Source of the DNA: an uncultured Lachnospiraceae bacterium
GTDB lineage: Bacteria > Bacillota > Clostridia > Lachnospirales > Lachnospiraceae
Assembly: GCA_902773435.1 (NCBI GenBank)
Contig: CACYEN010000151.1
Span: 1,195 to 65,194 of the forward strand
Direction of reading: 5' to 3'
Length of the DNA: 64,000 nt
Shown: in pieces, positions 1 through 64,000 of the stretch
Numbering within the stretch: position 1 is the first letter of the stretch
Layout: each line of letters opens with the position of its first letter
Notes under the pieces: model-generated
What the model was told of the DNA's origin: nothing
Seen by the model: the letters and a program-made list of their open reading frames with translations, nothing else
Databases searched by the model: none
Made by a program: the position numbers and the translations under genes

Positions 1-201
1 ATCATGGCCGTCACCGGGGCCGGCCACTACGCGATCGAGGACTCGGCGGATTTCGCCGTCTACGTCCCGGCGATCGACGAGCACTTCATGGGAAGCCTCG
101 CGCTCATCCCCCTGCAGCTGCTCGGGTTCTACGTCAGCGTCGCGAAGGGGCTGGATGTGGACAAGCCGAGGAACCTGGCCAAGAGCGTGACGGTGGAGTG
201 A
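1..201 (+). CDS. glmS: Glucosamine-6-phosphate synthase, C-terminal end (partial, runs off window)
   Basis: Ends in the canonical GlmS tail [15 protein letters not shown]; IPLQLL motif. Confidence 0.95.
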
Positions 202-248
202 CGTCGGGAGGGCCCTTTTTAGCGGCGCGAAAGCGCCGGCGCGCGCGG

Positions 249-1142
249 TTATGCCCGAGCCCCGGCGCTTTCGCGGATGCTGTCGACAAAGAGGCTGGCC
301 GCGCGGCTGAGCCTGTGTGTCCTGTCCCAGACGAGGATGTAGGATACGATGACGTCCGGATCGGTCAGCCGCCGGACTTTGATATCGGAACTGTCTGTGA
401 AGAGGGCTGCGGACGCGGGATAGATCGCGATTCCGACGCCCTTTTTCGCGAGCTCGCAGGCATTCAGCGTGTGGGAGATCCGGCAGCTGATCCGAAGCTT
501 TACGTTCTTTCCCGGGAACCAGGATTCGATCTCGGACTGCCTGGATTCGCGGGAGGGTATGATGAGGTCCCGGTCGAGCAGGTCGGCGACCCGCACGGTG
601 TCGCCGGAGCCCCGGGCGAGGGGATCCGAGGCGGGGAGGAGCGCGACCCACGGCTCCTCGTGGACGGGAACCGAGAAAAGCCCCTCCGCGTTGTGCGGCT
701 CCGTGATAATCCCGATCTCGGAGAGCCCGTTGGTCACGCGGTAGATGACGTCGTCGGTGCTGCCGTTCGTGATCGTGTAGGTCACCCCGGGATGGCCGGG
801 CTTAAACGCGGCGATCCACTCCGCGAGGAGACGCGGGGCATATCCGTCCACGGACGCGATGGAGAGGATTCCTCCGAGGCCTTCGGCCATTTCCTTTATG
901 TGCTCCGCCGACCTGTCCGTGAGCTCCACTATGCGGCGGGCGTACTGGAGGAACGATATGCCCTCCGGCGTCAGGCGGAGTCCCTGCGTCGACCGGATGA
1001 AAAGGGCGGAACCGAGTTCCTCCTCGAGGCTCCGGATCTGGCGGCTCAGGGGCGGCTGGGCTATCATCAGCTGCTGCGCCGCGCGGGTGATGCTCAGGTT
1101 TTCCGCGACCGCGATAAAATAGCGTATATGTCTCAGTTCCAT
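249..1142 (-). CDS. LysR-family transcriptional regulator
   Basis: N-terminal HTH MELRHIRYFIAVAENLSITRAAQQLMIAQPPLSRQIRSLEEELG; start set at ATG 1142 behind a GAGGAGG RBS. Confidence 0.95.
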   Translation of the reverse strand: MELRHIRYFIAVAENLSITRAAQQLMIAQPPLSRQIRSLEEELGSALFIRSTQGLRLTPEGISFLQYARRIVELTDRSAEHIKEMAEGLGGILSIASVDGYAPRLLAEWIAAFKPGHPGVTYTITNGSTDDVIYRVTNGLSEIGIITEPHNAEGLFSVPVHEEPWVALLPASDPLARGSGDTVRVADLLDRDLIIPSRESRQSEIESWFPGKNVKLRISCRISHTLNACELAKKGVGIAIYPASAALFTDSSDIKVRRLTDPDVIVSYILVWDRTHRLSRAASLFVDSIRESAGARA

Positions 1143-1163
1143 TCGCGCCCTCCTCACTTTCTC

Positions 1164-1724
1164 TCACGAACCGCCGTCGAAAAGAAGGATCATGCGGGCC
1201 GTCTCGGGCATGGTCCTGCCCGTGTCCATACTGGTTTTCTGGATGTACCTGTATGCCTCCGGCTCCGACATGCGGTTTCTGTCCATCAGAAGCAATTTGG
1301 CCTCGTCGATGGCGCGCCGGTCCTCTTCGGAACGGCTTTTCCGCTGGTCGCGGAGGATTTTTCTGTGTCTGACTTCGGCCGCTTCGTCCATCATGCGGAC
1401 TGTGCTGACGAGGTCCCCCGTCCGGATCGGGAGGGTCAGGGCGACCACGTCGGGCATCCGGAGAGAGCTGATGCTGTTCTCTCCATCCAGCAGCAGGAGA
1501 CTGAAGCTGTCCGGGAGGCAGTCCAGCAGTTCACGGTAGTACATGTCCGGAAGCCTGACGCAGGAGATCAGGACGCCGCACGTTCTCAGGTTCATCTCCT
1601 GGAGCGCCTCGGAAGCGTTCGTGACACTCGTCAGGTCGTCGAATCCGTGGGAGGAGAGGACCTCCCGGATCTTACAGCCCAGTTTTCCGCGGCCGGCAGG
1701 GAAGGCGATGATAATGCTGCTCAT
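1164..1724 (-). CDS. ANTAR-domain antitermination regulator with pseudo-receiver domain (AmiR/NitR-like)
   Basis: C-terminal ANTAR signature IDEAKLLLMDRNRMSEPEAYRYIQKTSMDTG; receiver-like N-terminus lacks the acidic pocket and conserved Lys. Confidence 0.9.
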   Translation of the reverse strand: MSSIIIAFPAGRGKLGCKIREVLSSHGFDDLTSVTNASEALQEMNLRTCGVLISCVRLPDMYYRELLDCLPDSFSLLLLDGENSISSLRMPDVVALTLPIRTGDLVSTVRMMDEAAEVRHRKILRDQRKSRSEEDRRAIDEAKLLLMDRNRMSEPEAYRYIQKTSMDTGRTMPETARMILLFDGGS

Positions 1725-1761
1725 GGCGCGCCTCCTGTCTGGCGTATATTCTGGCGGCGGA

Positions 1762-3030
1762 TTACACGCGTCGCAGGTATTCGTTGAGCTCCCAGTCGGT
1801 CACTTCTCTCGAGTAGCGGAACCACTCCGCTTCCTTCTCTTTCACGTAGGCGCCGACGAAAGCCTCCCCGCATATCTGTCTCAGGAAATCGTCGGCGGTG
1901 AGCTCGTGAAGCGAAGCGAGGAGCGTCGCAGGAAGCGCCCTGCGCCCCTCTCCCTCGGGAGGAGCCGCAAGATTGCGCTCGATGCCGTCCGTACCCGCCG
2001 CCGCGACGGCCGCGAGGATGAGATAGGGATCCGCCGCCCCGTCCGGGAGCGTCCACTCGATGCAGGGACTGCCGTCCGCGTCTCTGACGAGCCGGATGGA
2101 AGCGAAGCGGTCGCGCCTCGACCAGTAGGACTCCGAGGGAGCGAAGCCGGCACAGCCGAGCCTCTTGTAGGAGTTGACGAGCGGGTTCGAGAACGCGGTA
2201 ATTCCGGCCTCGTGCTCCAGCATGCCCGCGATAAAGGAGAGGGCCTTCTCCTCGCTTTCGCGGAACAGGTTCTTCCCGTTCCGGAATACCGAGATGGTGA
2301 GCTTCATCCCGGAGCCGGGGAGATCCGTCCGCGGTTTCGGCATGAAGGTGGCGTGCAGGCCGTGGTGCTCCGCGACGGTGCGGATCGTCGTCCGGAACGT
2401 CAGGATCTGGTCCGCGAGGCGGATGCCGTCCATCTGCTTGAACATGACCGAGTGCTGGCCCGGCGCGAGTTCGTGGCGGGAGGATTCGATCTCAAAGCCC
2501 ATCTCCTCGAGGGACAGGATCAGCTCCCGGCGGGCATTTTCTCCCTTGTCGAGAGGCGCGACGTCGAGATAGCCGGCCTTCTCGCCGGTGTGGGTCGTCA
2601 CGTGCCCGTTCTCATCTTTCGAGAACAGGAAAAATTCGCAGTCGGGATTGATGTCGAATGAGTATCCCTTCTCCTCGGCCTTCTGGAGCGCCGCCTTCAG
2701 GATCTGCCGTGGCCCTCTGATGATCTCCCCTCCGACGGGGTCCGTGATGTCGCACAGGAGCCTCGCGACCTTGCCGTGCTGGGGACGCCAGGGAAGGACC
2801 GCGAATGTCGCAGGATCCGGCAGGAGCGCGATCCGCTCAAATCCGAGATCGTACATTCCCCTCAGGTGGAAGGCGTCCACGGTGCAGCTGCCCCTGAGCG
2901 CCTTCCCGATCTGGCCCGATGTGATCGAGATGTTCTTGAGTTCCCCGAACAGGTCGACGAACTGAAGCTTTATGAATTTGATGTCGTTTTCGTTGATTTC
3001 TCTTAAAATGCGGCTCGTATCCTCATTCAT
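1762..3030 (-). CDS. glnA: Glutamine synthetase type I homologue with degenerate active site
   Basis: GS motifs FIKLQFVDLFG, LPWRPQHGKVARLLCD, GLHATFMPKP, NSYKRL, EVTDWELNEY; several metal/catalytic residues substituted (see findings). Confidence 0.85.
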   Translation of the reverse strand: MNEDTSRILREINENDIKFIKLQFVDLFGELKNISITSGQIGKALRGSCTVDAFHLRGMYDLGFERIALLPDPATFAVLPWRPQHGKVARLLCDITDPVGGEIIRGPRQILKAALQKAEEKGYSFDINPDCEFFLFSKDENGHVTTHTGEKAGYLDVAPLDKGENARRELILSLEEMGFEIESSRHELAPGQHSVMFKQMDGIRLADQILTFRTTIRTVAEHHGLHATFMPKPRTDLPGSGMKLTISVFRNGKNLFRESEEKALSFIAGMLEHEAGITAFSNPLVNSYKRLGCAGFAPSESYWSRRDRFASIRLVRDADGSPCIEWTLPDGAADPYLILAAVAAAGTDGIERNLAAPPEGEGRRALPATLLASLHELTADDFLRQICGEAFVGAYVKEKEAEWFRYSREVTDWELNEYLRRV

Positions 3031-3166
3031 TGCCCTGCTCCTTATCCCTTGCTTTTCTTTTTATCCGCAGCTTTTCTCTTTATCCGCGGCTTTTCGGGCC
3101 GCGGCTTCTCATACTGCAGTGGTTCTTTTCCCGCCCGCGGCCTGTTCACGGCCGCCCATCTGTCTC

Positions 3167-4985
<1,819 letters not shown>

Positions 4986-5004
4986 ATCATAAAATATGCA
5001 GTTA

Positions 5005-5033
5005 AGTATATATGATCAGACGCCCGGAGTAAA
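5005..5033 (-). promoter_or_regulatory. Sigma-A promoter for pyrG
   Basis: TTTACT-17 bp-TATACT on minus strand. Confidence 0.65.
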
Positions 5034-5076
5034 GAAGAAAATTCCCGAAATTATTCCTTCGGGCCCCGGTGCGGTT

Positions 5077-5523
5077 TCAGGCCATGCAGTGCCCGCCCTG
5101 CTCATCCTCCTCGGAGGGGAACTCGCTCGCGTCGTAGGGTATGCCCATTCTGTCGTAATAATCCTTCACCGCGAGCTTGATCGCCTCCTCCGCGAGCACG
5201 GAGCAGTGAAGCTTGTGGGCCGGAAGACCGTCCAGGGCCTCCGTGACGGCTTTGTTCGTCAGCGTCAGCACCTCGGAGAGCGGTCTGCCCTTGATAAGCT
5301 CTGTCGCCATGGAGCTGGACGCGATCGCGCTCCCGCACCCGAATGTCTCGAACTTGACGTCAGACACGGTCTTTGCCTCGTCGTCGTCGATTTTGAGGTA
5401 GATCTTCATGATGTCGCCGCAGACCGGGTTGCCGACCTCGCCGACACCGTTCGCGTCCTCAATCACGCCTACGTTCCTGGGATTCCGAAAATGATCCATT
5501 ACCTTTTCGCTGTATAACGCCAT
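5077..5523 (-). CDS. nifU: Fe-S cluster scaffold NifU/IscU
   Basis: YSEKVMDHFRNPRNVG, GNPVCGD, FGCGSAIASSS, KLHCSVLA. Confidence 0.95.
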   Translation of the reverse strand: MALYSEKVMDHFRNPRNVGVIEDANGVGEVGNPVCGDIMKIYLKIDDDEAKTVSDVKFETFGCGSAIASSSMATELIKGRPLSEVLTLTNKAVTEALDGLPAHKLHCSVLAEEAIKLAVKDYYDRMGIPYDASEFPSEEDEQGGHCMA

Positions 5524-5550
5524 GATGATTCTCCTCCGCAAATATATTCA

Positions 5551-6744
5551 TTATTCCGCAAACACGTGCGGACGCTTTCCGACTGTCAGGTCTCTCCAGA
5601 ACGGGGACATCCCTCTCAGGTACGTCACGACGTCCTCCACCGATTTTATGATATAGTCGACGTCTTCCTCCGTGAAATCCTCCCCGAGGCTCAGGCGGAG
5701 CGATCCGTGCGCCACCTCGTGGGGCCTTCCGATCGCGAGCAGGACGTGGCTCGGATCCAGCGAGCCCGACGTGCAGGCGCTTCCCGAGGACGCGCAGATT
5801 CCCTTGTCGTCCAGGAGCAGGAGGAGGGATTCCCCCTCGATGCCCTCAAAGCAGAAGTTGACATTGCCGGGGAGACGGTGCTCCCGGTCCCCGTTCAGCT
5901 CGCCGTAGGGGATCCTGTCCAGGCCGTCGATGAGGCGGTCCCGGAGGGCGGTCATTTTCTCCGTGTATGTGTCGATCGAGCCGCACGCCTCCTCAAGTGC
6001 CGCCGCGAGCCCCAGGATTCCCGGAAGATTCTCGGTCCCGGCCCGCTTCCCGCGCTCCTGGGCGCCGCCGCTGATCAGGCTCTCGAGCCGGATGCCCTTC
6101 TTTGCGCAGAGGACGCCGACGCCCTTCGGGCCGTGGAACTTGTGGGCGGAGAGGGAGAGCATGTCGATGTTCTGCTCGGTCATGTTGATGTGAATGTGCC
6201 CTGCAGCCTGGACCGCGTCGGTGTGGAACAGGACGCCTCTGCCGCGGCATACCGCGCCGATCTCAGGAATCGGCTGAATCGTGCCGATCTCGTTGTTCGC
6301 GTACATGACGGTCACGAGGCAGGTGTCATCACGGATCGCCTCCTCCACCTGACCGGGCGTGATGAGGCCACTGCTGTGGACGTCGAGCAGGGTGACCTCA
6401 AAGCCCTCCTCCTTCTTCAGCTTGTCCAGCGTGTGGAGGACCGCGTGGTGCTCAAACGCGGTGGAAATGATGTGCTTCTTCCCCTTGCGCGCCCCCAGGT
6501 GGGCGGCGGTGATGATAGCCTGGTTGTCAGCCTCGCTGCCGCCGGACGTGAAGGTCACCTCGGCGGGCTGGCATCCGAGGCACGCCGCGACACGGGCCCT
6601 CGCGTCCTCAAGCAGTTCCTTCGCCTTCTGCCCGTACTCGTAGAGGCTGGAGGGATTGCCGTAATTTTCGTTCATGCAGGTCACCATGGCGTCGATGGCG
6701 GCCCTGCTCATCCTGGTTGTAGCTGCGTTGTCTGCATAGATCAT
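5551..6744 (-). CDS. nifS: Cysteine desulfurase NifS/IscS
   Basis: IYADNAATT, HTDAVQA, SAHKFHGPKG (PLP Lys), SSGSACTS (catalytic Cys). Confidence 0.97.
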   Translation of the reverse strand: MIYADNAATTRMSRAAIDAMVTCMNENYGNPSSLYEYGQKAKELLEDARARVAACLGCQPAEVTFTSGGSEADNQAIITAAHLGARKGKKHIISTAFEHHAVLHTLDKLKKEEGFEVTLLDVHSSGLITPGQVEEAIRDDTCLVTVMYANNEIGTIQPIPEIGAVCRGRGVLFHTDAVQAAGHIHINMTEQNIDMLSLSAHKFHGPKGVGVLCAKKGIRLESLISGGAQERGKRAGTENLPGILGLAAALEEACGSIDTYTEKMTALRDRLIDGLDRIPYGELNGDREHRLPGNVNFCFEGIEGESLLLLLDDKGICASSGSACTSGSLDPSHVLLAIGRPHEVAHGSLRLSLGEDFTEEDVDYIIKSVEDVVTYLRGMSPFWRDLTVGKRPHVFAE

Positions 6745-6795
6745 GGGATTTCTCCTCTTTATACCCCGGTTATTTAAACTGATATGGCATTAAAT

Positions 6796-6849
6796 CCTAC
6801 TAATTTAGTAGGCGTATCAAAGAATACAATGAATGGCCTGTCAAGTCAA
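6796..6849 (-). promoter_or_regulatory. nifS promoter with palindromic operator (Rrf2/IscR-like candidate)
   Basis: TTGACT-17-TATTCT (6849-6821) followed by perfect palindrome CCTACTAA-T-TTAGTAGG (6796-6812). Confidence 0.6.
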
Positions 6850-6860
6850 GTAGGAATCAC

Positions 6861-8690
6861 TTAACACGCAGTCTCCTCCCCGACCCCCGCGAACTGCGAG
6901 TAGTAGAGCTCCCTGTAGAAGCCGCCCTTCGCGATGAGTTCGTCGTGGCTGCCCTGTTCGATCACCGTCCCGTCCCTCATGACGAGAATCACGTCCGCGT
7001 CCCGGACCGTCGAGAGGCGGTGCGCGACGACGAAGCTCGTGCGCCCCTCCATCAGCTTCCCGAACGCCTCCTGGATCTGCTCCTCGGTCCTCGTGTCGAT
7101 GCTCGAGGTCGCCTCGTCCAGAATCAGCATCGGGGGCAGGCAGAGCATGACTCTCGTGATGCAGAGCAGCTGCTTCTGTCCCTGGCTCATGCTGTCGTCG
7201 CTGACGACGGTGTCGAGCCGCTCCGGCATGCGGCGGATGAACTCCCAGCTGTGAGCTTCCTTCGCCGCCCGGATGATCTCCTCGTCCGTCGCGCCGGGCC
7301 TCCCGAAGGCGATGTTGTCGCGGACGGTCCCGTTCTTCAGCCAGGTCTCCTGCAGGACCATGCCGTAGTTCCGCCGGAGGGAGTGTCTCGTCACGTCCCG
7401 GATGCCGGTGCCGTCGACGGAGATCGTCCCGCTGTCCGTGTCGTAGAACCGCATCAGGAGGTTGATCAGCGTCGTCTTCCCGCACCCCGTGGGGCCGACG
7501 ATCGCGACCCGCATGCCCGGCTCCACCCGGAGGTTGAAGTGCTCGATCAGCTTCCTGTCCTTCACGTAGGAGAAGCACACGTCGTCGATTCCGACGGCCC
7601 CCTTCGCCTCCGGGAGCTCCCGCGGGACGTCCGGGGTCTCCCTCTCCGCCTCGATCAGGCTGAAGATCCGGGCCGCGCAGGCCAGCGCGTTCTGCAGCTC
7701 CGTGACCACCGAGCTGATGTCGTTGAACGGCTTCATGTACTGGTTCGCGTAGGAGAGCAGGATCGTGATGCCGCCGACCGTGAGATCTCCGGAGATGACG
7801 CGGAACGCCCCGGCCATCGCGACGAGCGCATAGATAACGTTGTTGACGGCGCGGGTCGAGGGATTCGTGAGAGAACTGAAGAAAACGGCGCTCTCCGAAT
7901 AACCGCGGAGCTCCTCGTTCATCCCGTGAAAGACCTCCGAAGCCGCGGCTTCGCGCCCGAAGGTCCTGACGATCTTCTCATTTCCTATGATCTCGTTGAT
8001 ATAGGCGGTCTGGCGGCCCCGCGACTCCATCTGTTCGCGGAACATCCTGTAGGACCTTCCGGCGATGAAGCGGGCGACCAGGAAACTCACGGGCGTCATG
8101 ACGAACACCATCACCGTGATGCCGACATCCCTCGAGAACATGAAGACGAGCGTCACGACAATTGTGACAACCCCCGAGAACAGCTGCGTGAAGCCGAGCA
8201 GGAGCCCGTCGGAGAGCTGGTCCGTGTCAGCGATGACGCTCTGCACGATGTCGCCGGTACTTCTGCTGTCGAGGTAGGACAGTGGAAGGGCCTGGATCTG
8301 CCGGATCGCCTTTCCGCGGATGTCCTGCACGGTGCGGTAGGCCAGCCGGTTGTTGATGAGGTTCATGACCCACACGGCCGCCGAGGACGCGGCGACGAGG
8401 ATGCAGATCCGAAAGAGGGTGGAGGCGATCCCGGGGAAGTCGACATTTCCCTCGGAGACCGCGAAGTCAATCGCGTTCCCGAAGAGGATGGGCACATAGA
8501 GCTGCATGACGACGGAGGCCGCCGCGAGCAGGACGCTCGCCATGAGCAGCAGCCGGTTTTTCCCGATCGAAACAAGGACCTTCCGGAACGTCGCGATACT
8601 CGATGCGCTGTTCCGGGAGATGTCCCCGCCTCCGCCGGCCGGTTTCCCGGGTCGGATTCTCCCTTTATCTTTCTTTCCCATCATGAGCAC
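6861..8690 (-). CDS. ABC exporter, fused permease/ATPase subunit 2
   Basis: TM N-half; GPTGCGKT, MSQGQKQ, ILDEATS, VAHRLST; exact start among MLMM uncertain. Confidence 0.93.
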   Translation of the reverse strand: MLMMGKKDKGRIRPGKPAGGGGDISRNSASSIATFRKVLVSIGKNRLLLMASVLLAAASVVMQLYVPILFGNAIDFAVSEGNVDFPGIASTLFRICILVAASSAAVWVMNLINNRLAYRTVQDIRGKAIRQIQALPLSYLDSRSTGDIVQSVIADTDQLSDGLLLGFTQLFSGVVTIVVTLVFMFSRDVGITVMVFVMTPVSFLVARFIAGRSYRMFREQMESRGRQTAYINEIIGNEKIVRTFGREAAASEVFHGMNEELRGYSESAVFFSSLTNPSTRAVNNVIYALVAMAGAFRVISGDLTVGGITILLSYANQYMKPFNDISSVVTELQNALACAARIFSLIEAERETPDVPRELPEAKGAVGIDDVCFSYVKDRKLIEHFNLRVEPGMRVAIVGPTGCGKTTLINLLMRFYDTDSGTISVDGTGIRDVTRHSLRRNYGMVLQETWLKNGTVRDNIAFGRPGATDEEIIRAAKEAHSWEFIRRMPERLDTVVSDDSMSQGQKQLLCITRVMLCLPPMLILDEATSSIDTRTEEQIQEAFGKLMEGRTSFVVAHRLSTVRDADVILVMRDGTVIEQGSHDELIAKGGFYRELYYSQFAGVGEETAC

Positions 8691-10447
8691 GCCTCCTTTC
8701 CCGGGCGTTCCTCGGGGAACTGCGAGTAGAAGATCTCCCGATAGACCGGGCAGTCGCGAAGGAGCGAGTCGTGAGTCCCCTGCCCGGCGACGAGCCCGTC
8801 GTCGAGAACGAGGATCAGGTCCGCCGCCCTGACGCTTGAAGTCCGCTGGGAAACGATGAAGACGGTCATCCCGCCGCCGAGGTCCCTGACCGCGCGGCGG
8901 AGCCTGAGGTCGGTCGCGAAGTCGAGCGCGCTCGCGGAGTCGTCCATGATCAGGATCTCCGGCTTCTTCACGAGCGCCCTCGCGATGGTGAGCCTCTGTC
9001 TCTGCCCCCCGGACAGGTTTCGGCCGCCCTGTTCCACGCGGGCGTCGAGCATGCCTTCCCTGCCGCGGACCATCTCCTCCGCCTGCGCGGTCCTCAGGGC
9101 CTCCCAGAGGTCTTCGTCCGAGGCGGCTTCATTTCCCCATCTCAGGTTGCTCCGGATGGTCCCCTCGAAGAGAACCGCTTTCTGCGGAACGACGCCGATG
9201 ATCTCCGTCAGGGCGTGTTCCGGATAATCCCTCACGTCCCTGCCGTTCACGAGGACGCGGCCCTCCGTCGCATCGTAGAAGCGGGGAATCAGGTTCATGA
9301 TCGTGGATTTGCCGCAGCCGGTTCCGCCGATGACGCCGACCGTCTGTCCCTTCTTCACGTCGAAGGTGATGCCCTGGACCGCGTCCTCCCCGGATCCCGC
9401 GTAAGAGAACGAGACGCTGCGGAAGGAGACGGCGGAGTCCGGGGATACCGGGACTTCCCCGCGCGGAGGCGCCGTTTGGACGGCCGGTTTCCCGAAGTTT
9501 ATCGACGGGGAGACACTCATCATGTCCGAGACCCTGCCGGCGCAGGCGAGCGACCGGTTGATGGTGATGATGAGGGAAGCCAGCTTCACGAGCTCGACGA
9601 TGATCTGGGCCATGTAGTTGTAGAGCGCGACGAGATCCCCCTGCAGGAGACTGCCGGAGCTTATACGGACCGCGCCGACCCGGATCAGGACGATCGTCGC
9701 CGTGTTGATCAGGAGATAGGTGGCCGGATTCATGAGGGCGGAGAGCCTGCCCACGGATTCATTCATCTTAGTGAGGCTCATGCTGCACTCGTCGAACTCG
9801 CGGATCTCCGTCTCCTCCTTGCGAAAGGCCCGGATAACGCGCACGCCGGTCAGGTTCTCCCGCGTCTTCCCGAGCAGCCGGTCCAGCGTCTGCTGGACGC
9901 GGGCGAAGAGGGGAATGCTCTTCAGCATGATCGCGAACACGACGGCGCTAAGGACCGGGATCGCCGCCGCAAAGATCAGCGCGCAGCGCACGTCGATCGT
10001 AAAAGCCATGACCATGGCGCCGAAGACGATGAACGGGCTGCGGAGCAGCAGGCGGAGCGAGAGGTTGAGGCCGTTCTGGATCTGGCCCACGTCGCTCGTC
10101 ATCCTGGTGATCAGCGTGTCGGTGCCGAGGCGGTCGAGTTCGGCAAATGACAGCGTCTGAATATGGTCAAACAGGGCCTGCCGCAGGTCAGTCGCGAATC
10201 CGACGCTCGCCCTCGCGGAGAGGTACTGTGACGTGAAGGAGAACGCCATCCCGAGGACGGCGAGCGCGATCAGGAGGATGAAGCAGCGGATGATGTAGCC
10301 GCGGTCGGGCCGCGTGATGCCGATGTTGATGATCTCGGCGACGACGAGCGGGACGATCAGGTCCATGCAGGCCTCGAGAAGCTTGAAGAGCGGGGCCGTG
10401 ACCGCTTCTTTCCGGTAGGGCTTCAGGAAAGTCAGTAGCTGTTTCAA
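8681..10447 (-). CDS. ABC exporter, fused permease/ATPase subunit 1 (degenerate site)
   Basis: TTG start; GGTGCGKS, LSGGQRQR, IMDDS and SQR (Asp/Gln substitutions typical of TM287/288-type heterodimers); overlaps partner gene. Confidence 0.93.
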   Translation of the reverse strand: MKQLLTFLKPYRKEAVTAPLFKLLEACMDLIVPLVVAEIINIGITRPDRGYIIRCFILLIALAVLGMAFSFTSQYLSARASVGFATDLRQALFDHIQTLSFAELDRLGTDTLITRMTSDVGQIQNGLNLSLRLLLRSPFIVFGAMVMAFTIDVRCALIFAAAIPVLSAVVFAIMLKSIPLFARVQQTLDRLLGKTRENLTGVRVIRAFRKEETEIREFDECSMSLTKMNESVGRLSALMNPATYLLINTATIVLIRVGAVRISSGSLLQGDLVALYNYMAQIIVELVKLASLIITINRSLACAGRVSDMMSVSPSINFGKPAVQTAPPRGEVPVSPDSAVSFRSVSFSYAGSGEDAVQGITFDVKKGQTVGVIGGTGCGKSTIMNLIPRFYDATEGRVLVNGRDVRDYPEHALTEIIGVVPQKAVLFEGTIRSNLRWGNEAASDEDLWEALRTAQAEEMVRGREGMLDARVEQGGRNLSGGQRQRLTIARALVKKPEILIMDDSASALDFATDLRLRRAVRDLGGGMTVFIVSQRTSSVRAADLILVLDDGLVAGQGTHDSLLRDCPVYREIFYSQFPEERPGKEACS

Positions 10448-10699
10448 GAAGATGGGCTCCTTCTTTTTATAAATAAAAATGATAAAAAATGGTCATCGCG
10501 TCATGATAAGACCCTGCCGGTTGTTGAGACAGGGCCTTATCATATATCATTATAGGAATCCGGGAACGCGATGACAAGTGCCGGGGTGCAGGAAAGAGGG
10601 CGGTCCCCCGGTGCTCTGCGCCTCCCGGAAGACCGCCCTGTACTTTAAATGTACTTTAAGTTATCGCGGTGAATTGTTACCTGCCGGAAGCGCCGGGCC

Positions 10700-12457
10700 T
10701 CAGACGCAGGCGTCCTCCACGTACTCGCGCATCGACTTGAAAATCAGGTATACCGACGTCGCCCCCGCGTCCTGGAACCCGATCGCGCGCTCCATCAGGG
10801 ACTTCGCGCGTCCGAACTTCGCCACGCAGTTCTTGGAATTCTCGACGCCCTGCTTCGCCGCCTCTTCGGCGCACTTCAGCATCTCGAGTAGAGGCTTGTC
10901 GCTGTTTGCCTCGAGGGCCTCGACCGCCGGGGCGAGCGCGTCGACCATGGTCTTGTCGCCGACCTGCGCGTGTCCTTTCTCCTGGATGGCAGTCAGGCTC
11001 TTTCTCTCCATTGCCGCGAGGTCAGCGCTCTTAAGGACCGCGGTCTCGGGCATATCCTTCGCGCCCGCGAGGTAGAGGCTTCCGAAGATGACGCCCGACG
11101 CGCCGCCCATCGAGAGCAGCATCGCCTTGCCGGCGGCGTCGAAGATGTCGTAGACATTTTCCGTGTCCGCCATGCGCAGAAGCTTCTTCTTCGCCTTCTG
11201 CATGCCGCCCGCCATGCCCATTCCGTGGTCGCCGTCGCCGATGGCGCTGTCGACCTCCGTGAGGTAGTTCTTGTTCGCGATGATCCTGTCCGCGACGTAG
11301 ATCAGCATGTTGCGCGTATCCTCGGCATTAAGTTCCTCGAGGACACCCGGATGGCTTCTCCTGATCTCCGCCGCTTCCGTGTCGGACTCGTCGAACTCCG
11401 GTTCCGTCGGGATCTCTTCCTCGATGTCGCCCGCGTCGGCCGCCGCCGTCCCGGAGACCGAGCCCTTCGCGTAGAACGGGCAGTAGCAGGGCATGTCGTA
11501 GTAGGTCTTCAGTTCGTCGTCCAGCGCGAGAAGGCTGATCGAGAACCCGCCCATCTCCTGCGTCGTGCAGAAGCTGCCGAGATCCGAGTCGTAGATGGAG
11601 TAGCCGTCGCGGAGGAGCAGCTGCTTTACTTTCCTGAAGACGATGGAGAGCTCGAGCAGGGTTGTCGAGCCGAGGCCGTTGATCAGGACACAGACCTCCG
11701 TTCCCTTCGGGATCTGGGCGTCCGCCATCAGCTGGTCATACATCTTTTCGGTGAGGACGTCGGCCGGCTCCATCTTCGTGCGGAGGACACCGCGCTCCCC
11801 GTGGATGCCCATGCCGTACTCGATCTCGCCCTCGGGAAGCTCGAAGATCGGCTTGTCGAGGCCGGGCAGCTGGGCCGGGGCGGTCGCGATGCCGATGCTG
11901 TGCGTGTTCTCCTCGGCCTTCGCGGCGATGCGGGTGGCCTCCTCGAGTGTGTCGCAGGCGTCGCAGGCGGCGCCTGCCATCTTGACGACATACAGGTTGC
12001 CAGCGATGCCGCGGCGGTCGTCGATCCGGTCTTTCGGGGCCGAGGCGACGTCATCCCTGATGCGGACGTGGGCGGTCTTGATGCCGTCGTCGTGCAGGAA
12101 TTCCTCGCCCATGTCGAAATTCAGGTTATCACCCGCGTAGCAGCCGTAGACGAACAGGACGCCCTTGCCGTTGTCGACTGCCTTGGCGGTCTTATAGATC
12201 GTGTTCGGGTCCGGGGACGCGAAAATGTTGCCGCACGCCGCCGCGTCGCCGAGTCCCGGGCCTACGAAGCCGGAGTACATGGGCTCATGGCCGGAGCCCC
12301 CGCCGATGACCAGCGCGACCTTGTCCCTGCGCCTCTGGCGGGAAATGATGCCGTTCACTTCCGGGTGCTTCACAAAATACCTGGAGTAGGCGCCGACGAA
12401 ACCTTCCATCAGCTCGGGGATGACATTTTCGGGTTTGTTCATTATCTTGACGCTCAT
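10700..12457 (-). CDS. dhaK: Fused DhaK-DhaL dihydroxyacetone-kinase-family protein
   Basis: GGGSGHEP, GDNLNF, RRGIAG, GMGIHGERG (DhaK); GDGDHG, GGASG, GDKTMVDAL, FGRA, DAGA (DhaL); acidic linker; GGAGG RBS before ATG 12457. Confidence 0.9.
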   Translation of the reverse strand: MSVKIMNKPENVIPELMEGFVGAYSRYFVKHPEVNGIISRQRRRDKVALVIGGGSGHEPMYSGFVGPGLGDAAACGNIFASPDPNTIYKTAKAVDNGKGVLFVYGCYAGDNLNFDMGEEFLHDDGIKTAHVRIRDDVASAPKDRIDDRRGIAGNLYVVKMAGAACDACDTLEEATRIAAKAEENTHSIGIATAPAQLPGLDKPIFELPEGEIEYGMGIHGERGVLRTKMEPADVLTEKMYDQLMADAQIPKGTEVCVLINGLGSTTLLELSIVFRKVKQLLLRDGYSIYDSDLGSFCTTQEMGGFSISLLALDDELKTYYDMPCYCPFYAKGSVSGTAAADAGDIEEEIPTEPEFDESDTEAAEIRRSHPGVLEELNAEDTRNMLIYVADRIIANKNYLTEVDSAIGDGDHGMGMAGGMQKAKKKLLRMADTENVYDIFDAAGKAMLLSMGGASGVIFGSLYLAGAKDMPETAVLKSADLAAMERKSLTAIQEKGHAQVGDKTMVDALAPAVEALEANSDKPLLEMLKCAEEAAKQGVENSKNCVAKFGRAKSLMERAIGFQDAGATSVYLIFKSMREYVEDACV

Positions 12458-12781
12458 AGAGAAAACCTCCTTATTTCTCCGTGCGGGAGCCGCAGCGGCC
12501 CCTTTTGCCTGCCTTGAATATACTACATGAGGGCGGCACAGACCACAACGAAATTCGTCATAATCACTAAACTGAATAAATTCCCAAACAGATTCTTTAA
12601 TAATTGAACAAAAAAAGGCCGCCTTTAAATTCCAAACATGGTTATTTAAAATAAATATATACACACGGGTAAACAGGGTAGTATATTAGTAACGGCACCG
12701 GATGCACCGCCGTCGCGGAAGCTTTCCGACCGACGGAAAGCAGCGCGGGATCCGGAGCACAGTTACTTAACGACAGCGAAG

Positions 12782-13699
12782 CTGTTCAAAGAAACCGGTA
12801 TTATCTATATCGACCACAGGATCGAGAATTTCTACCGGATCGGCGACCGCGTGACCGTCCTCCGGGACGGGGAGTACATCGGGACGAAGGATGTGAAGGA
12901 CACCACGAGGGCGGAGATCATCGGAATGATGGTCGGCCGCGAGCTCGACGATATCTACCCGAAGTACAACAAGGTCCAGGATGAAGTGGTCTTCAAGGCC
13001 GAGCACATCACGAACAGCAAGGTTCACGACATCAGCTTCGAGGTGAAGAGGGGTGAGATCTTCGGGCTCGGCGGCCTGGTCGGCGCCGGGCGCTCCGAGA
13101 CGCTCCGGGCGATCTTCGGCGTGGACAGGAAGACCCACGGGAAGGTGTGGGTGAACGGCGAGGAGCTCTCGATCAGGCGCCCCTCGGATTCCATCGCCGC
13201 GAGAATCGCCTACGTGTCGGAGGACAGGAAGAGAGAAGGCCTTGTGCTCAAGCGCCCGATCCGCTTCAACGCGTCCCTCGTCATGATCGACAGGCTCACG
13301 AGAAGTCTCTTCGTGAACAGGGCGGCCGAGCGTGACAGTGTGAACGAGCAGATCGAGTCGCTCCGCATCAAGCTCCGCAGCATGGAGGATCCCATGACCA
13401 GCCTTTCGGGCGGCAACCAGCAGAAGGTCGTGCTCGCCAAGTGGCTGATGCAGGAGAAGATCGACGTGCTGATCATGGACGAGCCGACGAGAGGTATCGA
13501 CGTCGGCGCCAAGTATGAGATCTACAAGCTCATGAGCGACCTGGCCAACCAGGGACTGGCGATTATCCTGGTGACGTCGGATCTTCCCGAGCTCCTGAGT
13601 CTCGCCGACAGGGTGCTGGTCCTTAGGGACGGCAGGGCGACGGGGCTTGTCGAGAAGGAGGATATGACGCAGGAAAATATCATGCACCTGAGCGTCTGA
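12782..13699 (+). pseudogene. 5'-truncated sugar ABC transporter ATPase (RbsA/MglA type)
   Basis: Homology starts at the H-loop of the first NBD (GIIYIDHR..IGDRVTVLRDG); second NBD present (LSGGNQQKVVLAKWL, MDEPTRGIDVGAK); first Walker A and a proper RBS/start are absent; left boundary approximate. Confidence 0.75.
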
Positions 13700-13716
13700 T
13701 CAGGGCAGTCGGTTAT

Positions 13717-13764
13717 CCCGGTCCGCGCCGTGCGGTGTTTCGCGCGGGGCGGACCGGGTTTTTT
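13717..13764 (+). terminator. Intrinsic terminator after the ABC ATPase fragment
   Basis: CCCGGTCCGC...GCGGACCGGG stem followed by TTTTTT. Confidence 0.6.
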
Positions 13765-13775
13765 AAGAGAGGAAT

Positions 13776-15581
13776 ATGAACATGGCGGCTTTTATTTCAA
13801 GGAAATTCCCGGGAATCAGAAGTATGAAGACGCGGTTCATATTCCTCTTCCTGCTTGTCTCGGTCGTCCCGGCCCTCGTCGTCGGCCTGGTCTCGCTCCG
13901 GGACGCGCGGCGCCTGATCGTCTCGCAGAAGACGAACGAGATCTATACGAAACTCGAGAAGGCCGCGAACGACGTGAACGCCAAGGTCAACGAGAAGGAA
14001 GCGCTCGCGATCAAATTCTACATAGACGACGCGGTGCAGAATCTTCTGGTCCGAGGGGAGGAGAGCGAGGAGAACTACTACCAGGTCATGAAGCTCCTCT
14101 TCTCAAACGAGTACACGGAGATCAACGACATCGCCTTCCTGTACCGGGCGGGCGGCGGCATCTACACGAACTCGATGATCGACAGCGCGGAGGCCACGGA
14201 CATCCTGACGGAGGGCCTCTCCCAGCTGAGGAGCGGGGAGATCAGCGCCTGGTTCGACGCGGTGTCCGTGAACCGGGAGTACGTGATCCCGTTCATCCGC
14301 AAGGTGGACGACCTCTACCACTCCGACAGCGAGAACGTCGGGTATTTTGTCACCGGCATCCAGGAGAAGAACCTGCACGACAGCTACACGCCCTATTTTT
14401 CCGCGGACGAGGGAATCTTCTTCATCACGAACAGGAACGGGAACATCATCTCCAGCTGGTCGGAGGACCTGGTCGGGAAGAGTGCCGGCGAGGTGCTGAC
14501 GAAACACGGGGAGATCGAGCCCGGCGACGTCTTCCGCGAGGCGACGGCGGACGGGAAGAGGTACTACGCCGTCGAGTATGGGGACGCCGCGAAGGGCTGG
14601 ACCTATGTCTTTCTCTTCTCTCACGCGGACATGGCCGGCTACCTGAGGGAGATCCGCCTGGTCCCCTTCTACGGCCTGCTTCTCGCGCTCGTCCTCTCCG
14701 TCCTCATGAGCATGCTCGCGACGTCGATGCTGATCAGCCCGCTCCGCGACCTGACCGCCACGATGAAGGAGGTCCAGGAGGGCGACATGGACGTGCGGTT
14801 CAATACGGGAAAGACCCTCGAGATCAGGGAACTCGGGGAGTTCTTCAACCTGATGATGAACCGGCTGCAGGAGTCGATGCGGAAGATCACGGTGGGGGAG
14901 AGGAGGAGGCGAGAGGCCGAGATGAAGGCGCTGGTCTTCCAGATCAACCCGCATTTCCTTTACAATACGCTCTCGTCCGTCATCTGGCTCACACAGGAGG
15001 ACCAGAAGGAGAATGTCATCGAGATGGTGAATTCCCTCGCCACCCTCTTTCGGATCAGTATCAGCAAGGGCCATGAGCTGATCACGATCGCCGAGGAGCT
15101 CGAGCACGCGGAGAGCTACCTGAAGATCCAGAAGATCCGGTTCAGCAATATCTTCGACTACACGATCGAGGCGGACGAGGAGCTGAAGAGGCTCTACACG
15201 ATCAAGATCCTGCTCCAGCCGCTGATCGAGAACAGCGTCAACCACGCGATGGCCGATATCGACTACCAGGGGGTCATCGACATCAGGATCCTGGAAAATG
15301 AAGGCGACATCCTTCTCGAAGTGATCGACAACGGCGGCGGGATGACGGAGGAGGAGGTTGTCCGCCTCAACGAGTACCTGGAGCGCGATGATCCGGACGA
15401 AGAGGGGGACTTCGGAATCGGCACCGGAAACGTCAACAGCCGCGTGAAGCTGCGCTTCGGGAGCCGGTACGGCCTGTCCTATGAGAAGCAGGGGAAGAAC
15501 ACGGTCGCCCGGGTGCGCATCCCGATGATCCAGGATCCCGGGGAGATCCCGGAGTTCCGTGAGGAGGACGAATATGTATAA
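13776..15581 (+). CDS. YesM/LytS-type sensor histidine kinase (extracellular sensor, HAMP)
   Basis: Two TM segments, HAMP, QINPHFLYNTL, LQPLIENSVNH, DNGGGM, GIGTGNVNSR. Confidence 0.93.
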   Translation: MNMAAFISRKFPGIRSMKTRFIFLFLLVSVVPALVVGLVSLRDARRLIVSQKTNEIYTKLEKAANDVNAKVNEKEALAIKFYIDDAVQNLLVRGEESEENYYQVMKLLFSNEYTEINDIAFLYRAGGGIYTNSMIDSAEATDILTEGLSQLRSGEISAWFDAVSVNREYVIPFIRKVDDLYHSDSENVGYFVTGIQEKNLHDSYTPYFSADEGIFFITNRNGNIISSWSEDLVGKSAGEVLTKHGEIEPGDVFREATADGKRYYAVEYGDAAKGWTYVFLFSHADMAGYLREIRLVPFYGLLLALVLSVLMSMLATSMLISPLRDLTATMKEVQEGDMDVRFNTGKTLEIRELGEFFNLMMNRLQESMRKITVGERRRREAEMKALVFQINPHFLYNTLSSVIWLTQEDQKENVIEMVNSLATLFRISISKGHELITIAEELEHAESYLKIQKIRFSNIFDYTIEADEELKRLYTIKILLQPLIENSVNHAMADIDYQGVIDIRILENEGDILLEVIDNGGGMTEEEVVRLNEYLERDDPDEEGDFGIGTGNVNSRVKLRFGSRYGLSYEKQGKNTVARVRIPMIQDPGEIPEFREEDEYV

Positions 15582-17145
15582 GCTGCTGGTCGCTGACGAC
15601 GAGATGATCATCCGGAGGGGGATCGTCAACCAGATCCGGAGGGAACAGGCGGACGATTTCGAGGTGTATGAGGCTAAGAACGGCGAGGAGGCCGTGCGGC
15701 TCGCCGCGGAGGAGAAGGTCGACGCGCTGATCCTCGACATCAAGATGCCGAAGCTGGACGGGATCGGGGTGCTGAAAGAGCTGCAGAAGAGAGGAATCCG
15801 GGTTCCGTCCGCGATCCTCTCGGGGTACAACGAATTCGACTACGCGCAGCAGGCGCTCGGGTACGGCGTCCTCAAATACATCCTGAAGCCGGTGGTCCCC
15901 GACAAGATTTCCGAGATCACGAACCTCCTGAAGGAATTCCTTGACCGCAGGAGCCGGGAGACGGAGGAGCTTGAGCGCCTCCGCGTGGAGTACAGGAAGG
16001 CGAGGAGCAGGCAGAAGGAGAAGTTCTTCTTCGACCTCCTGAACAGCGAGCTCTCCGAGAGGGAGATCGGGGAGCAGAGCAGGCTGCTCGAGATCAGCTT
16101 CGACGAGCCCTACTACCAGATCGCGGTGCTCGGGGTTCGCAAGTACAATCCGGTCAGCGAGAACCAGGAGAATTACCTGACGGAGTACTCCGTCTCCCTC
16201 TACCTCGAAAACACGCTGAAGGGGTACCGGGACAAGGAGTATTTCCAGATCCACAGCAGCCGGTACGTGATCCTGTTCAAGCTGAAGAGGAAGGAAGACG
16301 AGCGCGTCGTGGACTGGCTCGAGGAGCTCAGGCACACGCTGGAGGAACATTTCCACGTCAGGATGGCCGTAGGGATCGGCTGCGCCGTGGAGGGGATCGG
16401 AAATCTCCAGCAGTCGTATTACACGGCCGAGGATATCGTCCGGTATCTCAACATCCAGAAGATGGACCACATCGTGACTTACGAGGATGTGCACGAGGAG
16501 CAGGGCTGGGAGGAGACGACGTTCGACATGGAGCGGATCTCGATCGCCCTGAAGTCGGGCCTTGCGGAGACCGCGGTGAAGGCCGTGAAGGAGCTGTTCA
16601 GCGTGGAGAGGTCGGGAAAAGAGGAGTGGTACATCCTCATGGACCAGATCGTGCTCACGATCTACCAGACGGTCTTCCAGGTCTGCGGCCGGGTCGAGGA
16701 GATGGGGACGAGCGAACTTGTATGCATGAACATGCTCTACAAGATGGACTCCCTGCAGGAGATCGAGAGCTATATCATCGGCCTTCTCGAGAAGGCCGGG
16801 GACACCATACAGAGGGCCAGGGCGGAGGGCAGGAACTCGATGGTCCAGAAGATAGAGGGGATCGTGAGCGCCGAGTACAACAAGCCCCTTTCGATGAAAT
16901 ACATCGCCGACCGGCTCTTCCTCAACCACGTCTATCTCGGCCAGCTCTACAAGAAAGAGAGGGGGATCTCCCTCTCCGACTACATCAACGAGGTGAGGAT
17001 CGCCAGAGCCAAGAAGCTGCTTCGGTCGACCGACGACATGATCTACGTGATCGCCGAGCAGGTCGGGTTTGTGGACTCCCAGTACTTCAGCACGGTCTTC
17101 AAGAAGGTGACGGGCGTGTCGCCCAGAGAGTACAGGGAGATGTGA
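15574..17145 (+). CDS. YesN-type response regulator with AraC HTH
   Basis: MYKLLVADDE, LDIKMPKLDG, YILKP; C-terminal IAEQVGFVDSQYFSTVFKKVTGVSPREYR. Confidence 0.95.
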   Translation: MYKLLVADDEMIIRRGIVNQIRREQADDFEVYEAKNGEEAVRLAAEEKVDALILDIKMPKLDGIGVLKELQKRGIRVPSAILSGYNEFDYAQQALGYGVLKYILKPVVPDKISEITNLLKEFLDRRSRETEELERLRVEYRKARSRQKEKFFFDLLNSELSEREIGEQSRLLEISFDEPYYQIAVLGVRKYNPVSENQENYLTEYSVSLYLENTLKGYRDKEYFQIHSSRYVILFKLKRKEDERVVDWLEELRHTLEEHFHVRMAVGIGCAVEGIGNLQQSYYTAEDIVRYLNIQKMDHIVTYEDVHEEQGWEETTFDMERISIALKSGLAETAVKAVKELFSVERSGKEEWYILMDQIVLTIYQTVFQVCGRVEEMGTSELVCMNMLYKMDSLQEIESYIIGLLEKAGDTIQRARAEGRNSMVQKIEGIVSAEYNKPLSMKYIADRLFLNHVYLGQLYKKERGISLSDYINEVRIARAKKLLRSTDDMIYVIAEQVGFVDSQYFSTVFKKVTGVSPREYREM

Positions 17146-17158
17146 GGAGGAAAGCCAT

Positions 17159-18124
17159 ATGAAAAAAGCAGTGCCCGCGTGGGCAGCGCTGATCCTTGCG
17201 GTCGCGTTCTTCACGTATCTGACGTTCCGTTCCTCCCCCGTCCCGTATCCGCGCGAGACCGGTGATTCGGAGTACCTGATCGGGTTCAGCATCCATTTTC
17301 TCCACGATGACTACACGGTCAGCGCCGTCGCGGGATTCGAGGACGTGATGAGGGAGGCGGGGTACGACACGATCGTCGTGAGTGCCGACGGGGACTCCAA
17401 GAAGCAGGTCGCCGACATCGAGGACATGATCAGGCGGGGCGTGGACGCGATCGGGGTCTGCCCGCTCTCGGAGGACGCGATCCGGAACAGCCTGATCGCC
17501 GCGAAACAGCAGGGGATCCGGGTCGTGACCATCACGGAGATCCCGGGCTTCGAGGCTGACGCCGTGATCTACGGGCGGGAGTACGAGAACGGATACGGGG
17601 CCGGACAGGAGCTGATCAAGGCGTTCGGCGAGAATCAGGATGAGTACAAGGTCGCGGTTCTCGATTTCCCGTACGACATCTCCAGGACAAAGCAGAGAAT
17701 CGAGGGCTTTGAAGCCGCTCTCGAGGGGACGGCAATTGAGACGGCGGCGTTCGGACGGCCCGCGACCAACGAGGAGACGATGGACTACGTGAAGAGGCTG
17801 CTGACCGAGAATCCGGATATACGGGGAATCTTTGGATCCTACAGCAACCAGGTGATCGGCGCGGGCGCACTCTGCAAAGCCCTCGGACGGGAGGACATCA
17901 CTGTCGTCGGAGTCGACGCGGACACGCTGGTCCTTAAGCTGATCGACGAGGGATGGGTCCAGGCGGTCACGGCGCAGTTCCCGAGAAAACACGGGGAGGA
18001 GTGCGCGAAAGCGATCATCAAGCTGCTCGCCGGAGAGACGATCGAGGAGCCCTACAGGGAACCGTATATGCTCGTCAACGCGGAGAACACGGAGGAAGCG
18101 GCGGAGCTGCTGTGGAGAACCTGA
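17159..18124 (+). CDS. Membrane-anchored RbsB-like sugar-binding protein, probable sensor accessory subunit
   Basis: N-terminal hydrophobic anchor; QVADIEDMIRRGVDAI, VVGVDAD, TAQFP; directly follows the two-component genes. Confidence 0.85.
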   Translation: MKKAVPAWAALILAVAFFTYLTFRSSPVPYPRETGDSEYLIGFSIHFLHDDYTVSAVAGFEDVMREAGYDTIVVSADGDSKKQVADIEDMIRRGVDAIGVCPLSEDAIRNSLIAAKQQGIRVVTITEIPGFEADAVIYGREYENGYGAGQELIKAFGENQDEYKVAVLDFPYDISRTKQRIEGFEAALEGTAIETAAFGRPATNEETMDYVKRLLTENPDIRGIFGSYSNQVIGAGALCKALGREDITVVGVDADTLVLKLIDEGWVQAVTAQFPRKHGEECAKAIIKLLAGETIEEPYREPYMLVNAENTEEAAELLWRT

Positions 18125-18133
18125 TACGACCCC

Positions 18134-18174
18134 TTGCGCATGCGGACCGCTTTGGTTATACTTGTTGTATACAT
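18134..18174 (+). promoter_or_regulatory. gntR promoter with adjacent operator GTTGTATACAT
   Basis: TTGCGC-17-TATACT (18134-18162) immediately followed by TGTATACA palindrome. Confidence 0.6.
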
Positions 18175-18275
18175 AAAGCGGCTTCCTGACCGGAAACCGC
18201 TCCGAATCCCGAAAACACGCCGCGGCCGGATCCTTCCCCGCGGACCTCAAGGAAAAAAGGCAGGAGGACACGCCG

Positions 18276-18941
18276 ATGACAGACAGATCGCCCGCCGAGG
18301 ACAGGGGTCTCCGCTCATCTGTCTACCGCAAGATGCTCGACAAGCTCATCTCCTGTGAATACCCCCCGGGATCACAGCTCAACGAGGTGCAGCTCGCGGA
18401 GGAATACAACGTGAGCAGGACGCCGATCCGCGAGGCGATCAACCGCCTCGAGTCCCAGGGGTACCTGAAGGTCGTCCCCAAGAAGGGCATCTACGTCAAC
18501 GACATCTCGATCCAGGACACGCTGCAGGTCTTCCGGACGCGTATCATGCTCGAGCCGCTCGCGCTCAGGCTCGCCGCGCCCTATCTCGATATCGCGGTGC
18601 TCATCGACCTCAAGGAGAAGTATGTCAACTACGTCGGGGACGACTACCTCTCCCACTACTACATCGACATGGAGATGCACCACTATTTTGTCGACATGTG
18701 CCGGAACAAGTACATCATCGAGATCATGAACCGTGTGCTCAACGACAACCTCCGCATCACCATCTCCAGCAAGCAGGACAACAACCTGGTCCACGACGCC
18801 AACCAGGAGCACATCCAGATCCTGGACTGCCTGATCCGCCAGGAGCCGATTGAGCGCGCCGCCGATCTTCTGGAGAAGCATCTCCGCATCTGCTGTCTCG
18901 TGGCGCTCGAACATATCCGCTCAAGTGAAAGAATTGGGTGA
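18276..18941 (+). CDS. GntR (FadR/FCD) family regulator
   Basis: PPGSQLNEVQLAEEYNVSRTPIREAINRLESQG; FCD domain with DMEMH and EH residues. Confidence 0.95.
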   Translation: MTDRSPAEDRGLRSSVYRKMLDKLISCEYPPGSQLNEVQLAEEYNVSRTPIREAINRLESQGYLKVVPKKGIYVNDISIQDTLQVFRTRIMLEPLALRLAAPYLDIAVLIDLKEKYVNYVGDDYLSHYYIDMEMHHYFVDMCRNKYIIEIMNRVLNDNLRITISSKQDNNLVHDANQEHIQILDCLIRQEPIERAADLLEKHLRICCLVALEHIRSSERIG

Positions 18942-18947
18942 CGGCTC

Positions 18948-19145
18948 ATGTATACAACTAAGTGAACCACAGCACCGGAAAGAGCTCCCGGAACTGTTTT
19001 GGGACAATTTCACAGAATTAATGTTATATATTTGTGCTAAATGGAAAATTGACAGCACGTTCTGCTTCCTTTACAATCATATATAGACAATAGTGTCAAA
19101 GGCTCTTTCGGAGAGGAGTACCCGATCCGGCCTGATGTATACAAC
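18948..19145 (+). promoter_or_regulatory. Promoter of TTT cluster 1 flanked by two ATGTATACAAC operators
   Basis: TTGACA-17-TACAAT at 19049-19077; identical 11-mers at 18948-18958 and 19135-19145. Confidence 0.7.
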
Positions 19146-20103
19146 AGAGGAGAAAGGGGGCGGTGGTATCATTCAGTTCAGCGACCTGGTCCGGTTTGGA
19201 TTCAGCCCGTCCATGCTTTTCAAGCGGGCCTTTACCGACGAATCATTTCTGCTCACGGCTTATCACAGATGCTGTTCACTTCCCGAGTTCGACGCGATGG
19301 AGAGCTTTCTCCCCGCGGACAGGGAGGAGAGGACGGAGATCCTCGGCCTTCTCCGGACATATCATAAAGTTCTCAACTACAACACGCCGGGATATTTTCA
19401 GCTGGACGGCCCGTTCAACACGTGCAGCGACGATCCCGGAACCCGGCAGGGCGCCTTCGAGGACATGAAGAGGCACCTGGGCTACGCCGCGGAGGCGGGG
19501 AGCCCGGTATTCATCGTAACCGGCTGTCCCGACAAGGGCGAGGGGCCGAGAGCCGAACTGAAGGCGCGGTACGAGGATTTCTTCCTCCGGCTCTGCGCCG
19601 AGGCGGACCGGTACTCGATCCGGGTCCTGCTCGAGCCGATCGAGCGGCACCGCTTCAAGAAGCTGCTCTACGGGCCGACTGCGGAGTGCGCGGCCTTCAT
19701 CCGCGCCGCGCGGGAGAAGGGGGCTGCCAACTCCGGGCTCATGATGGATATCGCCCATCTGCCTCTCATGGAGGAGTCCCAGGAGGACGCGATCCGGGAT
19801 TCGGGGGAGATCGGTTTCGAGCACGTGCATCTCGGGGAAGCGGTCCTTGACCCCGACAACCCGTTCTACGGGCACACGCATCCGCCGCTTGAGGCGAGAG
19901 GCGCCCTGTTCTCCCAGCAGGATCTGGAGGACCAGTTCGAGCGCTTCATGCGCTGCGGGTTTATCCGGAAGGACGGACCGAGGGCGAGCATATCCCTCGA
20001 AGTCAGCCCCTATCCGGGGACGAGGGAGGAGACGAGCATCCGCCTGATGTATGAGAAATGCGTCTCCGCGTTCTACGCCGCCGCGGACCGCGCGCTGCAG
20101 TGA
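19135..20103 (+). CDS. Sugar phosphate isomerase/epimerase (xylose-isomerase-like TIM barrel)
   Basis: Metal-binding pattern LLEPIER, MDIAHL, HVHLGE, SLEV; start uncertain (ATG 19135 or ATC/ATT 19168-19171). Confidence 0.8.
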   Translation: MYTTEEKGGGGIIQFSDLVRFGFSPSMLFKRAFTDESFLLTAYHRCCSLPEFDAMESFLPADREERTEILGLLRTYHKVLNYNTPGYFQLDGPFNTCSDDPGTRQGAFEDMKRHLGYAAEAGSPVFIVTGCPDKGEGPRAELKARYEDFFLRLCAEADRYSIRVLLEPIERHRFKKLLYGPTAECAAFIRAAREKGAANSGLMMDIAHLPLMEESQEDAIRDSGEIGFEHVHLGEAVLDPDNPFYGHTHPPLEARGALFSQQDLEDQFERFMRCGFIRKDGPRASISLEVSPYPGTREETSIRLMYEKCVSAFYAAADRALQ

Positions 20104-20120
20104 ACGGGAGCGGGGACTGT

Positions 20121-20216
20121 ATCAAGGAAAAGGCACCTGGAAGAGGCATAAGGAAACAGCATCAAGGAAACGGAACCAAAGCAACAGCACCAAAGGAACA
20201 GCAACCAGAGGTCAAC
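20121..20216 (+). repeat. Seven degenerate 13-14 nt tandem repeats (consensus ~AYCAAGGAAACAGC) upstream of tctC
   Basis: ATCAAGGAAAAGGC / ACCTGGAAGAGGC / ATAAGGAAACAGC / ATCAAGGAAACGGA / ACCAAAGCAACAGC / ACCAAAGGAACAGC / AACCAGAGGTCAAC. Confidence 0.7.
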
Positions 20217-20230
20217 AAGGAGGTAGATGT

Positions 20231-21226
20231 ATGAAGAAACGGATTTTTGGAACATTTCTTGCCGCCGTCATGGTATTCTCCACCATCGCCGCGGGAGCCG
20301 TCATGGCTGACGAGGAGCTGACGCCGATCGACAACTATCCGGCGAAGTCCCTTCAGATCACGGTTCCGCCCTCAGCCGGCGGCGGCACGGACGTCCTGAT
20401 CAGGGCCCTTACCCCGAAGATGGAAGAATATCTCGGCGTTCCGATCACGGTCGTCAACAAGTCCGGCGGCGGATGCGCGATCGGCTACGCGGCCGGTGCG
20501 GAAGATCCCGCTGACGGATCCTGCATCACAGCCGGTGTCGCGGAGCTTCTCGGCCTTCCGTACACCACAAGCTTTGAGTACACCTATCATGATTTCGTGC
20601 CGATCTGCAACTTCAACTCCTGCTACGGCACGATCTGCGTCCCGAAGAACGCTCCGTACGATACGATCGAAGATTTCGTGAAGTACATGCAGGAGAATCC
20701 GGGAACACGTTTCGCGAATTCCGGAATCGGCGGCCCGTGGCACATCCTCGCGGCTGAGTTCGCGGAAGATATCGGTGCGGAAGTCGTCCATGTCCCGTGC
20801 GACGGCGGCGGCCCGGCTGCCACAGCCTGCGCCGGCGGCAACGTCGAGGCGGTCAACGTCTCCGACGCCGAGGTCAAGACATTTGTCGACTCCGACCTGC
20901 TGAAGATGCTCTTGACCTTCAGCCCGGAGAGACTTGCTCAGTATCCGGACGTCCCGACGGCGAACGAGAAGGGCATCCGCGGCGCTGACGTCGTGGTGTT
21001 CCGCGGATTCCTCGGCCCCAAGGATATGCCTCAGGAAGCGGTCGATGCCGTCGACGCCGCTACGCGCTATGCGCTTGCGGATCCCGGTGTCCAGGAATTC
21101 ATGGCAGCCAACGGGTTCACGAACAACTACATGAACGCGGAAGACTACCTGAAGATGCTCGACGAGATGGATGCCGTCATCGCGGATCAGTGCGAGAAGC
21201 TCGGCCTCGGCAACCAGGACGCGTAA
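20231..21226 (+). CDS. tctC: Tripartite tricarboxylate transporter substrate-binding protein
   Basis: Signal peptide; YPAKSLQITVPPSAGGGTD, VVNKSGGG, PDVPT; AAGGAGG RBS. Confidence 0.93.
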   Translation: MKKRIFGTFLAAVMVFSTIAAGAVMADEELTPIDNYPAKSLQITVPPSAGGGTDVLIRALTPKMEEYLGVPITVVNKSGGGCAIGYAAGAEDPADGSCITAGVAELLGLPYTTSFEYTYHDFVPICNFNSCYGTICVPKNAPYDTIEDFVKYMQENPGTRFANSGIGGPWHILAAEFAEDIGAEVVHVPCDGGGPAATACAGGNVEAVNVSDAEVKTFVDSDLLKMLLTFSPERLAQYPDVPTANEKGIRGADVVVFRGFLGPKDMPQEAVDAVDAATRYALADPGVQEFMAANGFTNNYMNAEDYLKMLDEMDAVIADQCEKLGLGNQDA

Positions 21227-21259
21227 AGAAGCTGCGAATTACATAAACACTTAACGAAC

Positions 21260-21344
21260 GGGCTTTCGCGCCGGTTGGTCAGCGAATAACAACAGACAGA
21301 CTGGTTATTCGGGGTATGATTGCCAGGCGCGAAAGCCCTTTTTT
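21260..21344 (+). terminator. Long stem-loop with U-tract between tctC and tctB
   Basis: GGGCTTTCGCGCC (21260-72) pairs GGCGCGAAAGCCC (21326-38), then TTTTTT; inner stem CGAATAAC/GTTATTCG. Confidence 0.6.
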
Positions 21345-21443
21345 AACGCTTTCCGATAAAAGGCCCGGGCTTTCCGAAGAGCCCGGCGGCTGGAAGTGAG
21401 TGGCTCCGCGGCGCGCAAAGGCAGCGGAGATTGGAGAACGACT

Positions 21444-21929
21444 ATGAAAATTATTTCCGACGTGATATCGCTTATATTCATTGCCATAGCGGCGACATTT
21501 TTCGGGATAGCGGGAGGATTCCCGGAGGGCTCCGACGGAGCCACGGGCCCCGGCTGGTTTCCCCGGATCATGTGCGTGATTATCATCGTGCTCAGCGTCA
21601 TCAACCTGGTGACGACGCATCTCAGGTACCGCGTCTCGACGGATGAGGAGAAAGAAGCGGACCGCGCGGTCGCGCGCCGCCTGGTATCGAAGGACAACAC
21701 GATCGTGTGGGTTTCGGTTGTCGCGACGCTTCTCTACATGATCGGAATCGAGCGCATCGGCTTTGTGGTCAGCTCGATCGCGTATATGCTGATCATGAGT
21801 CTCTATTACAAGGTTCCGAAGATTACGAAGGTGGGGACCGTGGTGATTCCGCTGGCGGTGACCGGCGTGCTCTACTATGTGTTTACGAACCTTCTTCATG
21901 TGGTGCTCCCCAGAGGGATTCTCATCTGA
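21444..21929 (+). CDS. tctB: TTT small permease
   Basis: Several TM helices, GPGWFP, C-terminal LHVVLPRG. Confidence 0.88.
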   Translation: MKIISDVISLIFIAIAATFFGIAGGFPEGSDGATGPGWFPRIMCVIIIVLSVINLVTTHLRYRVSTDEEKEADRAVARRLVSKDNTIVWVSVVATLLYMIGIERIGFVVSSIAYMLIMSLYYKVPKITKVGTVVIPLAVTGVLYYVFTNLLHVVLPRGILI

Positions 21930-21961
21930 GGATGAACTGCTAACTGAAAGGATGGAATACT

Positions 21962-23455
21962 ATGCTTGATATTATATCTAACCTTTTCCAGCCGGCCGTC
22001 CTTCTGAGCACGCTGGGCGGCGTGGTGATGGGCATCGCTTTCGGCGCCATGCCGGGCCTCACGTCCACGATGGGCGTGTGCCTCCTGATGCCCCTGACCT
22101 TCGGCATGGACGCGGCCCCGGGCCTCCTGATGCTCATCGGCATCTTCTGCGGTGCCCTGTACGGAGGTTCCATTACGGCCTGTCTGATCAATACGCCCGG
22201 CACGCCGAGTGCCGCGGCGACGGTTCTCGACGGGTACCCGATGACGCTCCGCGGCGAAGCCGGCCGCGCGCTCGGGATCTCCACGGTGTCCTCGTTCGGC
22301 GGCGGCATCATCTCCGGCGTCATCATGATCCTGATCGCCCAGAGGCTGGCAATGATCTCGCTTCGCTTCAGTGCCCCGGAAACTTTCGCGCTCGCGTTCT
22401 TCGGCCTCTCGATCATCGCTTCCATAAGCGGAAAGAACCTGGTCAAGGGCCTCATGGCGGGCTGCATGGGCATCCTGCTCTCGATGATCGGTATTGACAA
22501 CATCACCGCGTTCTCGCGGTTCAACTTCGGTTCGGTCTTCCTGATGAAGGGCCTCTCCTTCATCCCGGTCCTGGTCGGCCTCTTCGCCCTGAGCCAGTGC
22601 TTCATCACCTGCGAGGAGCTCTACGTGGAGCGCCCGAAGCCGAAGAAGACGAGAAACCCGATCCCCAGCAAGGCGGACCTCAAGAGGATCATTCCGACGA
22701 TCATCCGCGGCGGACTGACCGGAACCTTCATCGGCATCATCCCCGGCGCGGGCGGCGACATCAGCGCGTTCATCTCCTACGACATGGAGCGCAGGTTCTC
22801 CAAGCACCCGGAGAAGTTCGGAACGGGTCTTCCCGAGGCGATCGCGGCACCGGAATCTTCCAACAACGGAACGACCGGCGGCGCTCTGATCCCGCTTCTG
22901 ACACTCGGTATCCCGGGTGACGCGAACACGGCGATCATGCTCGGCGCGCTTCAGATGCACAACATGACGCCGGGCCCGTCCCTCTTCCTGACGAAACTCG
23001 CCGACGTGCACACGATCTTCGCGGGATTCATGCTCGCGAACGTCTTCGTCCTTGCGCTCGGCCTGCTCGGCCAGGGCATGTTCGTCAAGATCGTGTCCAT
23101 CCCGAAGCGCATCCTGGTCCCGGTGATCATGGTCATGTGCGCGGTGGGCTCGTTCTCCATCAACAACAACTTCGCCGACGTGCTCGTGATGTTCATAGCC
23201 GGTGTGGTCGGATATTTCCTGACCAAGGGCGGATTCCCGCTGTCGCCGATCGTGCTCGCCCTGATCCTCGGGCAGATGTGCGAGGGCAATTTCCGGAGAA
23301 GCCTCGTCATGAGCAAGGGCAGCTACGCAATCTTCTTCCAGAGGCCGATCTGCGCCATGTTCCTGATCCTTGGAACCGCCGCGATCATCTGGCCGCTCGT
23401 GAAGGGGGTGAGAGGATACTTTAAGGAACAGAAAGGGGGAGGAGCGGCCGCATGA
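21962..23455 (+). CDS. tctA: TTT large permease
   Basis: GAMPGL, YGGSITACLINTPGTPS, AAPESSNN, LTLGIPG. Confidence 0.95.
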   Translation: MLDIISNLFQPAVLLSTLGGVVMGIAFGAMPGLTSTMGVCLLMPLTFGMDAAPGLLMLIGIFCGALYGGSITACLINTPGTPSAAATVLDGYPMTLRGEAGRALGISTVSSFGGGIISGVIMILIAQRLAMISLRFSAPETFALAFFGLSIIASISGKNLVKGLMAGCMGILLSMIGIDNITAFSRFNFGSVFLMKGLSFIPVLVGLFALSQCFITCEELYVERPKPKKTRNPIPSKADLKRIIPTIIRGGLTGTFIGIIPGAGGDISAFISYDMERRFSKHPEKFGTGLPEAIAAPESSNNGTTGGALIPLLTLGIPGDANTAIMLGALQMHNMTPGPSLFLTKLADVHTIFAGFMLANVFVLALGLLGQGMFVKIVSIPKRILVPVIMVMCAVGSFSINNNFADVLVMFIAGVVGYFLTKGGFPLSPIVLALILGQMCEGNFRRSLVMSKGSYAIFFQRPICAMFLILGTAAIIWPLVKGVRGYFKEQKGGGAAA

Positions 23456-24411
23456 TGACGATTCTTTTCAGCCACAACATTCCCGAGGAATATTATCGGG
23501 AATACACGAAGGACATGAAAGTGATCAAGCCGGCGGAGCCTCTGGCGTCGTGGCCGAGAGAAGAGATCATGAAACTCCTTCCCGAGGCGGACATCCTGAT
23601 TACGATCATGGATTATCCCGCCGACAGGGAGATGATTGACGCCGCGCCGAACCTGAAAGTGATCGGCAACCAGGGCTCGGGCACCGACAAGATCGCCGTC
23701 TCCTACGCGAAGGAGAAGGGCATCGCGGTCGTCAACGCCCCGAGGGCTGTCATCGACGCGACGAGCGAGATGACGGTCGCCCTCATGATGGCGGTCTGCC
23801 GCGGCGTCGTGCGGTACGACAGGGATCTCAGGAGAACACGCGTCATGGAGCGCCCGCTCTATTTCGACGGGGACATGGCCCTCTACAACAAGACGCTCGG
23901 CGTGGTCGGAATGGGCCGGATCGGCTATGAGGTCGCGAGGAAGGCCCACGGGCTCGGCATGAAGATCATCTACACGGATATGTTTGAACTTCCGGAGGAG
24001 AGAGCCGCGGCTCTCGGCGGCGCGGAGAAGATGGAACTCGACGAACTTCTCGGAGCGGCCGACGTCGTGACGCTGCACATGCCGCTCACGCCGGAGAACG
24101 TTCACCTCTTCGACGAAAGCAAGTTTAACCTCATGAAGCCGACCGCCTATCTCGTCAACGCGGCGAGAGGCCCGATCGTCGAGGAAAAAGCCCTGGTCAA
24201 AGCGCTCAGGGAGCACAGGATCAAGGGCGCGGCGCTCGACGTGCACGAATTCGAGCCCAACCTCTCGGCGGAGGTCGCGGAGCTCGACAACATCGTCGTG
24301 ACGCCCCACTGCTGCACGAACCTCACGTCGGAGCGCGTGCGGCTCCTGCATGAGACGCTGGACGGCGTGAGCGCGGTCCTGCGGGGCGAGAAGCCCTACA
24401 ACCAGCTTTAA
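23452..24411 (+). CDS. D-isomer-specific 2-hydroxyacid dehydrogenase
   Basis: GVVGMGRIG, LVNAARGPIV, AALDVHEFEP, VTPH; ATGA overlap with tctA. Confidence 0.93.
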   Translation: MMTILFSHNIPEEYYREYTKDMKVIKPAEPLASWPREEIMKLLPEADILITIMDYPADREMIDAAPNLKVIGNQGSGTDKIAVSYAKEKGIAVVNAPRAVIDATSEMTVALMMAVCRGVVRYDRDLRRTRVMERPLYFDGDMALYNKTLGVVGMGRIGYEVARKAHGLGMKIIYTDMFELPEERAAALGGAEKMELDELLGAADVVTLHMPLTPENVHLFDESKFNLMKPTAYLVNAARGPIVEEKALVKALREHRIKGAALDVHEFEPNLSAEVAELDNIVVTPHCCTNLTSERVRLLHETLDGVSAVLRGEKPYNQL

Positions 24412-24429
24412 TTTAAGCGGAACGGAGAA

Positions 24430-25473
24430 ATGAAGATGAAGGCTGAAAAGCGGATACTGATAGAGTCGATGCCCGGACTTTACGCGGTCGGCACCGCGAC
24501 GCTGGGCGGAGAACCCTTCTATATCGCCGCGTCTGAGCTGAGAGGCGGATCAGCTGCCGTCATCAGCTGCGGGTCCGGCGATGTGAGCGAGATCACGGGG
24601 GGGCAAGGGGGCGTCATGGGGATCATGGGCTCAGTCAACGAGAACTGCCTCCTCAGCATAGAGGAGTTCTACCAGGGCTTTGACGCCCCCCACTCAAAGA
24701 TTGTGGAGATTCAGCTGGAGAAGAAGGACGGGAAGTGGCAGACCGCCTCCAGGCGGCAGCTCGCCGAGGTTCCCTACCTTCATCGCCTCGGCGTCCTGGA
24801 GGAGCCGGACGGCTGCTTCCTTGCGTGCGGAAAGCTCTGCGTGAAGAAGGACTACACGGATGACTGGTCGAGCGGCGGAACGCTTGAGATGCTGAGTTTC
24901 GACGGAAATGAAGTCACCGCGAGGGAGACGATCCACGAGGGACTCTTCAAGCATCACGCGATGCTGATCGAGAAGGACAGCGCGGGAGACATCCTCTACT
25001 TCGGCGGAACAGAAGGCCTGTTCTCCGCCGTCAGGGAGAACGGGTCCTGGAAAGTCAGCAGGCTCCTCGATGTCCCGACGAGCGAGATCGTCTACACGGA
25101 TCTCGACGGCGACGGGAAGAGAGAGATCGCGATCGTGGAGGAGTTCCACGGCGACCGTCTCGCGGTCTTTAAGGACCGCGGCAGCGGATATGAGCGGGCC
25201 ATGGAGTTCCCGATGGTGCTCGGCCACGCCCTGTGGGGCGGCAGGATTGCCGGAAGGACGGCCCTCGTCTCGGGGAGCCGGGACGGCGTCGGCGACCTGA
25301 CGGTGCGCGAATTCAGGACGGATGAGGGGGGCTCCCTTGTCCTTGAATCCGAGTTCGCGGTGGACAAGGGGATAGGGCCCTCCCAGATCGCGGTGCGTGA
25401 TCTCGGAGATCACGCGGAGATCCTGACGGCGTGCTACCTCCTCGGCCGGCTCGCGATCTACACGCTGAGTTGA
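24430..25473 (+). CDS. Uncharacterised beta-propeller-like protein with FG-GAP/VCBS-type motif (paralog 1)
   Basis: Beta-strand-rich, DLDGDGKREI motif, no signal peptide; clear paralog at 38400-39440. Confidence 0.75.
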   Translation: MKMKAEKRILIESMPGLYAVGTATLGGEPFYIAASELRGGSAAVISCGSGDVSEITGGQGGVMGIMGSVNENCLLSIEEFYQGFDAPHSKIVEIQLEKKDGKWQTASRRQLAEVPYLHRLGVLEEPDGCFLACGKLCVKKDYTDDWSSGGTLEMLSFDGNEVTARETIHEGLFKHHAMLIEKDSAGDILYFGGTEGLFSAVRENGSWKVSRLLDVPTSEIVYTDLDGDGKREIAIVEEFHGDRLAVFKDRGSGYERAMEFPMVLGHALWGGRIAGRTALVSGSRDGVGDLTVREFRTDEGGSLVLESEFAVDKGIGPSQIAVRDLGDHAEILTACYLLGRLAIYTLS

Positions 25474-25557
25474 CGGGAGAAGCGGGAAACTGTCCCGGCC
25501 GCACCCAGTCCCCTGGCGGACGGGCGCGGAGGCCCGCGGAAAAGACTGAAGAAACGA

Positions 25558-25604
25558 GAAAAAAGACGCGGAAGAGGCGGCCTCCCGGCCGCCTCTTCCG
25601 TGTC
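25558..25604 (-). terminator. Terminator between the convergent beta-propeller gene and araC
   Basis: GACGCGGAAGAGGCGGCC-TCCC-GGCCGCCTCTTCCGTGTC with A-run on the left (U-tract for minus strand). Confidence 0.75.
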
Positions 25605-25665
25605 TGCGCCGTATTCGTATTCAATCCGCGCTGCCGGCTGCCGTATGGGCCGGCCTTATCTCTCT

Positions 25666-26547
25666 CTACTGCCGGCCCTCGTTCCGGTCCGTGGCCCGGT
25701 ACATCTTCCGGAACTCGTTCGGCGTCGAACCTGCGATCTGCCGGAACATCCTCGTGAAGGACGCATGGCTTGAGAAGCCGGACAGATACGCGACCTCCAT
25801 GATGGTGTAGCGCTCGGAGATCAGGAGCTCCTTGGCGTAGGCGATGCGCTTCTGGCTCAGGTACTTGTAGAAGCTGGTGTTTGTGACCTGGCGGAAAAGC
25901 CTCGTGAAGTGGTATTTGCTGAAGCCCGCGACGGCCGCCGCGTCCTCGAGCGTCAGGTCCTCGGAGAAGTGCGCGTTGATGTAGCTGCAGGCCGCCTTGA
26001 TCTTGTCGAGATATTCTTTCTGCTTGTTCTCGGTCGCCTCGATGTTCTTCTGGGCGTTCTCGGAGATGTCGCGTCCGATCAGGACCAGCATTTCCAGAAA
26101 CGAGGAGTAGATGGAGGATTCGAAATAGGGGGTGCCCTCCATGTAGTCGTCCCTGATCTTCAGCATCAGATCCCGGACCCGCTCGTGGATGGCGGGGTGG
26201 GTCTCATCCGTGATGAGGAGGGCAGGACTGATCATCGCGGTCAGCGTGTCGAGCTCCTGCATGGCGAGAGGAGCGATGGAGGGCTGGAAGATGATCCGGG
26301 TTCCCACGGGAGGAGCGAAGAGCTCGTGCATGGTGCCGGGGCAGATGACGAGGATGTCGTTCCTGTTCAGATGATATTCGTCGTCGATGCAGATGGCCCG
26401 GTAATCCCCGTCGGTCGGCATGATAATCTCGAACGGCGTGTGCCAGTGCGGGGGATAGTCCTCGTATTCGTTGTTGTTGTAGAGCCTCACCTGCGTGTCT
26501 TTCCGGTAATTGACGGTCTCATGGAGACCGGACAGGTTTTCGATCAT
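25666..26547 (-). CDS. AraC-family regulator (cupin + HTH)
   Basis: PPHWHTPFEII cupin; AGFSKYHFTRLF, GFSSHASFTRMFRQIAGSTPNEFR. Confidence 0.95.
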   Translation of the reverse strand: MIENLSGLHETVNYRKDTQVRLYNNNEYEDYPPHWHTPFEIIMPTDGDYRAICIDDEYHLNRNDILVICPGTMHELFAPPVGTRIIFQPSIAPLAMQELDTLTAMISPALLITDETHPAIHERVRDLMLKIRDDYMEGTPYFESSIYSSFLEMLVLIGRDISENAQKNIEATENKQKEYLDKIKAACSYINAHFSEDLTLEDAAAVAGFSKYHFTRLFRQVTNTSFYKYLSQKRIAYAKELLISERYTIMEVAYLSGFSSHASFTRMFRQIAGSTPNEFRKMYRATDRNEGRQ

Positions 26548-26746
26548 AGGCGGCCGTCCCTCCTGATGTCAAATCGGCATGAAAAGTTGCTACGATATCT
26601 GTCATGAAACTATAGCAGAAAGGGCAAAAATGTGCAAATGTTTTTGAGGAAACACGCTAAAACCGGACGAAGCCCTGTGAATAATATACAAAAATTGCAA
26701 ATAGAAGTTGTGAAACTGTGACATATGACGAAATGTCGCTCAAAAA

Positions 26747-26812
26747 AATCGCAATAATTTAAACAGAATTAGCAATATTTGTGAAGAAAAGATGTTGCCC
26801 GTCTGCTATTCT
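26747..26812 (+). promoter_or_regulatory. Extended -10 promoter with AraC-type direct repeats
   Basis: GCAATA at 26751 and 26772 (21 bp period) next to the -35 region; TGcTATTCT at 26804-26812. Confidence 0.5.
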
Positions 26813-26857
26813 TTTGTCATCGTAGCTCGAAAACACATTTTTGCCAGGAGGTAGAAA

Positions 26858-28144
26858 ATGAAAGGAAAGAAATTACTGTCAGTTCTTCTTGCAGGCGCCA
26901 TGCTTGCGACTACAGTCTTCGGCGCTGCTGCCGTAACGGCGGACGAGGGCGAAGTCCAGGAGATCACCTGGATGTTCTGGGATGACCTCGATGCGACGAC
27001 GGATAACATCTCGCTCGGCTACAAGGATGTCATCGAGCGCTTCAACGCCGACTACGAAGGCCAGTATCACGTAACACCGATCACCACGAACCTTGAAGAG
27101 TACTATCCGGCCCTGAACGGCAAGATCGGCACGCCGGAAGAACCGGATGTCTACATCGTCAGCCCCGGCCCGAACCTTGATGTCTATGTACTTCCGGGTG
27201 ACGCGGCTCCGCTCGATGAGTATCTCGCGGACGGCTGGAAAGATACGTTCGCCGGCGACAGCGTCTTCTCACAGCAGACCTATGACGGCAAGATCTACGC
27301 GATCCCGCTCAACATCGCTGCGGCCTGCGTGTTCTACAACAAGGAGATGTTCGAGGATGCGGGCGCCGAAGTCCCGACGACTTTCGACGAGCTGCTTGAC
27401 GCCTGCCAGAAGCTGCAGGATGCCGGATATACACCGATCACGATCAGTGCCGGAACCGCGTGGTGCCTCTCCATGCTGGCAGGATATCTCTGCGACAGAG
27501 AAGGCGTGGACCTCGAAAAGCTTGCGACCGGCGAAGAGAGCTGGGTCAACGACAAGACTCTGGCTGCCGGCGAGAAGCTCCTTGAGCTCTCCAAGTACTT
27601 CCAGGAGACAGCCGCGAGCGACTCCAACGATGTCGCGACAGCTGCCCTCTATGATGAAGAAGCTGCTATCCTCATCCAGGGATCCTGGGCGATCGGCCAG
27701 ATGAACGGCGCGAACCCGGATTTCGAGGAGAAGTGCGGCGTGTTCCAGTTCCCGGCTATCGAGGGCGGAAATGACCCGAACAGAGTCATCGCGAAGTCCG
27801 ACTCCCTTGCCATGAGCGTCCGTACAGAGTATCCGGAAGCCTGCATCGCCCTGATGAAGTACTTCACGGATGACACGGCCCAGAGATATACCGCTGAAGT
27901 CGGCGGAAAGATCCCGGTCACGAACGTTGAGTATGATGCCTCCGTCGCTCCGGCCCAGCTGGCAGACGTCATGGAAATCTTCAGCAACGCGAGCAGCACG
28001 TTCGGATTCTACAATGAGTCCCTGGCCACGACAGAAGCCGGCGCGTTCTTCGATGACGCGATGGTCTCCATGTTCCTTGGCAAGATGACTCCGGAAGAAG
28101 CTTTCCAGTCCATCGAAGACTGGTATGCGGAAAACGTAAGATAA
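26858..28144 (+). CDS. Carbohydrate ABC transporter substrate-binding protein (family 1)
   Basis: Signal peptide; DGKIYAIP, FYNKEMFEDAG..PTTFDEL, QGSW. Confidence 0.93.
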   Translation: MKGKKLLSVLLAGAMLATTVFGAAAVTADEGEVQEITWMFWDDLDATTDNISLGYKDVIERFNADYEGQYHVTPITTNLEEYYPALNGKIGTPEEPDVYIVSPGPNLDVYVLPGDAAPLDEYLADGWKDTFAGDSVFSQQTYDGKIYAIPLNIAAACVFYNKEMFEDAGAEVPTTFDELLDACQKLQDAGYTPITISAGTAWCLSMLAGYLCDREGVDLEKLATGEESWVNDKTLAAGEKLLELSKYFQETAASDSNDVATAALYDEEAAILIQGSWAIGQMNGANPDFEEKCGVFQFPAIEGGNDPNRVIAKSDSLAMSVRTEYPEACIALMKYFTDDTAQRYTAEVGGKIPVTNVEYDASVAPAQLADVMEIFSNASSTFGFYNESLATTEAGAFFDDAMVSMFLGKMTPEEAFQSIEDWYAENVR

Positions 28145-28162
28145 GCGCTGCGGCGTCTTGCA

Positions 28163-28195
28163 GGCGGGATCGTCGTTGATGATCCCGCCACTTTT
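28163..28195 (+). terminator. Stem-loop after the binding-protein gene
   Basis: GGCGGGATCGTC-GTT-GATGATCCCGCC-ACTTTT. Confidence 0.6.
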
Positions 28196-28253
28196 ATTCG
28201 GTAAAGCCCTCTTTTCGGGAATCCTGTTTCGGAAATACCTGTGAGGATTGTAT

Positions 28254-29144
28254 ATGAACAAGTTGTTGAAAAACAAACTAGCGATTTTTATCTTTGCCGC
28301 CCCTGCGCTGATTCTCTTTACGGCGGTCCTGTTTGTTCCGATCTGTACATCGATCTACTACTCCTTCTGTAACTATTCGATTGAGACTAAAGCCTACACA
28401 TTTATCGGTCTCAAGAATTATACGGATCTCTGGAAAGATCCGGTCATGCGCACTTCGATAAAGAACTCGCTCTTCTTCCTCGTGTTCTCCTGCGTATCGC
28501 AGCTGATCATGGGACTTCTGCTGGCCGGACTTCTTACAAATATCAAGAAGGGAAGGAACCTCTTCAAGAATATCATCTACCTTCCCTGCGTGCTCTCGTC
28601 TGCCGCCCTCGGTCTTCTGTGGATGTTCATCTTCAGCGAGAAGCTCGGCATCAACAACCTTCTCAAGCAGATCGGCATCAAGGGGCCGCTCTGGATGTCT
28701 GACATCAGGGGCTTCATCATCCTGCCGATGTGGGTTGTCGGCTTCGTAGCCCTATGGCAGTACGTCGGGCAGTCCATGATGCTCTACATGGCCCAGATCT
28801 CCGGCATCGACAAGTCCCTCTACGAGGCGTCCTATATCGACGGGTGTTCGAAGGTTCAGTCGTTCCGCTATATCACGCTTCCGCTGATCAAACCCATGGT
28901 CGGCACCGCGATGAGCCTCAACGCGATCGGCTCGCTGAAATTCTTCGACCTGATCTTCAACATGACCGATGAGAACGCCCTCAACCACGAACTCGACGTC
29001 CTCGCGACCCATCTGTACCGCCAGGGCTTCAAGTTCAACAAGTACGGGTACGCCAGCGCGATCGGCGTCGTGCTGATCGTCCTCTGCCTGATCGCGACCG
29101 GTATCATCAACAGAGTTTTCAAGACTGACACATACGAGATGTGA
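28254..29144 (+). CDS. Carbohydrate ABC permease
   Basis: FIGLKNY; EAA-loop LYEASYIDGC. Confidence 0.95.
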   Translation: MNKLLKNKLAIFIFAAPALILFTAVLFVPICTSIYYSFCNYSIETKAYTFIGLKNYTDLWKDPVMRTSIKNSLFFLVFSCVSQLIMGLLLAGLLTNIKKGRNLFKNIIYLPCVLSSAALGLLWMFIFSEKLGINNLLKQIGIKGPLWMSDIRGFIILPMWVVGFVALWQYVGQSMMLYMAQISGIDKSLYEASYIDGCSKVQSFRYITLPLIKPMVGTAMSLNAIGSLKFFDLIFNMTDENALNHELDVLATHLYRQGFKFNKYGYASAIGVVLIVLCLIATGIINRVFKTDTYEM

Positions 29145-29158
29145 GAAAGGAGAATGGT

Positions 29159-29998
29159 ATGACTGCGAATAAGAAAAAAGTCGGTGTGCCGACCATTCTC
29201 ATCTACGTCTTCTTCTGCGTGATGTCGGTGATCTACCTGGCCCCGATCGTCTGGGTCGTGGTTTCCTCCCTGAAGACGAGATCGGAGCTGATCAAGAAGC
29301 CGTTCGCGCTCCCCGAGGTCGCCCAGTTTGAAAACTATGTATTTGCCTGGACCAAGGGTAAACTCGGAGTCGCGATGCTGAACTCCTTCCTGGTCTGCCT
29401 CGTGACGCTGATCCTCACGATGCTCGTCGGATCCATGGCGGCGTTCGCGATCGGGAAGATGCGCTGGAAGCTTTCCGGTCTGGCCATGACCTACATCCTG
29501 ATCGGCATGATGATTCCGGTCCACTGCGTGCTGATTCCTCTCTACCAGAGGTTTTCCGCGGTTCATCTGGCGAATAACCTGGTCGGACTGATCATCCCAT
29601 ACCTGACGTTCTCGCTGCCGGTGACCATCTTCATCATGTCAGGCTTTTTCCGGAGCATACCGAACGAGCTGTTTGAATCCGCCTGTATCGACGGGTGCAC
29701 GATCTACAAGATGTTCTGGACGATCGCGCTTCCGCTTTCGAGAACGGGACTCTTTGTCACCGGCCTCATGACGTTTATCAACAACTGGAACGAGCTGCTT
29801 CTCGCGATGGTCTTCATCACGGACGACATGAAGAAGACGCTTCCGGTGTCGCTGTCCAAGTTCGTCGGACCGTACCAGACGAATTACCATCAGATGTTCG
29901 CGGCGATCGTGATCGCGATCATCCCGACGATCATCGTCTATTCGGCCTTCAGCAACCAGATTGTCGACGGACTGACGCAGGGCGCGGTGAAGGGCTGA
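29159..29998 (+). CDS. Carbohydrate ABC permease
   Basis: IPNELFESACIDGC, NNWNE, GLTQGAVKG. Confidence 0.95.
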   Translation: MTANKKKVGVPTILIYVFFCVMSVIYLAPIVWVVVSSLKTRSELIKKPFALPEVAQFENYVFAWTKGKLGVAMLNSFLVCLVTLILTMLVGSMAAFAIGKMRWKLSGLAMTYILIGMMIPVHCVLIPLYQRFSAVHLANNLVGLIIPYLTFSLPVTIFIMSGFFRSIPNELFESACIDGCTIYKMFWTIALPLSRTGLFVTGLMTFINNWNELLLAMVFITDDMKKTLPVSLSKFVGPYQTNYHQMFAAIVIAIIPTIIVYSAFSNQIVDGLTQGAVKG

Positions 29999-30030
29999 CA
30001 ATACAGGCTGAGGAAGTATGAACTGATATG

Positions 30031-30059
30031 GGGAGGCATCAGTATGCCTCCCTTATTTT
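30031..30059 (+). terminator. Intrinsic terminator after the ABC permeases
   Basis: GGGAGGCAT-CAGT-ATGCCTCCC-TTATTTT. Confidence 0.7.
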
Positions 30060-30196
30060 ATGAAAAGTTTCGCGGGAACTCTGAGGAGCCGGAGCGGCGC
30101 GGGAGCCGCATCGCAATTTCCCGGTGACCGCGCCGGCGGCCATGAGAGTACGCATCATCGGAAAATGGCGGAAAAGAAAAAGAAAGGGAGGCAGGC

Positions 30197-32287
30197 ATGA
30201 ATCGCGAGGAAGCTGTCACAAGGGCACAGGAGCTGGTGGCACGGATGTCGGTGGAGGAGAAGATCTCCCAGCTGCGCTACAACGCCCCCGCAATCGACAG
30301 GCTGGGAATCCCCGCCTATAACTGGTGGAATGAAGCGCTTCACGGCGTAGCGAGAGCCGGCCAGGCGACAAGCTTTCCGCAGGCGATCGGAATTGCCGCG
30401 ACGTTCGACCGGGAGCTTGTCAGGGATATCGCGGAGACGATCGCCGAGGAGGGCCGCGCGAAATACAACGCCTACTCGGAATACGGGGACCGCGACATCT
30501 ACAAGGGGCTGACGTTCTGGTCGCCGAATATCAACATTTTCAGGGACCCCAGGTGGGGGAGGGGGCAGGAGACCTACGGGGAAGACCCATACCTCAGCGG
30601 CGCGCTCGGCTGTGAATTCGTGCGCGGACTCCAGGGAGACGGGGAGTACATGAAGGCAGCCGCGTGCGCGAAGCACTTCGCGGTGCACTCCGGCCCGGAG
30701 GCGGTCCGCCACAGCTTCGACGCGAAAGCGTCAAAGAAGGATATGGCGGAGACCTACCTCGCCGCGTTCGAGATGCTGGTGAAGGACGCGGATGTCGAAG
30801 CCGTCATGGGCGCCTATAACCGCGTGAACGGGGAACCCGCCTGCGGAAGTCCCGCGCTCATGTCAATTCTTCGCGGAAAATGGGGATTCAAGGGCCACTT
30901 CGTCTCAGACTGCTGGGCGATCCGCGATTTCCACGAGCACCATCATGTGACAGAGACCGCGGAGGAATCCGCCGCGCTCGCGATGAACACGGGCTGCGAC
31001 CTCAACTGCGGCGACACGTTCCTCCACCTTCTCGACGCTTACCGCGCAGGGATGATCAAAGAGGAGCGCCTCACGGAGGCCTGTGTGAGGCTCTTCACGA
31101 CGCGCTTCCTGCTCGGTCTTTTCGACGAGACGGAATACGACGGGATTCCCTACTCGGTCGTCGAGAGCCCGGAGCACCTGGCTCTCTCGGAAAAATGCGC
31201 CCGCGAGAGCATGGTCCTGCTCAAAAACAACGGGCTTCTTCCGCTCGACAGGAAGAAGATCCGCACGATCGGCGTGATCGGTCCCAACGCCAACAGCCGC
31301 GCCGCCCTGGTCGGCAATTACCACGGCACCGCGACCGAGTACATCACGCCGCTTGACGGCATCATCAGCTTCCTCAGGGACGAACCGGTCAGGGTCCTGT
31401 ATTCCGAGGGCTGCGACATCATGGACGACAGGATCGAGAAGCTCGCGTTCGAAAATGACCGCCTCGCCGAAGCGCGGATCGTCGCCGACGAGAGCGACGC
31501 GGTCATCCTGGTGGTCGGCCTCAACGAGACCCTCGAGGGCGAGGAGGGCGACACCGGAAACAGCTACGCGTCCGGGGACAAGGCGGACCTCCTCCTTCCG
31601 CCTCCCCAGCGCGGGCTCATGCGCGAGCTGGCCGCGGCGGGAAAGCCCGTCGTGCTCTGCCTGATCGCCGGATCCGCGATCGACCTCTCGTTCGCCGAGG
31701 AGAATTTTGACGCCGTGATCGGCATGTGGTATCCGGGGGCGAGGGGCGGCAAGGCTCTCGCGGAGCTCCTGTTCGGGGATTACAGCCCGTCCGGGAAGCT
31801 GGACGTGACATTTTACAGAAATGACAGCGCTCTTCCTGATTTCGAGGACTACTCGATGGACGGGAGGACTTACCGCTACCTGAGAGGCGAGCCGCTCTAT
31901 CCGTTCGGCTACGGGCTCACCTACGGCGACGTCGAGGTGACGGGGGCGAAGCTCTCGGAGGACGGGAGCGCCGTCGAAGCGGAGTGGAGAGAGAACGGGA
32001 AGGCCCCGACGGAGGACGTCATCGAGGTGTATGTCCGCGCGGAGGATTCCCCGTTCGCGACGCCGAATCCCAGGCTCTGCGGTTTCGCGAGGGTGAAGGC
32101 GGGGAAGGGAGCCGGGGGTTCCGCCAGGATCCCGCTGGATCCGGCCGCTTTTACGGTCGTCAATGACGACGGGGAGAGGGTGTCCGGGGGGAGCCGGTAC
32201 ACGCTCTATGTCGGGACGAGTCAGCCCGACGAAAGGAGCTTCCGCCTGACGGGGCGCAGGCCCTTTGAGTTCGAAATCACGAGGTAA
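30197..32287 (+). CDS. GH3 beta-xylosidase/beta-glucosidase (cytoplasmic)
   Basis: WWNEALHG, RDPRWGRGQETYGEDP, AKHF, VSDCWA (nucleophile Asp), EGEEGD, YPFGYGLTY. Confidence 0.95.
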   Translation: MNREEAVTRAQELVARMSVEEKISQLRYNAPAIDRLGIPAYNWWNEALHGVARAGQATSFPQAIGIAATFDRELVRDIAETIAEEGRAKYNAYSEYGDRDIYKGLTFWSPNINIFRDPRWGRGQETYGEDPYLSGALGCEFVRGLQGDGEYMKAAACAKHFAVHSGPEAVRHSFDAKASKKDMAETYLAAFEMLVKDADVEAVMGAYNRVNGEPACGSPALMSILRGKWGFKGHFVSDCWAIRDFHEHHHVTETAEESAALAMNTGCDLNCGDTFLHLLDAYRAGMIKEERLTEACVRLFTTRFLLGLFDETEYDGIPYSVVESPEHLALSEKCARESMVLLKNNGLLPLDRKKIRTIGVIGPNANSRAALVGNYHGTATEYITPLDGIISFLRDEPVRVLYSEGCDIMDDRIEKLAFENDRLAEARIVADESDAVILVVGLNETLEGEEGDTGNSYASGDKADLLLPPPQRGLMRELAAAGKPVVLCLIAGSAIDLSFAEENFDAVIGMWYPGARGGKALAELLFGDYSPSGKLDVTFYRNDSALPDFEDYSMDGRTYRYLRGEPLYPFGYGLTYGDVEVTGAKLSEDGSAVEAEWRENGKAPTEDVIEVYVRAEDSPFATPNPRLCGFARVKAGKGAGGSARIPLDPAAFTVVNDDGERVSGGSRYTLYVGTSQPDERSFRLTGRRPFEFEITR

Positions 32288-32364
32288 CAAAGTCATAGCG
32301 GGCGGCCTCTTTCCTATATACAGATATATAGGAAAGAGGCCGTCCGCGGGGAGAGAGGATTACA

Positions 32365-33624
32365 GTGAGGAAAGCCACAAAAGAAAGGATCAGGAACATC
32401 ATCGGATCCGCGGTCAGGGACGGAGTGACCGCCGGCGCCATGCTTCTCGTCGTGAAGAAAGGCGAGGAGCTCTTTTTTGACGCGCAGGGATACGCGGACG
32501 CGGAGCGGGAGATTCCGCTTCGGCGGGACCACATTATGAGGCTCTTCTCCATGTCGAAGCCTGTCACGGCAGCGGCGGCGATGATTCTTTTCGAGCGGGG
32601 CGAGCTCGATCTGGGCACACCCGTGAAGGAGATCATTCCCGGATTCGGGGACGACTACGTGATTGAGAACGGGGTGAAGGTGAAGTGCGGGAAAGAGATG
32701 AGCGTGCTGCACCTCCTCAACATGACGTCGGGACTCACGTACGGCGACGGAGACACGCCCTGCGACAGGGCGACAGCTGAGATACTCGAGGAGGCCGAGA
32801 GGGAGAGGAAGGCCGGGAGACCCGTCTCCACACTTGAGTTCGCGCGGCGGCTCGGGCAGGCGCCGCGGGCGTTCGAACCCGACTCGTCGTGGATGTACGG
32901 ATTCTCCGCGGACGTGCTCGGGGCGGTGATCGAGGTGATCTCCGGGATGCGGTACGGCGATTTTCTGGAGAAGGAGATCTTCGGGCCGCTCGGCATGAAG
33001 GACAGCGGATTCTATGTCCCCGCGGAGAAGCGGGAGAGGCTGGCGGAGGTGTACCACAGCAGGGCCGGGGCCGCCCCCGGCGAAGGTGCCGGACCCGGAC
33101 ACGTGGGCGCGGACTCCGCGGGCGCACCGCGCGGAGCGGACATTTTGCGGAAAATGTACCATTATAAGAAAGACGTCCTCGGAATCGCGATGGGCGCGGA
33201 GGTGCGGCCGGCCTTCGAATCCGGCGGCGCGGGGCTCGTCTCCACGGTCGACGACTACATGCGCTTCCTCAGGATGCTGCTCAACCGCGGCGTGCTTGAG
33301 GGCACGAGGATTCTCAGCGAGAGAACCGTGAAGTTCCTTCTCTCCGGGGACCTGACGCCGGACCAGCAGAAGGTCCTGCGCGCATATTTCGGGCTCGAGG
33401 GCTTTACCTACTCCCATCTTCTCAGGCAGATGAGAAATCCGGGGCAGTGTGCCGGGATGACCCGGCCGGGCGAGTTCGGCTGGGACAGCTGGACGGGCTG
33501 CTACGCCGCGGGGTTCCCGGAGGACGGGCTCGGGTTCGTCTTCATGGAGCAGAAGGCGGAGTGCGGGACGATCCCCGCGCTGAGAAAGATCAAGAACGTG
33601 CTGCTGCTGGATCCCCAGGTGTAG
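32365..33624 (+). CDS. Beta-lactamase-fold serine hydrolase (family VIII esterase-like)
   Basis: FSMSK (SxxK), HLLNMTSG, WMYG, IFGPLGMKD, SGGAGL. Confidence 0.88.
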   Translation: MRKATKERIRNIIGSAVRDGVTAGAMLLVVKKGEELFFDAQGYADAEREIPLRRDHIMRLFSMSKPVTAAAAMILFERGELDLGTPVKEIIPGFGDDYVIENGVKVKCGKEMSVLHLLNMTSGLTYGDGDTPCDRATAEILEEAERERKAGRPVSTLEFARRLGQAPRAFEPDSSWMYGFSADVLGAVIEVISGMRYGDFLEKEIFGPLGMKDSGFYVPAEKRERLAEVYHSRAGAAPGEGAGPGHVGADSAGAPRGADILRKMYHYKKDVLGIAMGAEVRPAFESGGAGLVSTVDDYMRFLRMLLNRGVLEGTRILSERTVKFLLSGDLTPDQQKVLRAYFGLEGFTYSHLLRQMRNPGQCAGMTRPGEFGWDSWTGCYAAGFPEDGLGFVFMEQKAECGTIPALRKIKNVLLLDPQV

Positions 33625-33801
33625 GGGTGAGCGGCGGAGATCCCGATTCCCGCTGTCTGTAAAGGTACATCCCTGCCCGCTGCAAAGACTCGTCCCGTCC
33701 CAAATTATGACTTGTTAATCAGCCTCTTTTGTGGTATCGTTTCTTTTGCTGTCAGAAGAGGCAGCGGCGCCAGACGAAACGACTTTGCGGCGAGGAGGGA
33801 T

Positions 33802-35031
33802 ATGAAAACCTATACGGCAATTACGACGCAGCTCCTGAAACTGCTCGAAAGCGACGCGGAGCTCAAAGGACTTGTTGAGAAGTCCATCGCGCTCGCGGCG
33901 GCGGAGAATCCGGACCCGGTGAAGAATCCGGTCCGAAGCCTGCCGGAGCTGTACGATTTTATAGACTTTACCCAGACTGTCATGCCCTGGGCCTATCTTC
34001 CGGAGGAGTGTTTCAAAAACTTCGTGACAAAGACGGACCAGAGCTGTCTCTATATCTATTATCTCCTCGACCGCCCGCTTCCGGAGCTCGAGGGAAAGCT
34101 GCCGTTCCGGCCGTCGGTCCAGTTCCTGCCGCCGATCTATCACTGGCTCAAGGATTACAACAACGCGCTGAAGGTCTACATGGATTCGGAAGAGTCCTGG
34201 AAGGACGAGTACTACGAGGCGCTCCTCAGGGACCCGACCTGGCACCTGGACCAGGGCTGGTTCGAGGATCGCTCAAACTGGCACTCGTTCAACGACTTCT
34301 TCTCGAGAAAGCTGAGCGATCCGGACCGCATCCGGCCGCTGGCGTCCCCGGACGACGACACCGTGGTCGCGTCCCCCGGCGACTCCCTCCCGCAGGGGAC
34401 GTGGGAGATTGACGGGCAGGGGTTCTTCTGCTCCGGCGACGTGTTCGACGAGCGGGGCGTGCTGATCAAGACATCTTCGTTTTTCAGCGTGGCGGACCTG
34501 CTCGGGGAGGAGGGAGCGGCGTACGCCCCCGAATTTAACGGCGGAACGCTGACGCACACATTTTACAACTTCGACGACTATCACAGGTGCCACGCGCCGG
34601 TCTCCGGCAGGGTGCTCGCGGCCTACGTCATCGGAAATCCGGACGCGGTGGGCGGAATCACGACCTGGGAGCCCGGCAGGGGCATGTACGTGCTTGAGTC
34701 CTGCTTCGCGGGCTGGCAGTCGTACGAAACCCGCGGCTGCGTGATCATCGAGACCGACAGGCACGGACTCTGCGCCGTTCTCCCTGTCGCCCAGGGTCAG
34801 GTGTCGAGCGTGCATTTTACCGAAAATGTCCGCGTCGGAGAGCGCATCGAGAAGGGTGACCCGCTCGGCTATTTCCTGTTCGGGGGCTCCGACTGCGTGA
34901 TGCTGTTCTCCGGGAAGACCGGGTTTGAACTGTCCGCGAAGCCGGCGTCGAGCGAGGACACGTACGCGAACGGCTACGCCAAAGTGCTGTGCAGGGCGGA
35001 ATACGGCAGGTTCGTGGATAAATTGAGATGA
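33802..35031 (+). CDS. Phosphatidylserine-decarboxylase-family pyruvoyl proenzyme
   Basis: SFNDFFSRKL, DYHRCHAPVSG, GYFLFGGSD self-cleavage motif; GAGGAGG RBS. Confidence 0.85.
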   Translation: MKTYTAITTQLLKLLESDAELKGLVEKSIALAAAENPDPVKNPVRSLPELYDFIDFTQTVMPWAYLPEECFKNFVTKTDQSCLYIYYLLDRPLPELEGKLPFRPSVQFLPPIYHWLKDYNNALKVYMDSEESWKDEYYEALLRDPTWHLDQGWFEDRSNWHSFNDFFSRKLSDPDRIRPLASPDDDTVVASPGDSLPQGTWEIDGQGFFCSGDVFDERGVLIKTSSFFSVADLLGEEGAAYAPEFNGGTLTHTFYNFDDYHRCHAPVSGRVLAAYVIGNPDAVGGITTWEPGRGMYVLESCFAGWQSYETRGCVIIETDRHGLCAVLPVAQGQVSSVHFTENVRVGERIEKGDPLGYFLFGGSDCVMLFSGKTGFELSAKPASSEDTYANGYAKVLCRAEYGRFVDKLR

Positions 35032-35092
35032 ACACGGCAGAGGGCGGCTGAAGATATCGGCCGGTTCTGAACCGTACGAAACGTGAAGGAGA

Positions 35093-35137
35093 GACGGCTC
35101 CCGTCCCCGCGGCAGCGGAGGAGGGAGCTGTTTTTTT
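35093..35137 (+). terminator. Intrinsic terminator after the PSD-family gene
   Basis: GACGGCTCCC...GGGAGCTGTT stem followed by T-run. Confidence 0.6.
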
Positions 35138-35151
35138 GTTTCAATCGGGCG

Positions 35152-35197
35152 TTGACAGGCAGGATCAATTGCGCTAAATTGGTTTCATACAACCGAT
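35152..35197 (+). promoter_or_regulatory. Promoter with inverted repeat (OhrR/MarR operator candidate)
   Basis: TTGACA-17-TAAATT; ATTGGTT-N6-AACCGAT overlaps the -10/+1 region. Confidence 0.55.
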
Positions 35198-35263
35198 GTG
35201 TTGACAGAAAGAGAACACCTATTGCGCCTGAGAAAGCATCTGTTTGAAAGGAGAATCTGGATC

Positions 35264-35674
35264 ATGAAAGCAGCAGTAAGATACTATACCCGCAGCGGCA
35301 ACACCGGGAAACTCGCGAAGGCGATCGCCGAAGCCGTCGGCGTCGAAGCCCTCACGACGGATGTTCCGCTCGGGGAGGATGTGGACGTCCTCTTCCTCGG
35401 GAGCTCCGTCTACGCGTTCGGAGTGGACGAGAACGTCTCGAAGTTCATTTCGGGAATCAGCGTCAAAGTCGGGAAGGTCGTGAATTTCAGCACGGCGGCG
35501 CTCGTGAAATCCACTTACGGACAGGTCGGGAAGCTTCTCGCCGCGAAGAATATCCCGCAGGCGAAGGAGGAGTTCTACTGCAGGGGCTCTTTCGGCCCGA
35601 TGCACAAGGGAAGGCCGAACGAGAAGGATCTTAAGGCGGCTGCGGCGTTTGCGAAGAAGGTCGTCAATGGCTGA
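35264..35674 (+). CDS. Flavodoxin
   Basis: YYTRSGNTGKLAKAIA FMN-binding loop; LFLGS; GRPNEKDL. Confidence 0.88.
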   Translation: MKAAVRYYTRSGNTGKLAKAIAEAVGVEALTTDVPLGEDVDVLFLGSSVYAFGVDENVSKFISGISVKVGKVVNFSTAALVKSTYGQVGKLLAAKNIPQAKEEFYCRGSFGPMHKGRPNEKDLKAAAAFAKKVVNG

Positions 35675-36134
35675 CGGAAGAGCTGACGGAAGTCTGAGGG
35701 CGGCGGACGGCACGGATCCCCTCCTGCTGGACAACCAGCTCTGCTTCCCGCTCTACGTCTGCGCCAAGGAGATCGTCAACAGGTATACGCCTTATCTGCG
35801 GGAGCTGAACCTGACTTACACCCAGTACATCACGATGATGGTCATGTGGGAGGAGAAGCGGGTCCTGACGAGGCACCTGAAAGAGCGGCTGTACCTGGAC
35901 AGCGGAACCCTCACGCCGGTTCTTCGAAGGCTGGAGGAGAAGGGACTCATCACAAAGACGAGGGATTCGAGGGACGCGAGGGACCTGGTGGTGACGATCA
36001 CGCCCCGGGGAGAGAAGCTGAGAGAGAAGGCGCTGCGCGTTCCGGGGCAGGTCGGGACTTGCCTCAAAGGGCTCAGGCAGGGTGAAGAGCTGAGATCGCT
36101 GCTCAGGGAAATGATGAAACTGTTTCAAAAATGA
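35667..36134 (+). CDS. ohrR: OhrR-like MarR regulator
   Basis: LDNQLCFPLY with sensing Cys; LTYTQYITM, LYLDSGTLTPVLRRLE. Confidence 0.88.
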   Translation: MADGRADGSLRAADGTDPLLLDNQLCFPLYVCAKEIVNRYTPYLRELNLTYTQYITMMVMWEEKRVLTRHLKERLYLDSGTLTPVLRRLEEKGLITKTRDSRDARDLVVTITPRGEKLREKALRVPGQVGTCLKGLRQGEELRSLLREMMKLFQK

Positions 36135-36152
36135 TAAAGGAGGAACAAAAGC

Positions 36153-36695
36153 TTGAGTATCTACGATTACAGCGTGAAAAATGCGGCCGGGGAAGACATC
36201 TCCCTCTCGGATTACAGGGGAAAGGTCCTGCTGATTGTCAACACGGCGACGGGCTGCGGCTTCACGCCCCACTACGAGCAGCTGGAGGCCATGTACGAGA
36301 AGTACCACGACAGGGGACTCGAGATCATCGATATCCCGTGTAACCAGTTCGGCGGACAGGCCCCGGGATCGGACGACGAGATTCACGAGTTCTGCACGCT
36401 TCATTATCACACGGCATTTCCGCAGATGAAGAAATCCGACGTGAACGGGGAAAATGAGCTTCCCCTCTACACATACCTCAAGGGCGAAAAAGGCTTTGAG
36501 GGGATGCCGGAGGGGCTCTATTCGGACATCATCGTGAAGATGCTCTCGGAAGCGGACCCGGATTACGACAAAAAACCCGATATCAAGTGGAACTTCACGA
36601 AATTCATCGTGGACAGGGACGGCAGGGTCGTCGCCCGCGTGGAGCCGACAGCCGGTATGGAGGCCGTGGAATCCTGCGTGGCAGCGCTTCTGTAA
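36153..36695 (+). CDS. Glutathione-peroxidase-family peroxidase (Cys type)
   Basis: VNTATGCGFT, PCNQFGGQAPG, IKWNFTKF; TTG start after AAAGGAGG. Confidence 0.95.
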   Translation: MSIYDYSVKNAAGEDISLSDYRGKVLLIVNTATGCGFTPHYEQLEAMYEKYHDRGLEIIDIPCNQFGGQAPGSDDEIHEFCTLHYHTAFPQMKKSDVNGENELPLYTYLKGEKGFEGMPEGLYSDIIVKMLSEADPDYDKKPDIKWNFTKFIVDRDGRVVARVEPTAGMEAVESCVAALL

Positions 36696-36731
36696 ACAGG
36701 ACACAAGACTTTTGCTTAAGGAGAAGGCAGC

Positions 36732-37154
36732 ATGAGTATGTGGTGGCCGATCTTCCTGATCGTCGTTTCCAACGTGGTGTACAACGTGTGCGCCAAATCC
36801 GCCCCGGAGGGGCTGAACCCCTTCGCCTCGCTGACGATCACATATGCCGTCTCGGCGGTATTCAGCGGGATTCTCTTCAAGGTACTCTCGCGCGGAGGCA
36901 GCTTCCTCGCGGAGTACGGCAAGGTCAACTGGACGGTCGTCGCGTTCGGCCTTGCGCTCGTCGGGCTTGAGGCGGGCTCGCTCTATATGTACAAGGCCGG
37001 CTGGAACATCAGCACGGGCCAGATCGTGCACAGCGCGCTGCTGGCGGTCTGCCTCGTCGTCATCGGAATCGTCGCCTACCACGAGCACATCTCCTTCTCG
37101 AAGATCGCGGGGATCGCGCTGGTGTTTCTCGGGATCTTCTTTATCAACCGCTGA
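36732..37154 (+). CDS. Small EamA/DMT-family membrane protein
   Basis: About five hydrophobic helices; LYMYKAGWNIS, EHISFSKIAGI. Confidence 0.75.
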   Translation: MSMWWPIFLIVVSNVVYNVCAKSAPEGLNPFASLTITYAVSAVFSGILFKVLSRGGSFLAEYGKVNWTVVAFGLALVGLEAGSLYMYKAGWNISTGQIVHSALLAVCLVVIGIVAYHEHISFSKIAGIALVFLGIFFINR

Positions 37155-37208
37155 CGGAACGCCTCACGGAGAAACTGCAGCGACCGGACAGGATGTTGAT
37201 ATTCACAA

Positions 37209-37238
37209 TTGACATCCTGCCCGGTTCTGTGTTATCTT
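37209..37238 (+). promoter_or_regulatory. Promoter of lacI / TTT cluster 2
   Basis: TTGACA-18-TATCTT with extended -10 TG. Confidence 0.5.
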
Positions 37239-37355
37239 TATATAAACACGAGTAAATAAACTGCCCGGCGGGCGGTTTTATAGTAAAAATGACAATTCTT
37301 GAACGGATCCGGCCCGCGGTCACATTAGAGGGGCGATGCCGCAGAGGGATTAGTG

Positions 37356-38366
37356 ATGGCTTCCAGAAATGACGTGGCAAAGTTAGCCGGGGTGTCTCCT
37401 TCGGTCGTCTCCTATGTGCTGAATGATTCCAACTATGTCAGCAAGGAGAAGAGGGAAGCGGTTCTCCGGGCGGTGAAGGAACTGAACTACCAGCCCAGTT
37501 ATTTCGGAAGGGCTCTCAAGGAGAAGCGGACGAATAATCTCGCGCTGATCTGCGATGATATCCGGGGCGAGCTGTTTACCGAGATCGCCTTCTATATCGA
37601 GGCTGCAGTCTACAGGCGGGGCTACAACCTGTTCCTCAGCAACAGCCACAGGAGGCAGTCGTTTCTCCAGGAGCTCGCGAGCCGCAAATTTGACGGGATC
37701 TTCATCGCCACCAGCGTCTACGGCGAGGAGGAGATCAGCTATCTCGCGGAGTCGGGAACCCCGATCGCGCTCTACGAGGCGCGCAGCTACGAGAACCTGG
37801 ATCCGAGGGTCAGCCTGATCCGCGTGGACTACGAGCGGGGCGCGGCGCTTCTCGCCGAGAGGATGATCGGCGCGGGTTTCCGGAAGATCGCCTTCTTTCC
37901 GCCCTACCAGTCCAAGCTGAAGGAGATCAGGGAGAAGGATTACCGGTTCAGGGGATACCTGACGGCGCTGTCGGAACACGGGATCGAGCCGGATGAGAGC
38001 CTGATCTGTTTTGAAAATGACGACTACGACGGGATCCTCTGCCGCGCGGAGGCGATCTGCAGGGCCGCCGCCGAAGAGCGGGAGAAGATCGGCTTTATCG
38101 TCGGAAGCGACTACCTCGCCGTACAGATCATGAACCGCCTGACCGACTGCGGCCTCTATGAACAGGGGCGCGTCGCCGTGGCGGGCATGGACCATACCAG
38201 GTGCAGCCAGCTCGTGCGCCCGGTGCTGACGACGATCGGTTTTTCCAAAGAGGATATCGCGAAAAGCGTGGTGAGGTTCCTGCTCCCGAGAGAGGAAGAG
38301 AGGGAGAGAAGCGGGCAGTCGCTCGTTCTCATTCCGACCGTTCTCGTGGAGGGGACGAGCGGCTGA
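37356..38366 (+). CDS. LacI-family regulator
   Basis: SRNDVAKLAGVSPSVVSYVLN HTH; ELNYQP; RPVLTTI. Confidence 0.95.
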   Translation: MASRNDVAKLAGVSPSVVSYVLNDSNYVSKEKREAVLRAVKELNYQPSYFGRALKEKRTNNLALICDDIRGELFTEIAFYIEAAVYRRGYNLFLSNSHRRQSFLQELASRKFDGIFIATSVYGEEEISYLAESGTPIALYEARSYENLDPRVSLIRVDYERGAALLAERMIGAGFRKIAFFPPYQSKLKEIREKDYRFRGYLTALSEHGIEPDESLICFENDDYDGILCRAEAICRAAAEEREKIGFIVGSDYLAVQIMNRLTDCGLYEQGRVAVAGMDHTRCSQLVRPVLTTIGFSKEDIAKSVVRFLLPREEERERSGQSLVLIPTVLVEGTSG

Positions 38367-38399
38367 AGCGCCGCAGGACCTGCTGTGGAGGGATGGAAC

Positions 38400-39440
38400 A
38401 TGAAAGTGACAAGAGACGTTCTGATCGACGGAATGCCCGGACTCTACGCGGTCGGACAGGTTGCCGCCGGAGGAAGGACCTTCTGCGCGGCTGCTTCCGA
38501 GAACCGGGGCGGCACGGTGTACCTCGCCGATGTAGAGACGGGAGACCTCCACGAGATCACGGGAGGGCCCGGCGGCGTGATGGCGGTGCTTCCGGAGGAG
38601 GACGGCACGGTTCTCATGATCGAGGAGTTCTATCCGGTCTTTGACTCGGCGACGGCAAAGATTGCCGCCGTCGACGTGGCGGAGGACGAAACCGGTTTTC
38701 ATACCGCGGAGCGCGGGATCGCCGCCGAGGTCCCCTATGTGCACAGGATCGGGCTTCTCCGGGAGAAAGACGGCAGGTTCCTGGCTGCAGGAAGGCTGTG
38801 TCAGCACAAGGACAATCCGGACGACTGGTCGACGGCCGGAACCCTGGAGATCGCCCCGTTTTCGGGGAAGGCGGCCGGGGCCTTCGAGGTAGTGCAGGAC
38901 GGAATCTATAAGCACCACGCGATGTTTATCGCGGAAAATGAAGACGGGTATGACGACCTGTTCTACGGGGGAACCGCGGGAACGTTCCGGACGGTCCGCC
39001 GGGACGGGGCCTGGGTTACCGAGCGCATGATCGACGTCCCGACCAGCGACATCGTGTTCACGGACCTCGACGGGGACGGGGAGGAAGAGCTCGCGATCAT
39101 AGAGGAGTTCCACGGCGCGAACGTGGCCGTTTTCAAGATGAGAGGAGGGTCGTGGGAGAGGCAGGTCGATATACCGATCAATTTCGGGCATGTGCTCTGG
39201 GGCGGTACATTCTTAGGTGAGCCGGGGCTCATCGTCGGAAGCCGCGGCGGGAAGAAAGACCTTACGCTCTACCGGTTCGGCGCGGATGCCGCCGGACGGA
39301 TTTCGATCCGGGAGGAGATCCTTATCGACGAGGGACAGGCGCCCGCCCAGATCACGGTCAGCGAGTCCGGGGACAGCGCGGTCATCTACGCGGCGAACCA
39401 CGGCGCGGGCCAGCTGGTCAGGTACCGCTGCTCCGTGTGA
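38400..39440 (+). CDS. Uncharacterised beta-propeller-like protein with FG-GAP/VCBS-type motif (paralog 2)
   Basis: DLDGDGEEELA; colinear similarity to 24430-25473 (MPGLYAVG, IEEFY, EVPY.HR, DDWS..GTLE, KHHAM, EEFHG, GH.LWGG). Confidence 0.75.
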   Translation: MKVTRDVLIDGMPGLYAVGQVAAGGRTFCAAASENRGGTVYLADVETGDLHEITGGPGGVMAVLPEEDGTVLMIEEFYPVFDSATAKIAAVDVAEDETGFHTAERGIAAEVPYVHRIGLLREKDGRFLAAGRLCQHKDNPDDWSTAGTLEIAPFSGKAAGAFEVVQDGIYKHHAMFIAENEDGYDDLFYGGTAGTFRTVRRDGAWVTERMIDVPTSDIVFTDLDGDGEEELAIIEEFHGANVAVFKMRGGSWERQVDIPINFGHVLWGGTFLGEPGLIVGSRGGKKDLTLYRFGADAAGRISIREEILIDEGQAPAQITVSESGDSAVIYAANHGAGQLVRYRCSV

Positions 39441-39548
39441 GAAGGTGCAGGGGAAGGCGGCCGGATCAGCCGGGCTTTCCGGGACAGAAAGGTAATCAGC
39501 ATAGATAATTCTATGCAGAAAATATTAACAATAAAGGAGGACATTTAA

Positions 39549-40520
39549 ATGAAGAAATCTGTGTTCGCAAAGGTTATGGCAATCGTCAGCGCGGCTGCGA
39601 TCATGACGGCGGCATTCTCGGTCGCGGCGGCAGCCGACTATCCCGAGGATACGATCAACCTGATCTGCCACGCGGCAGCCGGCGGCGGCAGCGACGCGAT
39701 GTCGAGAGAGGTCGCCCAGCTCCTTCAGGACCAGCAGGGCTGGACCGTCACGGTTGAGAACAAGACCGGCGGATCGGGTTCCGTCGCCATGCAGTACGTC
39801 ATGAGCATGAACCCGGACGGCTACACCATCGGAACCGCTCCGGTTGAGCTCTCCATGATCAACGCCCTCGGCTATGCCGAGATCACTCCCGATAACGTCG
39901 ACCTGCTTGGCTGCACGATGCACTGGCCGGCAGCGCTCTATGTCTCCGCGGACGCTCCGTACAATAACCTCAAGGAATTCGTCGACTACTGCACGGAGAA
40001 CCCGGGTGCCATCAGCATCGCGAACTCCGGCATCGGCTCGATCTGGCACATCGCTTCCTGCGTCCTCGCGGACAAGACCGGCATCGAGATCAACTACGTC
40101 CCCTATGACGGAGCTCAGGGCGCGATCACAGCACTTCTCGGCAAGGAGATCGAAGCGGCGGTCGTCGGCAGCAGCGAGGGATATACCTATGTTGAGTCCG
40201 GCGACGTGAAGTGCCTCGCGGTGTTCGGCGAAGAGAAGAGCGAAGTCCTTCCGGACGTCGAGACCGCTATCGAGCAGGGCTATGACATCACGGTCAACTG
40301 CTGGGTCGGCCTTCTGGCTCCCAAGGGCCTCGACGAAGCCGTCAAGACGACGCTTGTCGACGCCATCCGCCAGGCTGTCGAGAGCGACGAGTACATCGAA
40401 TTCTGCAAGGGCAGGGGCTGCGACTACTCCTTCCTCGATCCGGATGAATTCCTTGAGATGGCGAACGCTGATACAGAGTATTACGCTCAGCTGATCTCCG
40501 AGCTCGGTATTGCCGAATAA
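39549..40520 (+). CDS. tctC: TTT substrate-binding protein
   Basis: Signal peptide; YPEDTINLICHAAAGGGSD, ENKTGGSG, PDGYTI, LPDVET. Confidence 0.93.
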   Translation: MKKSVFAKVMAIVSAAAIMTAAFSVAAAADYPEDTINLICHAAAGGGSDAMSREVAQLLQDQQGWTVTVENKTGGSGSVAMQYVMSMNPDGYTIGTAPVELSMINALGYAEITPDNVDLLGCTMHWPAALYVSADAPYNNLKEFVDYCTENPGAISIANSGIGSIWHIASCVLADKTGIEINYVPYDGAQGAITALLGKEIEAAVVGSSEGYTYVESGDVKCLAVFGEEKSEVLPDVETAIEQGYDITVNCWVGLLAPKGLDEAVKTTLVDAIRQAVESDEYIEFCKGRGCDYSFLDPDEFLEMANADTEYYAQLISELGIAE

Positions 40521-40546
40521 TGCCCTGAGGATAACAGGATAATCAC

Positions 40547-40578
40547 TGTCCGGAGTTAAAGCTCCGGACAGACATTTT
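40547..40578 (+). terminator. Stem-loop after the second tctC
   Basis: TGTCCGGAG-TTAAAG-CTCCGGACA then GACATTTT. Confidence 0.5.
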
Positions 40579-40594
40579 CTAGAGGGAAAATAAC

Positions 40595-41053
40595 ATGAAG
40601 AAAATAACCGGGGATACTATACTTGGGGCAGTCTTTGCAGCCGCGGCGGCCATCATGCTCTGGCTCACCAACACGACCCTTCCCTCCAAGGCGCCGATGG
40701 GGGATCCGGGCGCCCGCATCTTCCCGACCGGGGTCTCAATCGCGATCCTGATCCTGGCCGTGGCCGTCATCGTTCGGTCCGTCAGAAAGCCGATCAGGGG
40801 ATTCGAGGGCGTTCTGCAGGATCCCGAGAAGAAGCAGAGCGCGACGAGAGCACTTCTGGTCTTCCTCGATCTCGCCTTGTTTCTCTTACTTTGGAATTAC
40901 ATCCCGTTCCTGGCCGCAGGATTCATTTTCCTGTTCCTGCAGTGCATGATCTTCCGTGAGAAGCTGCTGTTCTCAGTTATCTATTCCGCTTCCGTCACGG
41001 TCGCTCTCTATGTGATGTTTTCCGTGTTCCTCAAGGTGAGGCTGAATCTGTAA
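40595..41053 (+). CDS. tctB: TTT small permease
   Basis: GDPGARIFP, hydrophobic helices, FLKVRL end; position between tctC and tctA. Confidence 0.85.
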   Translation: MKKITGDTILGAVFAAAAAIMLWLTNTTLPSKAPMGDPGARIFPTGVSIAILILAVAVIVRSVRKPIRGFEGVLQDPEKKQSATRALLVFLDLALFLLLWNYIPFLAAGFIFLFLQCMIFREKLLFSVIYSASVTVALYVMFSVFLKVRLNL

Positions 41054-41065
41054 AGGGGGAAGGAT

Positions 41066-42565
41066 ATGGACTATCTGTCAGCTATACAGCATGTGCTGAA
41101 CCCGGCTGTGCTCTTATTCATTCTCGCGGGCGTCATGGTCGGCCTTGTCGTGGGAACGCTGCCCGGCCTCACGTCCGTGATGGCGGTGTCGCTGATCACG
41201 CCGCTGACTTTCAAACTCGACAGCACCTATGGCTTCGCCATGCTGCTCGGAGTTTACAACTCGGCGATCTTCTCGGGAGGTATCTCCGCGATCGCGATCA
41301 ACACGCCGGGGACGCCGGCGTCCATCGCGCAGACATTTGACGGCTACTCGCTGTCGCGGCGGGGGAGAACCGGTTTCGCGCTGGGGGTGAACACGATCTA
41401 CTCCGTGTTCGGAGGCCTCTTCTCCACGGTCTGCCTCATGATCGCGTGTGAACCGCTCGCCAGGCTCGCCCTGCACTTCGGTTCCGCCGAGTACTTCTGG
41501 CTCGCCTTCTTCGGCCTCGCGATGATGATCTCCATCTCCCACGCGAATGTCGTGAAGGGACTTCTCGCAGGAGCGATCGGCCTTCTGCTGAGCACCGTCG
41601 GACTGGACCCGCTTCTCGGCAACAAGCGGTTCACGTTTGACAATGTGTCGCTGCTCAACGGCATCACGTTCATCCCGGTCATGATCGGCCTCTTCGGCAT
41701 CAGCGAGATGCTCTACCAGATGTACACGCACAAAAAGACTGACGAGCGCAGGGAAGAGGATATCGCGCACATGGGGGACAAGGAGCGCGTGCTCCCGACC
41801 GCGAAGGAACACAGAAGGATGACGCTGCCCGCCCTCCTCGGGTCGATTATCGGCGTGGTCGTCGGCGTCGTTCCCGGAACCGGCGGAGATATCTCCGCGC
41901 TGATCTCATGGGACGTCACGAAGAGGATTTCCAAACACCCGGAGGAGTACGGCAACGGCTCGATCGAGGGACTCGCCGCGACGAGCGCCTCGAACAACGG
42001 AGCGGTCGGCGGAGCCCTGACGACGGCTCTGGCGCTCGGAATCCCGGGCGACTCAAGCACGGCGGTTCTGCTCGGCGCGCTCACGATGTACGGGATGGTG
42101 ACCGGACCGACGCTGCTCACGAAGAGCGCGGACTTCGTCGGACGCCTCTATATTATCATGCTTGTCGCGAACCTGATCATCCTTCCGGTCGGTCTTCTCA
42201 CCGCGAAGGCGTGTATCAAACTGCTCTCGGTTAAATCGAACTACATCCAGATGGCCGTGCTGCTGATCTGCTGCATCGGAGCTTACTCGATGAACCGCTC
42301 CTACACCGACGTCATCATCATGTTTATCGCGGGAATCGCAGGTTTCTTCTTCCGTATGTACCAGTACCCGCTCGGACCGATGGTGCTCGGGCTCCTGCTC
42401 GGGGAGATGTGCGAGACGAACCTCCGGAGGACCCTCATGCTGTCCAACGGAAATCCGGTCCGCCTCATCAACACGCCGATCGCGATCGCTCTCATGATTC
42501 TTGTCGTGGCCGCGCTCGTGAGTCCGCTCATTTCCGATCTGAGGGCGAAAAAGAAAGCAAAGTAA
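41066..42565 (+). CDS. tctA: TTT large permease
   Basis: GTLPGL, AINTPGTPAS, ALGIPG. Confidence 0.95.
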   Translation: MDYLSAIQHVLNPAVLLFILAGVMVGLVVGTLPGLTSVMAVSLITPLTFKLDSTYGFAMLLGVYNSAIFSGGISAIAINTPGTPASIAQTFDGYSLSRRGRTGFALGVNTIYSVFGGLFSTVCLMIACEPLARLALHFGSAEYFWLAFFGLAMMISISHANVVKGLLAGAIGLLLSTVGLDPLLGNKRFTFDNVSLLNGITFIPVMIGLFGISEMLYQMYTHKKTDERREEDIAHMGDKERVLPTAKEHRRMTLPALLGSIIGVVVGVVPGTGGDISALISWDVTKRISKHPEEYGNGSIEGLAATSASNNGAVGGALTTALALGIPGDSSTAVLLGALTMYGMVTGPTLLTKSADFVGRLYIIMLVANLIILPVGLLTAKACIKLLSVKSNYIQMAVLLICCIGAYSMNRSYTDVIIMFIAGIAGFFFRMYQYPLGPMVLGLLLGEMCETNLRRTLMLSNGNPVRLINTPIAIALMILVVAALVSPLISDLRAKKKAK

Positions 42566-42584
42566 CCCAATAAAGGAGGGAAAG

Positions 42585-43514
42585 ATGCAGAAAATATTAC
42601 CATCTTTACATATGCTGGAACTCTTCTTTCCGCTGGTTCCGACGGAGTCCTTCTTCGTCGGCCTGCTGGACGAGGCGAGGAGAATTCCGTTCTACAAGGG
42701 CCTTGAGCTCCCGGAGATTCTGGAAAAGCAGAACCGGGACACCGTGCGCCGGATCGTTGAGGAAGACGGCTACCAGCTGACGGTCTGGTCCTCTCCGAGC
42801 ATCACGGAGAACGGCTACAATCTGGCGTCCCTCGACGGGGAACTCCGGGAGAAGTCCGTGGAGTTCGCGATCGAGATGATCAAAAATGCCGCCGACATGG
42901 GCACCACCAACATCGGCATCCCCTGCGGGCCCGACCCCGGCGACGCGGACCGTCCCGAGGCGCTGAAGGGGCTCTCCGATTCCTATCACCGGATGTCCGC
43001 CGCGGCCGCGGAGTTCGAGGGCGTTCACCTGACGTTCGAGCCGCTCGACCGCTACGCGCACAAGAAGCAGATACTCGGCCCGATCAGGGAAGTCATCGAG
43101 TGGTTCGAGGTTCTCAAGAAGGACTGCCCGAACATGTACATCCACTGGGACAGCGCGCACGAGGCGCTCGGGAACATCGATCTCGTCGAGTCGATGAAGG
43201 TCGCCCTGCCCTACATGGCGCAGTTCCATATCTGCAACTGCGTGACCGACCCCACGCATCCCTACTACGGGGACTGGCACATGGACATCGGAATGCCGCC
43301 TGAATACAGGAACTGGGGCTACCTCGACGTGAATGTCGCCGCGGAGCTGCTGCGCACGGCCGCGCAGGCCGGGAAGGTCGAGGGCGTGAAGAACACGCAC
43401 GTCGCCGTCGAAGTCCGCACCCACAAGGGAAACGACTGCTGGAAGACAGAGCGCGGAGTGAGGGAGTTCCTGATGGCCGCGTACGACAGGGCAGGACTGG
43501 AATACGACAGATAA
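42585..43514 (+). CDS. Sugar phosphate isomerase/epimerase (TIM barrel), paralog of 19135-20103
   Basis: FEPLDRYAHKK, WDSAHE, FHIC, PYYGDWH, AVEV. Confidence 0.82.
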   Translation: MQKILPSLHMLELFFPLVPTESFFVGLLDEARRIPFYKGLELPEILEKQNRDTVRRIVEEDGYQLTVWSSPSITENGYNLASLDGELREKSVEFAIEMIKNAADMGTTNIGIPCGPDPGDADRPEALKGLSDSYHRMSAAAAEFEGVHLTFEPLDRYAHKKQILGPIREVIEWFEVLKKDCPNMYIHWDSAHEALGNIDLVESMKVALPYMAQFHICNCVTDPTHPYYGDWHMDIGMPPEYRNWGYLDVNVAAELLRTAAQAGKVEGVKNTHVAVEVRTHKGNDCWKTERGVREFLMAAYDRAGLEYDR

Positions 43515-43553
43515 GAAACGTAAAACCTGGATTTTTCTTCGGAGGATGAGAGT

Positions 43554-44000
43554 TTGATACTGGATTACTGCAGGAATTATGAAATGTATGTTCCGATCGT
43601 TCCCGGGCTCGAGGAGGGAATGAAATTCGTGAATACCCTTCTGGACAAGCCGGCGGGCAGATACGACGCGGAAGGCGGCATGTACGCCAATGTGCAGGAG
43701 GGCGACACCTACGATATCTCAGGCGACAAGATCGAGACGCACCGCCGGTACCTGGACGTCCAGATCGTGTTCGCCGGCCAGGAGATCTTTGAGTGGGAGG
43801 AGGCCTCCGCGCTCGAGATCCTGGAGGAGTACGACGAGGAGACGGACTTTATCTTCTACAAGGGTTCCGGAAAGAAGATCCACGCGACAGAGGGGATGTT
43901 CTACATCCTTTTCCCGCAGGACGCGCACAAGTGCCGCGGTATGGTGGACGGGAAGCCGGAGCACTACCGGAAGATCGTCCTGAAGCTGCCGGTCAGGTAA
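43554..44000 (+). CDS. YhcH/YjgK/YiaL (NanQ-like) family protein
   Basis: ETHRRYLDVQ, YDEETDFIFY, FPQDAH, RKIVLK. Confidence 0.9.
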   Translation: MILDYCRNYEMYVPIVPGLEEGMKFVNTLLDKPAGRYDAEGGMYANVQEGDTYDISGDKIETHRRYLDVQIVFAGQEIFEWEEASALEILEEYDEETDFIFYKGSGKKIHATEGMFYILFPQDAHKCRGMVDGKPEHYRKIVLKLPVR

Positions 44001-44016
44001 GAAAAGGAGTCTCGGG

Positions 44017-45129
44017 ATGTATCTGTACGAAGGAATGGAGAAGGCGGAGCGGAAGGTGAGAGCCGTGCTGGTCGGCTGCGGAGAACAGGCGACCAACATG
44101 ATCCACGACGTGATCACCTACATCGACGAGATCGAGGTCGTCGGGGTCTGCGACATGAACGGGGACCGGGCGGACTGGGCCGCCGCGAGATTCGGGCTCA
44201 GCCGGTCATACCGGGACCTCGCCGACATGCTGGGGGAGGTCGAGGCCGACTGCGCGTTTGTCGTGACGATCGCCGGCCTGCAGGCTAAACTCGCGAAGCA
44301 GTGCGTGGAGGCCGGACTCCATGTCTACACGGAGAAGCCGACCGGGACAGAGCTCGGGGACGTGGACGAGCTTCTCGCCGCCGCGAAGAAGGCCGGGAAG
44401 AAGGTCGGGGTATCGTTTAACAAGAGATTTGACCTGGCTTACCGCGACATGAAGGCTGCTATTGAGTCCGAGGGATTCGGCCGCGCGAACGCGTTTATGG
44501 CCAAATTTATCGGGGGCTACCGCACCAATGAGACGGACCTCCTCCGGGTCGGGTGCTGCCACTTCTTTGACCTCATGAGATTCCTGATCGGAGAGGTCGA
44601 GGAGGTGTTCGCCTACCGTTACGAGGAACAGGTCGGCAGGCACACCTACGCGGTCGCCGTCAGGTTTGAAAACGGCTGCGTCGGCAACCTGACGTTCGGT
44701 TCCCTCGGCTCTTGGGTCAACGGCTACGGGATGGAGAGCGTGGAGATCCGCGGTGACCGCAACATGATCTTCGCCGACAACGGCAGGGATTTCACCTGGC
44801 AGAAGCCCTCGAAGATCGTCGCCTCGGATACGGGCCTCGCGAACAAAGGGACGCAGGCGGTCACGGAGGAAGCCGTGCCGGTGGAGATCCTGAGGCCGAA
44901 TTATTCCAACCTCGGAAAGCTTTCGACGAAGGACTTCTTCATCAACGGGAATTATCAGTGCGTGAAGGCATTCGCGCAGTCGCTTCTCACCGGCGAGGAC
45001 CTGAAGGTGTCGGGTGAGGACGGCAGGATGGCGCTGGTTCTCGCGCTCGCGGTCGACCGCAGCGTCGAGCAGGGAAGGCCCGTGAAAATCGCGGAGATGC
45101 CCGAGATGAGTAAGAGGGCAGCGCGGTGA
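44017..45129 (+). CDS. Gfo/Idh/MocA NAD(P)-dependent oxidoreductase
   Basis: LVGCG, HVYTEKP, VSFNKRF, CCHFFDLMRFL. Confidence 0.9.
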   Translation: MYLYEGMEKAERKVRAVLVGCGEQATNMIHDVITYIDEIEVVGVCDMNGDRADWAAARFGLSRSYRDLADMLGEVEADCAFVVTIAGLQAKLAKQCVEAGLHVYTEKPTGTELGDVDELLAAAKKAGKKVGVSFNKRFDLAYRDMKAAIESEGFGRANAFMAKFIGGYRTNETDLLRVGCCHFFDLMRFLIGEVEEVFAYRYEEQVGRHTYAVAVRFENGCVGNLTFGSLGSWVNGYGMESVEIRGDRNMIFADNGRDFTWQKPSKIVASDTGLANKGTQAVTEEAVPVEILRPNYSNLGKLSTKDFFINGNYQCVKAFAQSLLTGEDLKVSGEDGRMALVLALAVDRSVEQGRPVKIAEMPEMSKRAAR

Positions 45130-45171
45130 GAACCAGGCGGGTGCCTGGAATGTGAGAAAGGAATGTGTGAG

Positions 45172-46077
45172 ATGGAAAGACTGAAAGGCGTCGTTGTCCC
45201 GATCGTCACGCCGCTGACGGAAGAGGACAGCATCGATGTGGAATCACTGAAGAAGCTCGTCGACTACTGCATAGCCGGAGGAATCCAGAGCCTCTATCCG
45301 TGCGGGACGACCGGCGAGATGATGTATCTCAGCGTTGAGGAGCGCAAGCTGGTCGCCGAGACGGTCGTTAAGCACACGGCCGGCAGAATTCCGGTCTTCG
45401 TACAGGTCGGGGCCTGGAACCTGAGGGACACGATCGAGCTGGCTCAGCACGCCCACGCCATCGGCGCGGACGGAATCGGCGTGGTGACCCCGGTATATTT
45501 CAAGATCAGCGACGCGGGTCTTGTGGATTATTTCACGTCCGTCGCGAAATCCGTACCGGAAGACTTCCCGATGTACCTGTACGGGATCAAGCAGAACGCG
45601 GTCAATGACATCAACAAGGAGGTCTGCGAGGCTGCCGCGGCGGAATGCCCCAACATCGTCGGCATCAAGTACAGCTATCCGGATTTCACCCGCATGCAGG
45701 AGCTGATGACCGTGAACAACGGGAACTTTGACATGCTCCCGGGCCCGGACCACCTCTTCGAGGCGGCCTGCGCGGCCGGTGCCCCCGGCGTCGTCTCCGG
45801 GAATTCCCAGTGCATCCTGGCCCACTACGCGGCGATCTGGGAGGCGGTCAGGGCGAAGGATTTCGAGCTCGCCACAAAGATCCAGAGAAGGACGAACGTC
45901 CTCAACTCCGTGATGTGCAGGATCAACGGCATCGCGGCCTATAAGGTGATCCTGAAGGCCGAGGGCGTGATCGCCACGACGAAGATGAGGCGGCCGATGG
46001 AGAACCTGACGCCGGAGCAGGAGGAGGATCTTCTCCGTACGATGAGAGAGCTCAGGTATCAGGAGGTCCTGATCTGA
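45172..46077 (+). CDS. DHDPS/N-acetylneuraminate-lyase-family aldolase
   Basis: GVVVPIVTP, CGTTGE, VVTPVYF, MYLYG, VGIKYS (Schiff-base Lys); alternative start at 45163. Confidence 0.9.
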   Translation: MERLKGVVVPIVTPLTEEDSIDVESLKKLVDYCIAGGIQSLYPCGTTGEMMYLSVEERKLVAETVVKHTAGRIPVFVQVGAWNLRDTIELAQHAHAIGADGIGVVTPVYFKISDAGLVDYFTSVAKSVPEDFPMYLYGIKQNAVNDINKEVCEAAAAECPNIVGIKYSYPDFTRMQELMTVNNGNFDMLPGPDHLFEAACAAGAPGVVSGNSQCILAHYAAIWEAVRAKDFELATKIQRRTNVLNSVMCRINGIAAYKVILKAEGVIATTKMRRPMENLTPEQEEDLLRTMRELRYQEVLI

Positions 46078-46269
46078 GTATCCGGAGAGAACGGCGCTTC
46101 GGCAGCCGCTGATCTTACGGTGGAATCGATATTGTCTGAAAGGGCGGGTCTTCCCGGTCCGTCTTCGGCGCTGAAGTCACGGCGCTGCGGGACCGGGGCC
46201 CGTCCTTTTTTCTGTCGGGAAATCCGGCACCGTCATCGCGGGATGACGACAGGGCCCCGGCGCCGCGCC

Positions 46270-47532
46270 TTATACCAGCGCCGCGAGCTCCGGGAACACG
46301 CTGAGCCCGCGCTTCAGGATCCCGTTCATCGCCGCGATCGCGATGCCGTAGTTGGTGAACGGGATGCCCTGATCGACCGCGCACTTCATGCGGCAGACCA
46401 CCTCGCGGCTGTTGAGCATGCAGGCCCCGCAGTGAATGACGAGGGCGTAGGGACTGAGGTCCTCCGGGAAGGAGTTCCCGCTGCTCGTCTCGAACTCAAG
46501 GTCCGCGCCGGTCGTCTTTCTCAGTAGGTTGGGGATCTTGACCGTGCCGATATCCTCGCACTGCCTGTGGTGCGTACATCCCTCCGAGATCAGGACCCGG
46601 TCGCCGTCCCTGAGCCCGCCGATCTTCGCGACGCCCCTGACGGCTTCTTCAAGAAAGCCCCTGTAATTCGCCATCAGGATTGAAAATGACGTGAGCGGTA
46701 TATCCGCCGGCGTCTCCGCGGCCGCGAGGGCGAACACCTGGCTGTCGGTGATGACGACGGACGGCCTTCTCGCAAGCCCCGCCAGTGTTCCGCGAAGCTC
46801 CGTATCCCGCGTCACGATGGCCTGGGCCCCCCGGTCGAGAAGATCGCGGATGACCTGCTGCTGGGGGAGAATCAGGCGGCCCTTCGGAGCGGATTTGTCG
46901 ATCGGGACGACGAGGACGGCAAAATCTCCGGCGCCGACCGATTCCGGGACAATCCGCGCCGCGTCCGCTTCCTGGGGGACGATCCGGCTGATCCGGTTCT
47001 TCAGCTCCTCGATACCGGTTTTCTCAAGCGCGCTCACGAAGACGCAGCGGTCCGCGCAGTCGCGGAGCGCGCCCGCAGGGCTGACGGAGTCCGGGACCAG
47101 GCCGGCGGATTCCGCGGAGGCGGCTCCGGATGCCTCGAGCAGGTCCGCCTTGTTCCGCGCGATGAGGTAGGGGATCTTCTTCTCATCGAAGAGACGGATC
47201 AGCTCAAGATCGCATTCCGTGAGCGGCCTCGTAGCATCGGTGACCAGGACGGCGGCATCCGTCCTGTTGAGGATCTGTTTTGTCCTGCGGACTCTCAGGT
47301 CCCCGAGACTTCCGGAGTCGTCGAAGCCCGGAGTGTCGATGATGACGACGGGGCCGAGCGGCAGGAGCTCCATGGCCTTGCGCACGGGGTCCGTCGTGGT
47401 GCCGCGGATCTCCGAGACGACGGAGAGCTCCTGTCCGGTGACGGCGTTGACGAGGCTGGACTTTCCGGCATTTCTGAGGCCGAAGAAACCTATGTGAAGC
47501 CGTTCGGACGACGGTGTTTCGTTCATGCTCAT
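46270..47532 (-). CDS. hydF: [FeFe]-hydrogenase H-cluster maturation GTPase
   Basis: GLRNAGKSS, GTTTDPV, DTPG, NKAD, PKGRLILPQ, EGCTHH...IHCGAC cluster ligands; GGAGG RBS before 47532. Confidence 0.97.
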   Translation of the reverse strand: MSMNETPSSERLHIGFFGLRNAGKSSLVNAVTGQELSVVSEIRGTTTDPVRKAMELLPLGPVVIIDTPGFDDSGSLGDLRVRRTKQILNRTDAAVLVTDATRPLTECDLELIRLFDEKKIPYLIARNKADLLEASGAASAESAGLVPDSVSPAGALRDCADRCVFVSALEKTGIEELKNRISRIVPQEADAARIVPESVGAGDFAVLVVPIDKSAPKGRLILPQQQVIRDLLDRGAQAIVTRDTELRGTLAGLARRPSVVITDSQVFALAAAETPADIPLTSFSILMANYRGFLEEAVRGVAKIGGLRDGDRVLISEGCTHHRQCEDIGTVKIPNLLRKTTGADLEFETSSGNSFPEDLSPYALVIHCGACMLNSREVVCRMKCAVDQGIPFTNYGIAIAAMNGILKRGLSVFPELAALV

Positions 47533-47596
47533 CGCAGTGCCTCCTCTGGAGAATAAAGGGTACGGCGGCCGCTTAACGGCGGTCCCGCCTGTCCCA

Positions 47597-47625
47597 ATTC
47601 TGACATGAAGACCGGGATGTGTCAA
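47597..47625 (-). promoter_or_regulatory. hydF promoter
   Basis: TTGACA-17-CAGAAT with extended -10 TG, minus strand. Confidence 0.5.
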
Positions 47626-47680
47626 ACGGAACGGCTGAACGGGATGACCTGTAAATATGAGTGGCATTTTCGGAAATATA

Positions 47681-47942
47681 TGTTATGATGTATAGACGAA
47701 GCTTGACCGGAAAGGGGCGGAAGGCGCCTGACCGCGAAAGCAGTGTGACCGGGGGTGAAGGCCTCCGGATGAAGGAACGGCCGCCGGAAGAGGAGCGGTT
47801 TTTCAGGCGGAAAAAAGAGACGAACGATTAACCTGAGATTGAAACCCCGGTTGAGATCGAAGATGCGTTGGAACGGAAATGACGGCGCGGCCCGGCAGGG
47901 CTGCCGTTTTTTGGCGCATTCTTCGGAATGGGCCTCTTTTTT
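47681..47942 (+). promoter_or_regulatory. Extended -10 promoter and ~260 nt structured leader with terminator/antiterminator (riboswitch or attenuator candidate)
   Basis: TGtTATGAT at 47681-89; hairpins with U-tracts at 47882-47912 and 47913-47942; AAGATGCGTT (~47860) can sequester the 5' arm of the last hairpin. Confidence 0.5.
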
Positions 47943-47957
47943 ATGAAAGGATACGGC

Positions 47958-48203
47958 ATGAACAACAGGATCGCGATACTCGGCATCATCGTGGAAAAGC
48001 CCGAAGCGGGAAACCTTGTGCAGGAGCTGCTCCACAGCTGCGCGGCCCATATCGTCGGGCGGATGGGTATCCCCTACAGGGAGAAGGGTGTCAGCATCAT
48101 CAGCGTAGCCCTCGACGCGCCCGCGGATGTGATCAACACGCTCGCCGGCAGGATCGGCAGTCTGGACGGCGTGAGCGCGAAGGCGATCTACGCGAAAAAC
48201 TGA
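47958..48203 (+). CDS. TM1266-family putative [FeFe]-hydrogenase system regulator (ACT-like)
   Basis: RIAILGIIVE, IVGRMGIPY, IISVALDA...GRIGSLDGVSAK; 81 aa. Confidence 0.88.
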   Translation: MNNRIAILGIIVEKPEAGNLVQELLHSCAAHIVGRMGIPYREKGVSIISVALDAPADVINTLAGRIGSLDGVSAKAIYAKN

Positions 48204-48212
48204 GGAGAAGCC

Positions 48213-48968
48213 ATGAATCAGAATGCCTTGAAGATAGCAGTCTACGGAAAAGGCGGCATCGGAAAATCCACGATCTGTTCCGCCCTCTCCCTTGCGCTCG
48301 CGGAGAGAGGCCTTAAGGTGATGCAGATCGGCTGCGACCCGAAGGCGGATTCCACCATGTCCCTCCGCGCCGGCAGGCGGCTGCCGACGGTCCTCGCGAC
48401 GATGAGGGAGCGGAAAGACGATTTCTCCCTCGAAGACGTGTGCCTTGAGGGGGCCGGCGGGGTGATCTGCGTCGAGGCTGGCGGCCCGCTTCCCGGACTC
48501 GGGTGTGCGGGACGGGGAATCATCACGGCGCTCGAGAAGCTGAAGGCAAAGGGCGTCTACGGGCGCTACAGCCCGGACGCCGTGATCTACGACGTGCTGG
48601 GCGACGTCGTCTGCGGCGGCTTCTCCATGCCGATGAGGAGCGGCTTCGCCGACAGGGTTTACATCGTCACCTCCGGTGAGAATATGTCGATCTACGCGGC
48701 GGCGAATATCGCCTCGGCGGTCAGGAATTTCGGGGAGCGCGGCTACGCGGCCCTCGGAGGTTTTATCCTGAACCGCAGAGATGTCGAAAATGAGAGAGAA
48801 AAAGTCCTGGCGCTCTGCGGGGATTTCGATTCGGAGATCACGGGGGAGCTCCCGCTCTCGGAGAAGATCCGGGAGGCAGAGGCCCGGGGGAAATCCTTCA
48901 TGGAGCTCTTCCCTAAGAGCGAAGAGGCGGAATGCGTGAGAGCCCTCTCGCGGGCGATCTTCACGTGA
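48213..48968 (+). CDS. NifH/BchL/CfbC-like Fe protein (module 1)
   Basis: YGKGGIGKST, GCDPKADST, GGPLPGLGCAGRG, DVLGDVVCGGF. Confidence 0.95.
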   Translation: MNQNALKIAVYGKGGIGKSTICSALSLALAERGLKVMQIGCDPKADSTMSLRAGRRLPTVLATMRERKDDFSLEDVCLEGAGGVICVEAGGPLPGLGCAGRGIITALEKLKAKGVYGRYSPDAVIYDVLGDVVCGGFSMPMRSGFADRVYIVTSGENMSIYAAANIASAVRNFGERGYAALGGFILNRRDVENEREKVLALCGDFDSEITGELPLSEKIREAEARGKSFMELFPKSEEAECVRALSRAIFT

Positions 48969-49073
48969 CGGGAAGGGCCTGAGGGGGCAGAGAAGAGCGC
49001 GGATGAGGGCGCGGAACCGGAGTCTTTATGAGCGCGGGGAAGACGGGACAGGCCGGACGGCACGGAGAACCAG

Positions 49074-50402
49074 ATGCTGAGAAAGATCGGTGAAGAACTG
49101 AATACGGAAGGCGTGATGACGACTGCGGGGGAGGCGGCATTTCCGGCCCCGTTCCCGGAGGAGCTGGAGTTCAGCTCCCCGGCAAGGGGGACCTGGAACA
49201 TCGTGCACACCGGCCTCCTGATTCCGGAGGCCCACGAGATCTTCGTGTGCGCGCGGGGCTGCCTGCGGGGCGTCGTCCTGACCGCCGCGGAGGCGAACGC
49301 CCTTCACCGGTATTCCGCGGTCCAGATCCGCGAGGAAAATGTCCTCGACGGCTCAATGGAACAGCTGATGGTCGGAGGCGTCGCCGACGTCCTGAGGAAG
49401 CTTCCCTACAGGCCGAGGGCGGTGCTGCTCTTTATCAGCTGTCAGCATTTTTTCCTGGCCTACGACCAGGAATATGTCTTCAGAACCCTGAGGGAGCGGT
49501 TCCCGGACATCCGCTTCGCCGACTGCTACATGATCCCGACGCTCCGGAAGAGCGGGATCACGCCGGACCAGAAGATGCGGATCCAGCTCTACAGCATGCT
49601 GGACCGGGTGGAGAAGGATCCCCGGAAAATCAACCTCATCGGCAGCAACATCGCGGTCAGCGGGAGCTGCGAATGGGTCCTCTGGCTGAGACGGCACGGG
49701 TTTGAGCTCAGGACGCTGCAGGCGTGCCGGACATTTGACGAGTACCTGGCGATGGGGGAGTCATTTCTGAATCTGTACTGCGAACCGCTCGCCCACATGG
49801 CGGCGCGGTCCCTCGAGGAGCGGCTCGGCCAGGAGGCCCTGTACCTGCCCTTCGTCTTCAATCCGGGGGAACTGGATGAGATTTACCGGGGGTTCGCCCG
49901 GCGTCTCGGTCTCCCGGAACCGGATTTCGGCGAGGAGAAGCGCAGGGCGGACGCGGCGATGCGGCGGGCGAAGGAGCTCATCGGCGACACCCCGGTGGCG
50001 GTGGACTACACCTTTACGTTCCGGATCCTGAGCTTTGTCAGGATGCTGCTCGCGTACGGCTTCAACGTGACGGACATCTACGCGGACAGCTTCAGCCCGG
50101 AGGAACGGGATGACTTTGAGAGGATCCGCCGGGACCGCCCGGGGATCCGGATCTGGGCGACCAACCGCCCGAAGATGCGGTTCGCGAAGCGGGAGAGCGG
50201 GGAGAAGGTGCTCGCGGTAGGACAGAAGGCCGCGTATTTCAAGGGTACCGGACATTTTGTAAATGTCGCCGAGAGCGGCGGATTCTACGGCTATGACGGC
50301 ACGGAGCGGATCGCCGCCCTGATGGAAGAGGCCTTCATTGAGGAGAAGGACACGCGGGACCTCGTCCAGAGGAAAGGTTACGGGTGTCCGAGCTGCATAT
50401 AG
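49074..50402 (+). CDS. Nitrogenase component-1-like subunit A (module 1)
   Basis: VCARGCLRG, E.NVLDG, FISCQHFFLAYD, YLP, FYGYDG pattern; C-terminal CPSC. Confidence 0.85.
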   Translation: MLRKIGEELNTEGVMTTAGEAAFPAPFPEELEFSSPARGTWNIVHTGLLIPEAHEIFVCARGCLRGVVLTAAEANALHRYSAVQIREENVLDGSMEQLMVGGVADVLRKLPYRPRAVLLFISCQHFFLAYDQEYVFRTLRERFPDIRFADCYMIPTLRKSGITPDQKMRIQLYSMLDRVEKDPRKINLIGSNIAVSGSCEWVLWLRRHGFELRTLQACRTFDEYLAMGESFLNLYCEPLAHMAARSLEERLGQEALYLPFVFNPGELDEIYRGFARRLGLPEPDFGEEKRRADAAMRRAKELIGDTPVAVDYTFTFRILSFVRMLLAYGFNVTDIYADSFSPEERDDFERIRRDRPGIRIWATNRPKMRFAKRESGEKVLAVGQKAAYFKGTGHFVNVAESGGFYGYDGTERIAALMEEAFIEEKDTRDLVQRKGYGCPSCI

Positions 50403-50439
50403 ACGCGTCCGGACACACCGGGCGGAAGGAGAGCGCGGG

Positions 50440-51681
50440 ATGAGGCAGGTGACAGGACTCACAAGTACATATTCCTCCGATGAATTCGGGATCTGTTCTG
50501 CGCTCTTCGAGCTCGGCGGCCTCGTTGTGATGCACGACGCGTCCGGCTGCAACTCCACCTACACGACGCACGACGAGCCGAGATGGTACGACATGGACAG
50601 CATGGTCTATATCTCGGCTGTCTCGGAGATCGAGGCCATCATGGGCGACGACGACAAGCTGATCCGGGATGTCGTCTCCGCGGCGCGGGAACTGAAACCC
50701 CGGTTCACGGCTCTCATCGGGGCCCCGATCCCCTACATGATCGGAACCGACCTCCCCGCCGTCGCGGGGATCGTGGAGGAGGAGACGGGGATCCCGTCGA
50801 TCGGGTTTCCGGCGAACGGCATGGGCCTCTATACGAAGGGCATCTCGATGGCGCTCGCGGCGGTCACGGAGCGGTTCGCGCAAGGAGAGACGGGGAGGAG
50901 CAGGGAGCCGTCGATGAACGTCATCGGGCTCACACCGCTAGATTTCTCCCTCAACGGGACCGCGGAGTCGATCTGGAGATGGGCGGAGGCGCTGGGATTC
51001 CGAAGGGGCGCCTGCATGGCGATGGGAAGCAGCCTCGACGAGATCTCCCGGGCCGGGGAGGCGCACGTGAACCTCGTGGTCTCCTACGGAGGCCTGGAGG
51101 CGGCGAGGATCCTCGAGAGGAGGTACGGCACGCCCTGGATCGCCGGCGTCCCGTTCGGAAAGGCCTTCGCGGAGCGGCTCGGGCAGCTCGTTCTCGAGGC
51201 GGCCGGGACCGGGGGCAGGGAGATGGCGGCATACCGCAGTGTGCCGCGCGCCGGGGCTGCGGGGCGGGATCCCGCGCCGAACCCGGCCCGGGACGCGGCA
51301 CGGGGGAAGGAATCCCCGCTCCTCGTGGTCGGGGAGAGCGTGTACAGCGCCTCCTTCGCGGCAGCGGTCGAGCTCGAGCTGAATATCCCGACAAGGGTGC
51401 TCTGCCCGGTGGATACCGAGGATGTTCTGCTCAGGGAGGGGGACCGAAGGACGCCCGAGGAGGACGACCTCATCGAGGCGTTCCGCGGGGCGGAGCGCGT
51501 GGCCGCGGACCCGCTGTTCCGGCAGCTTGTACCGGAGACCGCGGAGTTCTTCGACCTGCCCCACGAGGCATTTTCCGGGAGGATCTACGACAGGGTCAAC
51601 CGGAACATGGTGGATGTGCCGCTCGACGGATTTATTTTCGGGGGAACAAAGGCGCCGCGCGGGAAGGGACCGCGCGGCTGA
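50440..51681 (+). CDS. Nitrogenase component-1-like subunit B (module 1)
   Basis: HDASGC, EIEAIMGDDDKL, MIGTDL, AHVNLVV..GLEAARILERRYGTPW; GGAG RBS before 50440. Confidence 0.85.
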   Translation: MRQVTGLTSTYSSDEFGICSALFELGGLVVMHDASGCNSTYTTHDEPRWYDMDSMVYISAVSEIEAIMGDDDKLIRDVVSAARELKPRFTALIGAPIPYMIGTDLPAVAGIVEEETGIPSIGFPANGMGLYTKGISMALAAVTERFAQGETGRSREPSMNVIGLTPLDFSLNGTAESIWRWAEALGFRRGACMAMGSSLDEISRAGEAHVNLVVSYGGLEAARILERRYGTPWIAGVPFGKAFAERLGQLVLEAAGTGGREMAAYRSVPRAGAAGRDPAPNPARDAARGKESPLLVVGESVYSASFAAAVELELNIPTRVLCPVDTEDVLLREGDRRTPEEDDLIEAFRGAERVAADPLFRQLVPETAEFFDLPHEAFSGRIYDRVNRNMVDVPLDGFIFGGTKAPRGKGPRG

Positions 51682-51697
51682 AGGAGTACATGCGAAG

Positions 51698-52474
51698 ATG
51701 CTGAAACTTGCGATATACGGAAAAGGCGGCATAGGAAAATCAACGACGACGGGCAATCTCGCCGCGGCGTTCGCCGTGCTCGGGAAGCGCGTGATCCAGA
51801 TCGGCTGCGACCCCAAGGCGGACTCCACGATCAACCTGCTCGGCGGGACGCCGGCGGTCTCCGTGATGGACTACATGCGGGAGCACGACGAGGAGCCGGA
51901 GCGGCTCGACGAGATCGCGAAGGAGGGCTTCGGCGGCGTGCTCTGCATCGAGACGGGCGGCCCCACGCCGGGCCTCGGCTGCGCGGGGAGAGGCATCATC
52001 ACCACGTTCAGCCTGCTCGAGGACCTTGAGCTCTTCGAGACGAGGGATCCGGACGTGGTGCTCTACGACGTGCTCGGGGACGTCGTCTGCGGCGGCTTCG
52101 CCGCCCCGATCCGCGAGGGTTACGCCGAGGATATCCTGATCGTCACCTCGGGCGAGAAGATGGCGCTCTACGCCGCGAACAATATCTGCCAGGCGGTGAA
52201 AAACTTCGAGGACAGAGGGTACGCGTCGGTGAAGGGAATCATTTTAAACCGCCGGAACGTGGAAAATGAGCGGGAGAAGGTCGAGGCGTTCGCCGCGGAG
52301 CGGGGGCTCCCGATCCTCGCGGACATACCGCGGAGCGACGACATCATCCGGTTCGAGGACGAGGGGAAGACCGTCATAGAGGGCGGGCCCGACCTGCCGG
52401 TCAGCAGAATCTACCTGAACCTGGCGAGGCGGCTGCTCGCGGACGAAGAGGGACAGAAAGGACAGGACACATAA
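51698..52474 (+). CDS. NifH/BchL/CfbC-like Fe protein (module 2)
   Basis: YGKGGIGKST, GCDPKADST, GGPTPGLGCAGRG, DVLGDVVCGGF; AAGGAG RBS before 51698. Confidence 0.95.
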   Translation: MLKLAIYGKGGIGKSTTTGNLAAAFAVLGKRVIQIGCDPKADSTINLLGGTPAVSVMDYMREHDEEPERLDEIAKEGFGGVLCIETGGPTPGLGCAGRGIITTFSLLEDLELFETRDPDVVLYDVLGDVVCGGFAAPIREGYAEDILIVTSGEKMALYAANNICQAVKNFEDRGYASVKGIILNRRNVENEREKVEAFAAERGLPILADIPRSDDIIRFEDEGKTVIEGGPDLPVSRIYLNLARRLLADEEGQKGQDT

Positions 52475-52479
52475 ACAAG

Positions 52480-53784
52480 ATGGGAAATGACGCCTACTAC
52501 ATCACGGCCGGCGAACTCGCGGCGGCGGGCAGCGGACAGATCCCGGACGAACTCCGGTCCGCCCGGCACCTGATCTACAGCTCCCCGGCGACGCTCGCCT
52601 TCAACTCCCCCGGGGCCCAGGGCTTCGGCGTGAAGAGGGCGGGGCTCGCCGTCCCCGGCTCGGTGATGCTGCTCGTCTCCCCCGGGTGCTGCGGCCGGAA
52701 TACGACACTGCTGACGGAGAGACGGGAATACGACGGGAGATTCTTCTTCCTGCTCATGGATGAGACGGACATCGTCACCGGCCGCCACCTCCGGAAGATT
52801 CCGGACGCGGTCCGGGAGGTTGTCGCGGCCTGCGCGGAGCGGCCGACCTCGGTGATGATCTGCATCACCTGCGTCGACGCGCTGCTCGGCACGGATATGG
52901 ACAGGGTCTGCAGGAAGGCCTCCGAGGCGGCGGGGGTCCCGGTGCTCCCCTGCTACATGTACGCCCTGACCCGCGAGGGCAGGATCCCGCCGATGGCGGC
53001 GGTGAGGAAGACGGTCTACCAGCTCCTCGAAAAGAGGAAGAAGAGGGCGTCGAGCGTCAATATCCTGGGGTCGTTTACCCCCTATGACGACGACTCCGAG
53101 CTGTACGGCATTCTCCGGGGGATCGGCATCAGGAAGATCCGGGAGATCTCGAGATGCGAAGATTTTGAGTCCTATCTGGAGATGGCGGAGGCCAACTTCA
53201 ACCTCGTCCTCAACCCGGAGTCGCGCGTGGCCGCGGCGGATCTTGAGAAGAGGCTCGGCATTCCGTTCATCGAGATGACGAGGGTCTACCAGATCGACAA
53301 GATCCACCGCCAGTATGAGCTGTTCGGCGCCGCGCTCGGCGTGATGGTCGACGACTCGGCCTGGATGGCGGAGGCGGAAGCCGCGGTCGCGGATTTCAGG
53401 GAGAGGTATCCGGACGCGGCATTCTCGGTCGGAGAGTGGCTGAACGCCGATCCGTTCGAGCTCTCGCTCGCCCTCCTCCGGTACGGGTTCCGCGTCAATG
53501 AGATCTTCGGGACGGTGACGGACGTGAACCGGATCTACATCCGGAGGATTGCGGAGATCAGCCCGGAGACGAGGATCTACACGAATCTCTCGCCGACCAT
53601 GCTCTTCTACGACTGCGCGGGCGGGGAGGACGTCATCACGCTCGGCAAAGACGCGGGCTATTATCATCCGGACGGCGTGAACGTCCCCTGGAACGACGAG
53701 CAGCAGCCGTTCGGCTACCGCGGACTCACCCGCCTCTTTGAGAGGCTTGCGGAGGCAGCCGGGAAAGCGGAGGGCATATCATGA
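52480..53784 (+). CDS. Nitrogenase component-1-like subunit A' (module 2)
   Basis: SPGCCGRN, ETDIVTG, ITCVDALLGTD, AEANFNLV, LEKRLGIPF, FGYRG. Confidence 0.87.
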   Translation: MGNDAYYITAGELAAAGSGQIPDELRSARHLIYSSPATLAFNSPGAQGFGVKRAGLAVPGSVMLLVSPGCCGRNTTLLTERREYDGRFFFLLMDETDIVTGRHLRKIPDAVREVVAACAERPTSVMICITCVDALLGTDMDRVCRKASEAAGVPVLPCYMYALTREGRIPPMAAVRKTVYQLLEKRKKRASSVNILGSFTPYDDDSELYGILRGIGIRKIREISRCEDFESYLEMAEANFNLVLNPESRVAAADLEKRLGIPFIEMTRVYQIDKIHRQYELFGAALGVMVDDSAWMAEAEAAVADFRERYPDAAFSVGEWLNADPFELSLALLRYGFRVNEIFGTVTDVNRIYIRRIAEISPETRIYTNLSPTMLFYDCAGGEDVITLGKDAGYYHPDGVNVPWNDEQQPFGYRGLTRLFERLAEAAGKAEGIS

Positions 53785-54884
53785 GAGGACTGATCAGATA
53801 CCTGTCCCCGTTCGCGCCCGACCAGTCGGGCGCCTCCGGGGTGTTCTACGATCTCGGCGGCCTGATCGTCATCTGCGACGCGGGCGGCTGCACCGGCAAC
53901 ATCTGCGGCTTTGACGAGCCGAGATGGTTTTCCCGCAGGAGCGGCATCATGAGCGCGGGGCTCCGCGACATGGACGCCATCCTCGGGCGGGACGACCAGC
54001 TTGTGGAGAAGCTGAAGTCAGCCGTCACACGCCTCGGCGCGCCATTCGCGGTTCTCATCGGGACGCCTGTTCCGGCGGTGATCGGGACGGATTTCCGGGC
54101 ACTCGGGAAGATGGCCGGGAAGCGCTGCGGAATCCCGGTCCTGACGGTCTCCTGCAAGGGGACCGGCCTCTACGACGAGGGCGAGGAGGAGGCGTATCTC
54201 AGTTTGATGGAGGCATTTGCCGGCGGGAGCGGCGGCGGGGATGATGCCGGGGATGCCGCTCCCCTGAAAGGACTCGTCGGCGTCATCGGCGCGACGCCGC
54301 TCAGCACGGACACCGCGATGCCGCCCGAGCGGCTCTCCTCGGCGCTCGGGACGGACCGCCTCCTCTGCTACGGGGCGGCCGGGGGCCTCTCCGCCGTGCG
54401 AAGGGCTCCCCGCGCCGAGAAGAACCTTGTGATCTCGCCCTCGGGGATCCGCGCCGCGGAGTACCTGAGGGAACGCTTCGGGACCCCTTACGAGGCCGCA
54501 TATCCGCTGGTCCCGCGCCCGGTCATCGAGACGTATCCGGAGCTTCGGGGGAAGAGAGTCCTCGTCGTCCACCAGCAGTTCGCCGCCAACGCGGTGAGGG
54601 AGGGCCTTGCCGGCGCGGGGTGCGAGGACGTGACGTGCGCGACATTTTTTATGATGAAAGAGGAGTACGCGAAGCCCGGAGACGCACGCTTCTCCACCGA
54701 GGAGAGTTTCACCCGCTTCGTGGAGGGGGGAGGATTTGACGCCGTCATCGGCGACCGCTTCCTGAGCCGCGCCGTCCGGGGATTCCGGGGGAGGTGGATT
54801 CACATGCCTGAGTTCGCGGTGTCGGGAGAGTGCGCCGACGTCGGGGAAACCGGGGAGGGCCCTGAAAGGAAGTCCGGAACATGA
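53781..54884 (+). CDS. Nitrogenase component-1-like subunit B' (module 2)
   Basis: CDAGGC, DAILGRDDQL, VIGTDF, AEKNLVI..GIRAAEYLRERFGTPY; ATGA overlaps on both sides. Confidence 0.85.
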   Translation: MRGLIRYLSPFAPDQSGASGVFYDLGGLIVICDAGGCTGNICGFDEPRWFSRRSGIMSAGLRDMDAILGRDDQLVEKLKSAVTRLGAPFAVLIGTPVPAVIGTDFRALGKMAGKRCGIPVLTVSCKGTGLYDEGEEEAYLSLMEAFAGGSGGGDDAGDAAPLKGLVGVIGATPLSTDTAMPPERLSSALGTDRLLCYGAAGGLSAVRRAPRAEKNLVISPSGIRAAEYLRERFGTPYEAAYPLVPRPVIETYPELRGKRVLVVHQQFAANAVREGLAGAGCEDVTCATFFMMKEEYAKPGDARFSTEESFTRFVEGGGFDAVIGDRFLSRAVRGFRGRWIHMPEFAVSGECADVGETGEGPERKSGT

Positions 54885-57235
54885 CGGATCAGACGCTTAA
54901 GATTCCCACAAATCACATAAGGATGTACGGGATCGTGCAGGGCGTCGGCTTTCGCCCGTTCGTGAGCCGCGCCGCGATGAGATGCGGCATCCGCGGGAGC
55001 GTCGCCAACCGGGGCTCCTACGTCGAGATCTTCGCGCAGGGGGACGCGGAGGCGATGGGGAGGTTCCTGGACATCCTGAAAAATGATCCCCCCGAACGCT
55101 CCGTCGTCCTCAAGATTGACGTCTCGGAGTGCGGGGCAGCCGCGTTCGATGCATTTGACATCATCGAGAGCGAAAAGGAGACAGGCGATATCTTCGTGTC
55201 CCCCGACATCGCGACCTGCCCGAAGTGCAGGGAGGAGCTCTACAGCCCGGGAAACCGGCGGTACATGCATCCGTTCATCAACTGCACGGCCTGCGGGCCG
55301 AGGCTCACGATCCTCGACTCCATGCCCTACGACCGGGTCAGGACCAGCATGGGGGAATTCCCGATGTGCCCGGAGTGCGCGCGGGAGTACACGGATCCGG
55401 CGACTCGGAGGTACGACGCCCAGCCGGTGTGCTGCCCGGACTGTGGCCCGGAGGTGTACCTGGCCGGAAGGAGGGAGCGCGGCCGGGAGGCAATCACGGC
55501 GGCGAGGCGCGCGATCATGGAGGGAAAGATCGTCGCGGTCAAGGGTATCGGCGGCTTCCATCTCTGCTGCGACGCGTCGCGCGGGGAGGCTGTCGGGAGG
55601 CTGAGGGAGCTCAAGAGACGGCCGGCGAAGCCGTTCGCGGTCATGATGAGGGACCTCGGCGCGGTCCGCAGGGAGTGCGTGATCGGGCCGGAGATGGAGG
55701 CGGAACTGGACAACCACCAGAAGCCGATCATCCTGCTCCCGAAGAGGGCGGGCGGGCGAATTGCGGACGCCGTCGCGCCCGACAATCCGAACGTCGGCGT
55801 GATGCTGCCGTACGCGCCGGTGCAGATGCTTCTGTTCGACTACGACGACGGCCTTGAGATGACGACGGACATGTTTGTGATGACGAGCGGAAACATCTCG
55901 GGCGCGCCGATCTGCCGCACCGACGACGAGGCGGTCCGCGAGATCAGCTCCTTCTGCGATCTGATCCTTACGCACAACCGGAAGATCCGCCTGAGGGCCG
56001 ACGACTCGGTCATGGACTTCTACCGGGGAAAGCCCTATATGATCCGCCGCTCGAGGGGCTACGCGCCGCTCCCGTTCATGACGGCGCGGGAATACGCGCA
56101 CTGCGTGCTGGCGGTCGGGGGGGAGCTGAAAAACACCTTCTGCATCGGGAAAAACCAGCTCTTCTACCCGTCCCCCTACGTCGGGGACATGGAGGACATC
56201 CGGACCGTCGAGGTCCTTAGGGAGTCCATCCGCCGCATGTCGGAACTTCTGGAGGCGGACATCGAAGCGGTGGCGTGCGACCTGCATCCGAAGTATAATA
56301 CGACTGTCGTGGCAGAGGAACTCTGTCTCCCGGTCTTCCGTGTACAGCATCACTACGCGCACATCCTGTCCTGCATGGCCGAGAATGACGCCGACGGTCC
56401 CGTGATCGGCGTCTCGTTCGACGGGACCGGATACGGGACGGACGGGACGATCTGGGGCGGGGAGATCATGATCGCGGACCGGGCCGGCTTCACGAGGGAG
56501 GCGAGCATCCGCCCGTTCCCCCAGGCCGGAGGAGACGCCTCGGCCCGGGAGGGATGGAGAATCGCGGCCTCCATGATCAACAGTCTCTGCCCGGAGGAGG
56601 AAGCCGCGGACATCGCGGAGCGCCTGTCCATATGCGACGGGAGGGAGGCGCGGATCATCCGGAAGATGTGCGAAAAGCGCATAAACTGCGTCACCTCGAC
56701 GAGCGCGGGACGGCTCTTCGACGCGGTCAGCGCGGTGCTCGGCATACGCAGGAGCTCGACGTTCGAGGGCGAGGCCTCGATCGCGCTCGAGTTCCGCGCG
56801 GAGGAATGGGAGGCGGAGGCGAAACCCGGACTCACGGGCGGGGTGTTCGCGGATGTTCCCCGTGAACCCGAACCGGGGGAGGGGGACGGCCGCCTGATCC
56901 TTCCGACGGACCGGCTCTTCGACCGGATCCTGAGGGCCCGCCTCGCCGGCGGCGGCGCTGGAGAACTCGCGTATCTCTTTCACTTTGAGCTCGCGCGGCA
57001 GATCGCCAGCGCCGTCGGGCGGATCTCGGATCGAAGCGGGATCCGGGTATGCGCTCTTTCCGGAGGCGTCTTCCAGAACAGGCTGCTTCTCCGGCTGTGC
57101 GACGGCATGCTGAGGAAGGCTGGATTCGAGGTGCTCCTTCACAGCCTCGTCCCCCCGAACGACGGAGGGATCGCGCTCGGCCAGGCGCTGGCGCTGACGG
57201 AGGCGATGGAGAGGGGGACGTTTCCGCCGTCGTAA
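54881..57235 (+). CDS. hypF: Carbamoyltransferase HypF
   Basis: GIVQGVGFRPFV acylphosphatase domain, two CxxC-x-CxxC zinc fingers, KGIGGFHL, RRSRGYAP, QHHYAH, PPNDGGIALGQ. Confidence 0.98.
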   Translation: MTDQTLKIPTNHIRMYGIVQGVGFRPFVSRAAMRCGIRGSVANRGSYVEIFAQGDAEAMGRFLDILKNDPPERSVVLKIDVSECGAAAFDAFDIIESEKETGDIFVSPDIATCPKCREELYSPGNRRYMHPFINCTACGPRLTILDSMPYDRVRTSMGEFPMCPECAREYTDPATRRYDAQPVCCPDCGPEVYLAGRRERGREAITAARRAIMEGKIVAVKGIGGFHLCCDASRGEAVGRLRELKRRPAKPFAVMMRDLGAVRRECVIGPEMEAELDNHQKPIILLPKRAGGRIADAVAPDNPNVGVMLPYAPVQMLLFDYDDGLEMTTDMFVMTSGNISGAPICRTDDEAVREISSFCDLILTHNRKIRLRADDSVMDFYRGKPYMIRRSRGYAPLPFMTAREYAHCVLAVGGELKNTFCIGKNQLFYPSPYVGDMEDIRTVEVLRESIRRMSELLEADIEAVACDLHPKYNTTVVAEELCLPVFRVQHHYAHILSCMAENDADGPVIGVSFDGTGYGTDGTIWGGEIMIADRAGFTREASIRPFPQAGGDASAREGWRIAASMINSLCPEEEAADIAERLSICDGREARIIRKMCEKRINCVTSTSAGRLFDAVSAVLGIRRSSTFEGEASIALEFRAEEWEAEAKPGLTGGVFADVPREPEPGEGDGRLILPTDRLFDRILRARLAGGGAGELAYLFHFELARQIASAVGRISDRSGIRVCALSGGVFQNRLLLRLCDGMLRKAGFEVLLHSLVPPNDGGIALGQALALTEAMERGTFPPS

Positions 57236-57339
57236 GGGCATGGAGATACAGAGAGCGGCGGACAGGTAACGGGACGCGGAGAACGGAAATACAGGCTTTG
57301 AAACAGGAAAAAGATCAGTAAGAGACGGAGGAATAAGTT

Positions 57340-57546
57340 ATGTGTGTAGGGCTTGCGGCAAAAGTCGTCGGAATCAGGAACGGGACCGCGCTTGTGGACG
57401 CTAACGGGGCGAAGCGGGAGGTCTCCGCGCAGCTTCTCGAGGACCTTGAGCCCGGCGACTACGTGATGGTGCACGCGGGCGTCGCGATCGCGAAGATCAC
57501 GGACGACGACGGGGATGAGACGGACGCGCTCATGGAGATGCTCTGA
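57340..57546 (+). CDS. hypC: HypC chaperone
   Basis: N-terminal MC(VGLAAK), GDYVMVHAGVAI. Confidence 0.95.
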   Translation: MCVGLAAKVVGIRNGTALVDANGAKREVSAQLLEDLEPGDYVMVHAGVAIAKITDDDGDETDALMEML

Positions 57547-57599
57547 TAATAATGACAGCCATGGCCGCCGACGCGGCCGTGTTGAAAGCGGGACGGATA

Positions 57600-58670
57600 A
57601 TGACAGATATCATGGAAAAGAGAGAGCCGGCGAGAAAGTCGGCGCGGGAGATCATTGAGAGCTACGACGGCCCGAAGCTCCGGATCATGGAGGTCTGCGG
57701 GACACACACTCACGAGATCTTCCGGCTGGGCATCCGGTCCCTTCTTCCCGATACGATCGAGCTGGTCTCAGGCCCGGGATGCCCGGTCTGCGTGACGCCG
57801 GTCGGCTTTGTGGACGAGGCGGTGATGCTCGCGCTTGAGAAGGGGGCGGTGGTCTGCACGTTCGGCGACCTGATCCGTGTCCCGGGGACGAAGATGTCAC
57901 TGGCGGGGGCGCGCGCCGAGGGCGCGAGGATCCGCATCGTGTACGCGCCGGACGACGCGGTGGAGTACGCCGCCGCGCATCCTGAGGAGCAGGTGGTCTT
58001 CCTGGCAGTCGGATTCGAGACGACGACCCCGGCCGCCGCGCTGGCCGTCAGGAGGGCGCGGGACGAGAAGATCGAAAACTTCTCGATCCTCACCGCGAAC
58101 AAGACGATGCCGAACGCGTATCTCGCGCTCAGGGGAAGCGCCGACGCCTTCCTCTATCCTGGCCACGTGAACGCGATCACGGGGGAGACGGAGTGCAGAA
58201 GGCTTGCGGAGGAGAGCGGCATCTCCGGCGTCATCGCCGGTTTCACCGCGAAAGAGCTCCTCACCGCGCTGGCCGTGATTATAGAGAAGTCGAAGACCGG
58301 GGAGCCGTTTTTCGTGAACTGCTACCCGAGGGTCGTGCGCCCGGAGGGCAACCCCGCCGGGCTCAGCCTGATCCGCGAGGTGATGGAGCCCTGCGACTCC
58401 GAGTGGAGGGGGCTCGGCATCATCCCGATGTCCGGCCTGAGGCTCAGGGAGGAGTACCGCGGGTATGACGCCCGGGTCAGGTTCGCGCTGCCGAAGATCG
58501 AGGGACGCCCCAATCCCGCGTGCCGCTGCGGGGAGGTTCTTCAGGGGAAATGCCGCCCCTCCGATTGCCGCGTATTCGGAAAGGGGTGTACGCCCGAGCA
58601 TCCGGTCGGCGCGTGTATGGTGTCGAGCGAGGGCGCCTGCGCGGCCTATTACCAGTACGGCGCGAAGTGA
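57600..58670 (+). CDS. hypD: HypD Fe(CN)2CO scaffold
   Basis: MEVCGTH, GPGCPVC, GFETT, PGHV, C-terminal Cys cluster ending GACMVSSEGAC. Confidence 0.98.
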   Translation: MTDIMEKREPARKSAREIIESYDGPKLRIMEVCGTHTHEIFRLGIRSLLPDTIELVSGPGCPVCVTPVGFVDEAVMLALEKGAVVCTFGDLIRVPGTKMSLAGARAEGARIRIVYAPDDAVEYAAAHPEEQVVFLAVGFETTTPAAALAVRRARDEKIENFSILTANKTMPNAYLALRGSADAFLYPGHVNAITGETECRRLAEESGISGVIAGFTAKELLTALAVIIEKSKTGEPFFVNCYPRVVRPEGNPAGLSLIREVMEPCDSEWRGLGIIPMSGLRLREEYRGYDARVRFALPKIEGRPNPACRCGEVLQGKCRPSDCRVFGKGCTPEHPVGACMVSSEGACAAYYQYGAK

Positions 58671-58749
58671 ACGGCGGCCGGGAGGAGGGTATCCGAACCG
58701 GGCAGCCATTTTTGAGAAATCGACAGTTATGAAGGAGTGTGGGACTTAA

Positions 58750-59754
58750 ATGGACAGAAGAGTAACCCTGGCGCACGGCGCGGGAGGAAAGCAGACCGGA
58801 GAGCTGATCCGCGAGGTTTTCAGGAAGCATTTTTCCAATCCGGAATTTACCGCGGACGACGCGGCCGTCCTCGATCTCGGGACGGGCAGGATCGCGATGA
58901 CGACGGACGGTTTCATCGTCTCCCCGTACAGGTTTCCTGGCGGCAACATCGGAAAGCTCAGCATCTGCGGGACCGTCAACGACCTGGCGTGCATGGGCGC
59001 GAAGCCGATGTACATGACCTGCTCGTTCGTCATCGAGGAGGGATTCCCGATGGACGAGCTGGAGGAGATCGCCGCGGCGATGGAGAAGACCGCCGCGGAG
59101 GCGGGCGTGCGGATCGTGGCGGGCGACACGAAGGTCGCCGGAAAGGGGCAGGTTGACCATGTCTTTATCACGACGACCGGCATCGGGGCGCTGACGGAGG
59201 GCGTGTCCCTGTCGGGCGCGAAAGCCCGCCCGGGCGACGCGGTCATCGTGACCGGCGATGTCGGCCGGCACGGCTGCACGATTCTCCTCGCCAGGGAGGA
59301 GCTGGGAATCGACGCCGACGTGAAGAGCGACTGTGCGCCGCTCTCCGGGCTCGTGGAATCCGTGCTGAGGGCGACGAAAGACATACACGTGATCAGGGAC
59401 GCGACGCGGGGCGGCGTCGGCACCGTCCTCTACGAGATCGCGGAACAGAGCGGCGTCGGCGTGCGCGTCGACCAGGCTGCGGTGCCCGTGGACGGGGCTG
59501 TCGGCGGCGTGTGCGGCATGCTGGGACTCGACCCGCTCTATCTCGCCAACGAGGGGACCATGGTCGTCGTCGCGCCGAAGGAGCGCGCGGAGAGCGTGCT
59601 CGAAGCGCTTCACTCCCACCCGTACGGTGAGAAGGCCGCCCTCATCGGCGAGATCACCGGGGACAACGCGGGCAAAGTCATCGTCACGACCGAGATCGGC
59701 ACGGAGACCCTTCTTCCCCAGCCGGGGGGAGAACTGCTGCCGAGGATCTGCTGA
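58750..59754 (+). CDS. hypE: HypE carbamoyl dehydratase
   Basis: LAHGAGG, GTVNDL, GDTKV, RDATRGG, ANEG, C-terminal LPRIC. Confidence 0.98.
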   Translation: MDRRVTLAHGAGGKQTGELIREVFRKHFSNPEFTADDAAVLDLGTGRIAMTTDGFIVSPYRFPGGNIGKLSICGTVNDLACMGAKPMYMTCSFVIEEGFPMDELEEIAAAMEKTAAEAGVRIVAGDTKVAGKGQVDHVFITTTGIGALTEGVSLSGAKARPGDAVIVTGDVGRHGCTILLAREELGIDADVKSDCAPLSGLVESVLRATKDIHVIRDATRGGVGTVLYEIAEQSGVGVRVDQAAVPVDGAVGGVCGMLGLDPLYLANEGTMVVVAPKERAESVLEALHSHPYGEKAALIGEITGDNAGKVIVTTEIGTETLLPQPGGELLPRIC

Positions 59755-59786
59755 GGCGGACGGCCGCCTCACAAGCGGGGTTTTGA

Positions 59787-60854
59787 ATGAACGTGAATCT
59801 TTCAGAGAAAATCATATTAAGGCTCGCCGAAGAAGGGGACCTTCCCGATTCTGAACTTCTCGCGCTGATCGGGAGCGGGGAGTTCGACGGCCTGCTGTTC
59901 CGCCTCGCCGACCTGAAGCGCCGCGAGCGCTACGGGGACGAGGTCTTCGTCAGGGGTCTCATCGAATTCTCCAATTACTGCAGAAATGACTGCTACTACT
60001 GCGGAATCCGCCGGAGCAACGGCAGCGCGGAGCGCTACCGCCTGACGAAGGAAGAGATCATGGAGTGCGCCGCCTCGGGGTACGGGCTCGGCTACAGGAC
60101 ATTTGTGCTTCAGAGCGGCGAGGATCCGTATTATACTGATGACAGGATCTGTGAGATCGTGGCCGCGCTCCGCGCCGCCCACCCGGACTGCGCGATCACG
60201 CTGTCGATCGGGGAGAAGCCTAAGGAGAGCTACAGGGCTTATTTCGAGGCCGGGGCGAACCGCTACCTGCTCCGCCACGAGACCGCGGACAGCGGCCACT
60301 ACGGGAAACTTCACCCGGCATCCATGAGCCCTGACAACAGGAAGCGCTGTCTCTTCGACCTGAAGGAGATCGGCTACCAGGTCGGCGCGGGTTTCATGGT
60401 CGGGACGCCCGGCCAGACAGCGGAGAACCTCGTCAGCGACTTCCGGTTTATGCAGGAACTCAGGCCGGACATGATCGGGATCGGCCCGTTCATGACGCAC
60501 AGCCAGACGCCGTTTGCCGGCTGCCCGAACGGGAGCTTTCCCCTCACGCTGCGGCTGCTCGCGGTCACGAGGCTGATGTTCCCGTACGCCCTGATCCCGG
60601 CGACGACCGCGCTCGGGACGATTCATCCGCTGGGAAGGGAGCAGGGGCTTAAGGCGGGCTGCAACGTCGTGATGCCGAATCTCTCGCCGGTGAGGTTCAG
60701 GAAGAAGTACGAGCTCTACGACAACAAGATCTGCACGGGAGAGGAGTCGGCCGAGTGCCGCTCCTGCCTGGAGGCCCGCGTCGCGGCCGCCGGCTACAGG
60801 GTGGTGACGGACGTCGGGGACGTGAGGCGGGATCCCGGAGCCGCCGGGAGATAA
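59787..60854 (+). CDS. hydE: Radical SAM H-cluster maturase HydE
   Basis: RGLIEFSNYCRNDCYYCGIR, LQSGED, YLLRHET, MIGIGPF, PATTAL, NVVMPN, YELYDNK and C-terminal Cx7Cx2C. Confidence 0.92.
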   Translation: MNVNLSEKIILRLAEEGDLPDSELLALIGSGEFDGLLFRLADLKRRERYGDEVFVRGLIEFSNYCRNDCYYCGIRRSNGSAERYRLTKEEIMECAASGYGLGYRTFVLQSGEDPYYTDDRICEIVAALRAAHPDCAITLSIGEKPKESYRAYFEAGANRYLLRHETADSGHYGKLHPASMSPDNRKRCLFDLKEIGYQVGAGFMVGTPGQTAENLVSDFRFMQELRPDMIGIGPFMTHSQTPFAGCPNGSFPLTLRLLAVTRLMFPYALIPATTALGTIHPLGREQGLKAGCNVVMPNLSPVRFRKKYELYDNKICTGEESAECRSCLEARVAAAGYRVVTDVGDVRRDPGAAGR

Positions 60855-60946
60855 GCGGGATCCGCTTAAGCGGATGCCAGGACAGGACCCGCGCCGGCTG
60901 ACGGGACCAGCCCTGTCGTGAATACACCGATGAAGGAGGAAGAGGC

Positions 60947-62077
60947 ATGCCGGATGCGAGAATCATCTCCGCGGGATACGTCTCGCTCGATTTTACACCG
61001 AAATTTCCCGATACCGGAAACAGCAGGGGAATCGGAATTTTCCGCCCCGGAAAACTCATCGAGGTGGGCGCGGCGACGGTCGCGCCCGGCGGAAGCGTCA
61101 CCAATACCGGGCTTGCGCTCGTGCGCCTCGGTGCCGACGCCGTCCTCATGGCGAGGATCGGAAATGACGAGTTCGGCACCATACTCATGGACAAGTACCG
61201 CCGCTGGGGCGCGGAACCCGCCTTCCAGGTCGCCGACGGCGAGGAGACCAGCTACACGGTGGTGCTCACCCCGCCCGGATGCGACCGCATCTTTCTCTCC
61301 GATCCCGGGGCGAACGGCACGGTGACCGCGGACGATTTCCCGATGGAGACGATCCGGACCGCCCAGTACTTCCACTTCGGCTATCCGACGCTGATGAGGC
61401 AGTTCTACATAAACGGCGGAGAGGAGACCGTCAGGCTGTTCAGGAAGGTCAAGGAGGCGGGGCTCGTGACCTCGCTGGACCTCACGGTCATCGACCCGGA
61501 TTCCCCCGCCGGCCAGGAGGACTGGAAGGGCATTCTCGGGAGGGTCCTTCCCTATGTGGACCTCTTCGCTCCGAGCTTCGAGGAGGTCTGCGCGATCCTT
61601 ATGCCGGAGAAATACGCGGAACTGCTGAAGAAGGCCGACGGGGACGACGTGTGCCTGCACCTGAGCCTGTCAAACGACGTCAGGCCGCTCGCGGAGGAAG
61701 TGCTCTCCCTCGGCTGCCGCGCCGTGCTCCTCAAGTGCGGGGCAGCGGGCATAGGCATCTGGACGAGGAGCCAGCGGGAAATGGATTCCATCGGGGGCGC
61801 CTTTCCCTCCGCGGGCTGGGGGGACCTGTCGATCTTCGCCGAGAGCTTCGTGCCCGACCGCGTCGCGTCGGGAACCGGGGCAGGGGACAACGCAATCGCC
61901 GCGTTCCTCTTCAGCATGTCGAGGGGGATGACGCCGGAGCAGTGCCTCGATAACGCCGCGGGGGCGGGCGCCCTGAACATCACGGAATACGATTCCTTAA
62001 GCGGCCTCATCCCGATCGACGACCTCATGGAGAGGATCGCCGGGGGCTGGGAGAGACAGCATGTCATCGCGGAATGA
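60947..62077 (+). CDS. PfkB-family carbohydrate kinase
   Basis: PGGSVTNTG, IGNDEFG, GTGAGD. Confidence 0.9.
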   Translation: MPDARIISAGYVSLDFTPKFPDTGNSRGIGIFRPGKLIEVGAATVAPGGSVTNTGLALVRLGADAVLMARIGNDEFGTILMDKYRRWGAEPAFQVADGEETSYTVVLTPPGCDRIFLSDPGANGTVTADDFPMETIRTAQYFHFGYPTLMRQFYINGGEETVRLFRKVKEAGLVTSLDLTVIDPDSPAGQEDWKGILGRVLPYVDLFAPSFEEVCAILMPEKYAELLKKADGDDVCLHLSLSNDVRPLAEEVLSLGCRAVLLKCGAAGIGIWTRSQREMDSIGGAFPSAGWGDLSIFAESFVPDRVASGTGAGDNAIAAFLFSMSRGMTPEQCLDNAAGAGALNITEYDSLSGLIPIDDLMERIAGGWERQHVIAE

Positions 62078-62216
62078 GGGACCGCCCAATCCGGGGGACG
62101 GAACCTTCCCGGAGAGGGATCGTCACTTGATGCGGAGCCGGAGAAGGATGTAAAATAACAGCAGAAAGCCGGAACCGCGCGCGGTGCGCGGCCCGATTCA
62201 GGAAGGGAGTCATTAT

Positions 62217-63077
62217 ATGCTTGTCAGTCTGAAATCAATTCTCGATATCGCCGAGTCAAGAGGCATCGCGATCGGCGCGTTCAACGTCACGACGCTCGAG
62301 GGAATCCGGTCGCTCGTCGAAGCCGCGGAGGAGCTGGACCAGCCGGTCATCATGCAGTTCGCGAATTCCGCGCACAGGGAGCTGATCTCACTCGAGATGA
62401 TCGGTCCCATTATGATGTACTTCGCGGAGGACGCAAAAGTGCCGGTCTGCGTGCACCTCGACCACGGCGAGACGTTCGACGAGGTCCGGAGGGCGCTCGA
62501 CCTCGGGTTCACCGGCGTCATGTACGACGGGTCCATGCTTCCGTTTGAGCAGAATGCCGCCAATTCACGGGTGGTCGTCGAGATGGCGGAGAAGTGCGGG
62601 GCTTCCGTCGAGGCGGAGATCGGGGCGATGGGCCGCGAGGAATTCGCCTCCGTCGGCGACAGCGGCCACGAGGCCGTCGAGGCCGTCTACACGGATCCCG
62701 ACCAGGCCGCGAAGTTCGTGAGGGAGACCGGGGTCGACTGCCTCGCCTGCTCGTTCGGCACCGTGCACGGAATCTACATGAGTGAGCCGCATCTCGACAT
62801 CCCGCGCGTCGGCGAGATCCACAGGAAAGCCGGAGTCCCGGTCGTCATGCACGGGGGATCCGGCGTGAGCGACGACGACTACAGGGCTGTTATCGCCGAG
62901 GGCGTCCGCAAGATCAACTACTACACGTATTCGGCCAAGTTCGCCGGAGACTTCGTCCGCGAAAAGATCGCCGCGGCGAAGGGCAACATCTACTTCCACG
63001 ACATCGCCGCCTGGGGTGCGGAGTCGATGAAGGATACCTATCAGAAGGCGATCCGGGTGTTCTCGGGGCTGCAGTGA
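62217..63077 (+). CDS. fba: Class II fructose/tagatose-bisphosphate aldolase
   Basis: AIGAFN, VHLDHG, VMYDGS, VEAEIG, GTVHG, VMHGGSG. Confidence 0.93.
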   Translation: MLVSLKSILDIAESRGIAIGAFNVTTLEGIRSLVEAAEELDQPVIMQFANSAHRELISLEMIGPIMMYFAEDAKVPVCVHLDHGETFDEVRRALDLGFTGVMYDGSMLPFEQNAANSRVVVEMAEKCGASVEAEIGAMGREEFASVGDSGHEAVEAVYTDPDQAAKFVRETGVDCLACSFGTVHGIYMSEPHLDIPRVGEIHRKAGVPVVMHGGSGVSDDDYRAVIAEGVRKINYYTYSAKFAGDFVREKIAAAKGNIYFHDIAAWGAESMKDTYQKAIRVFSGLQ

Positions 63078-63156
63078 CGGAAAGCGGCGGGAGACATCCC
63101 CGGCCTGCGGCCCGCACTCCCCGCTGACCGGGACAGGCCGATCGGAATCAACGGAC

Positions 63157-63198
63157 AAAAAAAGCCCGGGGCGGTTTGATATGCCGCCCCGGGCTTTT
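63157..63198. terminator. Bidirectional terminator between fba and malY
   Basis: AAAAAAAGCCCGGGGCGG...CCGCCCCGGGCTTTT. Confidence 0.8.
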
Positions 63199-63219
63199 CC
63201 CGTGCCGGTCAGATACCGG

Positions 63220-64000
63220 TCAGAAGACGTATTTCCTGAGCCGCTCGAACGCCTCCTCCACGTAGAGCGTCGGGAGCGCGAGATTGATCCTCAGGCTGTA
63301 CTTCCCGTGGAACATCCTGCCGTCCTGAAGCGCGACGCCCTTGTCCCAGCAGGCGGTTTCGAGGTCATCCATGCTCTTTCCGTGCGCGCGGCACCAACCC
63401 TCGCAGTCCGGGAAGATCATGTAGGTGCCCTCCGGCCTGCGGAGCGTGACGCCCTCGAAGTCCTCGATGTACCCGGCGGCGAGGCGGACATTTTTCTCAA
63501 TGACCGCGCACATCTCGTCTGTCCACTTCATCCCCTCGTCCGTGTAAGCCCCGGTCAGCGCGTACATGGAGAGGACGTTCATGTTGTTGTAGTGGGACAG
63601 GGAGGCCTCCTTCTTCACCCGGTCGCCGAGGCGGCGGTTGTAGATGACGCGGTAGCTCCCGACGAGTCCCGCGAGATTGAAGGTCTTCGACGGGGCGTAG
63701 AGCGCGACCGTGTTGTCGCGGAGGTAGTCCGTCGCGGACTGGGTCGGGATGTGCCGGTGCCCCTCAAGGATGATGTCCGACCAGATCTCGTCGGATATGA
63801 CCGAGACCTCGTATTTTTCGCAGAGCTCCGACAGCATAAGGAGCTCCTGCTCCTCCCAGACCCTCCCGCAGGGGTTGTGCGGCGAGCAGAAGATCATCGC
63901 GTGAATGTCGTTCTCGCGGATCTTTTTCTCCATGTCGTCGAAGTCCATCCGGAGGACGTTCCGGCCGTCGGGAATGAGCTCGCTGTGGACGATATGATAG
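63220..64000 (-). CDS. MalY/PatB-family PLP C-S lyase (partial, 5' end off window)
   Basis: FCSPHNPCGRVW, ISDEIWSD, APSKTFNLAG, PEGTYM, RINLA; frame stays open to the window edge. Confidence 0.92.
   Translation of the reverse strand, partial: YHIVHSELIPDGRNVLRMDFDDMEKKIRENDIHAMIFCSPHNPCGRVWEEQELLMLSELCEKYEVSVISDEIWSDIILEGHRHIPTQSATDYLRDNTVALYAPSKTFNLAGLVGSYRVIYNRRLGDRVKKEASLSHYNNMNVLSMYALTGAYTDEGMKWTDEMCAVIEKNVRLAAGYIEDFEGVTLRRPEGTYMIFPDCEGWCRAHGKSMDDLETACWDKGVALQDGRMFHGKYSLRINLALPTLYVEEAFERLRKYVF

Follow-up and report, generated by a model that had tools for sequence, protein, structure and literature searches.

Gene content and organization of the locus

The window analyzed here is a 64,000-nucleotide stretch of DNA from an uncultured Lachnospiraceae bacterium. 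An open reading frame check of the window found 13 intact genes, all of those named in Table 1, as stop-free frames. An earlier note on this DNA had described a same-strand run of a TM1266-like gene, two nitrogenase-like trios, hypFCDE, and hydE, with a divergently oriented hydF. These genes were confirmed, with profile matches over the NCBIfam cut-offs for HydF, TM1266, HypFCDE, and HydE. The ATGA overlaps that it had placed between A2 and B2 (53781-84) and between B2 and hypF (54881-84) are both in the sequence, as is the 32-base gap between hypE and hydE. The starts of hydF (47532), TM1266 (47958), B1 (50440), and H2 (51698) were refined by ATG position and purine-rich upstream sequence; the hypD coordinates are those of the longest open reading frame, and its start may really lie near 57600.

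Table 1. Genes of the cluster, with positions in the window and supporting profile matches
Feature	Position	Strand	Evidence
hydF, H-cluster scaffold GTPase, 420 aa	46270..47532	-	TIGR03918, 528.8 bits (cut-off 325.55)
TM1266-family protein, 81 aa	47958..48203	+	TIGR03959, 98.9 bits (cut-off 60.8)
H1, NifH-like Fe protein, trio 1	48213..48968	+	PF00142
A1, nitrogenase component-1-like subunit, trio 1	49074..50402	+	PF00148
B1, partner of A1, 413 aa	50440..51681	+	PF00148
H2, NifH-like Fe protein, trio 2, 258 aa	51698..52474	+	PF00142
A2, component-1-like subunit, Hyp-linked trio 2	52480..53784	+	PF00148
B2, partner of A2	53781..54884	+	PF00148; ATGA overlaps with A2 and hypF
hypF, carbamoyltransferase	54881..57235	+	TIGR00143, 730.4 bits (cut-off 466.1)
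hypC, iron chaperone	57340..57546	+	TIGR00074, 62.3 bits (cut-off 48)
hypD, scaffold	57552..58670	+	TIGR00075, 393.9 bits (cut-off 192.8)
hypE, carbamoyl dehydratase	58750..59754	+	TIGR02124, 429.3 bits (cut-off 251.6)
hydE, radical-SAM maturase	59787..60854	+	TIGR03956, 531.9 bits (cut-off 254.6)

HydF and HydE carry their family motifs, namely a P-loop and CxH-x-HCxxC in HydF and a C-terminal Cx7Cx2C in HydE, whose best PDB match is HydE itself (E 6e-96). The family label of TM1266 is putative iron-only hydrogenase regulator. The Hyp proteins are also intact: HypF has both zinc fingers, DLHP, and HHxAH; C2 and H45 of HypC are invariant in 54 rows; the CGxH, GPGCPVC, GFETT, PGHV, and C-terminal cysteines of HypD align with 2z1d; and HypE ends in PRIC. 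A scan of the sequence counted 5 promoter-like sites, against 1.9 +/- 1.5 in shuffles, and 14 terminator-like sites, against 8.4 +/- 2.8 in shuffles, with two promoter-like sites, by consensus match alone, pointing apart between hydF and TM1266. Four RNA runs yielded just short contigs, mostly of 150 to 350 bases at a depth of 2 to 8, with DNA carry-over uncontrolled.

Nitrogenase-like trios

Both H1 and H2, which are 50% identical, match Pfam Fer4_NifH and fall below the NCBIfam cut-offs for nifH, CfbC, BchL, and BchX. A1, B1, A2, and B2 match Pfam Oxidored_nitro; B1, A2, and B2 lie far below the NifD/NifE cut-offs, A1 has no NCBIfam match at all, and A2 and A1 share 26% identity. None of the trio proteins reached the BchL/BchX/CfbC or BchB/CfbD family cut-offs. 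As seen in the alignments, GKGGIGKS, GCAG (C98), and VVCGG (C134) of H1 are invariant (90 rows), C59, C63, C123, and H125 of A1 are kept at 99 to 100% (99 rows) together with a conserved C-terminal CxxC, and H32, C37, and H44 of B1 (74 rows), C70, C71, C128, and C131 of A2 (64 rows), and C37 and C42 of B2 (59 rows) are invariant. B1 C37 aligns with the cysteine of NifN HGxxGC. The A1 fold is of the nitrogenase/NifEN/DPOR type, and the A2 fold superimposes on ChlB with a Z of 23.7 and an rmsd of 3.8 over 380 aligned positions. The trios thus have the traits of the NFL superfamily, a NifH-type Fe protein with a P-loop and two cluster cysteines and a component-1 fold. Profile alignments, which did not extend to the His ligand region, found no cysteine at the FeMo-cofactor position and, at P-cluster positions, two cysteines in A2 and one in B1. 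NifB over the cut-off was found neither in the source genome nor in any of 5 carriers. The prediction for each A/B pair is a simple [4Fe-4S] cluster like that of DPOR or CfbD, and no FeMo-type cofactor.

Inventory of the source genome

The source assembly is 88.9% complete. HydG was not found in it, the sole TIGR03955 match being HydE itself, which at 60 bits falls below the cut-off of 312, and no [NiFe] large subunit was found either; a hydG plus a complete [NiFe]-hydrogenase elsewhere, which by the earlier note could have explained the hyd and hyp genes independently, was therefore not in evidence. That note had also raised hypA and hypB, and these do occur, on contig C62 next to a gene resembling iron-sulfur oxidoreductases, but a [NiFe] enzyme was not found. 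The three PF02906 (hydrogenase) matches represent two genes, one of them split over overlapping contig ends, and show the three H-cluster motifs, giving the maturases a candidate [FeFe]-hydrogenase client.

Distribution of the cluster and of HydG

In a family sample of 290 genomes, about one per genus, filtered at 90% completeness, HydG was found in 127 and HydF in 155. The cluster was present in 27 of the 31 genomes with HydF and without HydG, in 1 of the 124 with both, and in 1 of the 132 with neither; the Fisher value for this pattern, 7e-25, is an overstatement since genera are non-independent. HydE, tested in 72 of the 290 genomes, occurred in all 29 carriers and in 0 of 18 genomes without HydF and HydG, and HydF occurred in 28 of the 29 carriers. 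HydG over the cut-off was absent from the two-trio genomes both in this sample (0/18) and in a second set (0/36), the latter covering 50 of 80 fetched loci. In that second set, 27 of the 50 genomes gave only TIGR03955 matches of 166 to 204 bits, below the cut-off, and 19 of the 50, like the source genome, gave no match at E 1e-30. The same pattern was found in single-contig genomes (G301 and G256, 100% and 99% complete) and in two further families (G496, two-trio form, and G530, importer form, both with HydF and without HydG). Four genomes with HydF and without HydG lack the cluster, and three of them (G198, G249, and G306) encode both HydE and a hydrogenase.

Synteny is conserved across Clostridia, and the recurrence of the gene block is more than chance, because the same genes recur in other genomes with tight spacings: median distances are -4 for A2-B2 (58 pairs), 4 for B2-hypF (49), and -1 base for hypC-hypD (43). 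hypF adjoins the trios in 42 of the 80 loci, many of the remainder being truncated at contig ends or belonging to the importer form, and trio 2 is accompanied by hyp genes in every contig long enough. hydE and hydF often lie apart from the trios. In one genome (G268), H2 is immediately preceded by a HydB-HydA gene pair of the same orientation.

PF02906 was found in 35 of the 36 two-trio genomes of the second set and also in 15 of 18 control genomes without HydE, HydF, and HydG, so that a hydrogenase gene alone is no proof of maturation in carriers. The best PF02906 match showed the three H-cluster motifs in 30 of 30 inspected genomes, the first motif being mostly TSCSP rather than TSCCP. The glycine-cleavage H-protein, which is required for the bridge in the canonical H-cluster route, gave a strong match in just 3 of the 5 carriers checked. 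CO dehydrogenase was considered as a general CO source and rejected; it was over the cut-off in 1 of 5 carriers and not in the source genome.

HypD was found in 47 and the [NiFe] large subunit in 31 of the 290 family genomes, and 16 of the 17 genomes with HypD and without the large subunit are two-trio carriers. The large subunit is missing in 16 of 18 two-trio genomes of the family sample and in 34 of 36 of the second set; the 2 family-sample carriers that have a [NiFe] enzyme hold a second hypCDE set beside it. Cluster HypD differs from 10 [NiFe]-linked HypD proteins at 14 group-diagnostic columns, and cluster HypC is likewise distinct from its [NiFe]-linked counterparts. Carrier HydE, compared with HydE of genomes with HydG, has zero such columns. 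In quick HydE trees, made with no bootstrap, three sister groupings with an SH-aLRT of 98 pair a HydG genome with two-trio genomes, which is consistent with repeated swaps between HydG and the cluster.

An importer form of the cluster

In another form of the cluster, trio 1, HydE, and HydF are retained, and an iron-chelate-type ABC importer replaces trio 2 and HypFCDE; A1 is common to this form and to the synthesis form. We had expected hydG next to the trio in this single-trio form and rejected that idea, the gap genes being FecCD, an ABC ATPase, and a binding protein. HypD was found in 0 of 10 importer-form genomes of the family sample, and HydG in 1 of those 10 and in 4 of 14 in the second set. 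Since these genomes are without HypD and mostly without HydG, they need an outside source of CO and CN, and their gene content suggests that the importer form salvages an intermediate common to both forms. Six family genomes have distant trios with the same kind of importer; HydE and HydF are missing from 5 of them.

Comparison with known maturation systems

The CO and CN ligands of [FeFe]-hydrogenases are generally attributed to HydG, and the maturation of [FeFe]-hydrogenases, of [NiFe]-hydrogenases, and of nitrogenase is regarded as the work of separate machineries. The cluster resembles HydG/HydE/HydF maturation in its HydE, HydF, and TM1266 over family cut-offs, its ordinary HydE, and the hydrogenases with H-cluster motifs, but ten other genes stand in place of HydG, which was not found. 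Its four Hyp proteins, intact and with catalytic motifs, resemble those of [NiFe] maturation, although the block contains no hypA or hypB and a [NiFe] large subunit is mostly absent. By the group criteria for nitrogen-fixation-like reductases (PMC13474568), the trios are like DPOR/COR (group V), CfbCD (IV-B), and group VI in having an Fe protein and component-1 fold, with at most four cysteines per pair at P-cluster positions, and in lacking both a FeMo-cofactor cysteine and NifB. Unlike those systems, they share only 12 to 18% identity with solved members, fall below the family cut-offs, and stand beside hydrogenase maturation genes in a block that lacks tetrapyrrole genes. With two paralogous component-1 pairs in a single operon, the cluster recalls the scaffold-plus-catalyst layout of NifHDK/NifEN and MarHDK, and the profile matches are to NifE and NifD; in contrast to these systems, each pair has its own Fe protein, and the six-cysteine P-cluster set, the FeMo-cofactor cysteine, and NifB are missing.

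A candidate HydG-independent route to the H-cluster

Judged from gene content and distribution, the cluster probably replaces HydG, supplying the Fe(CO)2(CN) synthon to HydE and HydF independently of it. An alternative H-cluster route was the first of the possibilities raised in the earlier note, and comparative genomics strongly supports it. HypF and HypE make cyanide from carbamoyl phosphate, HypC and HypD hold Fe(CN)2CO, and the substrate of HydE is [Fe(Cys)(CO)2(CN)]. HydG makes this substrate from tyrosine (PMC11736057). In the proposed route, HypFCDE and the two ATP-driven nitrogenase-like reductases would make the iron-carbonyl-cyanide unit, which HydE and HydF would convert to the di-iron H-cluster. 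A first module, H2-A2-B2 with HypFCDE in one block, would build a stable Fe-CO-CN complex X, with additional CO drawn by its low-potential reductase from CO2 or a carbamoyl carbon. A second module, H1-A1-B1, would reductively loosen X and strip surplus cyanide, with cysteine binding to give the HydE substrate. Importer-form genomes would take up X through the iron-chelate-type ABC transporter and keep the second module alone. This division of labor is a tentative assignment that could well be wrong. The broader reading, in which a Hyp-made complex is remodeled by nitrogenase-like enzymes on a HydG-free route and is traded in the gut like a vitamin between makers and ABC importers, is possible, falling a little short of an even chance.

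Counting against HydG replacement is a ligand mismatch: HypCD yields a single CO with two CN, whereas HydE takes the opposite ratio. The four genomes with HydF but neither HydG nor the cluster, the importer-form genomes that do have HydG, and the H-protein result speak against it as well.

The A/B proteins might instead, along the lines of the second possibility in the earlier note, be end enzymes with a new Hyp-loaded Fe-CO-CN cofactor, served by HydE and HydF in place of HydA. The extra conserved cysteines and histidines (A1 C59, H125, and CxxC; A2 C70 and C128; B1 H32 and H44; B2 C42) could hold more than one [4Fe-4S] cluster, and the distinct cluster HypD and HypC, together with hydrogenase genes that are common even without maturases, fit as well. 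However, such a cofactor predicts neither the exclusion of HydG (0/18 and 0/36 two-trio genomes), nor ordinary HydE sequences, nor a cluster that fills 27 of 31 HydG gaps, and HydB-HydA stands directly upstream of H2 in G268; we regard it as unlikely. Slightly less likely still is that HypFCDE and cellular CO alone feed HydE and HydF, the trios having a supporting role, for example in freeing iron or sulfur reductively from a compound taken up from outside. The characterized relatives MAR and ISR do cleave C-S bonds (PMC13474568), the 6 genomes with distant trios beside an importer mostly (5) do without HydE and HydF, and PMC9431212 reports about 1% activation by HydE and HydF without HydG, raised by free CO and CN. 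Yet importer carriers, without HypD and mostly without HydG, retain HydE and HydF; trio 1 must therefore act on something that yields CO and CN, and trio 2 is always found with hyp genes on long enough contigs.

The blocks could also be independent, with hyp genes serving a missed [NiFe]-hydrogenase, hydG lost to assembly gaps or ThiH-like, and the trios unrelated. The incomplete source assembly with hypA/hypB on another contig, the sub-cut-off TIGR03955 matches in 27 of 50 genomes, and the frequent separation of hydE/hydF from the trios leave some room for this. It is nonetheless largely refuted and highly improbable: the pattern is intact in the single-contig genomes, TIGR03955 is unmatched at E 1e-30 in 19 of 50 genomes and in the source genome, and [NiFe] enzymes bring their own separate hypCDE.

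The proposed replacement of HydG by the cluster bears on acetogens. All 8 acetogens compared in PMC9431212 (2022) have hydE and hydF, only 3 have hydG, and the absence of hydG was left unexplained there; for Clostridium autoethanogenum, a HydG with an atypical motif was proposed. Gene names in a published table, by names and order only, give C. autoethanogenum the two-trio gene order. In its transposon table, hydrogenase CLAU_2721 is essential on CO, whereas hydE, hydF, and most genes of the cluster are scored as non-essential, which counts against HydG replacement. Homologs found with the divergent A2 of genome G076 did not extend to named Clostridium species, and a search for C. ljungdahlii locus tags had no match. 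A second, HydG-free synthon route was not described in the literature searched, which excluded subscription journals and bioRxiv supplements, and a 2026 review of nitrogenase-like enzymes mentions neither HydE nor HydF. According to that review, assignment of functions to nitrogenase-like enzymes is held back chiefly by a lack of tractable hosts and of informative genomic context; C. autoethanogenum, with its genetic tools, would offer both.

If HydG replacement is true, about one-sixth of the HydF-bearing genera in the family (27/155) use another route, nitrogenase-like enzymes gain carbonyl/cyanide chemistry as a new function, and a candidate explanation, testable in C. autoethanogenum, exists for the missing hydG of industrial acetogens (PMC9431212). 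The route may also shed light on the origin of the CO ligand on HypCD in anaerobes, and the importer form suggests that gut bacteria salvage a precursor of an organometallic cofactor from one another.

Gene content and layout of the cluster

All 13 genes listed in the earlier note were found intact in the window, and the stop/start overlaps and the 32-base hypE-hydE gap it described were confirmed in the sequence. In a family profile search, HydF, TM1266, HypF, HypC, HypD, HypE and HydE passed their NCBIfam cut-offs. The two NifH-like proteins (H1 and H2) and four Oxidored_nitro proteins (the component-1-like subunits A1, B1, A2 and B2) gave Pfam matches, and none of these window proteins reached a named nitrogenase-family cut-off. 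Identity between H1-A1-B1 (trio 1) and H2-A2-B2 (trio 2) was 50% for H1 versus H2, 26% for A1 versus A2 and 35% over 246 residues for B1 versus B2; the trios appear to be old paralogs. Sugar-use genes flank the cluster, whose G+C content (about 62 to 66%) is near that of the remaining window.

Both H1 and H2 keep the P-loop and the two cluster cysteines. The A1 and A2 models (pLDDT 84.8 and 85.5) match nitrogenase, NifEN, DPOR and MAR chains at 12 to 18% identity, with no single close relative. Two P-cluster-position cysteines align with A2 C71 and C131 (A1 C63 and C123) and one with B1 C37, and the NifD FeMo-cofactor cysteine position holds a non-cysteine residue in the alignment. Since these cysteines, together with the further invariant A1 C59 and A2 C70/C128, would be ligands enough, each A/B pair may hold a [4Fe-4S] cluster, as PMC13474568 describes for DPOR, CfbD and group VI.

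Location and context of additional features
Feature	Location	Context
PF00144 beta-lactamase-family protein	window:32440-33624	downstream of a glycoside hydrolase family 3 gene; PF00144 also takes in esterases
Tripartite tricarboxylate transporter set (TctC/TctA)	window:20051-23455	in a sugar-use operon; ordinary
Tripartite tricarboxylate transporter set (TctC/TctA)	window:39549-42565	in a sugar-use operon; ordinary
hypB-hypA pair	L005 (G000:C62:14237-17572)	adjoins a large iron-sulfur oxidoreductase-like gene; genome in which no [NiFe] large subunit was found
HydB-like and HydA genes	L143:10119-14882 (G268)	directly upstream of H2, same strand

Two conserved forms of the cluster

An A1 alignment scan of species-representative genomes gave 313 confirmed relatives, of which the best 80 were taken as loci; where given, the titles of these were all of Bacillota type. 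Contrary to a refuting condition set in the earlier note, the cluster order is conserved in other genomes, both among these best 80 of 313 loci and in family genomes, and two forms were recognized among the 80. The two-trio form joins H1-A1-B1 to a block H2-A2-B2-hypF-hypC-hypD-hypE in either order, with variable attachment of TM1266, hydE and hydF. The importer form, seen in 15 to 16 of the best 80 of 313, runs TM1266-FecCD permease-ABC ATPase-hydE-H1-A1-B1-binding protein-hydF. It has neither trio 2 nor hyp genes, and its ATPase often carries a fused TM1266 domain. Among the best 80 of 313 loci, many of them truncated, hypF was seen in 42/80, hydF in 24/80 and hydE in 17/80. In a FastTree of 27 A1 rows, for which the two-trio rows were a random subsample, importer-form A1 clustered together within the A1 clade (support 0.81).

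The importer form was observed at L062-L070, L072, L074, L077, L078, L082-L084, L116-L120, L122-L124, L126, L135 and L211. Its binding protein, a strongly conserved Peripla_BP_2 sequence, accompanies H1-A1-B1, hydE and hydF, and many of its HydE proteins miss the C-terminal Cx7Cx2C motif. A and B occur naturally fused (A1-B1 or A2-B2, about 760 to 840 aa) at L040, L049, L052, L053, L055, L131, L149 and L152, which supports them as partner subunits. No H1 adjoins A1 at the two-trio loci L058, L071, L073, L076, L081, L129, L132, L136, L137, L140, L143, L146, L149 and L210, so a single Fe protein may serve both A/B pairs there.

Distant trios, whose A subunit is 27 to 32% identical to A1, occur with an importer of the same kind at L142, L144, L145, L147, L148, L150 and L194. 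HydE and HydF are missing in 5/6 family genomes of this kind, but hydF adjoins the trio at L194.

Exchange of the cluster with HydG

The own assembly is 88.9% complete in 185 contigs. The earlier claim that HydG is absent held genome-wide at this completeness, the only match to the HydG profile being HydE (60 bits), and no [NiFe] large subunit, NifB or CO dehydrogenase was found. Of the genes whose joint presence would have spoken against the earlier reading, hydG and the [NiFe] large subunit were not found, and hypAB is present on contig C62; the gene that we take from its sequence to be hypB and its partner hypA possibly serve another nickel client. Three matches to PF02906, the [FeFe]-hydrogenase-type profile, represent one 502-residue frame on C50 and one hydrogenase divided between C42 and C150, two contigs whose ends share 83 bases. 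Motifs seen there are TSCSPGW, MPCTAKKYE and EIMGCPGGCINGGG.

Next, 290 family genomes (about one per genus, 90% completeness filter) were compared. The A1 profile matched 36, comprising 18 two-trio genomes (three with the locus split over contigs), 10 importer-form genomes, one with the locus cut at a contig end (G235), six distant trios with importer and one other. HydG was found in 127 genomes and HydF in 155. Carriers of the cluster made up 27/31 of the genomes with HydF and without HydG, 1/124 of those with both (G293, importer form) and 1/132 of those with neither (G245), statistics that kinship among genomes inflates. HydE, tested in 72 of the 290, was present in 29/29 carriers, 15/15 HydG-positive controls, 0/18 controls without HydF or HydG and one of the six distant-trio genomes, the HydG-bearing one. 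Among 50 genomes of the 80 loci, hand-picked for visible gene content, HydG exceeded the cut-off in 0/36 two-trio and 4/14 importer-form genomes; this tolerance of HydG by the importer form counts against reading the cluster as a substitute for HydG. A sample of 96 genomes from the order to which G040 belongs gave four A1 matches (HydG over cut-off in 0/4). A class sample (119 of 120 genomes scored) gave three, one being G353 again and the others from two further families, both with HydF and without HydG. In the HydE tree, two-trio and HydG-positive genomes interleave and are sisters in three groupings (SH-aLRT 98), which fits repeated swaps of the cluster and HydG.

Other observations, too, weigh against the reading as a HydG substitute. 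PF02906 hydrogenase-type genes occur in 15/18 family controls without HydE, HydF and HydG, about ten scoring strongly. (Genomes with such a match and without the three maturases include G053, G058, G064, G068, G070-G072, G083, G091 and G094.) The cluster is absent from four genomes with HydF and without HydG. In G104 hydF is split, and neither HydE nor a hydrogenase gave a match. G198 (L196), G249 (L197) and G306 (L198) have HydE, HydF and hydrogenase genes, and neither HydG nor the cluster was found in them; in G198 a hydrogenase of three genes lies together with hydE, a DUF2284 gene and hydF, and in G249 hydF is preceded by TM1266 and an NMT1-type ABC transporter. A third route or assembly gaps are possible in these three. 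The glycine-cleavage H-protein gave a strong match in 3/5 carriers tested.

Hyp genes dedicated to the cluster

HypD was found in 47/290 and the [NiFe] large subunit in 31/290 family genomes; 16 of the 17 genomes having HypD without the large subunit are two-trio carriers. In the two carriers with a [NiFe] enzyme, a second hypCDE adjoins that enzyme. Nearly all carriers encode an [FeFe]-hydrogenase, so that the [NiFe] client alone is missing. The window HypD is 59 to 83% identical to cluster HypD and 41 to 47% to ten [NiFe]-linked HypD, and 14 columns (e.g., YPGHVNA) are diagnostic of cluster versus [NiFe]-linked proteins. None of the ten importer-form family genomes had HypD. Judged from these distributions and sequences, the cluster Hyp genes are dedicated.

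A candidate counterpart in acetogenic clostridia

Among acetogenic Clostridium genomes, PMC9431212 gives hydE and hydF in 8/8, hydG in three and hypCDEF without hypA/hypB in five. It offers no straightforward explanation for the missing hydG, and its main text has "nitrogenase" in a reference only. In the transposon table of PMC9004356 for C. autoethanogenum, CLAU_0351-0360 are consecutive (two component-1 genes, nifH1, hypE, hypD, hypC, hypF, two component-1 genes, nifH2), by gene names the order in G301, G081, G077, G275 and G353, and no entry is named hydG. By locus-tag arithmetic, CLAU_0667, which the table annotates as a SPASM-domain protein, may be the HydG proposed for this species. The same table calls most cluster genes, hydE and hydF non-essential for growth on CO; insertions fell from 14 to 2 in CLAU_0352, 9 to 1 in nifH1 and 17 to 4 in hydF, as against roughly twofold in many neighbour genes, all as raw counts. 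Since a [NiFe]-hydrogenase is also present in the species, the hyp genes there may act for that enzyme as well as for the cluster.

Proposed pathway

HydG produces [Fe(Cys)(CO)2(CN)] and hands it to HydE, after which HydF adds the bridge (PMC11736057); cyanide comes from carbamoyl phosphate via HypE/HypF, with HypC/HypD holding Fe(CO)(CN)2 (PMC6802093); and Fe proteins alone can reduce CO2 or CO (PMC9571451). Carrier HydE looks ordinary, so its normal substrate is most likely what the cluster supplies. Reaching that substrate from the Hyp complex would take an extra CO, a cysteine and the loss of one CN. Trio 2, which stays with the hyp genes, would build a stable Fe-CO-CN complex (X), and trio 1, common to the importer form, would convert X from either source, synthesis or import. 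Distant loci that have a trio and an importer and no hyd genes suggest that the ancestral trio reduced an imported metal complex.

No description of the system was found in the openly available full-text literature searched, and HydE, HydF and C. autoethanogenum go unmentioned in the parts searched of a 2026 review of nitrogen-fixation-like systems (PMC13474568). The cluster belongs to none of the HydEFG, Hyp/[NiFe], nitrogenase or DPOR/CfbCD systems; its part in the pathway would be like that of HydG. Overall, sequence comparisons indicate a real and conserved cluster with a functional tie to H-cluster maturation. It is quite likely a HydG-independent route to the H-cluster, with the importer form as a probable salvage variant.

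Follow-up and report, generated by a model that had tools for sequence, protein, structure and literature searches.

An operon in the analyzed stretch of 64,000 nucleotides (the window), from the genome of an uncultured Lachnospiraceae bacterium (G000), probably provides a HydG-independent supply of Fe(CO)2(CN)-cysteine to an ordinary HydE for [FeFe]-hydrogenase maturation. HydG is credited with supplying every CO and CN ligand of the H-cluster and is considered essential, and the cofactor chemistries of the [NiFe] and [FeFe] families are treated as independent. The operon, which combines two nitrogenase-like gene sets and a hyp set with hyd maturation genes, is real, conserved, and unstudied. 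Counting this reading together with the variant based on free ligands that is weighed below, we consider it highly probable that the cassette stands in for HydG. The order of steps within the mechanism is less certain than the replacement itself, every chemical step being deduced from gene distribution.

According to the open reading frame list and family scans, hydF on the minus strand is followed by TM1266-H1-D1-K1-H2-D2-K2-hypF-hypC-hypD-hypE-hydE on the plus strand (47958-60854; Table 1), with intergenic distances of -4 to 105 nt from TM1266 through hydE. K2 overlaps D2 and hypF by 4 nt each, hydF is divergent from the operon, and sugar metabolism genes flank the operon on both sides. The six genes between TM1266 and hypF encode two NifH-like and four PF00148 component-1 proteins and are named H, D, and K on this basis. 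HypF, HypC, HypD, HypE, HydE, TM1266, and HydF passed the NCBIfam cutoffs; H1 and H2 fell below the nifH cutoff, and PF00148 was the sole family match of D1, K1, D2, and K2. TM1266-family genes usually come first in hyd maturation operons. The preliminary description, made from the letters of the DNA, had placed nif-like and hyp genes in the interval between TM1266 and hydE and had reported a hypF-C-D-E set with intact key motifs; every gene was recovered in its place, and the motifs proved intact. HypD retains CGTH, GPGCPVC, and the C-terminal Cys set, HypF both zinc fingers, HydE the CX3CX2C and YDNK motifs, and HydF the P-loop and the Cys/His set. The leader with its hairpin is possibly an attenuator, judging from consensus matches; no Rfam family matched at the gathering score in the window region or in the leader of one relative. 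In four RNA libraries from two studies, short near-identical contigs cover the operon and also the flanking sugar genes at a depth of 2 to 7, which does not demonstrate transcription or cotranscription.

Table 1. Features of the operon and its surroundings, in positions of the window
Feature	Position	Strand	Basis and remarks
hydF, [FeFe]-hydrogenase maturation GTPase/scaffold	46270..47529	-	TIGR03918, 529 bits (cutoff 326)
Candidate promoter	47661-47689	+	Consensus match only
Leader of ~250 nt ending in terminator-like hairpin (47887-47912)	47661..47912 (promoter included)	+	Consensus only
TM1266-family small protein	47958..48203	+	TIGR03959, 99 bits (cutoff 61); start read from sequence
H1, NifH-like ATP-dependent Fe protein	48213..48968	+	PF00142; P-loop and both cluster Cys
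D1, component-1 alpha-like subunit	49074..50402	+	PF00148; invariant C59, C63, C123, H45
K1, component-1 beta-like subunit	50437..51681	+	PF00148; invariant C38, D34, H33, H45
H2, second NifH-like Fe protein	51695..52474	+	69-87% identity across most cassette loci
D2, component-1 alpha-like subunit	52480..53784	+	PF00148; invariant C70, C71, C128, C131, H103
K2, component-1 beta-like subunit	53781..54884	+	PF00148; invariant C37, C42, D33, H264
hypF, carbamoyltransferase	54881..57235	+	TIGR00143, 730 bits (cutoff 466)
hypC, Fe(CN)2CO carrier	57340..57546	+	NCBIfam; Cys2 and His45 kept; 8 cassette-specific residues
hypD, scaffold	57552..58670	+	NCBIfam; all canonical Cys kept; cassette-only clade
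hypE, carbamoyl dehydratase	58750..59754	+	NCBIfam; C-terminal PRIC
hydE, radical-SAM maturase	59787..60854	+	TIGR03956, 532 bits (cutoff 255); only copy found

The hyd set had been described as lacking only HydG, and this holds for G000, in which HydE, HydF, and HydA are present and HydG was not found. A TIGR03955 search for hydG matched hydE only (60 bits), as did a second search with a profile of 19 HydG proteins; the genome is 88.9% complete, and absence there by itself is no proof. hydF was found once (a single PF18133 match). Two catalytic genes of [FeFe]-hydrogenases were identified; one is split across contigs C42 and C150, with two additional subunit genes before it, and its product carries the H-cluster motifs L2 and L3, and HydA of a relative, G254, carries L1 to L3. 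No [NiFe] large subunit had been seen in the window, and family and profile searches found none in the whole of G000 at its 88.9% completeness; an orphan large-subunit-like scaffold was likewise not found there (best profile match, E of 0.002). Carbamoyl-phosphate synthase is present.

We gathered 49 cassette loci by similarity to D2, close kin included, from Lachnospiraceae, Anaerovoracaceae, Oscillospiraceae, Eubacterium, Selenomonas, and Lentisphaeria; the genomes are mostly incomplete metagenome-assembled genomes, and related ones are not independent. hypF lies directly 3' of K2 in 40 of the 40 loci with enough contig, the other 9 stopping at a contig edge, and this arrangement is far beyond chance. 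The H2D2K2 trio is tied to hyp, in that it was always followed by hypF wherever the contig went on. A cultured strain, Sarcina sp. DSM 11001, carries the cassette. TM1266, hydE, or hydF stands inside 24 of the 49 loci in varied gene orders. In six loci, D2 and K2 are separated by hydE or hydF. Relatives with H2 often lack H1, which is missing from half of the 26 loci carrying D1, D2, and hypE (13/26, one of the 13 being cut by a contig end), and D2 is fused to K2 in some relatives. None of the 49 genomes has HydG over the cutoff; mid-score matches (170 to 183 bits) in 10 of them are all ThiH, over the ThiH cutoff. HydE-level matches, counted by score and not inspected singly, occur in 48/49 genomes, and a D1 orthologue in 47/49. 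Cassette genomes that regularly had HydG or that lacked HydA would have spoken against the preliminary description; neither pattern was seen, HydA being present in 47 of the 49.

The mutual exclusion of hydG and the cassette, for which phylogenetic profiling had been proposed, was also borne out in two samples drawn without regard to the cassette. The class sample comprised 299 genomes at least 95% complete (G142 was unscored, and G000 was left out): HydG was present in 189 and HydF in 199 (one weak), with 186 having both, 13 HydF only, 3 HydG only, and 97 neither. All six genomes with D2 orthologues (>50%) and an adjacent hypD, as well as all nine with D1 orthologues (39% or more), fell within the 13 HydF-only genomes, each of which carries HydA; no HydG genome had D1. 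The family sample, 74 genomes at one per genus, one of them common to the class sample, contained HydF in 41 and HydG in 33, always with HydF. Its eight HydF-only genomes consist of six with the hyp-type cassette, one of an importer type (see below), and one with a deleted TM1266-hydG remnant. Among the 372 genomes of the combined samples, 239 have HydF, namely, 218 with HydG, 16 with D1K1, and 5 with neither; none has both. H2D2K2 and hypFCDE accompany D1K1 in 12 of the 16, and a metal-chelate importer, with neither hyp nor H2D2K2 alongside, in the other 4.

A Fisher test gave a P value of 6e-21, which overstates the exclusion because kin are not independent. More telling are the split within genus g65, whose seven tabulated genomes comprise three with HydG and no cassette and four with the cassette and no HydG, and the one-contig genome G334, which has the cassette and four HydA matches, with no HydG or [NiFe] subunit found. 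Besides, D1K1 in g65 occupies the interval between TM1266 and hydF where canonical operons have hydE and hydG, and in G254 hydA lies immediately upstream of the cassette. D1K1 is the constant marker of HydG-less HydE/HydF genomes. HydE and HydF are nonetheless able to persist without HydG or D1, since two of the five genomes with neither (G119 and G309; the others are G102, G196, and G397) keep tidy TM1266-hydE-hydF operons. Against the replacement also stand reports of active [FeFe]-hydrogenases in organisms missing some or all maturases (PMC11216029) and of ~1% activation by HydE plus HydF without HydG (PMC9431212). The original proposal that HypCDEF substitutes for HydG therefore stands in part: the cassette excludes hydG and its Hyp set is dedicated, but D1K1 is the constant element and 4 of the 16 genomes do without hyp.

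In Hyp systems of [NiFe]-hydrogenases, HypCDEF synthesize Fe(CN)2CO (PMC12134894), and all four are encoded in the cassette with their canonical ligands and catalytic residues complete. We searched 80 genomes (42 from the class sample that have hypD and 38 of those with the 49 loci) for the [NiFe] large subunit and found it in 36/36 non-cassette hypD genomes versus 10/44 cassette genomes, leaving 34/44 with none. Where the [NiFe] enzyme is present, a second hypD serves it: nine of the ten genomes have one, seven of them on the contig of the large subunit. In a quick HypD tree with a midpoint root only, 41 cassette HypD proteins and 26 [NiFe]-linked ones, the latter including second copies from cassette genomes, fall on opposite sides of a long branch (SH-aLRT, 100). 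Cassette HypC, HypD, and HypE have 8, 12, and 17 clade-specific conserved residues, with the canonical ligands all kept. These results support the view that the set is a dedicated paralogue, mostly without a [NiFe] client and coupled instead to nitrogenase-like proteins and hydE/hydF.

The cassette has both the NifH-type Fe protein and the PF00148 component-1 fold that define the nitrogenase-like (NFL) superfamily. An AF2 model of D2 (pLDDT, 88.8) adopts the nitrogenase component-1 fold; its top Foldseek matches are nitrogenase subunits at 11 to 19% identity, and among solved structures D2 and K2 have their best relatives in NifE/NifN and NifD. Invariant cysteines of the D and K proteins are confined to the first ~130 residues. 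Those common to both pairs and to distant relatives are C63/C123 of D1, C71/C131 of D2, and C38 of K1/C37 of K2, to which C59 of D1, C70 and C128 of D2, and C42 of K2 are pair-specific additions. Neither the FeMo-cofactor cysteine (equivalent to alpha-275) nor the full P-cluster cysteine set was found in the D/K pairs, D2 having Asn in alignment with the NifE cofactor Cys, and NifB was over the cutoff in none of five genomes searched, including G000. By analogy with NifEN or DPOR, each D/K pair likely holds one interfacial [4Fe-4S] cluster, which is the simplest reading given the reduced cysteine set and the lack of a NifB match, and such a cluster would suit reactions of one or two electrons at a bound metal complex. 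A predicted complex of D2, K2, and HypC scored 0.00 in both runs, which weighs neither way.

In the importer type, seen in three class genomes, H1-D1-K1 adjoins genes for a periplasmic binding protein, an FecCD permease, and an ATPase; hypD is missing, and hydE, hydF, or TM1266 is carried alongside. D1 proteins of the hyp type and of the importer type fall in a single clade (support, 100), and D2 forms a separate clade. More distant relatives (26 to 37% identity), H-D-K operons with an importer and no hyd neighbors, occur in three HydG-positive and four HydF-negative genomes and fall outside both clades, so the wider family has another job. An operon of this distant type was the sole match in a plasmid search.

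Comparison of 11 HydE sequences from cassette or importer genomes with 13 HydG-partnered ones revealed no group-specific position, nor did that of 12 HydF sequences with 16 from the same two groups. What we take to be the remaining positions of the HydE pocket for complex B were compared for conservation only. The equivalents of Met224 and Met291, named as HydE pocket residues (PMC10114646), are invariant. Because the pocket is unchanged, complex B is the predicted HydE substrate in cassette genomes as well. Synthetic complex B alone substitutes for HydG in vitro (PMC11256358).

Since D2 implies D1, D1 occurs without D2, and D2K2 goes with hyp, the system appears to have two arms. The arm formed by H2D2K2 and HypFCDE is likely precursor synthesis, and the importer can replace it. 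HypF and HypE would turn carbamoyl phosphate into thiocyanate, as established for [NiFe] Hyp and assumed here, and HypC-HypD would build an Fe(CN)x(CO)y unit. H2D2K2 might provide low-potential electrons, driven by ATP, to transfer CN or to form CO; alternatively, it might remove the Fe unit from HypC as a large subunit otherwise would. D1K1, with H1 or H2 as its reductant, would then remodel the Fe-CO/CN precursor into complex B, by a net exchange of one CN for CO and chelation by cysteine, and hand it to HydE, after which HydE and HydF would mature HydA. To our knowledge, no enzymatic swap of CN for CO has been described. In the hyp-less relatives, D1K1 would act on a precursor taken up by the ABC importer, and importer-type D1K1 is thus likely a salvage system by its gene context; importers of this class transport metal chelates, not gases, which points to a metal complex as the D1K1 substrate. 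As for the ligands, neither the CO source under anaerobic conditions nor the HypD electron donor is known for [NiFe] maturation according to a 2025 review, and reduction of CO2 to CO, at about -530 mV, would require an ATP-driven potential (PMC12134894). An Fe protein could supply that potential, and formation of CO from CO2 by the nitrogenase-like reductases is possible. CooS was rejected as a CO source, having been found in none of the five genomes searched (G000 included), and ThiH was rejected as a HydG stand-in, being present in only 10 of the 49 cassette genomes and not in G000.

The distribution evidence is shared by a variant to which we give a small chance, in which the cassette replaces HydG through free or loosely bound ligands, cyanide from HypF/HypE and CO made from CO2 by a trio, so that complex B would form directly on modified HypCD or D1K1 and an Fe(CN)2CO intermediate in need of rebalancing would not arise. 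Given the 8, 12, and 17 clade-specific residues of HypC, HypD, and HypE, the scaffold itself may have been adjusted to carry one CN and two CO. The anaerobic CO source and the HypD electron donor left open by the 2025 review, the need for about -530 mV in CO2-to-CO reduction (PMC12134894), and the lack of a CooS match in the five genomes also speak for it. However, D1K1 partners with a periplasmic-binding-protein-2/FecCD importer of the metal-chelate class, and reduction of CO2 to CO by nitrogenases is described for carbide-cluster enzymes (PMC13474568), the cysteine ligand and NifB of which are missing here.

It is improbable that Hyp, HydE, and HydF were instead recruited to equip the nitrogenase-like proteins with a new Fe-CO/CN cofactor of their own, one trio serving as scaffold and the other as catalyst in the manner of NifEN and NifDK, with HydA matured otherwise or poorly. 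The tandem paralogous trios do resemble nifDK plus nifEN, the nearest solved relatives of D2/K2 are NifE/NifN and NifD, and the clade-specific invariant Cys/His residues of D1 and D2 could bind a metal unit. Yet this does not predict exclusion from hydG genomes (0/218), HydE and HydF are single copy and unchanged, a HydA whose H-cluster motif set is intact is present almost without exception, and D1K1 alone with an importer is not just half of a scaffold/catalyst pair. A merely correlated history, in which some lineages lost hydG and subsist on ligands that are imported or present in traces, while a metal-handling cassette with no related function entered the hyd operon and was carried along, would account for the five HydF genomes with neither system and for distant H-D-K-importer operons without hyd genes, and the 49 loci were picked by D2 similarity with close kin among them. 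We hold it to be very improbable, since the link recurs in Lachnospiraceae, Anaerovoracaceae, Oscillospiraceae, Selenomonas, and Lentisphaeria, in many gene orders, in two samples unselected for the cassette, and in a split within one genus, and since the orphan hypFCDE set, its catalytic residues all present, would be left without the client it needs.

Compared with canonical HydEFG, the cassette genomes share HydE, HydF, TM1266, the HydA clients, the Met224/Met291 pocket, and, in G000, the glycine cleavage system; in place of HydG with its C-terminal auxiliary-cluster domain, which was not found in G000, stand 10 nitrogenase-like and hyp genes, and CN would come from carbamoyl phosphate rather than tyrosine. 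NifEN, DPOR (BchNB), CfbCD, MAR, and ISR (PMC13474568) have in common with the cassette the NifH-type Fe protein, the component-1 fold, a reduced cysteine set for one [4Fe-4S] cluster, and, by analogy, a role in cofactor remodeling. The cassette proteins differ from them in their low identity (11 to 19%), with no FeMo-cofactor Cys and no NifB found, and in a predicted substrate that is an iron carbonyl-cyanide complex. The "NifHEN-like" pairs of Coprococcus catus GD/7 as well as of Dorea longicatena DSM 13814 (Dos Santos et al. 2012, PMC3464626) are very likely the same family: they are described as two linked H-D-K copies adjoining hydrogenase maturation genes, with the D-like protein conserving two Cys and the K-like protein one, as in the cassette. 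The passage concerned is one speculative sentence, in which no hydrogenase type, hydG absence, or D1-clade importer variant is mentioned. The gene neighborhood itself has thus been on record since 2012. A literature search for a HydG replacement, with subscription journals and supplements outside its coverage, found no paper, and no characterized system is known to supply HydE without HydG. A 2026 review of nitrogenase-like enzymes, the main text of which names neither HydG nor HydE, calls uncharacterized clades a main gap of the field (PMC13474568).

Whether a second widespread H-cluster pathway exists, in which an Fe-CN/CO unit from Hyp passes through two nitrogenase-like reductases to HydE and hyp-less relatives import complexes from the gut community, is in our estimate an evenly balanced question. 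If the HydG replacement is true, a tyrosine-free route would operate in ~7% of the sampled HydF-bearing Clostridia (16/239) and in 7/41 in the family of the window, which would alter the annotation, and perhaps the targeting, of H2 production by rumen and gut fermenters. It would also link the [NiFe] and [FeFe] cofactor chemistries, give an uncharacterized nitrogenase-like clade a substrate and a simple assay (hydrogenase activity), and offer a handle on the two [NiFe] questions of the anaerobic CO source and the HypD electron donor. Furthermore, the importer variant predicts a diffusible organometallic metabolite, and Fe-CO/CN precursors might then be cross-fed in the gut community in a manner comparable to vitamin B12.

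Some further suggestions of the preliminary description concerned the fate of CN and nickel. Multielectron reduction of CN found no support, given the missing FeMo-cofactor Cys and the lack of a NifB match in all five genomes, nor did a supply of C/N from CN for the azadithiolate bridge: G000 has a complete gcvT-H-PA-PB operon, and the glycine cleavage H-protein is a known source of the bridge (PMC11736057), including its carbon. GcvH was over the cutoff in three of five genomes, and certain relatives may use another bridge source. The absence of a nickel branch is correct for the window and not for the genome, because hypB (over the cutoff) and a hypA-like gene (below the TIGR00100 cutoff) are located on another contig (C62:15068-16174), where the pair adjoins a gene for a 969-aa Fe-S flavoprotein.

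Importers accompany the nitrogenase-like genes in two settings. In relatives where the first component-1 pair (D1K1) stands beside an ABC importer (periplasmic binding protein, FecCD permease and ATPase), H1-D1-K1 and the importer genes are interspersed among hydE, hydF and TM1266, and no hyp genes were found at these loci. The periplasmic binding proteins are 50 to 57% identical (n = 4; reference, the G344 protein), and in G267 a TM1266 domain is fused to the importer ATPase. Besides, distant H-D-K trios lie with iron/B12-type importers at loci in which no hyd genes were found; their hosts are HydG-positive genomes, HydF-negative genomes and a Treponema saccharophilum plasmid, and the neighbourhood of two of these trios includes a CobW/HypB-like GTPase as well as a regulator of the Crp type or similar. 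These distant operons possibly represent an ancestral metal-chelate unpacking system.

Neither hydG nor D1K1 was found in G309 and G119 (genomes 95 to 99% complete); both encode HydA alongside a TM1266-hydE-hydF operon, that of G119 with an additional asparaginase gene. A third route may be at work in these genomes, or else scavenging or a recent loss. In G397, TM1266 is fused in frame to the C-terminal third of HydG and adjoins a split hydF; this is a canonical operon in decay. Apparent frameshifts in all cassette genes of Selenomonas (L052), and likewise in its [NiFe]-linked hypD, are probably assembly errors.

The leaders of 30 cassette loci share a motif (TGAC-N-G-Y-R-AGG, spacer, CC-R-A-R-C-GG-R-A) with a terminator-like hairpin downstream; it also precedes the hydG operon in 1 of 20 canonical loci. 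No Rfam family matched it, and in the window's own leader it was not detected in this form. Motif and hairpin could possibly be a riboswitch or a TM1266-binding RNA.

The genome carrying the window (G000) has a separate operon of hypB and a hypA-like gene, including a 969-aa Fe-S flavoprotein and a 519-aa oxidoreductase; no [NiFe] large subunit was found in this genome. The window itself holds an aminotransferase gene far upstream of the cassette operon. Natural D2-K2 fusions provide handy material for expression and structural work.

Loci and coordinates of the features described
Feature	Locus (genome)	Position	Strand
Importer variant of D1K1	L053 (G344), L054 (G143), L056 (G267), L146 (G355)		
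Distant H-D-K trios with importers	L068-L072, L133, L153, L154		
TM1266-hydE-hydF operons	L058 (G309), L060 (G119)		
TM1266-HydG fusion	L152 (G397)	7752-8435	
Leader motif and hairpin	L025	9017-9164	
Leader motif and hairpin	L067	3625-3750	
Leader motif	L089	10763-10791	
hypB/hypA-like operon	L157 (G000, contig C62)	13506-19097	
Class-V aminotransferase (cysteine-desulfurase-like)	window	5551-6744	minus
D2-K2 fusions	L016, L017, L019, L021-L024, L034, L045, L150, L151
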